Assembly (NCBI GenBank): GCA_964496365.1
Contig: CAZBZK010000007.1
Span: 1 to 47,483, forward strand
Direction: 5' to 3'
DNA from: an uncultured bacterium
Lineage (GTDB): Bacteria > Fidelibacterota > Marinisomatia > Marinisomatales > AB-629-J13
Length of the DNA stretch: 47,483 nucleotides
Shown here: piece by piece, positions 1 to 47,483 of the stretch
Layout of the letters: every line of letters starts with the position of its first letter
How positions within the stretch are numbered: the stretch's first letter is position 1
Notes under the pieces: generated by a model
The model's input: only the letters and a program-made list of their open reading frames with translations
The model's database searches: none
What the model was told of the DNA's origin: nothing
Position numbers and translations under genes: made by a program

Positions 1-70
1 TTTTAAATGATTTAATATCCTCTTTAATCAACTCTGAAATTTTATTCAGTGAGGTTAATTTTCTATCCAA
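1..70 (-). CDS. 5' end of a gene running off the left edge; possibly polyprenyl diphosphate synthase
   Basis: Open frame from TTG at 70 (MDRKLTSLNKISELIKEDIKSFK...) directly downstream of tatC. Resembles N-termini of IspB-type enzymes, but only 23 codons are visible. Confidence 0.35.
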   Translation of the reverse strand, partial: MDRKLTSLNKISELIKEDIKSFK

Positions 71-96
71 ACTTTATTACCTGTCTGAAATAACCA

Positions 97-849
97 TTAA
101 ATTGAATCTGATTTCGGTTGTGCAAAAAATGCGACTCCAATACTTAATTCATAAATTAAAATCAATGGAATAGTCATGATGATTAAGCTTACGGGATCCG
201 GGGGTGTAATAACAGCTGATAATACCAAAATAATAATTATGGCATGTTTTCGATAATGTTTCAAAAAGGAAGGAGTAGCAATATTGAGTCTCGCCAATAT
301 AAAAATTAAAACTGGAAGTTCAAATATGCTCCCACAGCCTACCATAAGCCAAGTTATAAAACTAAGGTAATAATTTATGGAAAAATTATTTTGTATCCCG
401 GAATATCCCATAGAACTGAAAAAATTAAGAGAAATTGGAATCAGGATAAAATATGCAAAAGAAATTCCTACTATAAAGGATAAAAATGTAAATAAAATAA
501 GTGGAAAAGCAATTTTCTTCTCTTTCAAATGAAGACCCGGCGAAACAAATTCCCAGATTTGATATGTAATCACAGGTAAGGATAAAACACACCCACATAC
601 AAAAGATAGTCCCCATTTAATGATAAACATGCCCTGAATTTGAAGGACTTGTAAATTAAATGTATTGGATATATTTTGTATGGGAATCAACAACAATGCA
701 ATTATTTTATCTACAAAAATAAAGGAAATAATGGAACCCAAAAGAACTCCGGTAAGCGTTTTGAGAAGTCGCCATCTTAATTCCTCTAAATGATCTAAAA
801 ATGGCATATCTGAATAGTCACGTCCTTTTTCTTGATTCATTGAGTCCAC
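97..849 (-). CDS. tatC: Twin-arginine translocase subunit TatC
   Basis: MPFLDHLEELRWRL, YQIWEFVSPGL, FELP and SAVITPPD motifs; multiple hydrophobic segments. Alternative ATG start at 840. Confidence 0.97.
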   Translation of the reverse strand: MDSMNQEKGRDYSDMPFLDHLEELRWRLLKTLTGVLLGSIISFIFVDKIIALLLIPIQNISNTFNLQVLQIQGMFIIKWGLSFVCGCVLSLPVITYQIWEFVSPGLHLKEKKIAFPLILFTFLSFIVGISFAYFILIPISLNFFSSMGYSGIQNNFSINYYLSFITWLMVGCGSIFELPVLIFILARLNIATPSFLKHYRKHAIIIILVLSAVITPPDPVSLIIMTIPLILIYELSIGVAFFAQPKSDSI

Positions 850-861
850 CAGAAGACAGAA

Positions 862-1038
862 TTACGATAGCTCCGAATCCTCGAGTAAATGGTATAACCC
901 TAAACCTAAAGAATTAGATAAGTATTTCCTCGTATCTTCAATATTATTATAATTCACAGAGTTTTGATAATTAGGTAAAACTATAGTTGACAACTTGGGA
1001 TTTATCCCAAAAAACATGTGTTGAATTACCCTTTTCAT
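862..1038 (-). CDS. Small hypothetical protein, 58 aa (below the ORF track cut-off)
   Basis: Hand-translated: MKRVIQHMFFGINPKLSTIVLPNYQNSVNYNNIEDTRKYLSNSLGLGLYHLLEDSELS. ATGA overlap with the meaB stop; fills the meaB-tatC gap. Confidence 0.4.
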   Translation of the reverse strand: MKRVIQHMFFGINPKLSTIVLPNYQNSVNYNNIEDTRKYLSNSLGLGLYHLLEDSELS

Positions 1039-1964
1039 TTTTGTAGAAGTAATTGAGCTAATTCATGAGGAGATTTAATATCCGTATCAATTTTATCCGT
1101 CAGTGTCTCCAACATTTGTTTTTTATCACGAGACCAAAAATCCAATAATAATTCGTCTTTTATTAAATTCAACACTCTGTATTTATAACGATTAATTCGT
1201 TTTTTTCTTAGAATACCTTTTTTATTAATGTTCGCATAATAAGATTTGATGGCTCTAAATAATTTGTTCAATCCAACTCGGGCATGGGCTTCAGTTTTTA
1301 TTATAAATGGAAACTCGCCATCTCGTTCTAGATTTAAATGTACCATTGAAGTCAAGAGAGTATGGAGATTATTTGATCCAGGGCGGTCTGATTTATTGAT
1401 GACATAAATATCGGCGATTTCCAATAATCCTGCTTTCATAAACTGAACTTCATCACCGGATTCTGGTGACAAAACCACAATGGTGATATCCGCTGTATTT
1501 GCAATTTCAATTTCACCTTGTCCTACACCTACTGTTTCAAATAAAATAAAATCTTTTCCACTTGCACCGATTATATCTCCTGTATCTTCCGCCTTTTTTG
1601 ACAATCCACCCAAATCACCTCGTGAACCCATGCTACGTATAAAAACTCGATTGTCCCAAGCATGTGAATTCATTCGCACCCGATCTCCCAATACAGACCC
1701 TCCTGTGAAAGGACTCGTCGGATCAATGGCAATGACTCCAACCGTTAAATCATCATCTAACATCTCATGAATCAACCCATTGGAAATAGTACTTTTCCCA
1801 ACACCGGGTGGACCCGTAATTCCGATACGAATGGATTTTAAGGTCGCAGAATGTATATCAATAAAAAAAGAATCTGGAATTGATTCACCATTTTCAATTT
1901 TACTGATAGTACGTGAGAGTGCAAGATGATCATTGGATTTTATCCTTTGAATAAGATCCTGCAT
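1035..1964 (-). CDS. meaB: Methylmalonyl-CoA mutase-associated GTPase MeaB (ArgK/LAO family)
   Basis: GITGPPGVGKST, IDPTSPFTGGSVLGDRVRM, ETVGVGQ, KAGLLEIAD and NKSD motifs. Confidence 0.95.
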   Translation of the reverse strand: MQDLIQRIKSNDHLALSRTISKIENGESIPDSFFIDIHSATLKSIRIGITGPPGVGKSTISNGLIHEMLDDDLTVGVIAIDPTSPFTGGSVLGDRVRMNSHAWDNRVFIRSMGSRGDLGGLSKKAEDTGDIIGASGKDFILFETVGVGQGEIEIANTADITIVVLSPESGDEVQFMKAGLLEIADIYVINKSDRPGSNNLHTLLTSMVHLNLERDGEFPFIIKTEAHARVGLNKLFRAIKSYYANINKKGILRKKRINRYKYRVLNLIKDELLLDFWSRDKKQMLETLTDKIDTDIKSPHELAQLLLQK

Positions 1965-1987
1965 GAGAACTTAGTGTGGAATAATTC

Positions 1988-2668
1988 CTATGTAAATTGG
2001 CGAGAAAATGTTGAAAAATTATTAATGACTAATTTTTTTCCAGTTCGATTAATAAAATTTTTATCTTCCAACATTTTGAACACTCTTGAAACTGTTTCCC
2101 TACTGGTTCCAGCCATATTCGCAATATCCTGTTGATAGGGAATTGAGTCTATTGTCACAGCACCTTCTTGAATTTTTCCCATTTCTTCGGCAAGACGAAT
2201 TAACACAAGTGCAATGCGTTGTTCAGCTCCACTAAGAGATAAACTTTCAATTTGTTGATCGCTGTGTCGAATTCTCGAGGTTAGTTCTTTTAGTAAATGT
2301 ATTGCGATTTTGGGAATTCGTTCCAATATGTCTAAAAAGTCACTTCTTTGTAAGGTCAAAACATCTGCATTTTCAAGGGCAACGACATTGGCAGATCTGC
2401 CTTCACCATCTAATAACGCCATCTCGCCAAAAAAATCGCCTTCCCCTAATATAGCTAAAATGACCTCTCTTCCATCATCACTCATTCTAGTAATTTTTAC
2501 CGTGCCAGAATTAATTATAAAAAACGTTTCGCCCATGCTTTCTTCAACCAAAATCATTTGTTCCTTGTGGTAGGATCTGGCCACCATTTTTTCTGTAATC
2601 TTATTGAGTGATGCACGACTTAAATCGCTAAATAACGGCACACTTTGAATTAACTGATTTTTATTCAT
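1988..2668 (-). CDS. Crp/Fnr family transcriptional regulator (cNMP-binding type)
   Basis: FFGEMALL...RSANV cyclic-nucleotide pocket and GTSRETVSR helix-turn-helix; no Fnr-type Cys cluster. Confidence 0.93.
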   Translation of the reverse strand: MNKNQLIQSVPLFSDLSRASLNKITEKMVARSYHKEQMILVEESMGETFFIINSGTVKITRMSDDGREVILAILGEGDFFGEMALLDGEGRSANVVALENADVLTLQRSDFLDILERIPKIAIHLLKELTSRIRHSDQQIESLSLSGAEQRIALVLIRLAEEMGKIQEGAVTIDSIPYQQDIANMAGTSRETVSRVFKMLEDKNFINRTGKKLVINNFSTFSRQFT

Positions 2669-2813
2669 ATTCTATAGTCTCAATTAAATGAACAATATTT
2701 CTTTTAAAAACAACCAAGCGAAGTTAGTAGAAAATTCTTATAATATCCTTTTGAAATTTATAGGTGGTTGAGATAACTTCGCCTCGTTTTAATAAGGAAA
2801 TTTTAATAGCAAA

Positions 2814-3074
2814 ATGGATAGACATCCTCAACAAATAAAAAGAGAGCGGCAGGACAAGACTCGCCGTGAGCAAAATATAAAAAATTTATCGCGGTTAAAA
2901 ACATTGATAAAAAGTGTATTATCCGCTTCAGACTCATCGGCTGCTGAACCTATTTACAAAGACGCAGTGAGTTTTATTGATAAAATGGCTCAATCAGGAT
3001 TGATTCATAGAAATACTGCTGCTCGTCGAAAATCTCAAATTACAAATCACCTGAATTCTCTCAGTAAATCTTAG
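2814..3074 (+). CDS. rpsT: 30S ribosomal protein S20
   Basis: 86 aa basic protein with IDKMAQSGLIHRNTAARRKS signature. Stop overlaps the convergent guaB stop. Confidence 0.95.
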   Translation: MDRHPQQIKRERQDKTRREQNIKNLSRLKTLIKSVLSASDSSAAEPIYKDAVSFIDKMAQSGLIHRNTAARRKSQITNHLNSLSKS

Positions 3075-4522
3075 ATATCAGGAGCTCTGTAATTTGGAGC
3101 TTCTTTTGAAATACGTACTTCATGAGGATGATTTTCCCTTACGGAAGCGTTTGATATTTGAATAAACTCTGCGTTTTTTTGGAATTTCTGAATGGTTTTT
3201 CCACCGCAATATCCCATGGAGGAACGCAAACCTCCTATCAATTGATGGATGGTATTTCTAACTGGTCCACGATAAGGAACCATGCCCTCAATTCCTTCAG
3301 GTACTAATTTTGTCTGATCCGAATCCTCTTGAAAATACCGATCACTACTCCCTTTTTTCATGGCTCCAATGGAACCCATTCCTCTATAAGATTTAAACTG
3401 GCGACCTTCATAAAGTATGATTTCCCCCGGACTTTCATCCATCCCAGCTAATACACTCCCTAACATAACCGCACTTGCACCACCAGCTATTGATTTTGCT
3501 AAATCTCCGCTGTAACGAATTCCACCATCAGCAATAATTTTTCGATTATATTTTTCTGCTTCCTCGAAACAATCCTGAATTGCTGTCAATTGCGGTATCC
3601 CTACTCCAGCGATAACTCTTGTTGTGCAACTTGCACCTGCACCAATACCAACTTTCACCACATCTACTCCTGAGTCGATTAATGCCTTGGTTCCAGTGGG
3701 TGTCGCAACATTTCCCGCAATCAATGATATTTTTGATATTGTAGATTTAACACGTTCCACACTTTCAAGAACCCCTTTAGAATGTCCATGAGCTGTGTCC
3801 ATAACAATGACATCGACATCTGCATCTCTTAACGCTTCGGCTCTTTCCAATCCATCCATTCCTACACCAATGGCTGCTCCAACCATTAATCTTCCATTTT
3901 TGTCCTTGCTTGCAAGTGGATATAACTCCTTTTTTTGAATATCCTTGACTGTTATTAATCCTTTCAAGTTATTTTTTTTATCCACAACCAATAATTTTTC
4001 AATTCTGTATTTTTGTAAAATCTCTTTTGCTTTTTCTAAAGTGGTACCAATAGGAACTGTAATCATGTTTTTGGATGTCATCCTGGATTTCACTTTTAAG
4101 GATAAATCTTCTTCAAACCGAATATCCCTATTGGTAAGGATTCCCACTAGTTTTTTTCCGTTTACAATTGGAAGACCGCTAATACTGTAATCATTCATGA
4201 TTCTCTTTGCATCTCCAATGGTTTGATTTTCATTCAATGTAATGGGATCCATAATCATACCACTTTCAGATCGTTTTACTTTTTGAACCATGTCCACCTG
4301 TTCGGATATGTCCAAATTTTTATGAATGATTCCTAATCCTCCTTCTCGAGCAATGGATTTCGCCATTTCATACTCTGTTACCGTGTCCATAGCAGCACTC
4401 AAAATTGGAATATTGAGAGAAATATTATCAGTCAATTGAATGTTTAAATCTACGTTCCTAGGTAATATCTCTGAATGCTGAGGAACTAATAAAACATCGT
4501 CAAAAGTTAGTGCTTTTTTCAT
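3071..4522 (-). CDS. guaB: Inosine-5'-monophosphate dehydrogenase with CBS pair
   Basis: ALTFDDVLLVP, SAAMDTVTE, DTAHGHS, catalytic CTTR, ADGGI, YRGMGS, flap DRYFQ and VPEGIEG. Confidence 0.96.
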   Translation of the reverse strand: MKKALTFDDVLLVPQHSEILPRNVDLNIQLTDNISLNIPILSAAMDTVTEYEMAKSIAREGGLGIIHKNLDISEQVDMVQKVKRSESGMIMDPITLNENQTIGDAKRIMNDYSISGLPIVNGKKLVGILTNRDIRFEEDLSLKVKSRMTSKNMITVPIGTTLEKAKEILQKYRIEKLLVVDKKNNLKGLITVKDIQKKELYPLASKDKNGRLMVGAAIGVGMDGLERAEALRDADVDVIVMDTAHGHSKGVLESVERVKSTISKISLIAGNVATPTGTKALIDSGVDVVKVGIGAGASCTTRVIAGVGIPQLTAIQDCFEEAEKYNRKIIADGGIRYSGDLAKSIAGGASAVMLGSVLAGMDESPGEIILYEGRQFKSYRGMGSIGAMKKGSSDRYFQEDSDQTKLVPEGIEGMVPYRGPVRNTIHQLIGGLRSSMGYCGGKTIQKFQKNAEFIQISNASVRENHPHEVRISKEAPNYRAPDI

Positions 4523-4541
4523 GGGTTGGTATTTTTCATCA

Positions 4542-6068
4542 TTAGTTTAGTTCAATTATATTTTCCACAATTTTGGTAAGTTCGCCACTCGTGATCATTT
4601 CTTTTACAGAATAAATTTCCTCATCCAAAGGGCGATCTCCTGTTTCAATTGCCATCAATGGTTTTATCTTTTTTATCACTTCTCTGCTGATACGGGCAGG
4701 TCTTATTTTTTTGAAAAACATAGTAGAAGCGGTTATATTGATCATTAATTCAATCGCTAAGATTGTTGCGGTATTTTTCGCAATTTTTTCTGCTTTTTGC
4801 CCTGCCCATGGTGCCATGGAAACAAAATCTTCCTGCCCTGCTGAAGTGGTTAAACTATCCACACTGGCTGGATGGGAAAGTGTTTTATTTTCCGATGCAA
4901 GTGCAGCCGCCGTAACTTGTGCAAGCATATAACCGGATTCCAATCCTGGATTTAAGGCTAAAAACGGAGGAACAGTTTTCTCAATTCCCTTCATAAAATA
5001 ATGAATACGTTTTTGTGATATTGCCCCTATTTCACTCAAAGCAATTCCTAATGAGTCCATTGCTTGTGCAATATGTTCACCATGAAAATGACCGGAAGAA
5101 TAAATTTCATCTTTTGAAAATATTAACGGATTATCACTTACACTATTAATCTCGTTATTTACTATTTTCGACTGATGAGTAATGACATCCCTGCTGGCAC
5201 CATGAACATGAGGAATACACCGAAAACTATATGGATCTTGAATTTTACCGCAATTCTTGTGAGACTCCACCAATTTGCTGTCTGCCAAAATAGTCCAAAT
5301 ATTTTTCGCAGAATCATTTTGACCTTCGTGGGATTTCAACGCATGGATTTTTGGGTTAAAAACTGCCCTGGAACACATACTAGACTCTACAGATAAAGCA
5401 CCAATAATATCGGCACATTTAAGCAAATTAAACGATTGGATTAGTAGATTTATAGCGATGGCGGTTGAATATTGTGTCCCGTTAATTAAACTAATTCCCT
5501 CTTTTGGTTCCAAAATCAAAGGATTTATTCCAATTTTTTTAATCACCTGATCCGTGTTAATTTGCTTTCCATTATAAAAGACCTTTCCCTCTCCGATAAG
5601 CGGTAAAGCTAGATGAGCTAACGGAGCCAAATCACCACTTGCTCCTACAGATCCTTTTTCAGGAATAAACGGAATTATATTTTCATTTAGAAAAAATATG
5701 AGTTGCTGAGCAATTTCTTTTCGAACCCCGCTGTATCCTTTTGAAAAAGTGAGTAATTTTAAAAACATCATGACTCGCACAATTCCTTTTTCTATTGGTT
5801 TTCCCACACCGGATGCATGGCTCCTGACGAGATTCAATTGTAATTTTTTCTGGTCCTCTGGATTTATATTTACATGACTCAGTTTTCCAAAGCCAGTGGT
5901 GACACCGTATATAGGACGATTCGATTTAAGGATAGATACTAAATGGGTGTGAGATCGATGAATGGATTCCATCGCTTCTTCAGATAATCGGACGGGAACC
6001 GGTTCTCGAATAATTGTTTGAAAATCCTTATAACTGTAGTTATCTCTTGAAATAATGAGGGCTGACAT
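4542..6068 (-). CDS. hutH: Histidine ammonia-lyase
   Basis: YGVTTGFG, LVRSH (His-selective SH pair), MIO-forming GASGDLAPL, QDPYSFRC and QEDFVSM. Confidence 0.94.
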   Translation of the reverse strand: MSALIISRDNYSYKDFQTIIREPVPVRLSEEAMESIHRSHTHLVSILKSNRPIYGVTTGFGKLSHVNINPEDQKKLQLNLVRSHASGVGKPIEKGIVRVMMFLKLLTFSKGYSGVRKEIAQQLIFFLNENIIPFIPEKGSVGASGDLAPLAHLALPLIGEGKVFYNGKQINTDQVIKKIGINPLILEPKEGISLINGTQYSTAIAINLLIQSFNLLKCADIIGALSVESSMCSRAVFNPKIHALKSHEGQNDSAKNIWTILADSKLVESHKNCGKIQDPYSFRCIPHVHGASRDVITHQSKIVNNEINSVSDNPLIFSKDEIYSSGHFHGEHIAQAMDSLGIALSEIGAISQKRIHYFMKGIEKTVPPFLALNPGLESGYMLAQVTAAALASENKTLSHPASVDSLTTSAGQEDFVSMAPWAGQKAEKIAKNTATILAIELMINITASTMFFKKIRPARISREVIKKIKPLMAIETGDRPLDEEIYSVKEMITSGELTKIVENIIELN

Positions 6069-6324
6069 AAAGAAATTTAGGATGGGTATCTTTTACAGAA
6101 AAAGGAAGAATTTAAGATTGGATAAATTTACTTTGTATTACTATTTACGAATTTATCTAATCCAGATTTTAGGAATGATCATCATATAAAAATTAATTCC
6201 GGTCTCAATATTTTCTATCATAAATACTGAGAGATTATTTTTATATAAAGGTTAGGATCATCAAGATATTGAATTATTGAAGCATATTTAGCCGGCGGGG
6301 AATTTTGTTTAAATACTAATGAAT

Positions 6325-8316
6325 TTAATAAATAAACTGACTTGCAACTGGGTGTTCTGGTTCTAAGTTTAAAACCAATTTTGCCCATTCAGATGCTTCT
6401 TCGTTGTTATCTGCTTCTCGGTTTAATTCAGCCATTCTGAGTAAGGATGCAATATCTTCAGGGTGATTTTGTAAAATGGTTAAATAGGTTTGAACCCCTT
6501 TTTCAAATTTTTCATTTAAAATATATAATTCTGCTAAATTTCGTTGTGGATCTATAAAATTGGGTGAATATTTCATCGCCATCATGAAGAAGTGTTTTGC
6601 TTCCTCATATTTTCCTTCATTCACCCATATTAATCCCTTTTGATTTAATCCTTCAGCGTGAAATGGATTAATCTCCAACAACTGGTTAACATAGGTAGTT
6701 GCATGATCTATGTCCCCGTGGTTTCGGTAACATAGAACCATGCCATAAAGTGCTTCTTCAGAAATGGGATTATCCATCAATATTTTTAAAAATTTTGTTT
6801 CAGCGTTTGTAAAATTGGATTGTTCGAGGTCGTTTATACCTGAAGATAATAAATGATTATGCTGATCATCCAAAGGATGTTTAATCTCCAGTAATTCTTC
6901 ATAATCTACTTGGGGCCACTTCTTTTGAAAAATAGGCAATCGTTCTTTCAAATTTTCTAATATATCAATGTCATTTGCTTTAAAAGTTTGACTTCCGTAA
7001 TGATGAATAAAAACAGATTCATCCACCATTAATGCCAATCCTTTTGATTTAATTTTTAAACTAAAATCATCATCTTCAAAATTTCCTACTCCAAACGTTT
7101 CATCAAATCCGTTGATTGAATTAAAAACGTCTTTTCTTAGCAACATTGCAAATCCTGCTAATCTCCTGCGGGGAGTTAGTTTTCCTTTATTTTCTTTTTT
7201 AATGAAATCTGCAAATTCTAAATAATTATCTCCTTCATAATGCCCTACATAACTCTGTCTTCCGCTAATATGATTTGTTACGGGTCCTACAACGCCAATT
7301 TTTTCACAAATTTCCAATGAATTTACCAATTGTGTTAACCAATTCTCCGAAACCAGAACATCGTTATTTAATAACATAACATAGGTACCCTTTGCCACAG
7401 AAACACCTTGATTATTTCCTCCAGCAAATCCTTTATTGGTTTTGTTTTCAATGAGACGGAAATTTTCATTTTGTTCTACTAACTCACGCAAATATTCTGG
7501 AGTACCGTCCGTGGATGCATTATCTACAAATATGATTTCATATGGATAATTAGTAAACTTCAAAATTGATTGAATGCATTTCTTAGTGTACTCTAGAGTA
7601 TTGTAAGTAAGAATAATTATTGATACTAATGGTAAATCATCAATTTTACCTTTAAATAAATTTAATGGAGCAACTTTAATAAGATATTGATAATGGTTTG
7701 TCTCATCAGCTAGACTGCTCACGTTTAATCCCGATTGAGTTAGAGCGTTTAATAATTTTGGTGAGATTTTGTATTCTCCAAATTTTGTTGCTTGAATATC
7801 ATTTATTTTATAACCAGCATTCTGAAACATTTTTATTATTGAACTTTTTGTAAAAAATCGTAAATGAGTCCGATCTAAGATTCCTGCGTCCTGATATTCC
7901 CATTTACCTTCAATCAAATCTTTTAATACTGACCAATGCCTAACATTTGGTATACTCGCTATAATTTCACCATTATCAGATAACTTTTCTTTGATCAAAT
8001 CTAAAATTAAATATGGGTCTTCAAGGTGTTCAAGAACGTCTGCAAAAATAATTGAATCAAAATAGTTTTTTGGTAATTGGTTAATTTGATCTTCTATTTT
8101 TCCAATATAAACCTTATCAATAACATCCTTAGCTTTTTCTCCAATATCTTCAACTGGCTCTACGCCCCAAACCTCTGCACCTAATTTTTGTTTCATCTGT
8201 GAGCCAAACATACCAGTAGCACACCCTACATCTAATATTGTTTGTGATTTTGGGTCTACCAATGATTGGATTTCCGGACGGGAAAATTCAAAATATTCGT
8301 TATTTGTTTTTTGCAT
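6325..8316 (-). CDS. SAM methyltransferase / GT2 glycosyltransferase / TPR fusion, probably for flagellar glycosylation
   Basis: N-terminal LDVGCATG, ADVLEHL, LDRTHLRFFT; central VSIIILTYN, VDNASTDGT, LLNND, FEDDD; C-terminal TPR-like helices. Last gene of the flgF-csrA run. Confidence 0.88.
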   Translation of the reverse strand: MQKTNNEYFEFSRPEIQSLVDPKSQTILDVGCATGMFGSQMKQKLGAEVWGVEPVEDIGEKAKDVIDKVYIGKIEDQINQLPKNYFDSIIFADVLEHLEDPYLILDLIKEKLSDNGEIIASIPNVRHWSVLKDLIEGKWEYQDAGILDRTHLRFFTKSSIIKMFQNAGYKINDIQATKFGEYKISPKLLNALTQSGLNVSSLADETNHYQYLIKVAPLNLFKGKIDDLPLVSIIILTYNTLEYTKKCIQSILKFTNYPYEIIFVDNASTDGTPEYLRELVEQNENFRLIENKTNKGFAGGNNQGVSVAKGTYVMLLNNDVLVSENWLTQLVNSLEICEKIGVVGPVTNHISGRQSYVGHYEGDNYLEFADFIKKENKGKLTPRRRLAGFAMLLRKDVFNSINGFDETFGVGNFEDDDFSLKIKSKGLALMVDESVFIHHYGSQTFKANDIDILENLKERLPIFQKKWPQVDYEELLEIKHPLDDQHNHLLSSGINDLEQSNFTNAETKFLKILMDNPISEEALYGMVLCYRNHGDIDHATTYVNQLLEINPFHAEGLNQKGLIWVNEGKYEEAKHFFMMAMKYSPNFIDPQRNLAELYILNEKFEKGVQTYLTILQNHPEDIASLLRMAELNREADNNEEASEWAKLVLNLEPEHPVASQFIY

Positions 8317-8347
8317 AGTTTATTCTTTTTCTAAATTTGTTTTTAGT

Positions 8348-8554
8348 TTAAAACTTTAAAAATATGGATTCTTTTGCTATGGAATCTCTATTTGTATTTT
8401 TAACAGATTGATAAATTTCTTCACGATATACAGAAATGTGTCGGGGTGCATCAATACCAATTTTTATCGGTCTAGATGAACGACTCGAGGCAGAAACTAT
8501 AATGTCCTTACCAATTCTAATTTTTTCTCCTGACTTCCGTGTCAATACAAGCAT
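8348..8554 (-). CDS. csrA: Carbon storage regulator CsrA (divergent)
   Basis: MLVLTRKSGE start and KIGIDAP...VYREEIY; adjacent to fliW. Confidence 0.93.
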   Translation of the reverse strand: MLVLTRKSGEKIRIGKDIIVSASSRSSRPIKIGIDAPRHISVYREEIYQSVKNTNRDSIAKESIFLKF

Positions 8555-8583
8555 TTAACTTCCGTGTTAAATGGTTCAATAAA

Positions 8584-9072
8584 TTATGCTAAATCCAAAG
8601 GATGTTCTATATCTAATTCTGGATGTTCCAAAATGACTTGACAGCCAATAAGAGTATGAGGATTGATCACAATAGGCGCTTTTGTATTGGCAGTGAATTG
8701 ATTTTTTCCTTGAGTCATTTTTATCACAAAAAATGTATTGGTATCTTTTTGATGTTTGGCACCTATTTGTTCTAAATCGTTATCCCCAATGATGATATTT
8801 TGTTTTGATTCAAAATGTTCTATTGAAATTACCAACATGGCAATGGGAGGAGCTTCCAAAGATTGAAAAACCTGAAAGGGTGGATATTCCTTTAATGGAA
8901 CAATCAAGAATTTTGTTAATTCCTCAAATCCCGGGATTCCTTGTTTAAATTCTATCACCTTATTTAAATCCAAATCAGTTCCATTACCATTTAACATTTC
9001 GTATTCACCAGAATTGAATCGGTGTAAATAAATATTTTTATGTGTGTCCGTTGTGTTTAGTACTGTTTTCAT
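8584..9072 (-). CDS. fliW: Flagellar assembly factor FliW
   Basis: IEFKQGIPGFE and TANTKAPIVIN...GCQVIL motifs; lies between flgL and csrA. Confidence 0.92.
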   Translation of the reverse strand: MKTVLNTTDTHKNIYLHRFNSGEYEMLNGNGTDLDLNKVIEFKQGIPGFEELTKFLIVPLKEYPPFQVFQSLEAPPIAMLVISIEHFESKQNIIIGDNDLEQIGAKHQKDTNTFFVIKMTQGKNQFTANTKAPIVINPHTLIGCQVILEHPELDIEHPLDLA

Positions 9073-9950
9073 TTCAAAAAGTCCATTATGTTAAGTCTAA
9101 GAATATCTGCAGTGGATGACAATGCAGCTTGATATGCCATTTCTTCAGAATTATAATTTGTAATTGCAGTTGCCAAATCAACATCCTCTGTATCTGAGAG
9201 AAACGAGGACAAATTTATGTTGGCGGTTCTTAACCGATCTTCAGCTAAATCCAATTGTTGTTGTATGGATCCAATCCCGGTATTCAAACTAATTAATTTT
9301 TCTGAAACAGTATCCAATGTCCCAATGACATCAGAAATAGCATTTCCATCATTATTTTCCAATGCAATTTTCAAATTTAATGCAGAATCAAAAAGGTTTG
9401 TATCGAGTAAATCTTGACCATTGATGTTAATATTTATGGTAAAATTTTCCGAAATTCTTCGATTCATTTTTCCTACATTTCCATTGTAATTAACCGTATT
9501 ACCATCATATTCGAAAGGTGATTGAATTTTTGTTTTGGTTCCAGAAAATAAATTTTTATCCATAAAGGATTCATTGGATAAACTAATTAAATCTTCAATA
9601 ATATTTTTTACGGTATTTGCTATATGAAGTCGGCTTCCTGCATCGAGTGAATCATCAGCTCCTTGGATTGCTTTCTCTCTCAAAGCAATGACTTGATCCA
9701 ACATACTGTCCAGACTTCCTGAAGTTGCCATAAGCCAACCGTTCGCATTTTGAATATTTTCTAAATACTGCTCGTTTTGTTTCAAACTTTGTCTAAATCG
9801 ATTTGCACGATAAAATTGTACTGGATCATCGGAGGACTTTTCAATTTCTTTTCCTGTGGTTATGGATTTTTGTATTGAATGCATACTCTCCTTATTTCGA
9901 TTAATACTGGACAATAAACTTTTTGTTATCATTGATTCTGTAATTCGCAT
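9069..9950 (-). CDS. flgL: Hook-associated protein 3 FlgL
   Basis: MRITESM start, ITTGK...SDDP, and C-terminal EDVDLATAI...AYQAAL...IMDFLK. Confidence 0.95.
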   Translation of the reverse strand: MRITESMITKSLLSSINRNKESMHSIQKSITTGKEIEKSSDDPVQFYRANRFRQSLKQNEQYLENIQNANGWLMATSGSLDSMLDQVIALREKAIQGADDSLDAGSRLHIANTVKNIIEDLISLSNESFMDKNLFSGTKTKIQSPFEYDGNTVNYNGNVGKMNRRISENFTINININGQDLLDTNLFDSALNLKIALENNDGNAISDVIGTLDTVSEKLISLNTGIGSIQQQLDLAEDRLRTANINLSSFLSDTEDVDLATAITNYNSEEMAYQAALSSTADILRLNIMDFLK

Positions 9951-9988
9951 CTCTTCTTCCTTTTATTTTTTCAAATAAATCTTCATAT

Positions 9989-11329
9989 TTATCCCATTGA
10001 TAAAATGGTCTGCATTAATTCATCGATTGTTGAAATCATTCTCGCTGAAGCTTCGTATGCTTGTTCATATTGAATAAGTTGAGTCATTTCTTCATCAAGA
10101 GAAACACCAGAAATGGATGCTTTTTTAATGTGCAATTGAGATACGATTTTCTCTTGATTTTGTCGAATAAATGTCGCTTCTTGAACTCTATTTCCCACAT
10201 CAGCAATAATCGTATTATATTGATCAGAAATTGTTTTTTCCTCAACAATTCCATCGTATTGTAAATCCGCTATGGATTGTGCTACCGATCCATTTCCTTG
10301 TGCTGATGAATCTGAGGACGTGGAAATTAATGAAGCATCTGATAAAATTTCAGGTGTAAGCGATATATCTCCAGCTCCAGAAACTGAATCGTTGAAAAAA
10401 TTCCATCCCGACAATCCTTTCAAGTTATACCCTTCTACATGAAACTCGTTTATAGCGTTTGCCAACGATACAGCCAATTTATCAATGGATTGAATGAATC
10501 TGGAAATATGATCATTATGAAATTCTAACAATCCACCTATTTCTCCTGATTTTATGTTCAAATTTTTTTCGCCTTGAATTGTTTTAATTTCCGCTTTAAA
10601 TGATCCATTTTGTTTTTGGGATAATTTAAGTTTAAGTTGATTTACAAAATCTTCAGATACCAAAATATGACCACCGGATAATACTTCAACACTACCCGTT
10701 TCACTTTCAGTAATATGAACATCAATTTTTTCAGACAATTCCATTATAAGAACATCTCTCTGGTCTAATAAATCATCGGAACGATGGATGTCAATTTGAC
10801 TATTTACTGTACCCAATTGACTGACCAATTGATTAATTTCATTTACTTTATGTTGTAATTCATTTGCGGACTGAGTTTGAAGATTTTTTAGATTCTTATC
10901 TAACCGATTAAACGTATTACTCAGTAATTCTCCTTTATCTCGAACTAATGAACGAGCAGAGTCACTTTCGGGGTTATTCGATAAATTTGTCCACGAATTC
11001 CAAAATTCATTAAGAATATTAGATAATCCAGAATCTCCCGGTTCACCAAAAACAGACTCAACCTGATTTAGCAACATTTCGCTAACAGATTCCTTACCCA
11101 AAGCCTGATTCTCAAACCAAATTTGATTATCTAAAAAACTATTTTTTACTCGGGTGACTGATGATTCAGACATGTTTCCAAACCCTAATGATAATTTAGA
11201 TAAATCGACAGATCTACGATTGTATCCCTCTGCATAAACATTTGCAATGTTATTTGCCGTGGTATTAATAGCAGATTGATGACTTAATAGTGACCGTTTA
11301 CTGGTTTCAAATATTCGTAGAATCGACAT
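9989..11329 (-). CDS. flgK: Hook-associated protein 1 FlgK
   Basis: NNIAN..EGY, LLDQRD, SGEIGGLL and SGVSLDEEMTQLIQYEQAYEASAR. Confidence 0.95.
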   Translation of the reverse strand: MSILRIFETSKRSLLSHQSAINTTANNIANVYAEGYNRRSVDLSKLSLGFGNMSESSVTRVKNSFLDNQIWFENQALGKESVSEMLLNQVESVFGEPGDSGLSNILNEFWNSWTNLSNNPESDSARSLVRDKGELLSNTFNRLDKNLKNLQTQSANELQHKVNEINQLVSQLGTVNSQIDIHRSDDLLDQRDVLIMELSEKIDVHITESETGSVEVLSGGHILVSEDFVNQLKLKLSQKQNGSFKAEIKTIQGEKNLNIKSGEIGGLLEFHNDHISRFIQSIDKLAVSLANAINEFHVEGYNLKGLSGWNFFNDSVSGAGDISLTPEILSDASLISTSSDSSAQGNGSVAQSIADLQYDGIVEEKTISDQYNTIIADVGNRVQEATFIRQNQEKIVSQLHIKKASISGVSLDEEMTQLIQYEQAYEASARMISTIDELMQTILSMG

Positions 11330-11335
11330 AGTTAC

Positions 11336-11851
11336 TTATATCTTAAAATCTAAAACTCTGTTTTCTTTTTGGTTTATTCTCATAGAACCATTCACCCCAT
11401 AATGATTATGAATTTTCTTTCCGTGTGTTAAAAAAACATTGACTAAATCTTTTACATGGGAGATTGAAGCTGAAAGGAGATATTTATTTTCCCGATTGAT
11501 TTTATCAATTTCAAGGACACTCAAATGCATTTTTTTTCGAATGTCCTCCAATCTTTGTTTAAATTTGGAACTCGCACGATTGATCAAATGGGTTAGGGTC
11601 ATTTTTTCCGAATTCTGTTCGGTTTTCAAAGAAATGGTTTGAGTTATTTTATTCCTTTTATCCATTTGTTTTATTATATATTGGGAAATTTCTTGTTCCT
11701 TGAAAATTGCAGATTTGATTGTTTTATTTTCTCCGTTGACAATGGCTTTTTGCTTGGTTTTCATTGCGTTAATCAGATCATCGTAAAGCTGTAATTCCTC
11801 ACTAAGAGATCGACACAAATTTTCAAATTTAAACTGATTGTTGTTGTCCAT
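11336..11851 (-). CDS. flgN: Flagellar export chaperone FlgN
   Basis: Helical protein with INRENKYLL and a C-terminal Y-G motif; directly upstream of flgK. Confidence 0.8.
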   Translation of the reverse strand: MDNNNQFKFENLCRSLSEELQLYDDLINAMKTKQKAIVNGENKTIKSAIFKEQEISQYIIKQMDKRNKITQTISLKTEQNSEKMTLTHLINRASSKFKQRLEDIRKKMHLSVLEIDKINRENKYLLSASISHVKDLVNVFLTHGKKIHNHYGVNGSMRINQKENRVLDFKI

Positions 11852-11852
11852 T

Positions 11853-12215
11853 TTATTTTTTTATGTCACTATTTAATAAATGCATAGAATGGATTGAGTT
11901 GGTTATACCATCCAAATTCAAATCCTCTAAATTCGGGATTTCATCCAACGTTTTGAGAGATTGATAAATTTGGTCTCCTAACCCAATTCCACCTTGTTCT
12001 GAAACTGCATCAGCCATCACCGTACTAAACATCATTGTGGCTAAATTATTTCCACCTGCTCCCGATAATTTTGATTTTGGTATAGTTTTTTCCATGGTTT
12101 TAAATACATAAGTGAGAAATGCTGCTTCCATTTTTCTACTGGTTTCTCGAAGTTTAACATCACGTGCTTCAGTGGAATTAACCAGTTCAATTTTTTCTAC
12201 TGTATTAATGTTCAT
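11853..12215 (-). CDS. flgJ: Short FlgJ (rod-binding domain only, no muramidase)
   Basis: LRETSRKMEAAFL...M...GGIGLGDQIYQSL rod-binding pattern; follows flgI. Confidence 0.82.
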   Translation of the reverse strand: MNINTVEKIELVNSTEARDVKLRETSRKMEAAFLTYVFKTMEKTIPKSKLSGAGGNNLATMMFSTVMADAVSEQGGIGLGDQIYQSLKTLDEIPNLEDLNLDGITNSIHSMHLLNSDIKK

Positions 12216-12230
12216 TTCTAAAATTCTTCT

Positions 12231-13358
12231 TTACATGATAATAAGTTTTGCATTTAAAGCCCCTGCCTGCTTAACGGCTTGAAAAATGGCGATGATGTCT
12301 CTGGGTTTTAATCCCATTTCATTTAAAGCAGAAGCTAAATCACTTACAGATGTGGTGGTGGGTATGACTCCAGTACTATAATTCATATCCTCAGCAGTTG
12401 TTTTAGAGACCTTTTCCACAACAGTCTCACCTTCTTCACTCAAAGGTGAAGGTTGAGAAATCACCGGTTTAACCTTAGTATGAATGGTTAAATCACCATG
12501 GGAAATCAAAATTTCATCTATCACAACATTTCCACCAGCTACTACAGTACCAGTTCTCTCATTTATTACGACTCTGGCTTCAATGTCTGTGGCTACCATT
12601 AAGGTTTCAATAGATGCAATAAAATATGAAATATCTCCTGATGTAGAAATAAATTCCGGATAGGCAATTTCGACAAGTGCAGCGTTTATGGGTTGGGCTA
12701 ATTTGCCCGCATAATATCCGCCAAAATTTTCATTAATTTTATCAGTTATATGAGTAGCAGTAGAATAATCAGGAGTATTCAACATTAATCTCAGTGGCTT
12801 ATCAATATCCAATTCTGAAAATGGAATTTCCTTAGTTAATTGAGCTCCCCCTGGAATTCTTCCCACTTGGGCATGATTTTTTCTGAGTCGCTCACCTGCT
12901 TCAGTTTCTATATTATATCCTCCCACCGACACAGGACCTTGAGCCACACCCCATTTCTCACCGGTGCTACTCATAAGAGGTGTCATTAATAAAACTCCTC
13001 CTTCTAAACTGGTTGCATCTCCTAAGGAAGAAACCACTATATCAAATGAAGTTCCTTTCCTTCCATACGGAGGAGTTGAACCGGTTACCATTACCGCCGC
13101 AACATTACGAGTTCGTAATTCCTTTTTAGGAATAGTTACACCAAACCTATCAAGCATATTACTAATAGATTGAACGGTAAAAACAGCTCCCCGCATTCCT
13201 GTTGATCTGTCTCCGGTTCCTCCTAATCCAATTACCAGACCATATCCAATGAGAGATTCACTATTCGTATTCTCAACTCGCACGATATCCTTTAATCTGA
13301 CCTCACTCCACAATAAAGTCAAACCGAATACTATTATAAAATATTTTCTTTTGAACAT
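12231..13358 (-). CDS. flgI: Flagellar P-ring protein FlgI
   Basis: RLKDI, LIGYGLVIGL, NVAAVMVT, SLEGGVLLMTPL, VINERTGTVV and AGALNAKL. ATG at 13358 preferred over TTG at 13361. Confidence 0.96.
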   Translation of the reverse strand: MFKRKYFIIVFGLTLLWSEVRLKDIVRVENTNSESLIGYGLVIGLGGTGDRSTGMRGAVFTVQSISNMLDRFGVTIPKKELRTRNVAAVMVTGSTPPYGRKGTSFDIVVSSLGDATSLEGGVLLMTPLMSSTGEKWGVAQGPVSVGGYNIETEAGERLRKNHAQVGRIPGGAQLTKEIPFSELDIDKPLRLMLNTPDYSTATHITDKINENFGGYYAGKLAQPINAALVEIAYPEFISTSGDISYFIASIETLMVATDIEARVVINERTGTVVAGGNVVIDEILISHGDLTIHTKVKPVISQPSPLSEEGETVVEKVSKTTAEDMNYSTGVIPTTTSVSDLASALNEMGLKPRDIIAIFQAVKQAGALNAKLIIM

Positions 13359-13362
13359 CAAT

Positions 13363-14004
13363 TTAAAAAGTTAAAGGACCAATAAATGCTAACCCTACCA
13401 ATCCCAAACCGACCCCCCACGTTAACCATTTTTGCATTTTCCTCGGATTTAAGACATTTTCTATGGTTCCACCTTTGCTATAAACTATATTCGCATTGGC
13501 AATATTATAGGAATAAACAGTATTATTTGTGGAAATATCTCTCTCACGTACATAACCATCTAATTCGATAGTATTTTTTTCCCCATTGACCTCTAATATT
13601 CTTTTCCCTTCTATAAAAAACATACCATTTTCCGTCTCCCTTATAATGGTAGCAGAAATTTTTCCGGTTAATTGATCTCTCTGTTCTGTACCCTCGGATC
13701 CATCCATTGAATTGGAAATTTTACTGGAAGCACCGAAAAGAGGCAAATAATCCGTTAGAGATCCAGCAACATTTCCATCCATAGACATTCCGGATGCACT
13801 GTTACTATTTACTTTGGATTCTCTGGAAGCATTTGATGACTCAATTATTTGCACCGTAATTAAATCCCCAATTTTATGTGCTTTGATATCAGAGTAAATA
13901 GAAGTAACAGAGAAATCTTCCATTTGACCAAGTACAAAAGAATTTCCACCTAAAATGATTGTTCCAATAAAAATAGAATTTTTGATTTTGTTATAAAATT
14001 TCAA
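13363..14004 (-). CDS. flgH: Flagellar L-ring protein FlgH (no lipobox Cys, hydrophobic C-tail)
   Basis: YSDIKAHKIGDLITV, NGMFFIEG and GYVRERDISTNNTVYSYNIANA; lies between flgA and flgI. Confidence 0.92.
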   Translation of the reverse strand: MKFYNKIKNSIFIGTIILGGNSFVLGQMEDFSVTSIYSDIKAHKIGDLITVQIIESSNASRESKVNSNSASGMSMDGNVAGSLTDYLPLFGASSKISNSMDGSEGTEQRDQLTGKISATIIRETENGMFFIEGKRILEVNGEKNTIELDGYVRERDISTNNTVYSYNIANANIVYSKGGTIENVLNPRKMQKWLTWGVGLGLVGLAFIGPLTF

Positions 14005-14681
14005 TTTACTTCCACTCTCACTAAATTACTATTGACAATTTCTCCCGATAATGTTTTACCGGTTTTATCTAAAATAACATCTGTTTGATGCCCCATAAAT
14101 CCATTAGTCCTTGCTTTACCTTTAGTCTCAATAATGAGGTTACCCGAAATTAATTCCACATGAATAAGATTTCCACGAACTACATCTGGCCGGGTTTTAA
14201 TCATATTTTGCATTAATATTTTACCTTTTTTTATCACTTGAATAGACATGGTACCAACCAGGTCATTTTGATCTAATACAAAACGATGGAAATCTCGTGA
14301 TATCCATTTTTTTTGTTTTGAAAACATGTTCAATTTGAGGTCTACTTTTCTATGAATTTTTTGATTCGCAACCCATACAGGTAGTTTTACAGATATATCA
14401 ATGGTAACAGGATATTTTTTCTGATTATTTTGATTTTTAAGAAAAATGGTTTGGTGCCCTAATTTATGTGAATCTTCGGGAACAACTATCCAATTTTCAT
14501 CACCCTCAAATGCAGGTTGATGAATGATTTTTAGTTCCACTTCATTTTTGTTTACCTCAAAATTTTCAGCGAAGTACTTTTTTATTGATAAGTTAACCGG
14601 GCTGAACGATTCAAATTCAACTGCGAAAAGGAAAACATTTGCGGAAAACAAAAACCAAATAATTCTATTAAGTAAAACCAT
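14001..14681 (-). CDS. flgA: P-ring formation chaperone FlgA
   Basis: Signal peptide, SAF-like C-half (PDVVRGNLI...GKARTNG...TGK); lies between flgG and flgH. Confidence 0.85.
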   Translation of the reverse strand: MVLLNRIIWFLFSANVFLFAVEFESFSPVNLSIKKYFAENFEVNKNEVELKIIHQPAFEGDENWIVVPEDSHKLGHQTIFLKNQNNQKKYPVTIDISVKLPVWVANQKIHRKVDLKLNMFSKQKKWISRDFHRFVLDQNDLVGTMSIQVIKKGKILMQNMIKTRPDVVRGNLIHVELISGNLIIETKGKARTNGFMGHQTDVILDKTGKTLSGEIVNSNLVRVEVN

Positions 14682-14682
14682 T

Positions 14683-15471
14683 CTATCTTTTGAGACTATT
14701 GGTCATTTGTAAAAGTTCATCTGCAGTTTTAACCGCCTTAGAATTAATTTCATAAGATCGTTGCGATACAATTAAATTCACCATCTCTTCAACAACATCT
14801 ACATTTGATTTTTCTAAATATCCTTGAATGCACACTCCGAATTCATTGTCCCCGGGATTTCCATACGAGGGTTCGCCTGACGCTTCGGTTCGTTCAAATA
14901 AATTTCCTCCAATTGCTTTTAATCCAGCGGGATTCATGAATGTTGCCAATTCAAATTGTCCCATTTCCTCCGGTTCAACTTGCCCATCAATTAATACAGA
15001 CAGGACACCATCTTGACTGATTTTAATGCTGGTTACTCCCTCAGGAAGTGAAATGTCAGGGTATACTTTTAATCCAGAAGCATTCACAATATTTCCTTGA
15101 GAGTTTATACGAAATGCTCCATCTCTTGTATAGACAAAACTACCATCCGGTTGGGTGATTTGAAAAAATCCTTTTCCATTTATAGCGAGATCTAAAGAAT
15201 TTCCGGTTTCTGCAATATTTCCTTGAGAAAACGATTTGTAGGTGGAAATTGGTTTATTACCTAATCCAACTTGGATTTCTCCCGGTTTCTCTAATCCATC
15301 CTGATTGCTAGCATCACCAGATTCAATATTATCATAAAGTAAATCCTGAAATTCTACTGTACTTTTTTTATAACCCGTTGTATTTACATTTGCCAAATTG
15401 TGTGCGATGGTATCAACGTTTAACTGTTGTGCAGTCATACCCAAAGCGGCAGTTCTTAAAGATCGAAGCAT
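14683..15471 (-). CDS. flgG: Distal rod protein FlgG
   Basis: IAHNLANVNTTGYKK, FQDLLY, YTRDGAF and LEKSNVDVVEEMVNLIVSQRSYE. Confidence 0.97.
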   Translation of the reverse strand: MLRSLRTAALGMTAQQLNVDTIAHNLANVNTTGYKKSTVEFQDLLYDNIESGDASNQDGLEKPGEIQVGLGNKPISTYKSFSQGNIAETGNSLDLAINGKGFFQITQPDGSFVYTRDGAFRINSQGNIVNASGLKVYPDISLPEGVTSIKISQDGVLSVLIDGQVEPEEMGQFELATFMNPAGLKAIGGNLFERTEASGEPSYGNPGDNEFGVCIQGYLEKSNVDVVEEMVNLIVSQRSYEINSKAVKTADELLQMTNSLKR

Positions 15472-15496
15472 TGTTTATTTCTCCATTAGTTAGTTG

Positions 15497-16210
15497 TTAT
15501 CTATAGCGACCAATATCGTTCGCCGCTTTACCTAAAGCATCATCAAGAGTCTTGACTGCTTTCTGAGTACTTTCAAAGTTTCTTTGAACCGTTATTAATT
15601 CCACCATTTCATTGACGGAATTGACGTTTGAGCCTTCTAAATTCCGTTGTAATAGCATGTACATTTCAGGTTCAAATGGTTCTGTGTTGTTTATTGGCAT
15701 AAATAAATTAATCCCCTCTTTTCTTAATTGGGAATAATCTTGAAAATCTACAATTTTTAATGAATCAATGTATTCGTCATTCACAAAAATTTCACCAAGT
15801 TTACTAATGGAAAAATCTCCTGTCTTAGTACCATCCATAGATACATTGATTTCACCACCTTGTCCCATAACCTTTAGTCCTCCAGAATTGATTAAAATTC
15901 CATTTTTGTCAACCGTAAAATGTCCATCTCTTGAATAATACTCTTTACCATCTTTCTCAATAACAAAAAACCCTTTCCCCGAAATTGCTACATCTAATGG
16001 ATTCCCCGTCTCTTTTAAAGTTCCTTGGCTGAATTCTGTAATAACATTTTTATTATCACTGTTCAACTCAAATACGTCCATCAAATCCATGAACATGATA
16101 TCTCTTTTATATCCGGTTGTATTTAGATTTGCTAAATTATTTGAAATTAGATCGTTCTTAAACGTGTGAGACGAAAGAGCATGTTGAAGTCTGTTGAAAT
16201 TAATTTTCAT
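15497..16210 (-). CDS. flgF: Proximal rod protein FlgF
   Basis: ISNNLANLNTTGYKRD, TGNPLDVAI and LEGSNVN..NEMVELI. Start moved to ATG 16210 because the track's TTG at 16240 lies in the predicted sigma54 -12 box. Confidence 0.9.
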   Translation of the reverse strand: MKINFNRLQHALSSHTFKNDLISNNLANLNTTGYKRDIMFMDLMDVFELNSDNKNVITEFSQGTLKETGNPLDVAISGKGFFVIEKDGKEYYSRDGHFTVDKNGILINSGGLKVMGQGGEINVSMDGTKTGDFSISKLGEIFVNDEYIDSLKIVDFQDYSQLRKEGINLFMPINNTEPFEPEMYMLLQRNLEGSNVNSVNEMVELITVQRNFESTQKAVKTLDDALGKAANDIGRYR

Positions 16211-16235
16211 ATTTTTTACCAGTAATTTTATAAAT

Positions 16236-16251
16236 GACAAGAGGAATGCCA
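16236..16251 (-). promoter_or_regulatory. Sigma54 (-24/-12)-like promoter of the flgF-flgG...csrA operon
   Basis: Minus strand TGGCAT-TCCTC-TTGTC against consensus TGGCAC-N5-TTGC, 25 nt upstream of the flgF ATG. Confidence 0.72.
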
Positions 16252-16382
16252 GATGAAATATGTATAAATTATTATATTAACTATATTCTATAACTACAAT
16301 AATATAGGAAGTAATAATATATTTGTTTTGGATATATTAGATTTTAAATCCGCATTTATCGGGAATATTAGGAAATTAAATA

Positions 16383-16395
16383 GGAAGAATTTTCC
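16383..16395. promoter_or_regulatory. Candidate enhancer (activator-binding) palindrome
   Basis: GGAA-GAATT-TTCC centred 139 bp upstream of the -24 GG; the same motif and spacing occur at flgB. Confidence 0.6.
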
Positions 16396-16607
16396 TTTGG
16401 TTTACCATGTGGAAACATTGAGAGTAATCAATTTAAATGATTAAAATTTTCTATATCCTATTTTTTACTTTTCAATAAATTTTTTAGAATGTCGCTTTAG
16501 GAGACACACCAAAAATTACAATCCTTGTTTACTAGTATATACCAATGAATTGTAATGGAATGAATATTTGGAAAATGAAATATGTTATATGGAGAACAAA
16601 AAAAGTA

Positions 16608-17372
16608 TTATTGCTTTGGACTATCCGTAATCTTATTTAAGATTTTATTAATTTTTTTTGTTTCAATCACAATCGCTTTTAGCGTCTCTTTTATTCGGGA
16701 TGGTGATAAAGTATGAATGGATAGGTCTAGAATTTCTGCTAATCCCAAAATTGAGGACAATGGTTTTTCCATCTCATTTCTAATTTTTATTACGATTTTT
16801 CCAATGGCTGCAGAGTCCTTTAATTCTGTTAATTCACGGGTAGATATGGATAATTTTGATTCAATGGATTCAATATGTTTGTTGGCAATTTCCATTTTTT
16901 TACGGAAATAAATCTGTTCAAAAATGAGTGATATTTCTGCTGATAAACTTTGGAGTAATTCCATATCATTTTTTGAATACTTACCTTTTTCAGAATGACC
17001 AAAGTTTAGAACTCCAAAAAGTTTTTTTCCAACCCATAAGGGTAAAGAGGCAAAGGATTGAAATTGAGTATCTCTTTGAATCTGAACATGAGTAAGTGAG
17101 GATACAATGACTGGTTTTTTCTGTTTTATAATCCAACCTGAAAACCCAGATCCGCCATCAAATTTAAATTGAGAAACCAATTCAACTATATCTGAACCAT
17201 ATTGATATTCGTGTGAAAGTGATTTATTTTCTTCATCATATACAAATAAGGAAGCAGATTGAAATTGGATAAATTTGCCAGCATAGATACAAATATCAGA
17301 ATAGATGTCTTTTTCCGATTTCTCACTTTGGGTTAGATTAATTATATTCCTAATTGTACTCTCTTTCTTCAT
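16608..17372 (-). CDS. GAF domain + HisKA-like dimerisation helices; no phospho-His, no ATPase domain
   Basis: GAF motifs (GFSGWI, SLPLWVGKKLFGVLNF, D.ELL..L); H-box-like IRNEMEKPLSSILGLAEIL; protein ends after the helices. Confidence 0.8.
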   Translation of the reverse strand: MKKESTIRNIINLTQSEKSEKDIYSDICIYAGKFIQFQSASLFVYDEENKSLSHEYQYGSDIVELVSQFKFDGGSGFSGWIIKQKKPVIVSSLTHVQIQRDTQFQSFASLPLWVGKKLFGVLNFGHSEKGKYSKNDMELLQSLSAEISLIFEQIYFRKKMEIANKHIESIESKLSISTRELTELKDSAAIGKIVIKIRNEMEKPLSSILGLAEILDLSIHTLSPSRIKETLKAIVIETKKINKILNKITDSPKQ

Positions 17373-18559
17373 CTAATTTTTTCCTTATCGGTATGTAACA
17401 GTTCAATCAAATTAGCCAATTGGTCCCGTTCATTTTCTTGTTCAATCGGTATTCTCACAACAAAACAAGTTTCTGATTCTTCCCATTTTGAATTTAGAAA
17501 TATATCACCACCCATTGAACTCACAATTTCATGGGAAATAGTCAATCCCAATCCGGGATTATCAGATGTGTCTTTGGTTGTAAAAAATGGATCAAACAAC
17601 TGGTTCTCCTGTCCTTTAGGAATACCCTTTCCATTGTCTATCACATAGATCTCAATCCATTTTTTGTTTATTATTTTTGATTTTATTCGTATAAAAGATT
17701 CAGTTCTTTCCAGACTATCTCTGGAATTAATTATTAAATTGACGAAAACCTGTTCGAGTAATAGTGCATTTCCAACAATGAACGGAAGGTCATCACTCAA
17801 TTCGATGGAAAAATTTATTTTTCTTTTTAATAATTCATATTCCACCAGTTTATGAGCATTTCGAATGGATTGGGCAATGTTGACCATTCCGATACTTTCA
17901 TCTTCCGTTTGATTTGCAAATAATCGAATAACTTGGATATTGTTATTGATCTGAGATATCAATCTTTCCAATTCTTTAAAAGCGGTTTCAGTTAGTTTCC
18001 CTTTTCTCTTTTTTGAATCCTTTCGCATTAAATCTAAACGCATCTCTAAACTGGTAAGAGGTTGACTGATGGTGTGAACTAATCCAACAGACAACTCACC
18101 TAAAGCACGGATTCTATCTCTGGAAATGGTGAGTATTTGTTGATGTTTAAGCTCTTTTTCTAACGCTTTTTGAAATGCCGCATCTTTAGCACTAACTAAA
18201 ATAAAATTATTTTCACCTTTGTCATTTTCTACTACACTAAAACTCGCATAAACCGGAACAGTAATGCCTTTAAATATGAGCTGAGTATCTAAATTTTGAA
18301 TATTTCCTTTGTTTATTTGTTTTTCAATTGAATCATTTTCCTCTTTCGAAGATCCATTTTTGACAAATAAGTCATCAATTAATCGTCCTTTCAAAGTTTC
18401 AAAATTAGTTTGAAGCATATCGAGGGTACTTTTATTGACATATTGAATCACGCCTTTAGAATCCAAAATAAAAATGGCATCTGGAAGATGCTCCAAAATC
18501 ATTATGGTTGTAGCATAATCTTGGGTAAGTTGTGAATTGGACTTTTGTTTTAGTGTCAT
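17369..18559 (-). CDS. Cytoplasmic PAS-HisKA-HATPase sensor kinase (NtrB-like, atypical H box)
   Basis: PAS (LPDAIFILDSKGVIQYVN), VHTISQPL, LEQVFVNLIINSRD, DNGKGI, FDPFFTTK and PGLGL. Confidence 0.88.
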   Translation of the reverse strand: MTLKQKSNSQLTQDYATTIMILEHLPDAIFILDSKGVIQYVNKSTLDMLQTNFETLKGRLIDDLFVKNGSSKEENDSIEKQINKGNIQNLDTQLIFKGITVPVYASFSVVENDKGENNFILVSAKDAAFQKALEKELKHQQILTISRDRIRALGELSVGLVHTISQPLTSLEMRLDLMRKDSKKRKGKLTETAFKELERLISQINNNIQVIRLFANQTEDESIGMVNIAQSIRNAHKLVEYELLKRKINFSIELSDDLPFIVGNALLLEQVFVNLIINSRDSLERTESFIRIKSKIINKKWIEIYVIDNGKGIPKGQENQLFDPFFTTKDTSDNPGLGLTISHEIVSSMGGDIFLNSKWEESETCFVVRIPIEQENERDQLANLIELLHTDKEKIR

Positions 18560-18561
18560 AT

Positions 18562-18858
18562 CTATGAAATAATTACATCTATATTATGGTTTGTCGATAG
18601 CTTATTTTCTATTTTTTGGGGGATCAAATCTAATATTAAATGGGAATCCACTTCCCTTACCATTAATTTGATTTCATCAAACTTTTTAAATGTACCATTT
18701 GATTGAGTCAGTATATTAAATCCATGGATTCTTAACAAGTACCCATTAGGTTCAATACAATCAATAATTCTCCCCTGTATAATCTGATCTTTTTTTAAAT
18801 TTTTGTATAGAGAATCCAAACCGGATTTGAGTTCATATTCAACGGTGAATTTTTCCAT
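18562..18858 (-). CDS. Hypothetical protein, small beta-rich domain
   Basis: Pattern LKKDQIIQGRII...YLLRIHG...IKLMV...LILDL recalls the N-terminal beta domain of some FliK-like proteins (from memory). Stop is 2 nt from the kinase start. Confidence 0.6.
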   Translation of the reverse strand: MEKFTVEYELKSGLDSLYKNLKKDQIIQGRIIDCIEPNGYLLRIHGFNILTQSNGTFKKFDEIKLMVREVDSHLILDLIPQKIENKLSTNHNIDVIIS

Positions 18859-19085
18859 CACTACATCAGAGAAGAATTTTTAAATAGATACACTTGATTT
18901 TGAATAATCATGAGACGGATTAAAAGTTAAACATCAATTTAAATCATGCTATTTGTCGATGGTATTTACATACCTAATCAAATCATTTTACCCCAAATTT
19001 ATAGTGATGAATATCAATGGATAAAAATTGGTTAGGCCTCATTCTTGTTAAAACAACGTTAGAATCTATTTATTAAAGATAGTGT

Positions 19086-19334
19086 TTATTTTACAAGAAT
19101 ATTGATAGAAACTTCATCAGAAACGTTGATATTTTCTTCTTCACCATCTTCAATGTCTGCCGGTTCAGTTTCAAGTTGTGTTTTGGTTTGAATTTCTACT
19201 GAATCTTTTTCTCTTTTAGGATTATATCCTTTTTTACGCTTTTCCCTTTTCATAGGCTTATCCGTAGCGTGTTCCAATTTGTGAATGGTTTCCGGTTGGG
19301 AAATATTGACATTTCTGATTGAGTCTTCAGACAT
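19086..19334 (-). CDS. Hypothetical hydrophilic protein coupled to fliA
   Basis: Overlaps the fliA 3' end by 8 nt; basic then acidic tracts; KDSVEI motif. Confidence 0.65.
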   Translation of the reverse strand: MSEDSIRNVNISQPETIHKLEHATDKPMKREKRKKGYNPKREKDSVEIQTKTQLETEPADIEDGEEENINVSDEVSINILVK

Positions 19335-20103
19335 TGGATTTATGTTTCATCTTTTGTTTCAATTCAGAATGAGTCTGACTTAATATTTGGCTTACTCTCC
19401 CTTCGGATAGGTTTAGTACAGTACCTATATCGGAAAGGGTTAAATTTTCATAATAATATAACGCAAGAATAAGTCGTTCTCGTTCAGATAATGCCTGGAT
19501 GTGACCTTTCAATTCATCTCGCAATTCCGATTCATCCATTTCTTCTTCTGGAGAAGGTTGGTTTTTATCCTCCATTATATCCATTCTGGACAAACTCTCA
19601 CCGTCATCATTTGCGAAAGAGTCATCCAGAGACACAGGTAAATTCAATTGGGCTAAATGTAATACCTTGCTAATATCATTGTGTTTTATTCCTGTTTCAT
19701 TTTGAAGTTCCAACAGAGAAGGTTCACGATCTAAATCCCTGGAAAGTTTTTCTTTCGCTGCATTTACCTTCGACAATTTCTGCATTTGATCTCTGGACAA
19801 AATACCCGTTCTTCTCAATGCATCAATTATCTCCCCATGAATCCTTCGATAAGCATAGGTTTTAAATGCGGTACCATTCTCAGGATCAAATCTTCCCAAT
19901 GCAAATAAGAGACCCACCACTCCAAATTGAAACAAATCATCTCTTTGAAGATTCAAATAGGTTCCAACATTAATTTTTCCTACGATGTGCCTTACTAAGG
20001 GTAAAAAGGCTCGAACTGCTTGATCTTTAATTAATTCATTTCCGGTATTGCAATATTCTCTAACTAAAGCTTCACCATCCATTTTTTTATGTTGCTGAAT
20101 CAT
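19327..20103 (-). CDS. fliA: Flagellar sigma factor FliA/WhiG (sigma28)
   Basis: DDLFQFGVVGL, RFDP...FKTYA and LSERERLILALYYYENLTLSDIGTVLNLSEGRVSQI. Confidence 0.94.
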   Translation of the reverse strand: MIQQHKKMDGEALVREYCNTGNELIKDQAVRAFLPLVRHIVGKINVGTYLNLQRDDLFQFGVVGLLFALGRFDPENGTAFKTYAYRRIHGEIIDALRRTGILSRDQMQKLSKVNAAKEKLSRDLDREPSLLELQNETGIKHNDISKVLHLAQLNLPVSLDDSFANDDGESLSRMDIMEDKNQPSPEEEMDESELRDELKGHIQALSERERLILALYYYENLTLSDIGTVLNLSEGRVSQILSQTHSELKQKMKHKSNV

Positions 20104-20109
20104 GAGATA

Positions 20110-20343
20110 TCAAGCACTTTGATTTAATTTTTGTTCTTCATCAAGGGAAGTTCCTTCATTTGGAGACATCATAACAACTCCCCATTTCATCAGTAATCCA
20201 CCTACGAAAAACACAAATAAAACACCAATATAGACTATTATACTTCTGATTATTCCTGTGAAAATTGAAATATTTATTGCCAAACTAATTATAAAACTAA
20301 TCAATGCAATAATTAATGCAATTTTATGTGGAAATTTATCCAT
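20110..20343 (-). CDS. Small two-TM membrane protein between flhG and fliA
   Basis: Two hydrophobic segments; overlaps the flhG stop. Confidence 0.7.
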   Translation of the reverse strand: MDKFPHKIALIIALISFIISLAINISIFTGIIRSIIVYIGVLFVFFVGGLLMKWGVVMMSPNEGTSLDEEQKLNQSA

Positions 20344-21208
20344 TGGCAGGTTCTATTTCTACATGCTTATAATTCATAAATCGCTCGAAAAAACTGTCTC
20401 TTTTTTTGGTATCCGTAACCGGCATTTTCATTAATCTACGGGTAATCATTCTTAGAGAATTCACCGGAACAGAATTTGGATAAAATAGAGATACTGGTTT
20501 TTGTTTTTGAACCGAATATTGTATAAGATTATCTTTAACGATAGATCCTCCATAAATCAAAGAACTATTCAAAAATCGTTGAACCATCAGGTTCATTTTT
20601 TTAAACATCGATTCACCATTTTCTTCATTCTCAACCATATTTGATACCATAACCACAGGGACATGTGGGTTTGAATGTCGAATTACTTTCACCATTCCGT
20701 ACGAATCTGCGATTGAAGCTGGATCAGGAGTGACAACCAAAATAATTTTATCAGCACCTACTACAAACGACATCACAGCATTATGAATGCCTGCTCCTGT
20801 ATCAACTATGACTGTATCATATTGATGATCAAATTGACTAAAAGAATCACCAAGTTTTTGAAGAATATTATTTTCTAAATCCAACATGTCTAAAATTGCA
20901 GATCCCGCTGGTAAAATATCAATTCCACCAGGTCCTTTGGTGATGACATCCTTCATCTCCACCTCACCTTTTATAACATCTGCAATTGAATAATTTGGTC
21001 GGATTCCCAAAAGCAAATCTACATTTCCTAAATGAATATCAGCATCGATTAATAAAACCCTTTTTTTCATTTTTGACATTAAAAGTGCAAGATTTACACT
21101 TATATTTGATTTGCCTACACCACCTTTTCCACTAGTAACAGCAATAATTTCCGGATGAAGTTTATCCATTTTCAAAACCGAAAGCGAAAATTGTTTCAAA
21201 TTATTCAT
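20336..21208 (-). CDS. flhG: MinD-like flagellar number regulator FlhG/FleN
   Basis: TSGKGGVGKS, DADIHLGNVD, VDTGAG and TPDPASIADSY; amphipathic SFFERF tail. Confidence 0.9.
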   Translation of the reverse strand: MNNLKQFSLSVLKMDKLHPEIIAVTSGKGGVGKSNISVNLALLMSKMKKRVLLIDADIHLGNVDLLLGIRPNYSIADVIKGEVEMKDVITKGPGGIDILPAGSAILDMLDLENNILQKLGDSFSQFDHQYDTVIVDTGAGIHNAVMSFVVGADKIILVVTPDPASIADSYGMVKVIRHSNPHVPVVMVSNMVENEENGESMFKKMNLMVQRFLNSSLIYGGSIVKDNLIQYSVQKQKPVSLFYPNSVPVNSLRMITRRLMKMPVTDTKKRDSFFERFMNYKHVEIEPANG

Positions 21209-21244
21209 TAGACTATAATTTAAGATGATTTTTGGGAGTTATTT

Positions 21245-21385
21245 TTACCATTTTAAACTGTGGATTTTTGATAAAATTTTATTATTTACTATCATTTTTG
21301 ATTCAAACAAATATAAATTGGGATTCACTGAATTCAAACTTAAACCTTTTGAGAATAAATTACCACAATATGTTTTATGCATCAT
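21245..21385 (-). pseudogene. Probable remnant of the flhF 5' end (46 codons)
   Basis: Hand-translated: MMHKTYCGNLFSKGLSLNSVNPNLYLFESKMIVNNKILSKIHSLKW. Start overlaps the flhA stop in the canonical flhF slot; weak likeness to the FlhF N-terminus. Confidence 0.45.
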
Positions 21386-23444
21386 TAGGAAATTGAATTG
21401 AACCAAATGTGTTCAAATGTGTATCGGATGTAAGTTCGGAATAAGACAATACGGATACATTGGGTAAAACCGGTTCAATGAAGTTTCGAACATATCGTCT
21501 AATTTGAGGGGATACAAGAAGTGTTGGACGACGATTATCAACTATCATTTTTTCGATATTTTCACCAATGGATTTAAATAGCATATTGACTTGTTCAGGA
21601 GTCAACCCTAAATTACGGGAATTGCCTTTTCCAGCCTTGATTTCACTCATAATTTGATCTTCTAATCGGGAATCAAATGTGGTAACCGCAACGTCTATAT
21701 TACCATTTTTAAATACATTTGTAATGGTATCGGCGAGTGAAATTCTGACATATTCCGTCAATGTATCTGTGTCTTTTGTCATGGCTGCATAATCTGCTAA
21801 CGTTTCTAAAATAATGACTAAATTTCGAACGGGTATTTTTTCTTTTAATAAATTTTTCAGAACCTGAGTAACGGTACCTAATGGTAATAATTCCGGGACT
21901 AATCCTTCAACTACAGCACCGTGAGTTTCTTTTAAATGGTCTAACATCCTTTGAGTTTCTTGTCTGTCAAAAAGCTTCCAAGCTTTCCCTTTTAATACTT
22001 CCATTAAGTGAGTTGCAATTACCGCAGGAGGTTCCACGACTGTAAAACCAGATGCTTCTGCCCTCTCCTTTTGATCTTTTGATATCCATTTTGCAGGTAA
22101 TCCAAATGTTGGTTCGGTAGTGTCCACACCTACTAATTCAATACTATCGTTGGGATTTAATACCAGAAAATAATCCAACATAACTTCACCCTTTACAACT
22201 TCCACATCATGAATTTTAAATACATATTCACTAGATCCTAATTGAATATTATCACGAATCCTGATAGGTGGAACCACAATCCCCAATTCTATTGCCAGAC
22301 TTTTACGAATTGTAGAAATCCTATCTAAAAGATTTCCGCCTTGATTTGCATCAACAAGGGGAATTAATCCATATCCAATTTCAATCTCGAATGGGTCGGG
22401 ATGTAAAAATGATTCAATTTTTTCTTCTTCAACCATGGGTGATTCTTCTGTGTCATCATCCTCTTTTGTATCATGTTTAAATTTCGATGCAAGATATCCT
22501 ACAGTAAATAAGATTCCAGACATAATTGCAAATGGGAAAAATGGCATCCCCGGCATCAAACCAATGAGTCCAATCACTGCCGAGCTTACTATAACGGCTT
22601 TCGGTTGCTTGGTTATCTGTGATTGGATATCTGCTGCAAAATCAGATTCACTTGTTGCTCGAGTGACAATAATTCCAGCGGCTGTTGAAATTATCAAAGC
22701 TGGTATTTGAGCCACCAAACCATCTCCAATTGTCAATAAAGTGTATGTCGATGCCGCTTCACCCAGTGCCATTCCTAACTGTAATGTTCCGATGGCTAAT
22801 CCACCAATGATATTGATGACTGTCATAAGGATTCCTGCGACGGCGTCTCCCCGGACAAATTTACTTGCTCCGTCCATTGCACCGTAAAAATCTGCTTCTC
22901 TAGAAATAGTTTCCCTTCGTTCTCTGGCTTGGATGTCATCTATTAATCCTGCGTTTAAATCCGCATCGATTGCCATTTGTTTCCCCGGCATTGCGTCCAA
23001 GGTAAAGCGTGCAGAAACTTCAGCGATTCGTGTAGCACCTTTGGTAATAACCACGAAATTTATTATAACCAAAATCAGAAAAATAACAGCACCCACAATG
23101 TAATTTCCACCCACAACAAAATTTCCAAAGGATTCTATGATTTCTCCCGCATAAGCATCCCCTAGAATCAATCGGGTTGTGGCTACATTTAATGATAGTC
23201 TAAATAGTGTAATAATCAAAAGTAATCCAGGAAATACAGAAAATTCCAAGGGTCTCAGAACATATAATGCTACGAATATGATCACCAAAGCACCTGTGAT
23301 ATTCATAACCAAAAACATGTCAATAAGAAATGTGGGCATGGGTAATAACATCACCCCCAAAATTAACATAACAGCAATTCCCAACATGGTACTGCTGTTA
23401 GTTCCTAGTATGGAAGCAAATCTTGTATTCTCTTTATTAGCCAT
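21375..23444 (-). CDS. flhA: Export gate protein FlhA
   Basis: RIAEVSARFTLDAMPGKQMAIDADL, FYGAMDGASKFVRGDA and TIGDGLVAQIP. Confidence 0.98.
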   Translation of the reverse strand: MANKENTRFASILGTNSSTMLGIAVMLILGVMLLPMPTFLIDMFLVMNITGALVIIFVALYVLRPLEFSVFPGLLLIITLFRLSLNVATTRLILGDAYAGEIIESFGNFVVGGNYIVGAVIFLILVIINFVVITKGATRIAEVSARFTLDAMPGKQMAIDADLNAGLIDDIQARERRETISREADFYGAMDGASKFVRGDAVAGILMTVINIIGGLAIGTLQLGMALGEAASTYTLLTIGDGLVAQIPALIISTAAGIIVTRATSESDFAADIQSQITKQPKAVIVSSAVIGLIGLMPGMPFFPFAIMSGILFTVGYLASKFKHDTKEDDDTEESPMVEEEKIESFLHPDPFEIEIGYGLIPLVDANQGGNLLDRISTIRKSLAIELGIVVPPIRIRDNIQLGSSEYVFKIHDVEVVKGEVMLDYFLVLNPNDSIELVGVDTTEPTFGLPAKWISKDQKERAEASGFTVVEPPAVIATHLMEVLKGKAWKLFDRQETQRMLDHLKETHGAVVEGLVPELLPLGTVTQVLKNLLKEKIPVRNLVIILETLADYAAMTKDTDTLTEYVRISLADTITNVFKNGNIDVAVTTFDSRLEDQIMSEIKAGKGNSRNLGLTPEQVNMLFKSIGENIEKMIVDNRRPTLLVSPQIRRYVRNFIEPVLPNVSVLSYSELTSDTHLNTFGSIQFPNDA

Positions 23445-24534
23445 TTGCCATTGTTCCGCTTATGTATGGATTTTGTTTCTGCAACTGATATACTTTTGCT
23501 AATATTTCAGCTACTGCTTGATAAAATAGAGGAGGAATTTCCATTCCTATCTCCAATGATTGGTGCAAAGTTCGTGCCAAAGGTTTATCTTCAATAATTG
23601 GAATTTGATGTTCAGTCGCTAATTTCTTGATACGTTCAGCGATTTTACGTTGTCCTTTAGCAACAACTTTTGGAGCATCGGAGGGTTCATTGGGTGAATA
23701 CCGTAAAGCCACAGCAATGTGTGTCGGGTTTGTTACGACGACAGTAGCATCGGGAACCGCATTCATCATCCGTGTTCGACTTAATTGTTTTTGTAAAGAT
23801 TTTATTCTGCCTTTCACTTCAGGATTTCCTCTCTCCTGAGTTTGTTCCTCTTTGACTTCCTGTTTTGTCATTTTAATATTTTTCTCATAATCATAGTTTT
23901 GCCAGGCATAATCTGCTGCTGCTAGGAAAATCAAGACCACGGCTATTTTAATACTTAATTCGAATAAATTGTCTCCAATGAAACTCAAAATACCCATAGA
24001 TCCAATATTTGAAATGGTATAATAATCTTTTAAATGTCCATGAATCACACTATAGGCGATGATTCCAATGATGGTTAATTTGAAAATCCCTTTAATGAAT
24101 TCTACCATGGATTTGGCTGAAAATAACCGACTTATGCCTTTAATAGGATTTACTTTACTAAATTTGGGTGTAATGGCTTTGACAGAAAAAAATAAACCCA
24201 CTTGTCCAATATTACTTGCCAATCCTACCACCATTATCACACCAAGAATGGGACTAATAACATCAAAAAAATACAGGATTCCATTTTGAAAATAACTACT
24301 GATGGATTGGGTGTCAAATCGAGTAGTCATCAATGTAGCATAAATTTGGGTTGTAAACTTAGTAACACCATTTAAGACACTATGTCCCATATATTTTAAT
24401 GCTAAAATACCACCGATTAATACCGCTACGGAATTAACGTCAACACTTCTAGCTACATTCCCTTTTTCCCTTTCCTTCTTTCTTTTTTTTGGAGTCGGAG
24501 CTTCTGTACGGCTATGTTTATCTTGTGTTGGCAT
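23437..24534 (-). CDS. flhB: Export switch protein FlhB
   Basis: RTEAPTPKK, KMTKQEVKEE...GNPEVKGRI and an intact NPTH autocleavage site. Confidence 0.97.
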   Translation of the reverse strand: MPTQDKHSRTEAPTPKKRKKEREKGNVARSVDVNSVAVLIGGILALKYMGHSVLNGVTKFTTQIYATLMTTRFDTQSISSYFQNGILYFFDVISPILGVIMVVGLASNIGQVGLFFSVKAITPKFSKVNPIKGISRLFSAKSMVEFIKGIFKLTIIGIIAYSVIHGHLKDYYTISNIGSMGILSFIGDNLFELSIKIAVVLIFLAAADYAWQNYDYEKNIKMTKQEVKEEQTQERGNPEVKGRIKSLQKQLSRTRMMNAVPDATVVVTNPTHIAVALRYSPNEPSDAPKVVAKGQRKIAERIKKLATEHQIPIIEDKPLARTLHQSLEIGMEIPPLFYQAVAEILAKVYQLQKQNPYISGTMANG

Positions 24535-25332
24535 TTATGATCCTGAAAGCTGTCGAATTAACAATCCTGTGAACTCAATAATCTCATCATAAACCGAATC
24601 AAACAAGATTTGGAACACATTTAAAGACACTAAAAGCATAATGAGTCCTGATAAAATTTTTAATGGAAGGGTGATAAAAAACACATTTAACTGAGGCATA
24701 GTACGAGCCATAAACCCAACACCTGCATCAATTAAAATTAAAAATGCAATGGATGGAGCTGCAAATCGTACTCCAATTTCATAAATTCTGGACCCCCCCT
24801 TTACAATGGTTTCTCCAGCTTCAGGAGATAATTCTCCTATGCCCAGAGGAATCATTTGAAAATTCCCAAACATCGTTTTGATAAAAAAATGATGTCCATC
24901 TACTGCTAAAAGCAATAGGATCATAATTGGCAACCAAAACTGAGTAATAATCGGAATTTGCTCCCTGCTGTTTGGATCCATAACATTTGCTATCCCCATT
25001 CCCATTTGAAGTCCTACGATACCTCCAGCAATTGCGAATCCCTCAAAAATAATTCGTGCTCCGAATCCTATAATCAATCCAATTATTATTTCTCGACCCA
25101 CAAGACCAAATAACACCCATAGATTTGTTATATGTGGGATGGTTCCCAAATTTAAAAGGGGTCCAATGATCACTGTTAAAATCAATCCAAACATTATTCT
25201 TGCTTTAACGGAAATCATGGGATAACTAAAAATAGGCAACGTCATGAGCATAGCTGACAATCGAGTGAATACCAACATATATCCTGGAACCAATACCGGT
25301 AAGCGGTCAACTAAATCAAAAAATGGAACCAT
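24535..25332 (-). CDS. fliR: Export gate protein FliR
   Basis: Polytopic membrane protein; AGGIVGLQMGMG..NVMDP, DGHH and RTMPQLNVF. Confidence 0.95.
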   Translation of the reverse strand: MVPFFDLVDRLPVLVPGYMLVFTRLSAMLMTLPIFSYPMISVKARIMFGLILTVIIGPLLNLGTIPHITNLWVLFGLVGREIIIGLIIGFGARIIFEGFAIAGGIVGLQMGMGIANVMDPNSREQIPIITQFWLPIMILLLLAVDGHHFFIKTMFGNFQMIPLGIGELSPEAGETIVKGGSRIYEIGVRFAAPSIAFLILIDAGVGFMARTMPQLNVFFITLPLKILSGLIMLLVSLNVFQILFDSVYDEIIEFTGLLIRQLSGS

Positions 25333-25404
25333 GATAAATTTACATTAAGAGGGTAATTAATTAACCAATAGAATATAAAATTTCATTGAATCATTCAATT
25401 GATT

Positions 25405-25674
25405 TTAGGGAGACATAAATGGAATTTGGTACATAATCTCTTGTGTAAAATTAACCAACACATCCAAAAACCATGGAGTGAGTATTAAAAGTACCAATGC
25501 TACAACCGCCATTTTCGGAATAAAGGTTAACGTCATTTCATGAATGGATGTAACGGCTTGAAAAATTCCAACTGCTAATCCAACCAATAACGTCGTTCCT
25601 AATAGCGGTGTGGCTATATACAAAACGGTGATCAAAGTTTCTCTGCTGATATAAGCTACAAAATCCGGAGTCAT
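25405..25674 (-). CDS. fliQ: Export gate protein FliQ
   Basis: VGLAVGIFQAVTSIHEMTLTFIPK signature. Confidence 0.96.
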   Translation of the reverse strand: MTPDFVAYISRETLITVLYIATPLLGTTLLVGLAVGIFQAVTSIHEMTLTFIPKMAVVALVLLILTPWFLDVLVNFTQEIMYQIPFMSP

Positions 25675-26483
25675 TAAGAAAATCCTTTAACCAATGATTC
25701 AATAACAAGATACCATCCATCTACTAAAACGAATAAAAGCAATTTAAAAGGTAATGAAATCATGATGGGAGGTAACATCATCATTCCCATGGAAAGCAAC
25801 ACACTAGATACCACCATATCAATTGCCAACATAGGTAGATACAATAAAAACCCAATTTGAAATGCAGTTTTTAACTCGCTTATGATAAATGCAGGAATAA
25901 TTGTAAATATGGATAAGTCTTCTAATGACGTAGGTTTATCAGCTTGTCTCAATTGAAGGAAGAGTCCAATATCCCTTTCTCGAGTTTGATCTAACATAAA
26001 CGATTTTATGGGTATCGCTGCAATTTCCACTGCTTCTTCCTGCGTAATTTCTTCATTCAAATAGGGACGTAGTGCTGTATCGTTGATTTCTGTGATTACC
26101 GGTTTCATTATGAACACAGATATAAACAGTGCCAATCCAATCAAAATTTGGTTTGAAGGGACGGTTTGAGTTGACAAAGCAGACCGTAAAAAATGGAATA
26201 CGACAACAAGTCGTGTAAATGAAGTCATCATAATCAAAATAGAAGGTGCTAAAGATAATATGGTTATGAGAAAAACAATCTGCATTGTGAGAACAAAATC
26301 TGAGGGGGCAGATGCTTTCTCCAGTCCCATGGTAATTTTCGGGAGTATATTTTGAGCTTTGGTAAGACCGGGAAGAATGAATGCAATGAAGATGATTCCC
26401 ATCTTTTTTGGATTAAACTTGGTCATTTTAATATAATAATTTGGGTTGAAATGTGAAGTTAATTTCGGACCTTGGGATTTCAT
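25674..26483 (-). CDS. fliP: Export gate protein FliP
   Basis: LAPSILIMMTSFTR, PAFIISELKTAFQIG and MGMMMLPP...LPFKLLLFVLVDGW. True start may be a downstream ATG. Confidence 0.97.
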   Translation of the reverse strand: MKSQGPKLTSHFNPNYYIKMTKFNPKKMGIIFIAFILPGLTKAQNILPKITMGLEKASAPSDFVLTMQIVFLITILSLAPSILIMMTSFTRLVVVFHFLRSALSTQTVPSNQILIGLALFISVFIMKPVITEINDTALRPYLNEEITQEEAVEIAAIPIKSFMLDQTRERDIGLFLQLRQADKPTSLEDLSIFTIIPAFIISELKTAFQIGFLLYLPMLAIDMVVSSVLLSMGMMMLPPIMISLPFKLLLFVLVDGWYLVIESLVKGFS

Positions 26484-26929
26484 GTGTTCGATTGAATTTC
26501 ATCGCTAAAATCTTTCACCAGATTAATAGATTGATCCGTTATTCCCATCAATAATTTTTTTCCGTCAATTTCAACCATCATCAAGTATTGTTTCGGGCTA
26601 ATATGTTGTTTTCCTATAACCTCCATAGAAAAATATTCACTGTCGATGGAAAATTTGCTTTTATACCAGCGCAAACCAAGGATGATAAAAATAATTATAA
26701 CTCCGGTTATACCTAAAGTCTTCAGTAAATATTGGGAGTAATTGGATTGAAAAGGGACTGTTTGTCCATTTTGCCCCGTCTCTAATTGAGGAGATTTATT
26801 CCCATTTCCCTCACCTGGAAACATCATAAACACTATGATGACAAGTAATGCTGCAACTATTAGTGCAACCTTAGGATTAACCGTTGAATTTCCCCTATGT
26901 TTTTCAACGAATCGTTTAAGTTGGATCAT
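26480..26929 (-). CDS. fliO: Flagellar biosynthesis protein FliO
   Basis: TM segments followed by ISPKQYLMMVEIDGKKLLMGITDQSINLV; lies between fliN and fliP. Confidence 0.85.
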   Translation of the reverse strand: MIQLKRFVEKHRGNSTVNPKVALIVAALLVIIVFMMFPGEGNGNKSPQLETGQNGQTVPFQSNYSQYLLKTLGITGVIIIFIILGLRWYKSKFSIDSEYFSMEVIGKQHISPKQYLMMVEIDGKKLLMGITDQSINLVKDFSDEIQSNT

Positions 26930-27792
26930 CCCAAACTTTTGATTCTTTCTTTAGTGGAAGCCAATTTTGTGATTCTAATTCCAAAATTATCATCCACCAC
27001 CACCACTTCACCTTCCGCAAGTTTTCTGTTATTTACATAGATAGTCAATGGCTCACCTGCAGATTTGTCCAATTCAATTAAAGAGCCTTTTCCCAATTTC
27101 AAGACATCTTGAATTTTCATAGATTTGCGACCTAATTCAACCAATACTTCTAATTCAACATCCAATAACATATCAATATTTCTTGGAGTACCGTTGTCAC
27201 CATTCTCTGACGTAAACGTATCAAACTCCGCTTGAGATACATCCACAAAATCATCGGCTGATTCAGTGGAACCCCATGAATATTGGTACACTTGGATTAC
27301 ATCTTTTTCGATTATGAGTTTATGAATGGCTGCAACACCGCCATTCTCTGGAAGTGCTTTTGAAAATTCTTCTGCTGAATCAAAAACCGAAACCGTCACA
27401 TTTTTAAAGGAAAAATTCGTATCATTTTTTCCAATCAATTCCGATGTTTTTAATAATAGTTTCTCAATCCCATTTTCTAAAATTTCGCTATGGTCCTGCG
27501 GTAGGAATTCTTTTATTTTTTTTCCACTCATCATGGAATAAATTGCCGAACCTGAATCCATCCCCAATGTAAAAATATGGTAGAGATTAGAAGACTCCTC
27601 GGATGTTGAAAATTGAATTCCTAACAGAGGATATTCCTCACCTAATGCCTGTTCATTAAACAGAAGATCTTCTGGTATTTCGGAAGATACTTTTATTGAT
27701 TTTTGATTCAATACATCTTGGATACTTTCTGTTATTGAATCCTGATTGCTACTTAACCATTCGTTTAAACTATTTCGATCTAGGTTACTCAT
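26926..27792 (-). CDS. fliN: Switch protein FliN with long N-terminal (FliY-like) extension
   Basis: C-terminal SpoA domain LDVELEVLVELGR...LDKSAGEP...AEGEVVVVDDNFGIRI; about 200 aa divergent N-region. Confidence 0.9.
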   Translation of the reverse strand: MSNLDRNSLNEWLSSNQDSITESIQDVLNQKSIKVSSEIPEDLLFNEQALGEEYPLLGIQFSTSEESSNLYHIFTLGMDSGSAIYSMMSGKKIKEFLPQDHSEILENGIEKLLLKTSELIGKNDTNFSFKNVTVSVFDSAEEFSKALPENGGVAAIHKLIIEKDVIQVYQYSWGSTESADDFVDVSQAEFDTFTSENGDNGTPRNIDMLLDVELEVLVELGRKSMKIQDVLKLGKGSLIELDKSAGEPLTIYVNNRKLAEGEVVVVDDNFGIRITKLASTKERIKSLG

Positions 27793-28768
27793 TTTCTTCT
27801 CCTGTAGTAACTGAATTTATTCGACACGAATATCTTTGATGATATTGCCCAACGGTTGCCGAAAATATTTTCTTATTGTTAACGGTGATGGGTATATCTT
27901 GTGAGATACGAGTGTTTAGAGTTAATACATCATCGCATTCAAGTTGGATAAAATCTTGAACGGATATATTCACTTTTCCTAAAACCGCTCTTAACATCAT
28001 TTTAGTTTGATTTACACTATGTGCGACTTTGTCTGATCCCGTGATGGTAGGTTCTTTTTCACCTAATAAAAATTGTTCCTTTAAATCGAGAGATGATAGT
28101 AAGGAGGTAATCCATTTATAAGGATAACAAATATTCATCAACGTCGAATTTCCTCTAACTTTTGCTTCGATTGATATTATCACAACCGATTCAGATGCTG
28201 GAATAATTTGTACAAATTCCGGATTATGTTCGAACCGAGTAATTTGACAATTAATTTTTTTTAATGGATGCCAAGCTGTCTGAACTTCTTTACTTACTAT
28301 TTGAATCATTCGATTCATAATTCGTTTTTCGATGAGTGAAATTGGACGAGACTGTTCCATAAAACTTCCTTGCCCGCCAAGGAGCCTTTCAACGATAAAA
28401 ATAACCAGTTGAGGACTTATCTCGAATATAAATTTGGAATCGGGGTTTTCCAGTTTTCCAACATAAAGAGCTCCAGGTGTGGAAATGGATCGTACATAAT
28501 CGCCATATCGTATTTGATCCACCGCCACAAGATTCATATCTACAATCATTCGTAATTGTTCTGACAGATAAACGCTAATATTTTTAATCAAATTATCATG
28601 TAGATTTTCCATAAGTCTAATTTGATTTTTGTGTACTAGATTGGGATGTTTAAAATCATACATCCAGATTCCTCTATTTTCTTTGTCTGTCATAGAGATA
28701 GGATCACCGCTATCTGAGACATCGGTCAATAAGGCATCAATTTCTTCTTTTGATAGTATTGTAGACAT
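27785..28768 (-). CDS. fliM: Switch protein FliM
   Basis: ILSKEEIDALL, YDFKHP, RLLGGQG, NPEFVQI and MNICYPY. Confidence 0.95.
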   Translation of the reverse strand: MSTILSKEEIDALLTDVSDSGDPISMTDKENRGIWMYDFKHPNLVHKNQIRLMENLHDNLIKNISVYLSEQLRMIVDMNLVAVDQIRYGDYVRSISTPGALYVGKLENPDSKFIFEISPQLVIFIVERLLGGQGSFMEQSRPISLIEKRIMNRMIQIVSKEVQTAWHPLKKINCQITRFEHNPEFVQIIPASESVVIISIEAKVRGNSTLMNICYPYKWITSLLSSLDLKEQFLLGEKEPTITGSDKVAHSVNQTKMMLRAVLGKVNISVQDFIQLECDDVLTLNTRISQDIPITVNNKKIFSATVGQYHQRYSCRINSVTTGEENE

Positions 28769-28798
28769 AAGTGTATTAAAATTAAGTTTAGATTTTTG

Positions 28799-30397
28799 TT
28801 ATCGTTTTAATCTGGATGCTTCATCCATGACTTCATTTAATGTTGTCATGACTCTAGATGTTGCTTGAAAACCTCTTTGAGCTTCTATCATTTGAGTAAA
28901 TTGATTTGCCAAATCCACATTGGACATCTCTAACGCTCCCGATTCTATAACGGAACCATTTTCATCTGCTGTATTGATGGAGGAATCTCCACTACTAGCC
29001 GTTTCAACATATAAACTACCTGCAACTTTTTCCAAACCATTTGAATTGGTAAAATTCGCAGTTCCAATTTGTGCTAAATCAAGTTTCTCACCATTACTAA
29101 ACAGTCCTTTTAATATTCCATTTGCATCCACATTTATTCCTGTAAGAAATCCCGCTTGAATTCCATCTTGTTTCCTCATGGAAAGACTGGAAACGGACTC
29201 GAATTGAGTTACTCCAGAATACCCATTTTCTGATGCAAAATTAAATTGAACGTTTAGGGGTGTAATTCCCGTACCCGGATCAAAGGTAAACTCTGTTGAA
29301 CCATCTTCATATTCAAATGATTGAAAATTTCCATTTGAATCAAACGATAGCATACCAGTTTCACCATTCAAAATTGTTTCAGAACCATTCACTTCTACTT
29401 GAACTTTCCATTCACCAGAATTTTCTGTTTTTTCTAAATTTATCGTTAATTCATGTGCCTGCCCCAATGAATCATAAACCACCATGGAAGTTTTAACAAT
29501 GGGAATATATCCTGACGTGAGATTTGCAAATCCCGGAAAATCACCCATACCGATATTATCAGTGTCTTCAGTAATTTCGATTGATGTTTGACTCAATCCA
29601 GTTTCTTGATCGGTCATCACAATTTTTCCATCCCGCAATATTACCTTAGATTGATTCCCAAATGTTTCGTCTATTTTATTCATCAAATCTTGTATGGTAA
29701 TTCCATCATAGGACTCACCAAATATAAATGATGAAGATACTTCCGTCCCTTCTCTATTGGTCCCGGAAATTAAAAGTTTATCTTCTTCCTGAAATGCTTT
29801 AGAAATTTGCATGAGGTTATTTATTTCAGTGGATTCAACAGCATATTCCTCCATTCCATTTGACATCATAGTTAAAGCACGAATACTAGACCATTCTTCC
29901 TTTGCAGGAGTTAATCCTGCATTCAAATTTCCATTTAACCAAACATTATTGGTTGATTTTGCATTTGACATTAAATTTTGATCAATGACGATATCGCCAA
30001 TTTCTGCACTTTTCTTTGAGCTATCATTTGGATCTATTGTCCAACCTTGTACTGGAAATTTTTGCCCATTAATTAAGGTACCATCATTTTCAAATGAGAA
30101 ACCACCATCTCTTGTAAAATATTTATCTTCACCATCTTTTAATATAAAAAATGAATTTCCTTGAATCGCTAAATCGGTTACAATTCCTGTTGATTGGAAC
30201 GCTCCTTGATTAAATGGAGTTTGAGTAATTCCAATCGTAGAACCAAATTGTTCGGCAAATGTCATTCGTGAGGATTTGTAGCCAATTGTATTTATATTAG
30301 CAATATTATTACCTATCATTTCCAGTTTTGATTGCTGGGCATTTAATCCCGATAAGGCAGTTGAGAAACCATCTATATTTTGATTTGTTGTAGTCAT
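28799..30397 (-). CDS. flgE: Hook protein FlgE
   Basis: IGNNIANINTIGYK, FTRDGGF, GNLNA, VYDSLG and GALEMSNVDLANQFTQMIEAQRGFQA. Confidence 0.95.
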   Translation of the reverse strand: MTTTNQNIDGFSTALSGLNAQQSKLEMIGNNIANINTIGYKSSRMTFAEQFGSTIGITQTPFNQGAFQSTGIVTDLAIQGNSFFILKDGEDKYFTRDGGFSFENDGTLINGQKFPVQGWTIDPNDSSKKSAEIGDIVIDQNLMSNAKSTNNVWLNGNLNAGLTPAKEEWSSIRALTMMSNGMEEYAVESTEINNLMQISKAFQEEDKLLISGTNREGTEVSSSFIFGESYDGITIQDLMNKIDETFGNQSKVILRDGKIVMTDQETGLSQTSIEITEDTDNIGMGDFPGFANLTSGYIPIVKTSMVVYDSLGQAHELTINLEKTENSGEWKVQVEVNGSETILNGETGMLSFDSNGNFQSFEYEDGSTEFTFDPGTGITPLNVQFNFASENGYSGVTQFESVSSLSMRKQDGIQAGFLTGINVDANGILKGLFSNGEKLDLAQIGTANFTNSNGLEKVAGSLYVETASSGDSSINTADENGSVIESGALEMSNVDLANQFTQMIEAQRGFQATSRVMTTLNEVMDEASRLKR

Positions 30398-30420
30398 ATT
30401 TTTCCCGGTTAATTAATTTA

Positions 30421-30834
30421 TTACACGACGCTTAATGCATCAAGATTTGAAAAAACATTATTTTGTAATTTACTTTCACTAACGGATGAAATGATGGTTT
30501 GGTTTTTCACATTCATTACAAATGCAATGGAATCCATCATTAATAATCCGGATGATACATGTTCATTTTTTAATTTTTCCAAACCATTTTCCAATCGTTT
30601 CATTTGTTCATTTGATAATGGCCCATGTATAGTTTCCAATTGTTTAAAAGCGTTTTCTGAAAAGCGAATTGAGTTATCCTCAAGTATTTTTTTATCCAAT
30701 ATATTCTGAAATGATTTTGTGTCAAAATCTGGATTTAATTGTTCGATATTCATCGAAGGATTAGATGAATCTTTGATAGGTCTCGATTGTAATTCGTGAA
30801 TATGTGTTTGGGATTGTAAAACGCCTATTCGCAT
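30421..30834 (-). CDS. Flagellar operon protein, TIGR02530-like (divergent)
   Basis: IRFS..A...LS.EQM.RLE...LLMMD..AFVMNVKNQTII...NVFSNLD pattern; lies between flgD and flgE. Confidence 0.8.
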   Translation of the reverse strand: MRIGVLQSQTHIHELQSRPIKDSSNPSMNIEQLNPDFDTKSFQNILDKKILEDNSIRFSENAFKQLETIHGPLSNEQMKRLENGLEKLKNEHVSSGLLMMDSIAFVMNVKNQTIISSVSESKLQNNVFSNLDALSVV

Positions 30835-30837
30835 TAT

Positions 30838-31518
30838 TTAATTCTCTATTTGATTAATTTCTATAACTTGATTAAACGGAATCTCTTTATCATTCACCAC
30901 AAAGACCGCTGTCCCATCTGTATATTTTATTCCTGTAATAATACCTTTGATCATGGGTACATAATCAACTGAATCTCCATTGGAATCTTCTGCTATAATT
31001 TGGAAATCATATTCACCTTGAGGTACGTCACGACCATTCTCAGTTTCCCCATTCCAGTCAACATGGTGTACTCCTTTTGGTGTTGCTCCTAATTTTATTT
31101 TGTTTATAACGTTTCCTGCTTTATCTAAAATATTGACTGAAACGTTTTCAGCTTGACTGTTCAATTGAAAGGAAATTTCAACTGGTTGATCCTTGACATA
31201 GGAAATTCTGTTACCCGATGCTGACACACCCTTTCCAATAAATGTTGTTGCCATTGTGTTATTAATAGCTTGAGTGAGCATTAAGTCAACCTGCATACTT
31301 TCTTCCATCATTCCACTCATATTTGTAAGTTGTTCCAATGAACTAAACTGGGCAAGTTGAGAAGCAAAATCTTGACTATTCATAGGAGACATAGGATCTT
31401 GGTGTTTTAATTGTTCAACCAATAATTTTAAAAACTCATCTTTTTTCATGGAATTATTTCCAAGACTGGTTAACTCGGATTGATTAGTGGCATTGGTTAA
31501 TAGTGATACTTCGTTCAT
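30838..31518 (-). CDS. flgD: Hook capping protein FlgD
   Basis: [28 protein letters not shown] and Ig-like WNGETENG...GEY. Confidence 0.96.
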
Positions 31519-31532
31519 ACTGTTCTTTCTCT

Positions 31533-32441
31533 TCAGGCTATTATTTCTATGGTATTATATCCAAATTTTCGCATAACGGGATCGGCTAATTGAATATCGT
31601 TTTTATCTTCAATCTCTATTGAAATATTTTGTGTGAAAGTTTTTGTATTTTGTCCTTCTTCTTTGTTTGGATTGACCTCAACATTAAATGACTTAAATTT
31701 CATTCCTTTTTCATTTAAATTTTCTTTTATTTCAGGAATGAGTTTTTCGAAATCTGATTTTAGAGATTCCGATTCTACAAACACTATTGCTTTTGTTAGT
31801 GCAAATTTTTGACTCAATTTTATTTCTAATTCACCTAACGGTCCAGCATTCAATTTGTAGGTAGCGTTTTGTGCGTTATTGTTTACATAATTTTGATTAA
31901 CAATTTGAGTTATTTTAGAAATCACTTGTATTCTATTAATGGATTGAACGGATTTCAATTGAAATTGGGAATAATTCATATTTTTTACATCATAAAAGGT
32001 CGGTATTTTTACATTTATTCCGTTTGTAGAATTCGATTTAAGTGATCCCAGATTTTTGAATGAATTTTCTAATGCTGTTTTTTTACTGTCAACAATATTT
32101 TTAGATGCTGAATTAGATTTTGGATTGTCATCTACTTTTTCTGTTAATGACTTTTCACCTTGTTTTTGATTTTCAACATTGGATGTAAATTGTTTATCTA
32201 ATTTTTCTGTATGATTATTTTTTGGTAATATTTGTGAATCAGACATTCCATATGTATCACCAAACTTCTTTAATACGGTCTTATTCACTTTGCCACTTAA
32301 CTCAGTATTTTTCAAAAATTGAATAATAATCGGTTGAAATGACGAAGCAAACCCATGTTCAGGTTGAGGCATATCTGTTCCGTCAGAATTGGATTTAACC
32401 TCCATATTTGTATCTGGTATATCAACGAGATTCAATTTCAA
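31533..32441 (-). CDS. fliK: Hook-length control protein FliK
   Basis: Low-complexity N-half and C-terminal T3S4-like [13 protein letters not shown]...L.E.G; directly upstream of flgD. Confidence 0.78.
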
Positions 32442-32994
32442 TTCCCTCTTCTTTTTTTACACCTGCTAATATTTCTGTTATTTTTGCAGCTCGCTTGGGG
32501 TTCAACGCTTTAAAGATTGACTTTTTACTACGATTACTCATGCTTTGATAGATAGCAATTACCGTGCCATCATCAACATTCGATAAAATGGGCTTCATTT
32601 CTTCCGGTTTCATAGATTCATAGGTTTTAGCTAATACTTTAATTGATATGGATTTATTTTTTAAGGTTTCCACTTCATCTAACAATCTCTTATACTCATC
32701 TATATTATCAGTTATAAGGTTGTCCTTAAATAATATTTCAGATTCTAAACTGTCTATTTTTAATTGTGTGGACATGGAGTCTTCTTTGCATTTATCATAC
32801 ATAATAGTTATGGAATCTAATTTTGTAAACACAGGTGGAATCGAATCAAGCAAGGAGTCCGCAGCATATTCTCCAATTAAATCGGAAGTATTTTCCACAT
32901 CCTCATTCTGATTAAAAAAGAAAAAATAAGCAAGACTTCCTCCCACTACGAACACTAGTACCAATATCAGAACCCATAAAATGATTTTTTTCAT
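32422..32994 (-). CDS. MotE/FlbB/YlxF-like flagellar protein (TM, coiled coil, MgtE-N-like repeats)
   Basis: LAKTYESMKPEE...L...M...I..ALNPKRAAKI; lies between fliJ and fliK. Confidence 0.8.
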   Translation of the reverse strand: MKKIILWVLILVLVFVVGGSLAYFFFFNQNEDVENTSDLIGEYAADSLLDSIPPVFTKLDSITIMYDKCKEDSMSTQLKIDSLESEILFKDNLITDNIDEYKRLLDEVETLKNKSISIKVLAKTYESMKPEEMKPILSNVDDGTVIAIYQSMSNRSKKSIFKALNPKRAAKITEILAGVKKEEGIEIESR

Positions 32995-33437
32995 GATTCA
33001 TCTAATCCAATTTTTTGGGATTTTCGATTAGCAATTTCATCCGTTTTCTTTCTATCATATCTTTTAATATTTTTTTTATGTTCATCAAATTTTCGTTCTT
33101 TTAATTTTTCCACTGCTTTTTTATCCTTAGATGCAGATTTTAATTTTCCTAATCTGTTTTCAATCTCTTTTTCCGCTACATTAATTTGATGCTCTTCTCC
33201 TTCAATTTCTTTGTTTATTTGATTTAAATAATCAGTAGAAATACTTAGTTGGTTTACTGTCAACTTTTCATGATTTCCATTTATAATTAATTGCTTTTTG
33301 TCCTCTATATTTTCAAGATTTTTTTCTAACTCTTTCTTTTTCTTTCTTGATTGACTTAGTGCTTCTGTTTTCTGATTTTCAATTTTTTTCCGATAATCAA
33401 GAACTTTTTCCAGAGGAAATAAAAATGTTTTACCCAT
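32991..33437 (-). CDS. fliJ: Export stalk protein FliJ
   Basis: FLFPLEKVLDYR start, coiled coil and KAVEKLKE...DEIA; follows fliI. Confidence 0.9.
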   Translation of the reverse strand: MGKTFLFPLEKVLDYRKKIENQKTEALSQSRKKKKELEKNLENIEDKKQLIINGNHEKLTVNQLSISTDYLNQINKEIEGEEHQINVAEKEIENRLGKLKSASKDKKAVEKLKERKFDEHKKNIKRYDRKKTDEIANRKSQKIGLDES

Positions 33438-33439
33438 AT

Positions 33440-34759
33440 TTATTTATTTAGAATATTCGATAATGTTTTTAGAGTACTTTCAAAATCAGACGGTTCATCG
33501 ATACCTTGGCGTAATAATAGATCAATTTCTGATTTTAGTTTGATTGCAAGATCCACTTTTGAATTACTTCCTGATGAATAAGCTCCAATGGAGATCATAT
33601 CCTCTGCTTCTTTATATTCTGAAAGTAATTCCAAAATTTTACGTGATGAATAAAGGTGTGATTCATCACATATATCAGGAAATAACCGACTGACACTTTC
33701 CAAGACATCCACAGCTGGGAAATGACCTTTAGTCGATAATTTTCTAGACAAAATGAAATGTCCATCCAAAATTGATCTAACCGTATCACTAATTGGGTCA
33801 TCCATGTCATCACCCTCTACCAATACTGAATATAATCCTGTAATACTCCCTACTTTTCCGGCTCCTGTCCGTTCTAATAATCGTGGTAAAAATGAAAATA
33901 CTGATGGTGTAAAACCCTTTGTTGTAGGAGGCTCTCCAACTGCTAAACCAATTTCACGTTGTGCCATAGCTACTCGAGTTAAGGAATCCATCATGAACAT
34001 GACATCCTTTCCCTGATTACGAAAATACTCTGCGATTGCAGTGGAGATTAATGAACCCTTTATTCTTTCCATCGCAGATTGATCTGAAGTAGCAACTACT
34101 ACAACCGATCGTTTTAATCCCTCAGGACCTAAATCTCTTTCAATAAATTCTCTTACCTCCCGTCCCCGTTCACCAATTAAGGCAATTACATTCACTTCTG
34201 CACGAGTAAACCGAGAGATCATACCTAACAACACACTTTTTCCCACTCCGCTTCCTGAAAATATTCCAACTCTTTGTCCTTTTCCCAAAGTAAGAAATCC
34301 ATCAATTGAGCGAATTCCTGTTGCCATTACTTCCTTAATTCTCTGTCTTTCCAAAGGATTTGGTGGATTATTGTAAACGGGTTGAAATGTGGATTCAACT
34401 ATGGGTCCTTTTCCATCAATGGGATTCCCCATTCCATCAAGAATTCTACCCATTAAAGAAAGTCCAACTGGAATCTTCATAGGTTGGGAATTAACAGATA
34501 CAGGACTTCCCGGAGATACTCCCATTATTTCACCGAAAGGCATCATAAGTATTTTATCCCCTCTAAAGCCAACAATTTCTGTCTGCAAAATCCGATTATC
34601 TTTAGTTCGAATAGAACACAAATCACCTAAAGAACCTTCAATGCCCGTAGCTTCAATCACCATACCAATAATTTGAGAAATTCTTCCTTCAGAAGAAATG
34701 GTATCCACAATATCAATGGAATCTAAAATAGAATTAAATTTTTTATCCTTTAATTCCAT
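33440..34759 (-). CDS. fliI: Export ATPase FliI
   Basis: GSGVGKS, LIGERGREVREF, MDSLTR.AMAQREIGL and LDGHFILSR. Confidence 0.97.
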   Translation of the reverse strand: MELKDKKFNSILDSIDIVDTISSEGRISQIIGMVIEATGIEGSLGDLCSIRTKDNRILQTEIVGFRGDKILMMPFGEIMGVSPGSPVSVNSQPMKIPVGLSLMGRILDGMGNPIDGKGPIVESTFQPVYNNPPNPLERQRIKEVMATGIRSIDGFLTLGKGQRVGIFSGSGVGKSVLLGMISRFTRAEVNVIALIGERGREVREFIERDLGPEGLKRSVVVVATSDQSAMERIKGSLISTAIAEYFRNQGKDVMFMMDSLTRVAMAQREIGLAVGEPPTTKGFTPSVFSFLPRLLERTGAGKVGSITGLYSVLVEGDDMDDPISDTVRSILDGHFILSRKLSTKGHFPAVDVLESVSRLFPDICDESHLYSSRKILELLSEYKEAEDMISIGAYSSGSNSKVDLAIKLKSEIDLLLRQGIDEPSDFESTLKTLSNILNK

Positions 34760-35430
34760 TTCATATACTCTTGTTTTAGATGTTTTGTCAGAATATTCAA
34801 TTGATGATCCAAAGTTGCATCAATAAAAAATTCTTCAGATTCTATTTTACACTCACCTGGCAATAATCTGTCGTTCTTATGAAATTGTATTTTATGTTTT
34901 ATGGGAAATGAAATTTGTTCCAAAAACTTTTCCTGATTCATCTCCTTCAACCAATCTGGATTCAAATAGATATTTATTTTGGATTGGTCCATTAATCTGA
35001 GTAAAACATCTTTTAATCTTTTTGATAGATAATCAGCTATGTTTTTTTCATGATTCAATTCATGACCTAATATCTTTTTTGCTATTCGTACAGAAATATC
35101 TATTAATGAATCTTCGATAGAATTCAATCGGTTTTCATATTCGTTATTTAATCCGGAAAGCATTTGAGTAAAATCAGACGATAACTCTTTGACTCGTTCA
35201 TTCAAGTCACTTTTGGCTAACTCTCGACCTTCCTGAAAACCAGCCTGGTAGGCTGTCTCTCTGGTTTGTTCCAGTGCTTTTTCTAGAATCTCAACTTGAT
35301 CTTCCGATGACATTTCATCGCCTAAAACTACATCTGTATCATCTGGATTTGATTTTTGAATTGAATACTCTTCTCCATCATAAAATAAGTGAGTAATTGG
35401 ATGAGGTATTTTAATTGAACTTATTTCCAT
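34750..35430 (-). CDS. fliH: FliH
   Basis: AYQAGFQEG repeat, IYLNP and PGECKIES..FIDA; lies between fliG and fliI. Confidence 0.88.
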   Translation of the reverse strand: MEISSIKIPHPITHLFYDGEEYSIQKSNPDDTDVVLGDEMSSEDQVEILEKALEQTRETAYQAGFQEGRELAKSDLNERVKELSSDFTQMLSGLNNEYENRLNSIEDSLIDISVRIAKKILGHELNHEKNIADYLSKRLKDVLLRLMDQSKINIYLNPDWLKEMNQEKFLEQISFPIKHKIQFHKNDRLLPGECKIESEEFFIDATLDHQLNILTKHLKQEYMKWN

Positions 35431-35452
35431 TTAATCAGGAAATCTGAAAATG

Positions 35453-36490
35453 TTAAATTAATTCTTGTTCTTCACCACTTCTGGAAATACTTAGGTCTCC
35501 CTTGCTTTCCAGATCAAATACGACCTGTAGAACATTACTTTGGGCATTTTCAATATCTTTTAAGGTCATAGGTGGTAATACATCAATTTCATCACGAAGC
35601 ATCCCTCCAGCTCGTTCGGACATATTTTTATAAATTTTCTCTCTCAAATCCTCTTTTCCTCCTTTAAGAGCGGAAGCCAATATTTTATTATCAACTGCTC
35701 CAATAATGGCCTGAATAGCATTATCCGAAAGAGTGACAATATCATCAAACATAAATAAATACGCAGAAATTTCATTTGTTAATTCTTCATCCATATTTTT
35801 CAATCCATCCAAAATTATTTTTTGGTCTGATTGTCCTATGGCGTTTAGTAAATCAGCTGTGGACTCGACGCCACTCTTTTTCGCATCACCATCAGCGATC
35901 TCCGCACCAATTTGATCTCGCAATACAGCTTCTATATCTTCAATCAATTCAGGAGATATTTCTTCCAAAGTAGCTAGTCTGTATGCAATTTCTATTCGAT
36001 CGTTTTCAGGTAATTCAGCAAGCAATGTTGATGCATGATCAGCTTTTAAATTCGATAAAATCAAAGCAGCAGTTTGGGGATGTTCTTTTCGCATGAATTC
36101 TAAGAGCCGTTTTTTATCCACAGACCTTAATAAACTGAATGCACTAATGCCCGTTGCAATTTCTAAACGCTTAATAATATCGTCGGACTTTTTATCTCCC
36201 CATGTGTGTTCCAGCAAATCTTTTGCATAATCAAAACCGCCTTGCATTAGTGTTTCATTAGCAATCATAATTTCATAAAATTCTTGAATCACATGACCTA
36301 AAACTTCAGAGGGTATATCACGCAATTTTGCAATTTCAAAACTGATTTTTTCCACTTCAGAATCGGTCATATTTTTCATAACCTGAGCAGCATTATCTAC
36401 ACCCATTGCAATCAATAGCATGGCAGCTTTTTGTGAAGAAGATAAGTTTTCAGTAGTTAATGTATAAGGTTCAATCATAATAGAATTCAT
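35453..36490 (-). CDS. fliG: Rotor/switch protein FliG
   Basis: QKAAMLLI, GGFDYA, EHPQT, LFMFDD and ALKG...NMSERA. Confidence 0.96.
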   Translation of the reverse strand: MNSIMIEPYTLTTENLSSSQKAAMLLIAMGVDNAAQVMKNMTDSEVEKISFEIAKLRDIPSEVLGHVIQEFYEIMIANETLMQGGFDYAKDLLEHTWGDKKSDDIIKRLEIATGISAFSLLRSVDKKRLLEFMRKEHPQTAALILSNLKADHASTLLAELPENDRIEIAYRLATLEEISPELIEDIEAVLRDQIGAEIADGDAKKSGVESTADLLNAIGQSDQKIILDGLKNMDEELTNEISAYLFMFDDIVTLSDNAIQAIIGAVDNKILASALKGGKEDLREKIYKNMSERAGGMLRDEIDVLPPMTLKDIENAQSNVLQVVFDLESKGDLSISRSGEEQELI

Positions 36491-36496
36491 CTTAAA

Positions 36497-38218
36497 TTAT
36501 TTGGTTATCCATGTGTGAATTAATTTGGATGCGTTTGATGGTTTTTCTTTTGCATAGTCAATAACAGCCGTAGTCATTTTATCCTTTGCTTTCAACCGTG
36601 CTCTCGCTTCGGGACTTAATTTTTTAATGAAGATATCTTCATCAATTACTTCTTCTATATCTTTCTGATCTGAATCATTTAAATAATTACTAAACCATCC
36701 ACGTAGTGCATCTGTTGGTTTAATCTTATTTTTTTTCATGTATGTTTTGAGTTTCTCTACTTTTTCTTCTTCTTCGTCCACTGAATCATCTATTCCATCA
36801 CTCAACTGTTTATCAACCCCACTTCCCTCAGGAATTTCCGGAATCACAGATTCCTCTTCAGTTGGCTCCAACAAGGACATGAATGGAACAGATGAATCAT
36901 CTGTCCTTTTAAACAACGTTTTCATAACAAATAAAGCTACCAAAACGGATACCAATAATAATCCTTTATTGATCACACTTGCCCACATCGCACGTGTTTC
37001 CGCCTTTTCAAAATATTTTAGATCTTCCTCATAGGCTGATCTATCAAATCGAATATTTTCCACTTCGATAACGTCACCTCTTTCGGGGTTAAACCCAACT
37101 GCAGATTTAACCAAATCTGAGATTTGTTGCATTTCTTTATCTTGTCGTACTTGATATATTTTTGTCACATTTCCTTTTTCATCTTCTTCATTCACATACG
37201 TTCCATTGACCAAAACTGCTACGGTAATTCTGCTGATGTCACCGGTGGGAGACACAAAATGTTCCACAGATTTATTTAATTCATAATTAGTAAGTACATT
37301 TTCTTTGGAATAACTCGCTGAATCCTGACCAAATGATGATTCGGTTTGGCGTTCTTCACTCAGAATCACTACCTTATCCGGATCAAATGCTTCCACTGTT
37401 CTTTCTATTTTATCAAAATTTAAATCTACGGATACTTTAGCAATGGAGTTTTGATAACCGAGGACTCCGTCTAAAATATCTTGTACCTTCATTTGAAGTC
37501 GAGATTCAACAGAATTTTTTAAATCCCATTGATTTCCTGTTGATCCCATAACGGTTTTTTCCCCTTGATTATCAGATAACAAATTACCGCCTGAATCTAC
37601 TACGACAACCGCATCAGCTTCAATTCCATCTACGCTATTTGCCACCAAAGCACTTATCCCCTTAACCTGTTCTTCATCAATACTTCCACCGGGATTTAAA
37701 TATAAGACAACGGATGCTTTCCCATTTTTTTCTTTTTCAAATAATTTTTCCTCTGGAAGTGCTAAATGTACTCTGCAATTCAAAACGCCTGGAAATTGAT
37801 TTATGGTACGAGTTAATTCTCCCTCTAATGCACGCCTCATATTCAATTTTTGTTTAAACGTGGTCATACCAATTTCACTATCATCAAAAATTTCATATCC
37901 ACTAATCATATCACCCACATAACCCTGTTCTGTAAATTTTAATCTCCACTCCGATACAGATTCAGTAGGAATCAGAATAGTTTTTCCTCCATTTTCGAGA
38001 CGATATTTCACTTTTGAACTTTTCAAATCACTAACCATTTTACTTGCAGTAGTGGGGTCAATATCTGCATATAATAGTTCATATTCCGGTCGATTTGCCC
38101 AAATGACCAATGATATAATTGCAGATAACATTCCAACAAATAATGTAATCAACACAGATTTTTGTGCTGTTGAATAGCGGTTAAATATAGTTGATAATTG
38201 ATTGATAACGGTTTCCAT
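36497..38218 (-). CDS. fliF: MS-ring protein FliF
   Basis: GYEIFD, RALEGELTRTI, RVHLALP, ASVVL and SAVGFNPERGD; two TM segments. Confidence 0.96.
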   Translation of the reverse strand: METVINQLSTIFNRYSTAQKSVLITLFVGMLSAIISLVIWANRPEYELLYADIDPTTASKMVSDLKSSKVKYRLENGGKTILIPTESVSEWRLKFTEQGYVGDMISGYEIFDDSEIGMTTFKQKLNMRRALEGELTRTINQFPGVLNCRVHLALPEEKLFEKEKNGKASVVLYLNPGGSIDEEQVKGISALVANSVDGIEADAVVVVDSGGNLLSDNQGEKTVMGSTGNQWDLKNSVESRLQMKVQDILDGVLGYQNSIAKVSVDLNFDKIERTVEAFDPDKVVILSEERQTESSFGQDSASYSKENVLTNYELNKSVEHFVSPTGDISRITVAVLVNGTYVNEEDEKGNVTKIYQVRQDKEMQQISDLVKSAVGFNPERGDVIEVENIRFDRSAYEEDLKYFEKAETRAMWASVINKGLLLVSVLVALFVMKTLFKRTDDSSVPFMSLLEPTEEESVIPEIPEGSGVDKQLSDGIDDSVDEEEEKVEKLKTYMKKNKIKPTDALRGWFSNYLNDSDQKDIEEVIDEDIFIKKLSPEARARLKAKDKMTTAVIDYAKEKPSNASKLIHTWITK

Positions 38219-38236
38219 AAATTTATCCTAATGTCC

Positions 38237-38542
38237 TTAAACTTGCATTCTTTGAATTTCTTGAAATGATTGCAATAACTTATTTCTAATCTCCAACATG
38301 AGTTCAAAACTAATTTTAGCTTCTTCAACTTTTGCCATAGCTTCATGTAAATTTTCAGATTCTCCTGTGACTATTTTAGCCACATTCTCCTTTGCTTCCA
38401 CTTGTGCAGAATTGACTGCATTTAAAAATTGCCCAATGGTCTCTCCGAATGAAATTGGATTTTCTTTTTTTACTGGAATTGATTCCTGTTGTTTTATGTC
38501 AGGAATAATTATTTGATTTTGTATTTGATTTATTTCAGTCAT
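38237..38542 (-). CDS. fliE: Hook-basal body protein FliE
   Basis: LHEAM...A.ISFELMLEIRNKLLQSFQEIQRMQV. ATG at 38542 has an AGGAG RBS 7 nt upstream. Confidence 0.94.
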   Translation of the reverse strand: MTEINQIQNQIIIPDIKQQESIPVKKENPISFGETIGQFLNAVNSAQVEAKENVAKIVTGESENLHEAMAKVEEAKISFELMLEIRNKLLQSFQEIQRMQV

Positions 38543-38552
38543 TCTAATTCTC

Positions 38553-38864
38553 CTATCCACTAATATCCATTAATTGTCCTTTATGAATATGTCCAATTTC
38601 GTTTGGACCATAGAAGGCTTGTTCTTTTGGTTTTTCACTTCCAAACAATCCATGAAGCATGGCTTGTTCAGGAGCAGATAAAACGTCATTTTTGATTGCT
38701 GATAAAAAAGATGGTCCCTTTTGATACCTTGATAAATCTGGTTCAGCTATGCCATTTTTATCTACGATGTCATTTTCTGATGAACGATTTTGGATTGTTT
38801 CCGTTTGTTTATTTATGTTATCATACGGGTGGTAATTGTTTAGTTGAGTTGGATTCATTTTCAT
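38553..38864 (-). CDS. Hypothetical protein between flgC and fliE
   Basis: Fills the gap tightly; LSAPEQAML..LF, FYG and C-terminal KGQLMDISG. Confidence 0.75.
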   Translation of the reverse strand: MKMNPTQLNNYHPYDNINKQTETIQNRSSENDIVDKNGIAEPDLSRYQKGPSFLSAIKNDVLSAPEQAMLHGLFGSEKPKEQAFYGPNEIGHIHKGQLMDISG

Positions 38865-38875
38865 TATGTAAATCC

Positions 38876-39364
38876 TTAAATTTCCATAGCTTTTTTCGCC
38901 ATGTTTTTCACAGCGGTCATAACATTAACGTTGGCTTCGTAAGAACGACTCGCAGTGATCATATCCACCATTTCTTCAACTAAATTTACATTGGGCATAC
39001 GTATGTATCCATTTTTGTCTGCCATTGGATGGCGAGGATCATATAACAATTTTTCACCTTCAACTTCCACAATTTGTACATTATCTTCATAACCACCATT
39101 GATCCTGGCATTATCCTCATATCTACTTTCGGTTAAATGAAGACGATTTGTACGACGAATAGTGGATTTTAATCTACTGGAAAAATTTGTTTTCCCTACT
39201 TTTGGATTTTCAACAACAATTTTTCGCTTATAAATAGCCCCGTTTTGATCCGGAGTACGATCTGCATTTGCGATATTTTCTGAAATAGCATTCATCCGCT
39301 TCATTTCCGTGGACAAACCTCTCACAGTAGTTCGTAATGCAGAAAATATTCCTTTTACTTCCAT
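38876..39364 (-). CDS. flgC: Rod protein FlgC
   Basis: ISENIANA and YDPRHPMADKNGYIRMPNVNLVEEMVDMITASRSYEAN. Confidence 0.96.
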   Translation of the reverse strand: MEVKGIFSALRTTVRGLSTEMKRMNAISENIANADRTPDQNGAIYKRKIVVENPKVGKTNFSSRLKSTIRRTNRLHLTESRYEDNARINGGYEDNVQIVEVEGEKLLYDPRHPMADKNGYIRMPNVNLVEEMVDMITASRSYEANVNVMTAVKNMAKKAMEI

Positions 39365-39377
39365 GTGAACGATCCCT

Positions 39378-39767
39378 TTAAACTCTACCTGTAATACTGG
39401 AACTGATGCCTTTGTACAATCGACTTAACATCCTGGTTGTAAATTCGTATTTAATTTGATTTTCGGCTAATTCAGCCATTTCGAGAGGCAAATCTACCTC
39501 TATACCATCTCCCCCTTTTCCTTGGATTTTTGATTCCCAAGGCGGTCCCTCATCGATATGTCGAGTATGACTTGTCCTTAATTCTTTTTGATTATATTGA
39601 AGTTCTGATGATGCAGTTGTCAGTTCTTGAGTAAAATTCGTATTTACTCTTTTATAATCTTGCTTATTAACATTTTTGATATTTTTTGAAATAGCCTCAT
39701 GTTGTTTTTGGTAAACATTCAGTGCTCTCTTCAATATCTGGTTTTGTTGTGATTCGAGAATTTTCAT
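39378..39767 (-). CDS. flgB: Rod protein FlgB (divergent N-terminal motif)
   Basis: TSHTRHI and VDLPLEMAELAENQIKY; first gene upstream of flgC. Confidence 0.9.
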   Translation of the reverse strand: MKILESQQNQILKRALNVYQKQHEAISKNIKNVNKQDYKRVNTNFTQELTTASSELQYNQKELRTSHTRHIDEGPPWESKIQGKGGDGIEVDLPLEMAELAENQIKYEFTTRMLSRLYKGISSSITGRV

Positions 39768-39784
39768 GATTCAGAAAACTATGT

Positions 39785-39800
39785 GTCAATTCATGTGCCA
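39785..39800 (-). promoter_or_regulatory. Sigma54 (-24/-12)-like promoter of the flgB...fliA operon
   Basis: Minus strand TGGCAC-ATGAA-TTGAC, ending 17 nt upstream of the flgB ATG; immediately downstream of a sigma54 activator gene. Confidence 0.75.
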
Positions 39801-39932
39801 TAATGATGTTTTCTGAATAAAAAATAATATTACTTCTATCTAAGTAACTAAATATTACAAGTTATGTGTTATTTATAATCATATTCTTTAGGATAATAAT
39901 CGTACATGATTTGCAAAGTTGTCACCTATCGG

Positions 39933-39945
39933 GGAAAATTATTCC
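39933..39945. promoter_or_regulatory. Candidate enhancer (activator-binding) palindrome
   Basis: GGAA-AATTA-TTCC centred 140 bp upstream of the -24 GG. Confidence 0.6.
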
Positions 39946-39998
39946 AATGGATAATATGACTATAACCGGAATAAACTCTGAGTAAACATAGGTTAAAA

Positions 39999-41381
39999 TT
40001 AATTTCGATCTCCGACTAAAAAAGGTGTATCCCCACTTTGTTCATATTGATGTAGTTTATTTCTTAATGTTCTAACGCTAATTCCTAAAATATCAGCAGC
40101 CATAGTTCGATTGTCCTTGGTACGTTTTAAAGTGGAAATAATGAGTTGTTTTTCTACTTCAGCAATGGTCATAGGTGCTAATTCAACTCCATTGTTCTCA
40201 TCAAAAATGTCATGTTCTTTTTCCAGATTAAAATGTTCCAAAGTTAAGGTAGGCTCATCGCCAGAAAACAAAATTGCTCTTTCAATTAAATTTTCAAGTT
40301 GACGGACATTTCCATTCCATTTTTGTTTATTCAATGTTTGAATTACGTCAGCATTAACCGTTTTACTTTTATATTGATATTTTTTCTGGAATTTTAAAAT
40401 AAAATGATCAATTAATAAGGGAATATCTCCAGCCCTGTGTCTTAATGGAGGTACCGTTAAGGGGAATACATTTAAACGGTAGAATAAATCCTGACGAAAT
40501 TTTCCATCCTTCAATTCATCTTTTATTTTTCTGTTGGAAGTGGCGATTACACGAACATTGACTTTTATTTCCTTCGTACTTCCTACCCTTGTTATTGTAC
40601 CTTCTTGTAAAACTCTTAATAATTTCGCCTGCATCGTTGGTGGTGTTTCTGTAATCTCATCAAGTAATAACGTTCCATTATTTGCTTCTTCAAATAAACC
40701 TTTGTGTTGTTTGACTGCATTAGTAAAGGATCCTTTTTCATGTCCAAAAAATGTACTTTCTACTAATGTATCCGGTATAGCTGAACAATTTATTTTTAAA
40801 AATGGTTTATTACTTCTGTCGCTATTTTCATGAATCGATTCAGCAATTAGTTCCTTTCCTGTACCACTTTCACCTTGAATTAGTACCGGTGCGTCACTGG
40901 TTGATACCACATTAATCAAATGAAATATTTCTTGAATTTCCGTACTCTGTCCCACAATTTTTCTAAACTTTTTATCATTAGATAATTGTTTTTTCAATGT
41001 CTTATTTTCATGTTTTAATCCTTGAAATTCAAAATATCGTTCAATATTCGATTCCATTTGTGGGATAGAAAACGGTTTTGTAATGAAATCAAAAGCTCCT
41101 TTTTTTAATGCACTCACAGCGGTTTCAACCGTTCCATAGGCAGTCATTATTAAAAATCCTATATCTGGTTTTACGGTTTTTACTTTATCCATCAACTCAA
41201 CTCCAGTCAATCCTGGCATCATTAAATCGGTGATGACCAAATCGAAATCCGATGCTAATATTTTTTCGTATGCTTTGATTCCATCTACTGCTATTTCAAT
41301 TTGAAATTCAGGATGGGATAGGGCTTCCTTGATTATATGTCTTAAACTTCGGTCGTCTTCGACAATTAGAATATTTTTCAC
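39999..41381 (-). CDS. Sigma54-dependent response regulator (REC-AAA+-Fis HTH), probable flagellar activator
   Basis: ITDLMMP, GESGTGKE, GSFTNA (GAFTGA position), LLLDEI, DLFYRLNV, WNGNVRQL and LGISVRTLRNKL. GTG start with AGGAGG RBS. Confidence 0.95.
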   Translation of the reverse strand: MKNILIVEDDRSLRHIIKEALSHPEFQIEIAVDGIKAYEKILASDFDLVITDLMMPGLTGVELMDKVKTVKPDIGFLIMTAYGTVETAVSALKKGAFDFITKPFSIPQMESNIERYFEFQGLKHENKTLKKQLSNDKKFRKIVGQSTEIQEIFHLINVVSTSDAPVLIQGESGTGKELIAESIHENSDRSNKPFLKINCSAIPDTLVESTFFGHEKGSFTNAVKQHKGLFEEANNGTLLLDEITETPPTMQAKLLRVLQEGTITRVGSTKEIKVNVRVIATSNRKIKDELKDGKFRQDLFYRLNVFPLTVPPLRHRAGDIPLLIDHFILKFQKKYQYKSKTVNADVIQTLNKQKWNGNVRQLENLIERAILFSGDEPTLTLEHFNLEKEHDIFDENNGVELAPMTIAEVEKQLIISTLKRTKDNRTMAADILGISVRTLRNKLHQYEQSGDTPFLVGDRN

Positions 41382-41439
41382 AAAATCCTCCTAAAATGAT
41401 ACCTTAAATTTGATAATGTATAAAATGGTCCTTTTGAAA

Positions 41440-42048
41440 TTATTTTTCATGTGTATTTTTTTTTCTGAATTTTAAAGGATGTTCAATCAGTTTTTGGTAA
41501 GATAATTCAACCGTTTGTTGTTTTGATTTAGGACCATCATATTGAGTAGATTTGGATTGAATTATATTATTTAATTTTTTTACCAATTCTTTCAATTCTT
41601 TATTTTCTATTCTTAGTGAATGAATAAGATCATGGTCATCCTTTAATTCCATTTTCTTAATTTCACGAACAGCTCGGTTAATGACCGCCAATACTGTATC
41701 AATCCTGAATGGTTTAATTAAATAATCAAAAGCATTTGATCTTAATGCTTCAACGGCAGATTTTACACCGGGATATCCAGTCATGATGATGTTAATTGTG
41801 GTGGGACTGATCGAAGTAATTTTTTTACATAATTCGATACCGGACTCAACGGGAAGTTGAACATCCAGCAATGTAAAATGAATGGTGTGCTTTTTTACGA
41901 TTGAAATTGCTAAATCTGAATTTGGGGCAGTATAGGAAGTAAATCCATTATTTTCCAGTCCGGTTGACAAAATTTTTGAAATGTTTTCATCATTATCAAC
42001 TATTAGTATATTCACTTCATCTTCACGCAATAAATTGGACTTGTTCAT
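41440..42048 (-). CDS. Response regulator receiver + coiled-coil tail
   Basis: ILIVDND, LLDVQLP, MTGY and DYLIKPF; no recognisable DNA-binding output domain. Confidence 0.9.
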   Translation of the reverse strand: MNKSNLLREDEVNILIVDNDENISKILSTGLENNGFTSYTAPNSDLAISIVKKHTIHFTLLDVQLPVESGIELCKKITSISPTTINIIMTGYPGVKSAVEALRSNAFDYLIKPFRIDTVLAVINRAVREIKKMELKDDHDLIHSLRIENKELKELVKKLNNIIQSKSTQYDGPKSKQQTVELSYQKLIEHPLKFRKKNTHEK

Positions 42049-42101
42049 AAGGTATTATAAATGAGCATCACATCTTACAATTTGGTTGAATTATTATTAT
42101 T

Positions 42102-42413
42102 TTAACTCTCAATATTATTTTTGTCTTCAGGTTTTTCTTTGGTGTCCTTATCAAATCGAATTTCAGATTTTTCACCACATTTGCAGATATGAATAATACC
42201 AACAATGGTATCCTGTTCAAAAATAGGTTCGATTTTTGTAGGTAATTTTTCTTCAATTTCAGATGAGTTCTCTATTATGTCATCATTATGAATATTTACC
42301 AATTTAGAATGAGTATGTCTGATTTTATCTCCTTTTATCACTACTTTTTTTGCTGGGTGAGAAGTGGTCATTTTTTCTGATAAAGGAATAAATTCGGGTT
42401 TATTATTTTCCAT
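42102..42413 (-). CDS. Hypothetical protein with HxCxCG motif
   Basis: IEPIFEQDTIVGIIHICKCGEKSEIRFD; heads the receiver/activator run. Confidence 0.75.
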   Translation of the reverse strand: MENNKPEFIPLSEKMTTSHPAKKVVIKGDKIRHTHSKLVNIHNDDIIENSSEIEEKLPTKIEPIFEQDTIVGIIHICKCGEKSEIRFDKDTKEKPEDKNNIES

Positions 42414-42645
42414 GAGATTTATAAGAATTATTACTTATTCAAGTTAAATTATTCAATTCCTCTTAGTTTTTATTTCTAATTTATTTATTGTATTTGGGCG
42501 CTTATCAAGTGAATGTGCATAAAATATTTCATCCATATAGTTGTATATTTTCCATTAGTATACAAAAAATATTCCGTTTATTCTTGATTTTGAAGCATTT
42601 ACCATTAATTATCTACTTGAAATTAAAATTAAAAATGATCAAAAG

Positions 42646-42658
42646 GGAAAATAATTCC
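42646..42658. promoter_or_regulatory. Third GGAA-N5-TTCC palindrome, in the divergent intergenic region
   Basis: GGAA-AATAA-TTCC ending 30 nt before the kinase ATG. Confidence 0.45.
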
Positions 42659-42688
42659 TTATCAATGGAATATATTTAGTTATTTACC

Positions 42689-43633
42689 ATGAAAGACCAA
42701 TTAAAAAAACTGTCTAATGCACTTTCCCATTTGAACTCAAATACAAGGGAAATCAGTTCCCTTCCAACATTATCAGACAGTGATCCATTTTCCGAAATTT
42801 TTAATTTGGTTAATCAACTATCTTTAAAATTGGAATATTCAAAATCATTGATAGATACATTTCACCGTGTCATTCATTCTGACAGGATAAAAAATGACTC
42901 GGATCAGATCAATCATCGTTTTGAAAAACACCAAATTGAACATATAGCAAATTTGGCACAGTTGGGGTTATTAACAACAGAAATTTCTCACGAAATGACT
43001 CAACCACTTACCTATCTAATGAATTTTCTTCATTCCTACCCAAAAACAAGCCAAATAGGAAAACAAAACGAAAGTTTAGATTTTGCAATAAAAGAAGTCT
43101 ATAGATTGATTAACCTTGTAAACCAAATTCAAGAATTCGGTCAAAATAAAAATGAAATCAACCCTGTTTCCGTGAATAGTAAAGATGTTTTGGATCAAGC
43201 ACTAAATCTTTTAAATGAGAATATTAAATCTCTCCAAATTAAATTAAAAATTGATATTAAAGATGATCTTCCTTTGATAAAAATTAATCCCAATGAATTG
43301 GAACAGGTGTTTATTAACTTAATTCAAAATTCCATCGATTCCTTGAAACAGATTAATAGAATTCCAAAACTTGAATTAAAACTATATGTGGATTCCGATC
43401 ATAATAACTTAATTATAGAAATAAATGACAACGGATCGGGTATGGACGAGAATATGAGAATAAATTTATTTGTACCTTTTTTTACTACAAAATCATCTGA
43501 GAAAGGAACAGGACTTGGATTAACCATTAGCCGAAGAATAATTCAAAAATACAAAGGAACCATTCAATGCAATTCTGAACTGAATCATGGTACGTCTTTT
43601 ATTCTTACCTTTCCCATTTACAAGGATAGGTAA
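42689..43633 (+). CDS. Cytoplasmic histidine kinase (NtrB/FlgS-like) with no recognisable sensor domain
   Basis: ISHEMTQPL, LEQVFINLIQNSID, DNGSGM, FVPFFTTK and KGTGLGL; no TM segment. Confidence 0.92.
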   Translation: MKDQLKKLSNALSHLNSNTREISSLPTLSDSDPFSEIFNLVNQLSLKLEYSKSLIDTFHRVIHSDRIKNDSDQINHRFEKHQIEHIANLAQLGLLTTEISHEMTQPLTYLMNFLHSYPKTSQIGKQNESLDFAIKEVYRLINLVNQIQEFGQNKNEINPVSVNSKDVLDQALNLLNENIKSLQIKLKIDIKDDLPLIKINPNELEQVFINLIQNSIDSLKQINRIPKLELKLYVDSDHNNLIIEINDNGSGMDENMRINLFVPFFTTKSSEKGTGLGLTISRRIIQKYKGTIQCNSELNHGTSFILTFPIYKDR

Positions 43634-43695
43634 TTTGACGAACTACCAAAAATAAACTATTTAAATGGATATGGTAAAGGAAATAAATTTTTTAC

Positions 43696-44196
43696 TCAAA
43701 TAGAATTGAGTATTTTATTTGCTATGACATCCAAAACAGTTTGTGAGTTATAGTCTCCGTTTTGAATTTTTTCCTTAATGAGATTTAGTTTCTCATCTGA
43801 AAGTGGTTTTCGAGTAGATTGATTTTCTTTCGAAATAGACGAAGCGTTGATCGTAGATAAGACCGATTGAGCTACGTCATCAACAACCTGAGGTTTATCA
43901 TAAAACCCAGATTCAATTCTTTGTTGAATCTTAAAAAGGTCCGGTGTGTTTCGTTGGGGTAATTGTTTGACTTCTCGTACATATCGAGCAATAGTCTCTT
44001 TTTGTGAAACCTGGTTAGCCTTATCAGATGAAATTTGAACACTATCTTTTCGGGAAAAAGCTTGGGAAGAATCCTCAATTTTTTTAGGAGTATTTACATT
44101 TTCCTTTTTTGATGACTTAACTCGGCGAATCTTATCTTCACTTTCAATATTTTGAAGATTTCGATTTAATCCTGATAATTCTTTTAAGGGTGTCAT
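43696..44196 (-). CDS. flgM: FlgM-like anti-sigma28 factor with duplicated C-terminal motif
   Basis: KDSVQISS, then KIQQRIESGFY...VAQSVL and LIKEKIQNGDY...IANKIL. Confidence 0.72.
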   Translation of the reverse strand: MTPLKELSGLNRNLQNIESEDKIRRVKSSKKENVNTPKKIEDSSQAFSRKDSVQISSDKANQVSQKETIARYVREVKQLPQRNTPDLFKIQQRIESGFYDKPQVVDDVAQSVLSTINASSISKENQSTRKPLSDEKLNLIKEKIQNGDYNSQTVLDVIANKILNSI

Positions 44197-44201
44197 AAAT
44201 T

Positions 44202-44621
44202 TTAATCTAATGTAATATCAACTATTTGCTTTCTGTACGGACGAACGGATCCGTCCTTACGTTTATTATCGGAATGAACACACAATCCTTTAACGATTTC
44301 TTCTTTTTTCATCACCAGCAAATCTAACATTTTTGCATCCATTTCTACAAGCTTTAGTGCGATGCCTTTTATTTCCTTTTTGAGATAATTAATTTTTTCT
44401 TTCTCGACTTTGAAATTCGATGACGACTCCAATGATTTTCGAATGACTTCCAATTTTTTTAAGGAATCAATATGTGCTTCCCTGCTTTCCAACAGTTTTT
44501 GGAGTGAATTTGATGTAGGAGAATTTTGATGATTAACTTGTTGAGTTTTATACAAAATCTCTCTAAAACAAACCAATTCGTTTTCCAGAAGTTTTTCTAG
44601 TTGATTTCTTTTTTGCCCCAT
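44202..44621 (-). CDS. Helical flagellar chaperone-like protein (FliT/FlgN-like)
   Basis: LLESREAHIDSL...I..LVEMD..M..L pattern; in the fliS-fliD operon. Confidence 0.55.
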   Translation of the reverse strand: MGQKRNQLEKLLENELVCFREILYKTQQVNHQNSPTSNSLQKLLESREAHIDSLKKLEVIRKSLESSSNFKVEKEKINYLKKEIKGIALKLVEMDAKMLDLLVMKKEEIVKGLCVHSDNKRKDGSVRPYRKQIVDITLD

Positions 44622-44623
44622 AT

Positions 44624-44986
44624 CTAAATCTTGTTATGAAATATGATACCGCTAATTTCCTCTAATTGTTTTAATAAATTAACCATTTCTTTTGGCGGAA
44701 TTTGACGAATAATTTCTCCCGTTTCGCTGTCTTTTACTAAGATTACTTGTCTCTCATTTTCAAAATCATACCCAAATGATACTTTTGTGCTGAACACCTT
44801 CACATATTCATTCACGCTTGCTACCATATTGGTAATGTCAGAACTGTTTAATTCGCCTTGTGTTAACATTTCAGTTTTTGTTTCCGGTTTTAATCCTTCA
44901 GATGTACGTATAATATCCGTTGCAATTGGTATTTTTTCTGCCGGAGGTAAATTTGATTGAATTTGGTTTATATTCATTTCATCCAT
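44624..44986 (-). CDS. flaG: FlaG family protein
   Basis: VKDSETGEIIRQIPPKEM signature. Confidence 0.92.
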   Translation of the reverse strand: MDEMNINQIQSNLPPAEKIPIATDIIRTSEGLKPETKTEMLTQGELNSSDITNMVASVNEYVKVFSTKVSFGYDFENERQVILVKDSETGEIIRQIPPKEMVNLLKQLEEISGIIFHNKI

Positions 44987-45002
44987 GATAATTATCCTTT
45001 AA

Positions 45003-46559
45003 CTAAAATCTTGATCCAAAATTACTTAAAAATGCTTGTTGTCGTGATAATTGACTCATCATAGTTTGTATTCGAGAAAAATCATCCCGTAGCTGAGTTT
45101 CTCTTTTTAATAGAATTTCATCCCAATAACTTATTCGTTCATTCAGTTGAATAATGGAATCGTCTACTGCCTCTTTACTTGCATCTATGGTTCCTCCTAC
45201 TTTCACATAATTATCTACATAATCATTAATTAAAGTTGCGATTCCATTTGTATCTGCATTGAAAATGTCTGCTACATTTTTTGAATTGGCTTCTAGTGCA
45301 ACTGTAAACTTGGATGTATCCACTATGGAATAATTTCCAGAACTATTCGGTTCAATTCCTAAATCATAAAGTCTATCATAGGTTGCAGAAGAAGCATTTG
45401 ACACAACCGTCGCTAATTTGAATCTCAAATCTGAAGACAATTGTCGGTATAAAGTATCACTTGATAATATTCCCTTATTTTTTGATATAGGATTCATTTC
45501 AGCATTTTCTTTTAGGTAATTAATGGCTTCATTAAATGCATCGAGAAAGTCTTGAACTTCTTTTTTTACTCCCTCAACATCTGCGGAAACCGTCAAAGTC
45601 TCTGCATCTGAAAATGTATCCAATAAAGAAAGGGTTACACCTGTTAATGCGTCCGTTACGTTATTTGAGTCTCGATAAAAAGTAAGACCATTTAACGAGA
45701 ATTTTGAATTTAATTCACTATTGGTTATTCCAGTTCCCACTGTGGTAATATATCCACCTGAGGTCCCGGAAGATTGAGAACCTGAATTGATTTCTAACAA
45801 TGTCAATAAATTATCACTGGAATCTGTAAAATCCATTCTGTAACTATAACCAGAAGAAGCACTTCGGAATATCAATCTTGAAACTCCGTCTTCTTCTTCA
45901 ACTACATCGGTGTTGATAATATCTAAATTATTTAATTTATATTCGTCGTTATCTCCGTCATTATCATAATCAACACTAGTCGTCAATGCTGCTCCCATAG
46001 CATCTTTGATTGCAGATGCTATTTTTGCCAAAACTTCCTTGTCGGTTTGGGTAAAAACGGATGCCTCTACAGTTACATCTATATTCACTCTTTGATAAAT
46101 GGAGTCTCCGTAGGTGCTTGATGAAGAGTTACCATCAGTGTAGTAATTTCCAACCGTAATAGTAAATGTTTGGTCCGTGGTAATTCCTGTAAAACTTGAG
46201 TCAGTATCGGTAAACTGTTTTGATACCCGAGTATCAGAACTGGCAAGACGATCCACTGTTATATCATGAGTTCCCGAACTGGCTGAATAACTTGCGGATG
46301 CTCCTAAAAGATTGGAATCAGTGGTAGATGCCTTTTTTAATGAAAAATAATCTGTAATGTCATCCGTCAGTCTTTCAGATACTGAGTTTAGTGACGATAA
46401 TTTAGAATCTAAGGTTGATAAAGTTGCCCTACGCTTCGTAAGGTTTTCTTTATTTTGAATAATCGTATTTTTTGGACGTGATTCAAGTTGAATATACTGA
46501 CTTACCAAATGATCAATGGAGTTCTTTGAATCAAAAATAGACGATATATCAAAAGCCAT
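45003..46559 (-). CDS. fliD: Filament cap protein FliD
   Basis: LVSQYIQLESRP, ITVDRLA, SNNVTDALTGVTL, FLDAFN, LYDLGI and C-terminal L...F..I...MSQL. Confidence 0.92.
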   Translation of the reverse strand: MAFDISSIFDSKNSIDHLVSQYIQLESRPKNTIIQNKENLTKRRATLSTLDSKLSSLNSVSERLTDDITDYFSLKKASTTDSNLLGASASYSASSGTHDITVDRLASSDTRVSKQFTDTDSSFTGITTDQTFTITVGNYYTDGNSSSSTYGDSIYQRVNIDVTVEASVFTQTDKEVLAKIASAIKDAMGAALTTSVDYDNDGDNDEYKLNNLDIINTDVVEEEDGVSRLIFRSASSGYSYRMDFTDSSDNLLTLLEINSGSQSSGTSGGYITTVGTGITNSELNSKFSLNGLTFYRDSNNVTDALTGVTLSLLDTFSDAETLTVSADVEGVKKEVQDFLDAFNEAINYLKENAEMNPISKNKGILSSDTLYRQLSSDLRFKLATVVSNASSATYDRLYDLGIEPNSSGNYSIVDTSKFTVALEANSKNVADIFNADTNGIATLINDYVDNYVKVGGTIDASKEAVDDSIIQLNERISYWDEILLKRETQLRDDFSRIQTMMSQLSRQQAFLSNFGSRF

Positions 46560-46576
46560 AATTTTTCTTTCCTGAT

Positions 46577-46924
46577 TTAATAAACCTTCATGGCATTTGC
46601 CCAGGTTTTTCTAATATCTTTCAAATGTGTATGTGCTTCCTCAAATTTTTTATTTCTTATTAAATTAAATATGAAATCATAAGTGTTATAAAATCTGGCG
46701 GAAACTTCTTTTTGTTCTTCCTTTTCACCAAAATTTAATGAATCGATCAAGACATGCAAAGCCGAGGATGCTTTTTCAATATCACGAGCTATACAACCAG
46801 ATATTGCCGCATCATAAACATAAGCAATGAGTTGCTCAGGACTCGCTGAAAGTATTTTTTGTTCTAGATACGGATCGCCTTTTGTGTTTTCTGATTTGGT
46901 CTTCAACATGGTTTTAAGTTTCAC
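46577..46924 (-). CDS. fliS: Flagellin chaperone FliS (short type)
   Basis: YLEQKILSASPEQLI..YDAAI, LIDSLNF and IRKTW. Alternative ATG start at 46909. Confidence 0.88.
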   Translation of the reverse strand: MKLKTMLKTKSENTKGDPYLEQKILSASPEQLIAYVYDAAISGCIARDIEKASSALHVLIDSLNFGEKEEQKEVSARFYNTYDFIFNLIRNKKFEEAHTHLKDIRKTWANAMKVY

Positions 46925-46993
46925 TAATTATTTTCTTTGACAATAACTATACCAAATTGATAATTAATAACAATTTTCAATGCTATATGTTTA

Positions 46994-47020
46994 ATATCGG
47001 TATGTTCATTATTATTTTTA
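46994..47020 (-). promoter_or_regulatory. Sigma28 (FliA) promoter of the fliS-fliD-flaG-orf-flgM operon
   Basis: Minus strand TAAA-N15-ACCGATAT against consensus TAAA-N15-GCCGATA(A/T); spacing exact. Confidence 0.8.
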
Positions 47021-47107
47021 AATCAAGATTAGATTGCCCTTATGATGAATTGTTTTTCATTTTTCCTCGGATTCATCCTATAGAATAAAATCTAAAGAAA
47101 TTATTAT

Positions 47108-47144
47108 AAATAAAAAATCAGGAATAACTCCTGATTTTTTATTT
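47108..47144. terminator. Intrinsic terminator-like hairpin with symmetric A/T tails
   Basis: AAATAAAAAATCAGGA-ATAAC-TCCTGATTTTTTATTT, downstream of flagellin. Confidence 0.72.
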
Positions 47145-47190
47145 TGTGTTTTAATAGTATTCCTATCATGAACAAATTTTATTAGAGGAA

Positions 47191-47215
47191 GGGAGCGGAA
47201 AATATTTCCGCCCCC
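47191..47215 (-). terminator. GC-rich hairpin just after the flagellin stop
   Basis: GGGAGCGGAA-AATAT-TTCCGCCCCC inverted repeat with a weak U tract; terminator or 3' stabilising stem. Confidence 0.55.
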
Positions 47216-47247
47216 TATGGTCTAACTATTAATTTCAGAATTCAAAA

Positions 47248-47483
47248 TTATTTTCCAAATAATTGCAATACAACAGCAGGTGACGTATTCGCCTGGGCGA
47301 GTGCACCAACAGAAGTTTGCTGCAATATTTGTAATTTAAGTAATTCCATTTGTTCGACTGAAAAATCAGCGTCTTCATAAGCACTACGTACCGCATCCGT
47401 ATTGGCTACTCCAACGGTAAGAAAGGACTCCTTTTTACTAAGTCGTACCATAGTATCACCTACTTTCTGGATGTAACCAGCCA
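47248..47483 (-). CDS. fliC: Flagellin, C-terminal part (5' end outside the window)
   Basis: Frame is open to the window edge: ...AGYIQKVGDTMVRL...RSAYEDADF..EQM..LKLQILQQT...LAQAN.SP..VLQLF. Confidence 0.92.
   Translation of the reverse strand, partial: AGYIQKVGDTMVRLSKKESFLTVGVANTDAVRSAYEDADFSVEQMELLKLQILQQTSVGALAQANTSPAVVLQLFGK

Follow-up and report, generated by a model that had tools for sequence, protein, structure and literature searches.

The gene cluster examined here appears to encode a flagellum from export gate to filament and holds no gene for a stator, which raises the question of what, if anything, turns the organelle. The original prediction, made from the DNA letters of this stretch, offered two answers: either the stator genes were relocated or, as it preferred, the filament assembles and does not rotate. 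The window, by which we mean the whole stretch of DNA analyzed, is the complete 47,483-bp contig C7 of a marine Marinimicrobia metagenome-assembled genome (MAG) of 1.83 Mb (146 contigs, 92.6% complete, 35.8% G+C). Ten genomes of its genus (coded g1), all of them MAGs, were compared, and eight of these carry flagellar genes. Every absence given below means that a gene was not found in assemblies that are 71-94% complete. Genes in the window were called by searching 56 open reading frames (ORFs) with Pfam and 12 with NCBIfam.

Gene content of the flagellar supercluster

The supercluster extends over ~39 kb (8348..47483, minus strand) and ends at the contig edge in a truncated flagellin gene. Since the window spans the complete contig, the cluster does run past the right edge, as the original prediction had supposed. 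From 8348 to this edge, all genes lie on the minus strand except one encoding a histidine kinase. Read down from 47483, genes for flagellin (cut by the contig end), fliS, fliD, flaG and a flgM-like ORF are followed by two-component genes, a sigma54 enhancer-binding protein gene, flgB, flgC, fliE, fliF, fliG, fliH, fliI and fliJ; then by an MgtE_N-like ORF, fliK, flgD, a TIGR02530-like ORF (59 bits, below its cut-off of 83.2), flgE, fliM and fliY/N; by fliO, fliP, fliQ, fliR, flhB, flhA, flhG, fliA and further ORFs; and by flgF, flgG, flgA, flgH, flgI, a flgJ-like gene and flgN, with flgK, flgL, fliW and csrA closing the cluster at 8348. This set covers the export gate, ATPase, MS-ring, C-ring, rod, L/P rings, hook, junction, cap and filament. 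The sigma-28-type sigma factor gene fliA (19327..20103, minus strand) has the domains Sigma70_r2, r3 and r4. The export-gate motifs are intact, as had been read from the letters: FlhB has NPTH at residue 269, FliP has MMMLPP at 234, and FliI has both Walker A (GSGVGKS) and Walker B (VMFMMDS at 253). Beyond the csrA/fliW end of the cluster, an adjoining gene (6325-8316) encodes a fusion protein of methyltransferase, GT2 glycosyltransferase and TPR parts that is possibly a flagellin-modification enzyme.

None of the 56 window ORFs matches the families MotA_ExbB, MotB_plug, OmpA, FliL, FlbD, FlhF, CheW, CheA or MCP, in agreement with the earlier observation that the cluster has no recognizable MotA, MotB/OmpA, FliL, FlbD or Che gene. 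The MgtE_N-like ORF was considered as a candidate FliL and rejected, the match being weak (E 3.3e-4) and limited to the N-terminal transmembrane (TM) region.

Deletion of motA-motB-fliL between flgE and fliM

The hook gene flgE (28799..30397, minus strand; 532 aa, with FlgE_D2, Flg_bb_rod and Flg_bbr_C) ends 30 bp from the start of fliM (27785..28768, minus strand; 327 aa, FliM match 2.6e-49), as first noted, and the gene for a fliY/fliN-type switch protein follows (26926..27792, minus strand; 288 aa, FliMN_C, with FliY as the best NCBIfam match, below cut-off). Adjacency of flgE and fliM, with a gap of 28-38 bp, was found in 7/7 genus genomes that hold the junction (G000, G005, G007, G008, G011, G012 and G013). 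Logan contigs from seawater metagenomes also span the spacer with 0-1 differences, among them record 1 of run X1 (27500-28916, 0 differences) and record 18 of run X3 (28407-28916); runs X1 and X2 look like a single data set, and one of them may be the sample from which the window came. An assembly break at this point, which the original prediction had named as a finding that would overturn it, is ruled out by the shared adjacency and the bridging contigs. A 315-nt contig in X1 and X2 (window 28643-28932) swaps 128 nt around the spacer and the fliM start for 136 other letters, and has 14 further differences beside the swapped stretch and no stator insert; it looks like the junction version of a related strain.

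The slot between flgE and fliM is where the original prediction expected the stator genes and fliL, and there they lie in 5/5 flagellated outgroups (G003, G004, G019, G026 and G033), in the order motA-motB-fliL. Slot contents were identified with Pfam in two of these, and fliL by FliL family search in the other three. The flgE-motA gap in the outgroups is 112-213 bp, and flbD is absent there too. Since all five outgroups keep motA-motB-fliL in the slot and those checked have a probable flhF after flhA, the deletion is derived in the genus: it inherited a flgB...flgE-motA-motB-fliL-fliM...flhA-flhF-flhG cluster and then deleted flhF and motA-motB-fliL, the latter leaving the 30-bp spacer (28769..28798, minus strand) as its scar.

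Loss of flhF, and chemotaxis genes not found

The site of the flhF loss is the 166-bp spacer between flhA and flhG (21209..21374, minus strand), a gap that measures 92-202 bp across the genus. In the three outgroups tested with Pfam, an ORF of 363-389 aa for an SRP54-type GTPase, taken to be flhF, occupies this position, and G033 has a 367-aa ORF there, by its location a candidate flhF. The window genome has no FlhF above cut-off, and its best TIGR03499 matches are FtsY-like and Ffh-like ORFs; flhF has therefore been lost, as proposed from the window. Retention of flhG (MinD-like; window 20336-21374) without flhF is an unusual pairing.

Family searches of the window genome gave zero matches for FliL, FlbD, CheW and MCPsignal, and a best match of only E 0.097 for the CheA dimerization domain, so the lack of chemotaxis genes noted in the cluster extends to the genome search. 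CheW and FliL were found in 0/10 genus genomes, versus detection in the flagellated outgroups G019, G026 and G033. A jackhmmer search of all ORFs of at least 90 aa found two receiver (REC) ORFs in the whole assembly, both inside the cluster: a sigma54 enhancer-binding response regulator (39999-41381, minus strand) and a 202-aa response regulator (41440-42048, minus strand). Neither is CheY-like; the 202-aa protein finds no support as a CheY stand-in, its nearest solved structures being NtrC/RegA-type receivers. No CheY-like protein was thus found, yet FliM retains a CheY-binding-type N-terminal motif, LSKEEIDALL, present in 5/5 genus sequences and in 3/4 of the outgroups shown (G004 reads EINTLL). 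That FliL, FlhF, CheW, MCP and CheA were not found fits a reduced organelle. Outside the genus, G038 combines CheW (3 matches) with a MotA from the second of the flagellum-linked clades described below, and neither FliM nor FlhA was found in it; this genome may hold a flagellar remnant, or its assembly may lack the flagellar contig.

A stator-type motAB pair outside the cluster

Searches of the window genome with PF01618 identified two loci, both on contig C1, one with MotA and the other with ExbB, two ExbD and TonB, while MotB_plug identified one. The motA gene (C1:31894-32679; PF01618 1.8e-25) is followed directly by motB (C1:32680-33477), whose product scores 61.5 bits for MotB_plug (cut-off 24) and 56.8 bits for OmpA. 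MotA scores 23.5 bits for MotA_N, below the 27.3 cut-off, and aligns full-length to MotA/PomA structures with hydrophobic segments at the expected places. The best PDB matches of the pair are flagellar MotA/PomA (2.4e-42) and MotB/PomB (3.9e-24). In MotB, TFADMMTLL aligns to the TM segment of MotB/PomB, and the channel Asp (TFAD) is present. The equivalents of MotA R90/E98 (ARK-G..ELE), P173 (MAPAWGM) and P222 (FFLPMA), in E. coli numbering, are invariant across the MotA clade to which this protein belongs (type O, below). R90 and E98 are also named in a recent study of MotAB homologs (PMC12505986). All NCBIfam equivalog scores fall under their cut-offs, with MotA at 177 bits for MotP (394) and 157 bits for PomA (341), and MotB at 152 bits for the MotB-family PRK08944 (259). 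By the tests of channel, plug/TM/OmpA and key residues, the C1 pair is predicted to be stator-grade. With full stator hallmarks present at C1:31894-33477, the strict claim that the genome has no stator is refuted. A motAB pair elsewhere in the genome, which the original prediction had said would count against it, is in this formal sense at hand, but as a member of a distinct paralog clade and not as the relocated flagellar stator.

The ExbB locus bears on a different explanation, by which the flagellum would be driven by the single ExbB-ExbD2-TonB set or by an unrecognized protein. There is one ExbB/ExbD/TonB locus to supply such a drive, and six cluster ORFs have no family match. However, these ORFs encode just 77-139 aa and none has more than one hydrophobic segment, so they cannot be a MotA-like channel, and ExbBD is not known to power flagella. 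We therefore consider another energizer improbable.

Phylogeny and distribution of the type-O clade

A quick maximum-likelihood tree of MotA was built from 72 rows with ExbB as a long-branch outgroup; three duplicates and a MotA cut short by a TGA were excluded. Five clades were obtained. The window MotA falls in a clade of 34 rows that we call type O (support 100, long stem). A second clade (5 rows) contains the in-cluster MotA and comes from flagellated genomes only, and a third (5 rows) is likewise flagellum-linked. The two remaining clades are mostly from genomes without flagellar genes found, and stand apart from the first three, which join at 99. Members of these two remaining clades lie in clusters with tandem MotB_plug genes (G040:C125, L066; G026:C180, L067; L085-L088), ordered motA-motB-motA-motB-motB-like. 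In G006 (G006:C6, L034/L096), the type-O motA has one in-frame TGA.

The tree decides the fate of the first answer offered originally, that the C1 motAB once occupied the slot and was then relocated. A motAB pair with full stator features does lie outside the cluster, and such a location is known from Bacillus subtilis, in which motAB lie outside the fla/che operon. However, the C1 MotA has only 33-37% identity to the in-slot MotA of the outgroups, the two fall in separate well-supported clades, and G003 holds both an in-slot pair and a 75%-identical ortholog of the C1 MotA. The C1 locus also carries a remnant of a different operon (see below), and its relatives lie in a non-flagellar operon with FliF-like and FliG-like genes. 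Simple relocation is therefore ruled out by paralogy, and we give it next to no credence.

A second flagellar-type or in-cluster-type MotA was found in 0/10 genus genomes, while in each flagellated outgroup the same searches identified stators of both the in-cluster and the second type (E 1e-44 to 1e-50). A flagellar-clade stator is thus absent from all 10 genus assemblies. It could be argued that these organisms do have a normal flagellar motAB (perhaps with fliL) that no assembly has captured: all genomes are MAGs of 71-94% completeness, with that of the window at 92.6% in 146 contigs, and the type-O locus itself is missing from 4/10 (G005, G008, G010 and G012). G005, G008 and G012 are three of the eight genus genomes with flagellar genes. 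The type-O gap looks like an assembly gap, as the neighboring PPDK gene was not found in those four assemblies either. A flagellar motAB missed in all ten is nonetheless unlikely, given the success of the searches in every flagellated outgroup and an ancestral slot that is demonstrably empty.

Outside the genus, type-O MotA (65-75% identity) was identified in 27/31 genomes of the order, with FliM and FlhA in just three of the 27 and neither found in 24. Across a phylum sample of 301 genomes, a MotA match to the type-O query (E <=1e-30) was found in at least 223 and FliM in at least 65. Among the matches listed, the type-O query was matched in 25/25 genomes of family f8 versus FliM in 0/25, and in 38/42 of family f10 versus 2/42, although weaker phylum-wide matches may be other paralogs. 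Sequence comparison thus indicates that type O is not tied to flagella and occurs with or without them.

The native operon of type-O motAB

Whether or not the genome is flagellated, type-O motAB lies in one operon in 15/15 genomes outside the genus, with the order f5-f3-f2-motA-motB-f4-f6. The first gene, f5 (~380 aa, CarboxypepD_reg-like), is present in 14/15, and the other locus begins at a contig end. It is followed by f3 (~310 aa, TPR/YfiO-like) and f2 (~457 aa, with C-terminal TPR repeats). Downstream of motB, f4 (~525 aa) combines one TM segment with a coiled-coil-like region and a YscJ_FliF_C match (4e-11 to 2e-8), and f6 (~310 aa) has FliG_N, FliG_M and FliG_C, each above cut-off. An example is L100 (G019:C46:3000-15000), in which the operon spans 2047-9612, and the same order is found in L097-L111. 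The neighbors of native type-O motAB are thus FliF-like, FliG-like and TPR genes, with no flagellar export or axial genes. A FliG_C family search identified one ~312-aa paralog in each of the 27 type-O genomes, and the three flagellated ones also carry a flagellar FliG of 337-339 aa. A protein-cluster search with the FliG paralog returned generic FliG clusters only.

Judged by these domains, the seven-gene operon may encode a non-flagellar rotor-stator machine. No description of the f5-f3-f2-motA-motB-f4-f6 operon was found in the literature searched, including the consulted parts of PMC12505986. As far as that literature goes, which is not proof, its order in Marinimicrobia is described here for the first time.

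Remodeling of the type-O system within the genus

The genus departs from this arrangement. In 6/6 genus genomes with the locus, motA-motB stands alone, flanked by an Smr-domain gene on one side and by PPDK or asnB on the other. What is left upstream is a 30-aa remnant of f2, 70% identical and 165-250 bp before motA (G000:C1:31641-31730, L004:7641-7730). Its DNA sequence is strongly conserved across the six genomes, and it may function as a micro-ORF or regulatory leader. This remnant marks the C1 locus as a descendant of the type-O operon, and the only motAB in the genus is evidently, on sequence grounds, a paralog of non-flagellar origin. Beside motB in the window genome, the asparagine synthase gene is in four ORF fragments (G000:C1, L004:9531-11039), whereas G011 has one 529-aa ORF; the split gene is likely a pseudogene or the product of assembly errors.

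Neither f5 nor a separate f4 or f6 was found in the window genome. On contig C8, however, an ORF on the minus strand (G000:C8:22386-23928, L120:8387-9928) encodes a 513-aa protein that begins like f4 and ends in FliG_M/C, with one TM segment between. Residues 23-164 resemble the f4 N-terminus (hhalign probability 74%, E 2.8e-5), the TM segment lies at 212-230, and the C-terminus matches FliG_M/FliG_C (9e-18), so the protein looks like a FliF-FliG-type fusion. Such FliG-domain ORFs were found in 9/10 genus genomes and in no other genome searched; seven of the nine are complete and have 512-518 aa. Two TPR genes come after the fusion (L120:7432-8418 and L120:6233-7423). The idea that the genus retained none of the type-O MotAB partners is overturned by this fusion and its two TPR genes: the machine was remodeled, not lost. 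The type-O system in the genus is thus rearranged, with motAB alone behind a new putative promoter region and the rotor-like genes fused elsewhere.

Sigma-28-like sites of the form TAAA-N17-CCGATA lie 70-71 nt upstream of fliS (46995..47020, minus strand) and of the flgM-like ORF (44267..44292, minus strand). Upstream of the C1 motA, the exact sigma-28 pattern gave zero matches, and only a relaxed pattern, defined post hoc after the exact search had failed, fits: TAAA-N17-CGA(C/T)TA, 42 nt before motA and conserved in 6/6 genus genomes. Its N17 spacing matches that of the sites before fliS and flgM, and the copy in the window genome deviates at two letters of the -10 element. Across the whole genome, promoter positions show no enrichment of the relaxed pattern. 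Three short contigs of metatranscriptome X11 lie on fliM and flgE, which is no proof of transcription.

Conservation of the flagellar rotor

The flagellar FliG of the window (35453..36490, minus strand; 345 aa), aligned to Salmonella FliG (8umd_B), retains the equivalents of K264, R281, D288 and D289 (as E) in its torque helix. In E. coli genetics, these four residues are needed for torque and not for assembly. The equivalent of R297 is T or P in 4/4 genus sequences (T in the window) versus R in 3/3 outgroups. For comparison, the 513-aa fusion has D, K and R at torque-helix positions where FliG has R, D and E, in a weak and uncertain alignment, and the paralog f6 has a 3-residue deletion at the torque helix, also in a weak alignment.

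Within the genus, FliG identity is 81-85%. Between G000 and G013, identities are 81% for fliG, 71% for fliM, 87% for fliP and 87% for flhA, and the corresponding values in the stator-bearing pair G019-G033 are 81%, 76%, 86% and 85%. Relative to FliP, FlhA, FlhB and FliR, FliG and FliM are thus as conserved as in that pair. We used relative protein identities rather than dN/dS, as synonymous sites should be saturated when proteins are only 60-85% identical. The hook gene behaves differently, with flgE identity of 61-65% within the genus versus 89% between G019 and G033, indicating faster divergence in the genus. Type-O MotA, at 87-95% within the genus, is more conserved than FliM (65-78%). Neither this conservation nor the retention of motAB needs a flagellum to explain it, since type O has a non-flagellar home and its cognate fusion is present in 9/10 genus genomes.

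What drives the flagellum?

Two readings carry most of the weight. In the first, which we judge to be about evenly balanced between true and false, the type-O stator now drives the flagellum. Type-O MotA5B2 units would be anchored to peptidoglycan via the MotB OmpA domain and would now bind the flagellar C-ring, either in addition to their earlier rotor or in place of it. The cytoplasmic loop of MotA would engage the FliG torque helix by the customary charge pairs, and the flagellum would still turn, without FliL, FlhF or chemotactic control. Rotation is favored by the conserved rotor with its torque-helix charges and FliM motif, by the charges of type-O MotA that match FliG and by structural genes intact in seven diverged genomes, and co-option by the derived deletion, by the stator-grade and highly conserved C1 pair being the only one found, by the uncoupling of motAB from its operon in all six genus genomes with the locus and by the element before motA. 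Co-option is disfavored by the loss of the R297 equivalent, the drift of flgE, the failure to find FliL, FlhF and Che genes, the imperfect motif and the fusion as an alternative client.

The second reading takes up the preferred answer of the original prediction: the flagellum is statorless, with type-O MotAB serving its own FliF/FliG-like fusion and a non-rotating filament used for adhesion, secretion or sensing. It is favored by the failure to find a flagellar-clade stator in any of the ten genus genomes, or FliL, FlhF, CheW, MCP and CheA, by type O in 24 relatives where neither FliM nor FlhA was found, by survival of the cognate rotor as a fusion in nine of ten genomes, and by the lost R297 equivalent and the faster divergence of flgE. 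Several features oppose it, however. The seven diverged genomes keep every gene for filament, hook, rod, L/P rings and C-ring intact, whereas Buchnera-type reduced flagella lose filament genes. Conservation of FliG and FliM against the export gate is no lower than in the stator-bearing pair, and the equivalents of K264, R281, D288 and D289 are kept together with the FliM N-terminal switch motif. The unrelaxed rotor conservation and the torque-helix charges weaken the non-rotating filament in particular, and we regard this reading as doubtful, though to be taken seriously. Overall, the original observation is confirmed and its interpretation partly supported: it was right about the slot, flhF and chemotaxis, while a strict absence of stators from the genome and simple relocation are both refuted.

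Comparison with known systems

MotAB homologs have been classed as FIT (flagellar ion transporter) or GIT (Puente-Lelievre et al. 2025, PMC12505986), with FIT described as flagellum-associated in that study. Type O resembles FIT in its plug, its TGI charges, its best structures (PomA/MotA) and its branching with the flagellar clades. In contrast to the flagellum-associated FIT so described, it occurs mostly in genomes without flagellar genes found. The text of PMC12505986 contains zero occurrences of Marinimicrobia, Bacteroidota and 'non-flagellated'.

Stator genes outside the flagellar cluster are in themselves ordinary. What is unusual is, first, a whole genus with an intact, selectively constrained flagellar gene set and no flagellum-linked stator, and second, that the MotAB of this genus derives from a conserved FliF-like/FliG-like/MotAB operon, most of whose carriers sampled have no flagellar genes. 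We tentatively suggest a broader reading, for which the case falls well short of even, of a phylum-wide, flagellum-independent rotary module composed of stator-grade MotAB, a mini-FliF (RBM3 domain plus TM), a three-domain FliG paralog and TPR/outer-envelope partners, which was remodeled in the genus, with its rotor genes fused and its stator genes uncoupled under a promoter of their own, and whose stator replaced the flagellum's own MotAB/FliL. If true, this would be the first natural stator exchange between a non-flagellar rotor and a flagellum, and a living example of a FliF-FliG-MotAB motor without a type III export apparatus. These observations bear on the origin and redeployment of the flagellar rotor-stator couple and on 5:2 ion-driven motors outside the flagellum. 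The genus represents a natural experiment in which either stators proved swappable between rotors or a filament-bearing flagellum was kept without torque.

The gene order flgE-(flbD)-motA-motB-fliL-fliM is found in clusters of the spirochaete, clostridial and Thermotoga type. The five flagellated outgroups represent this type here, without flbD. The genus has the stretches fliE...fliK-flgD-TIGR02530-flgE and fliM-fliY-fliOPQR-flhBA-flhG-fliA in common with them and differs by a clean lack of motA-motB-fliL and flhF. Several stator sets can serve one rotor, as with PomAB/MotAB in Shewanella, MotAB/MotPS in B. subtilis and MotAB/MotCD in Pseudomonas aeruginosa. The outgroups, with two flagellum-linked MotA clades plus type O, are like these multi-stator species, and stator exchangeability of this kind is the mechanism proposed for the genus. 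Unlike in those species, the native partner of the genus stator is a non-flagellar FliG paralog, and both flagellum-linked sets are gone. Reduced flagella are known from the hook-basal bodies of Buchnera and from Aquifex, which is motile without che genes. The genus resembles them in having lost chemotaxis and accessory motor genes while keeping those for export and the basal body; unlike them, it keeps its filament, cap, junction and L/P-ring genes and a stator-type MotAB.
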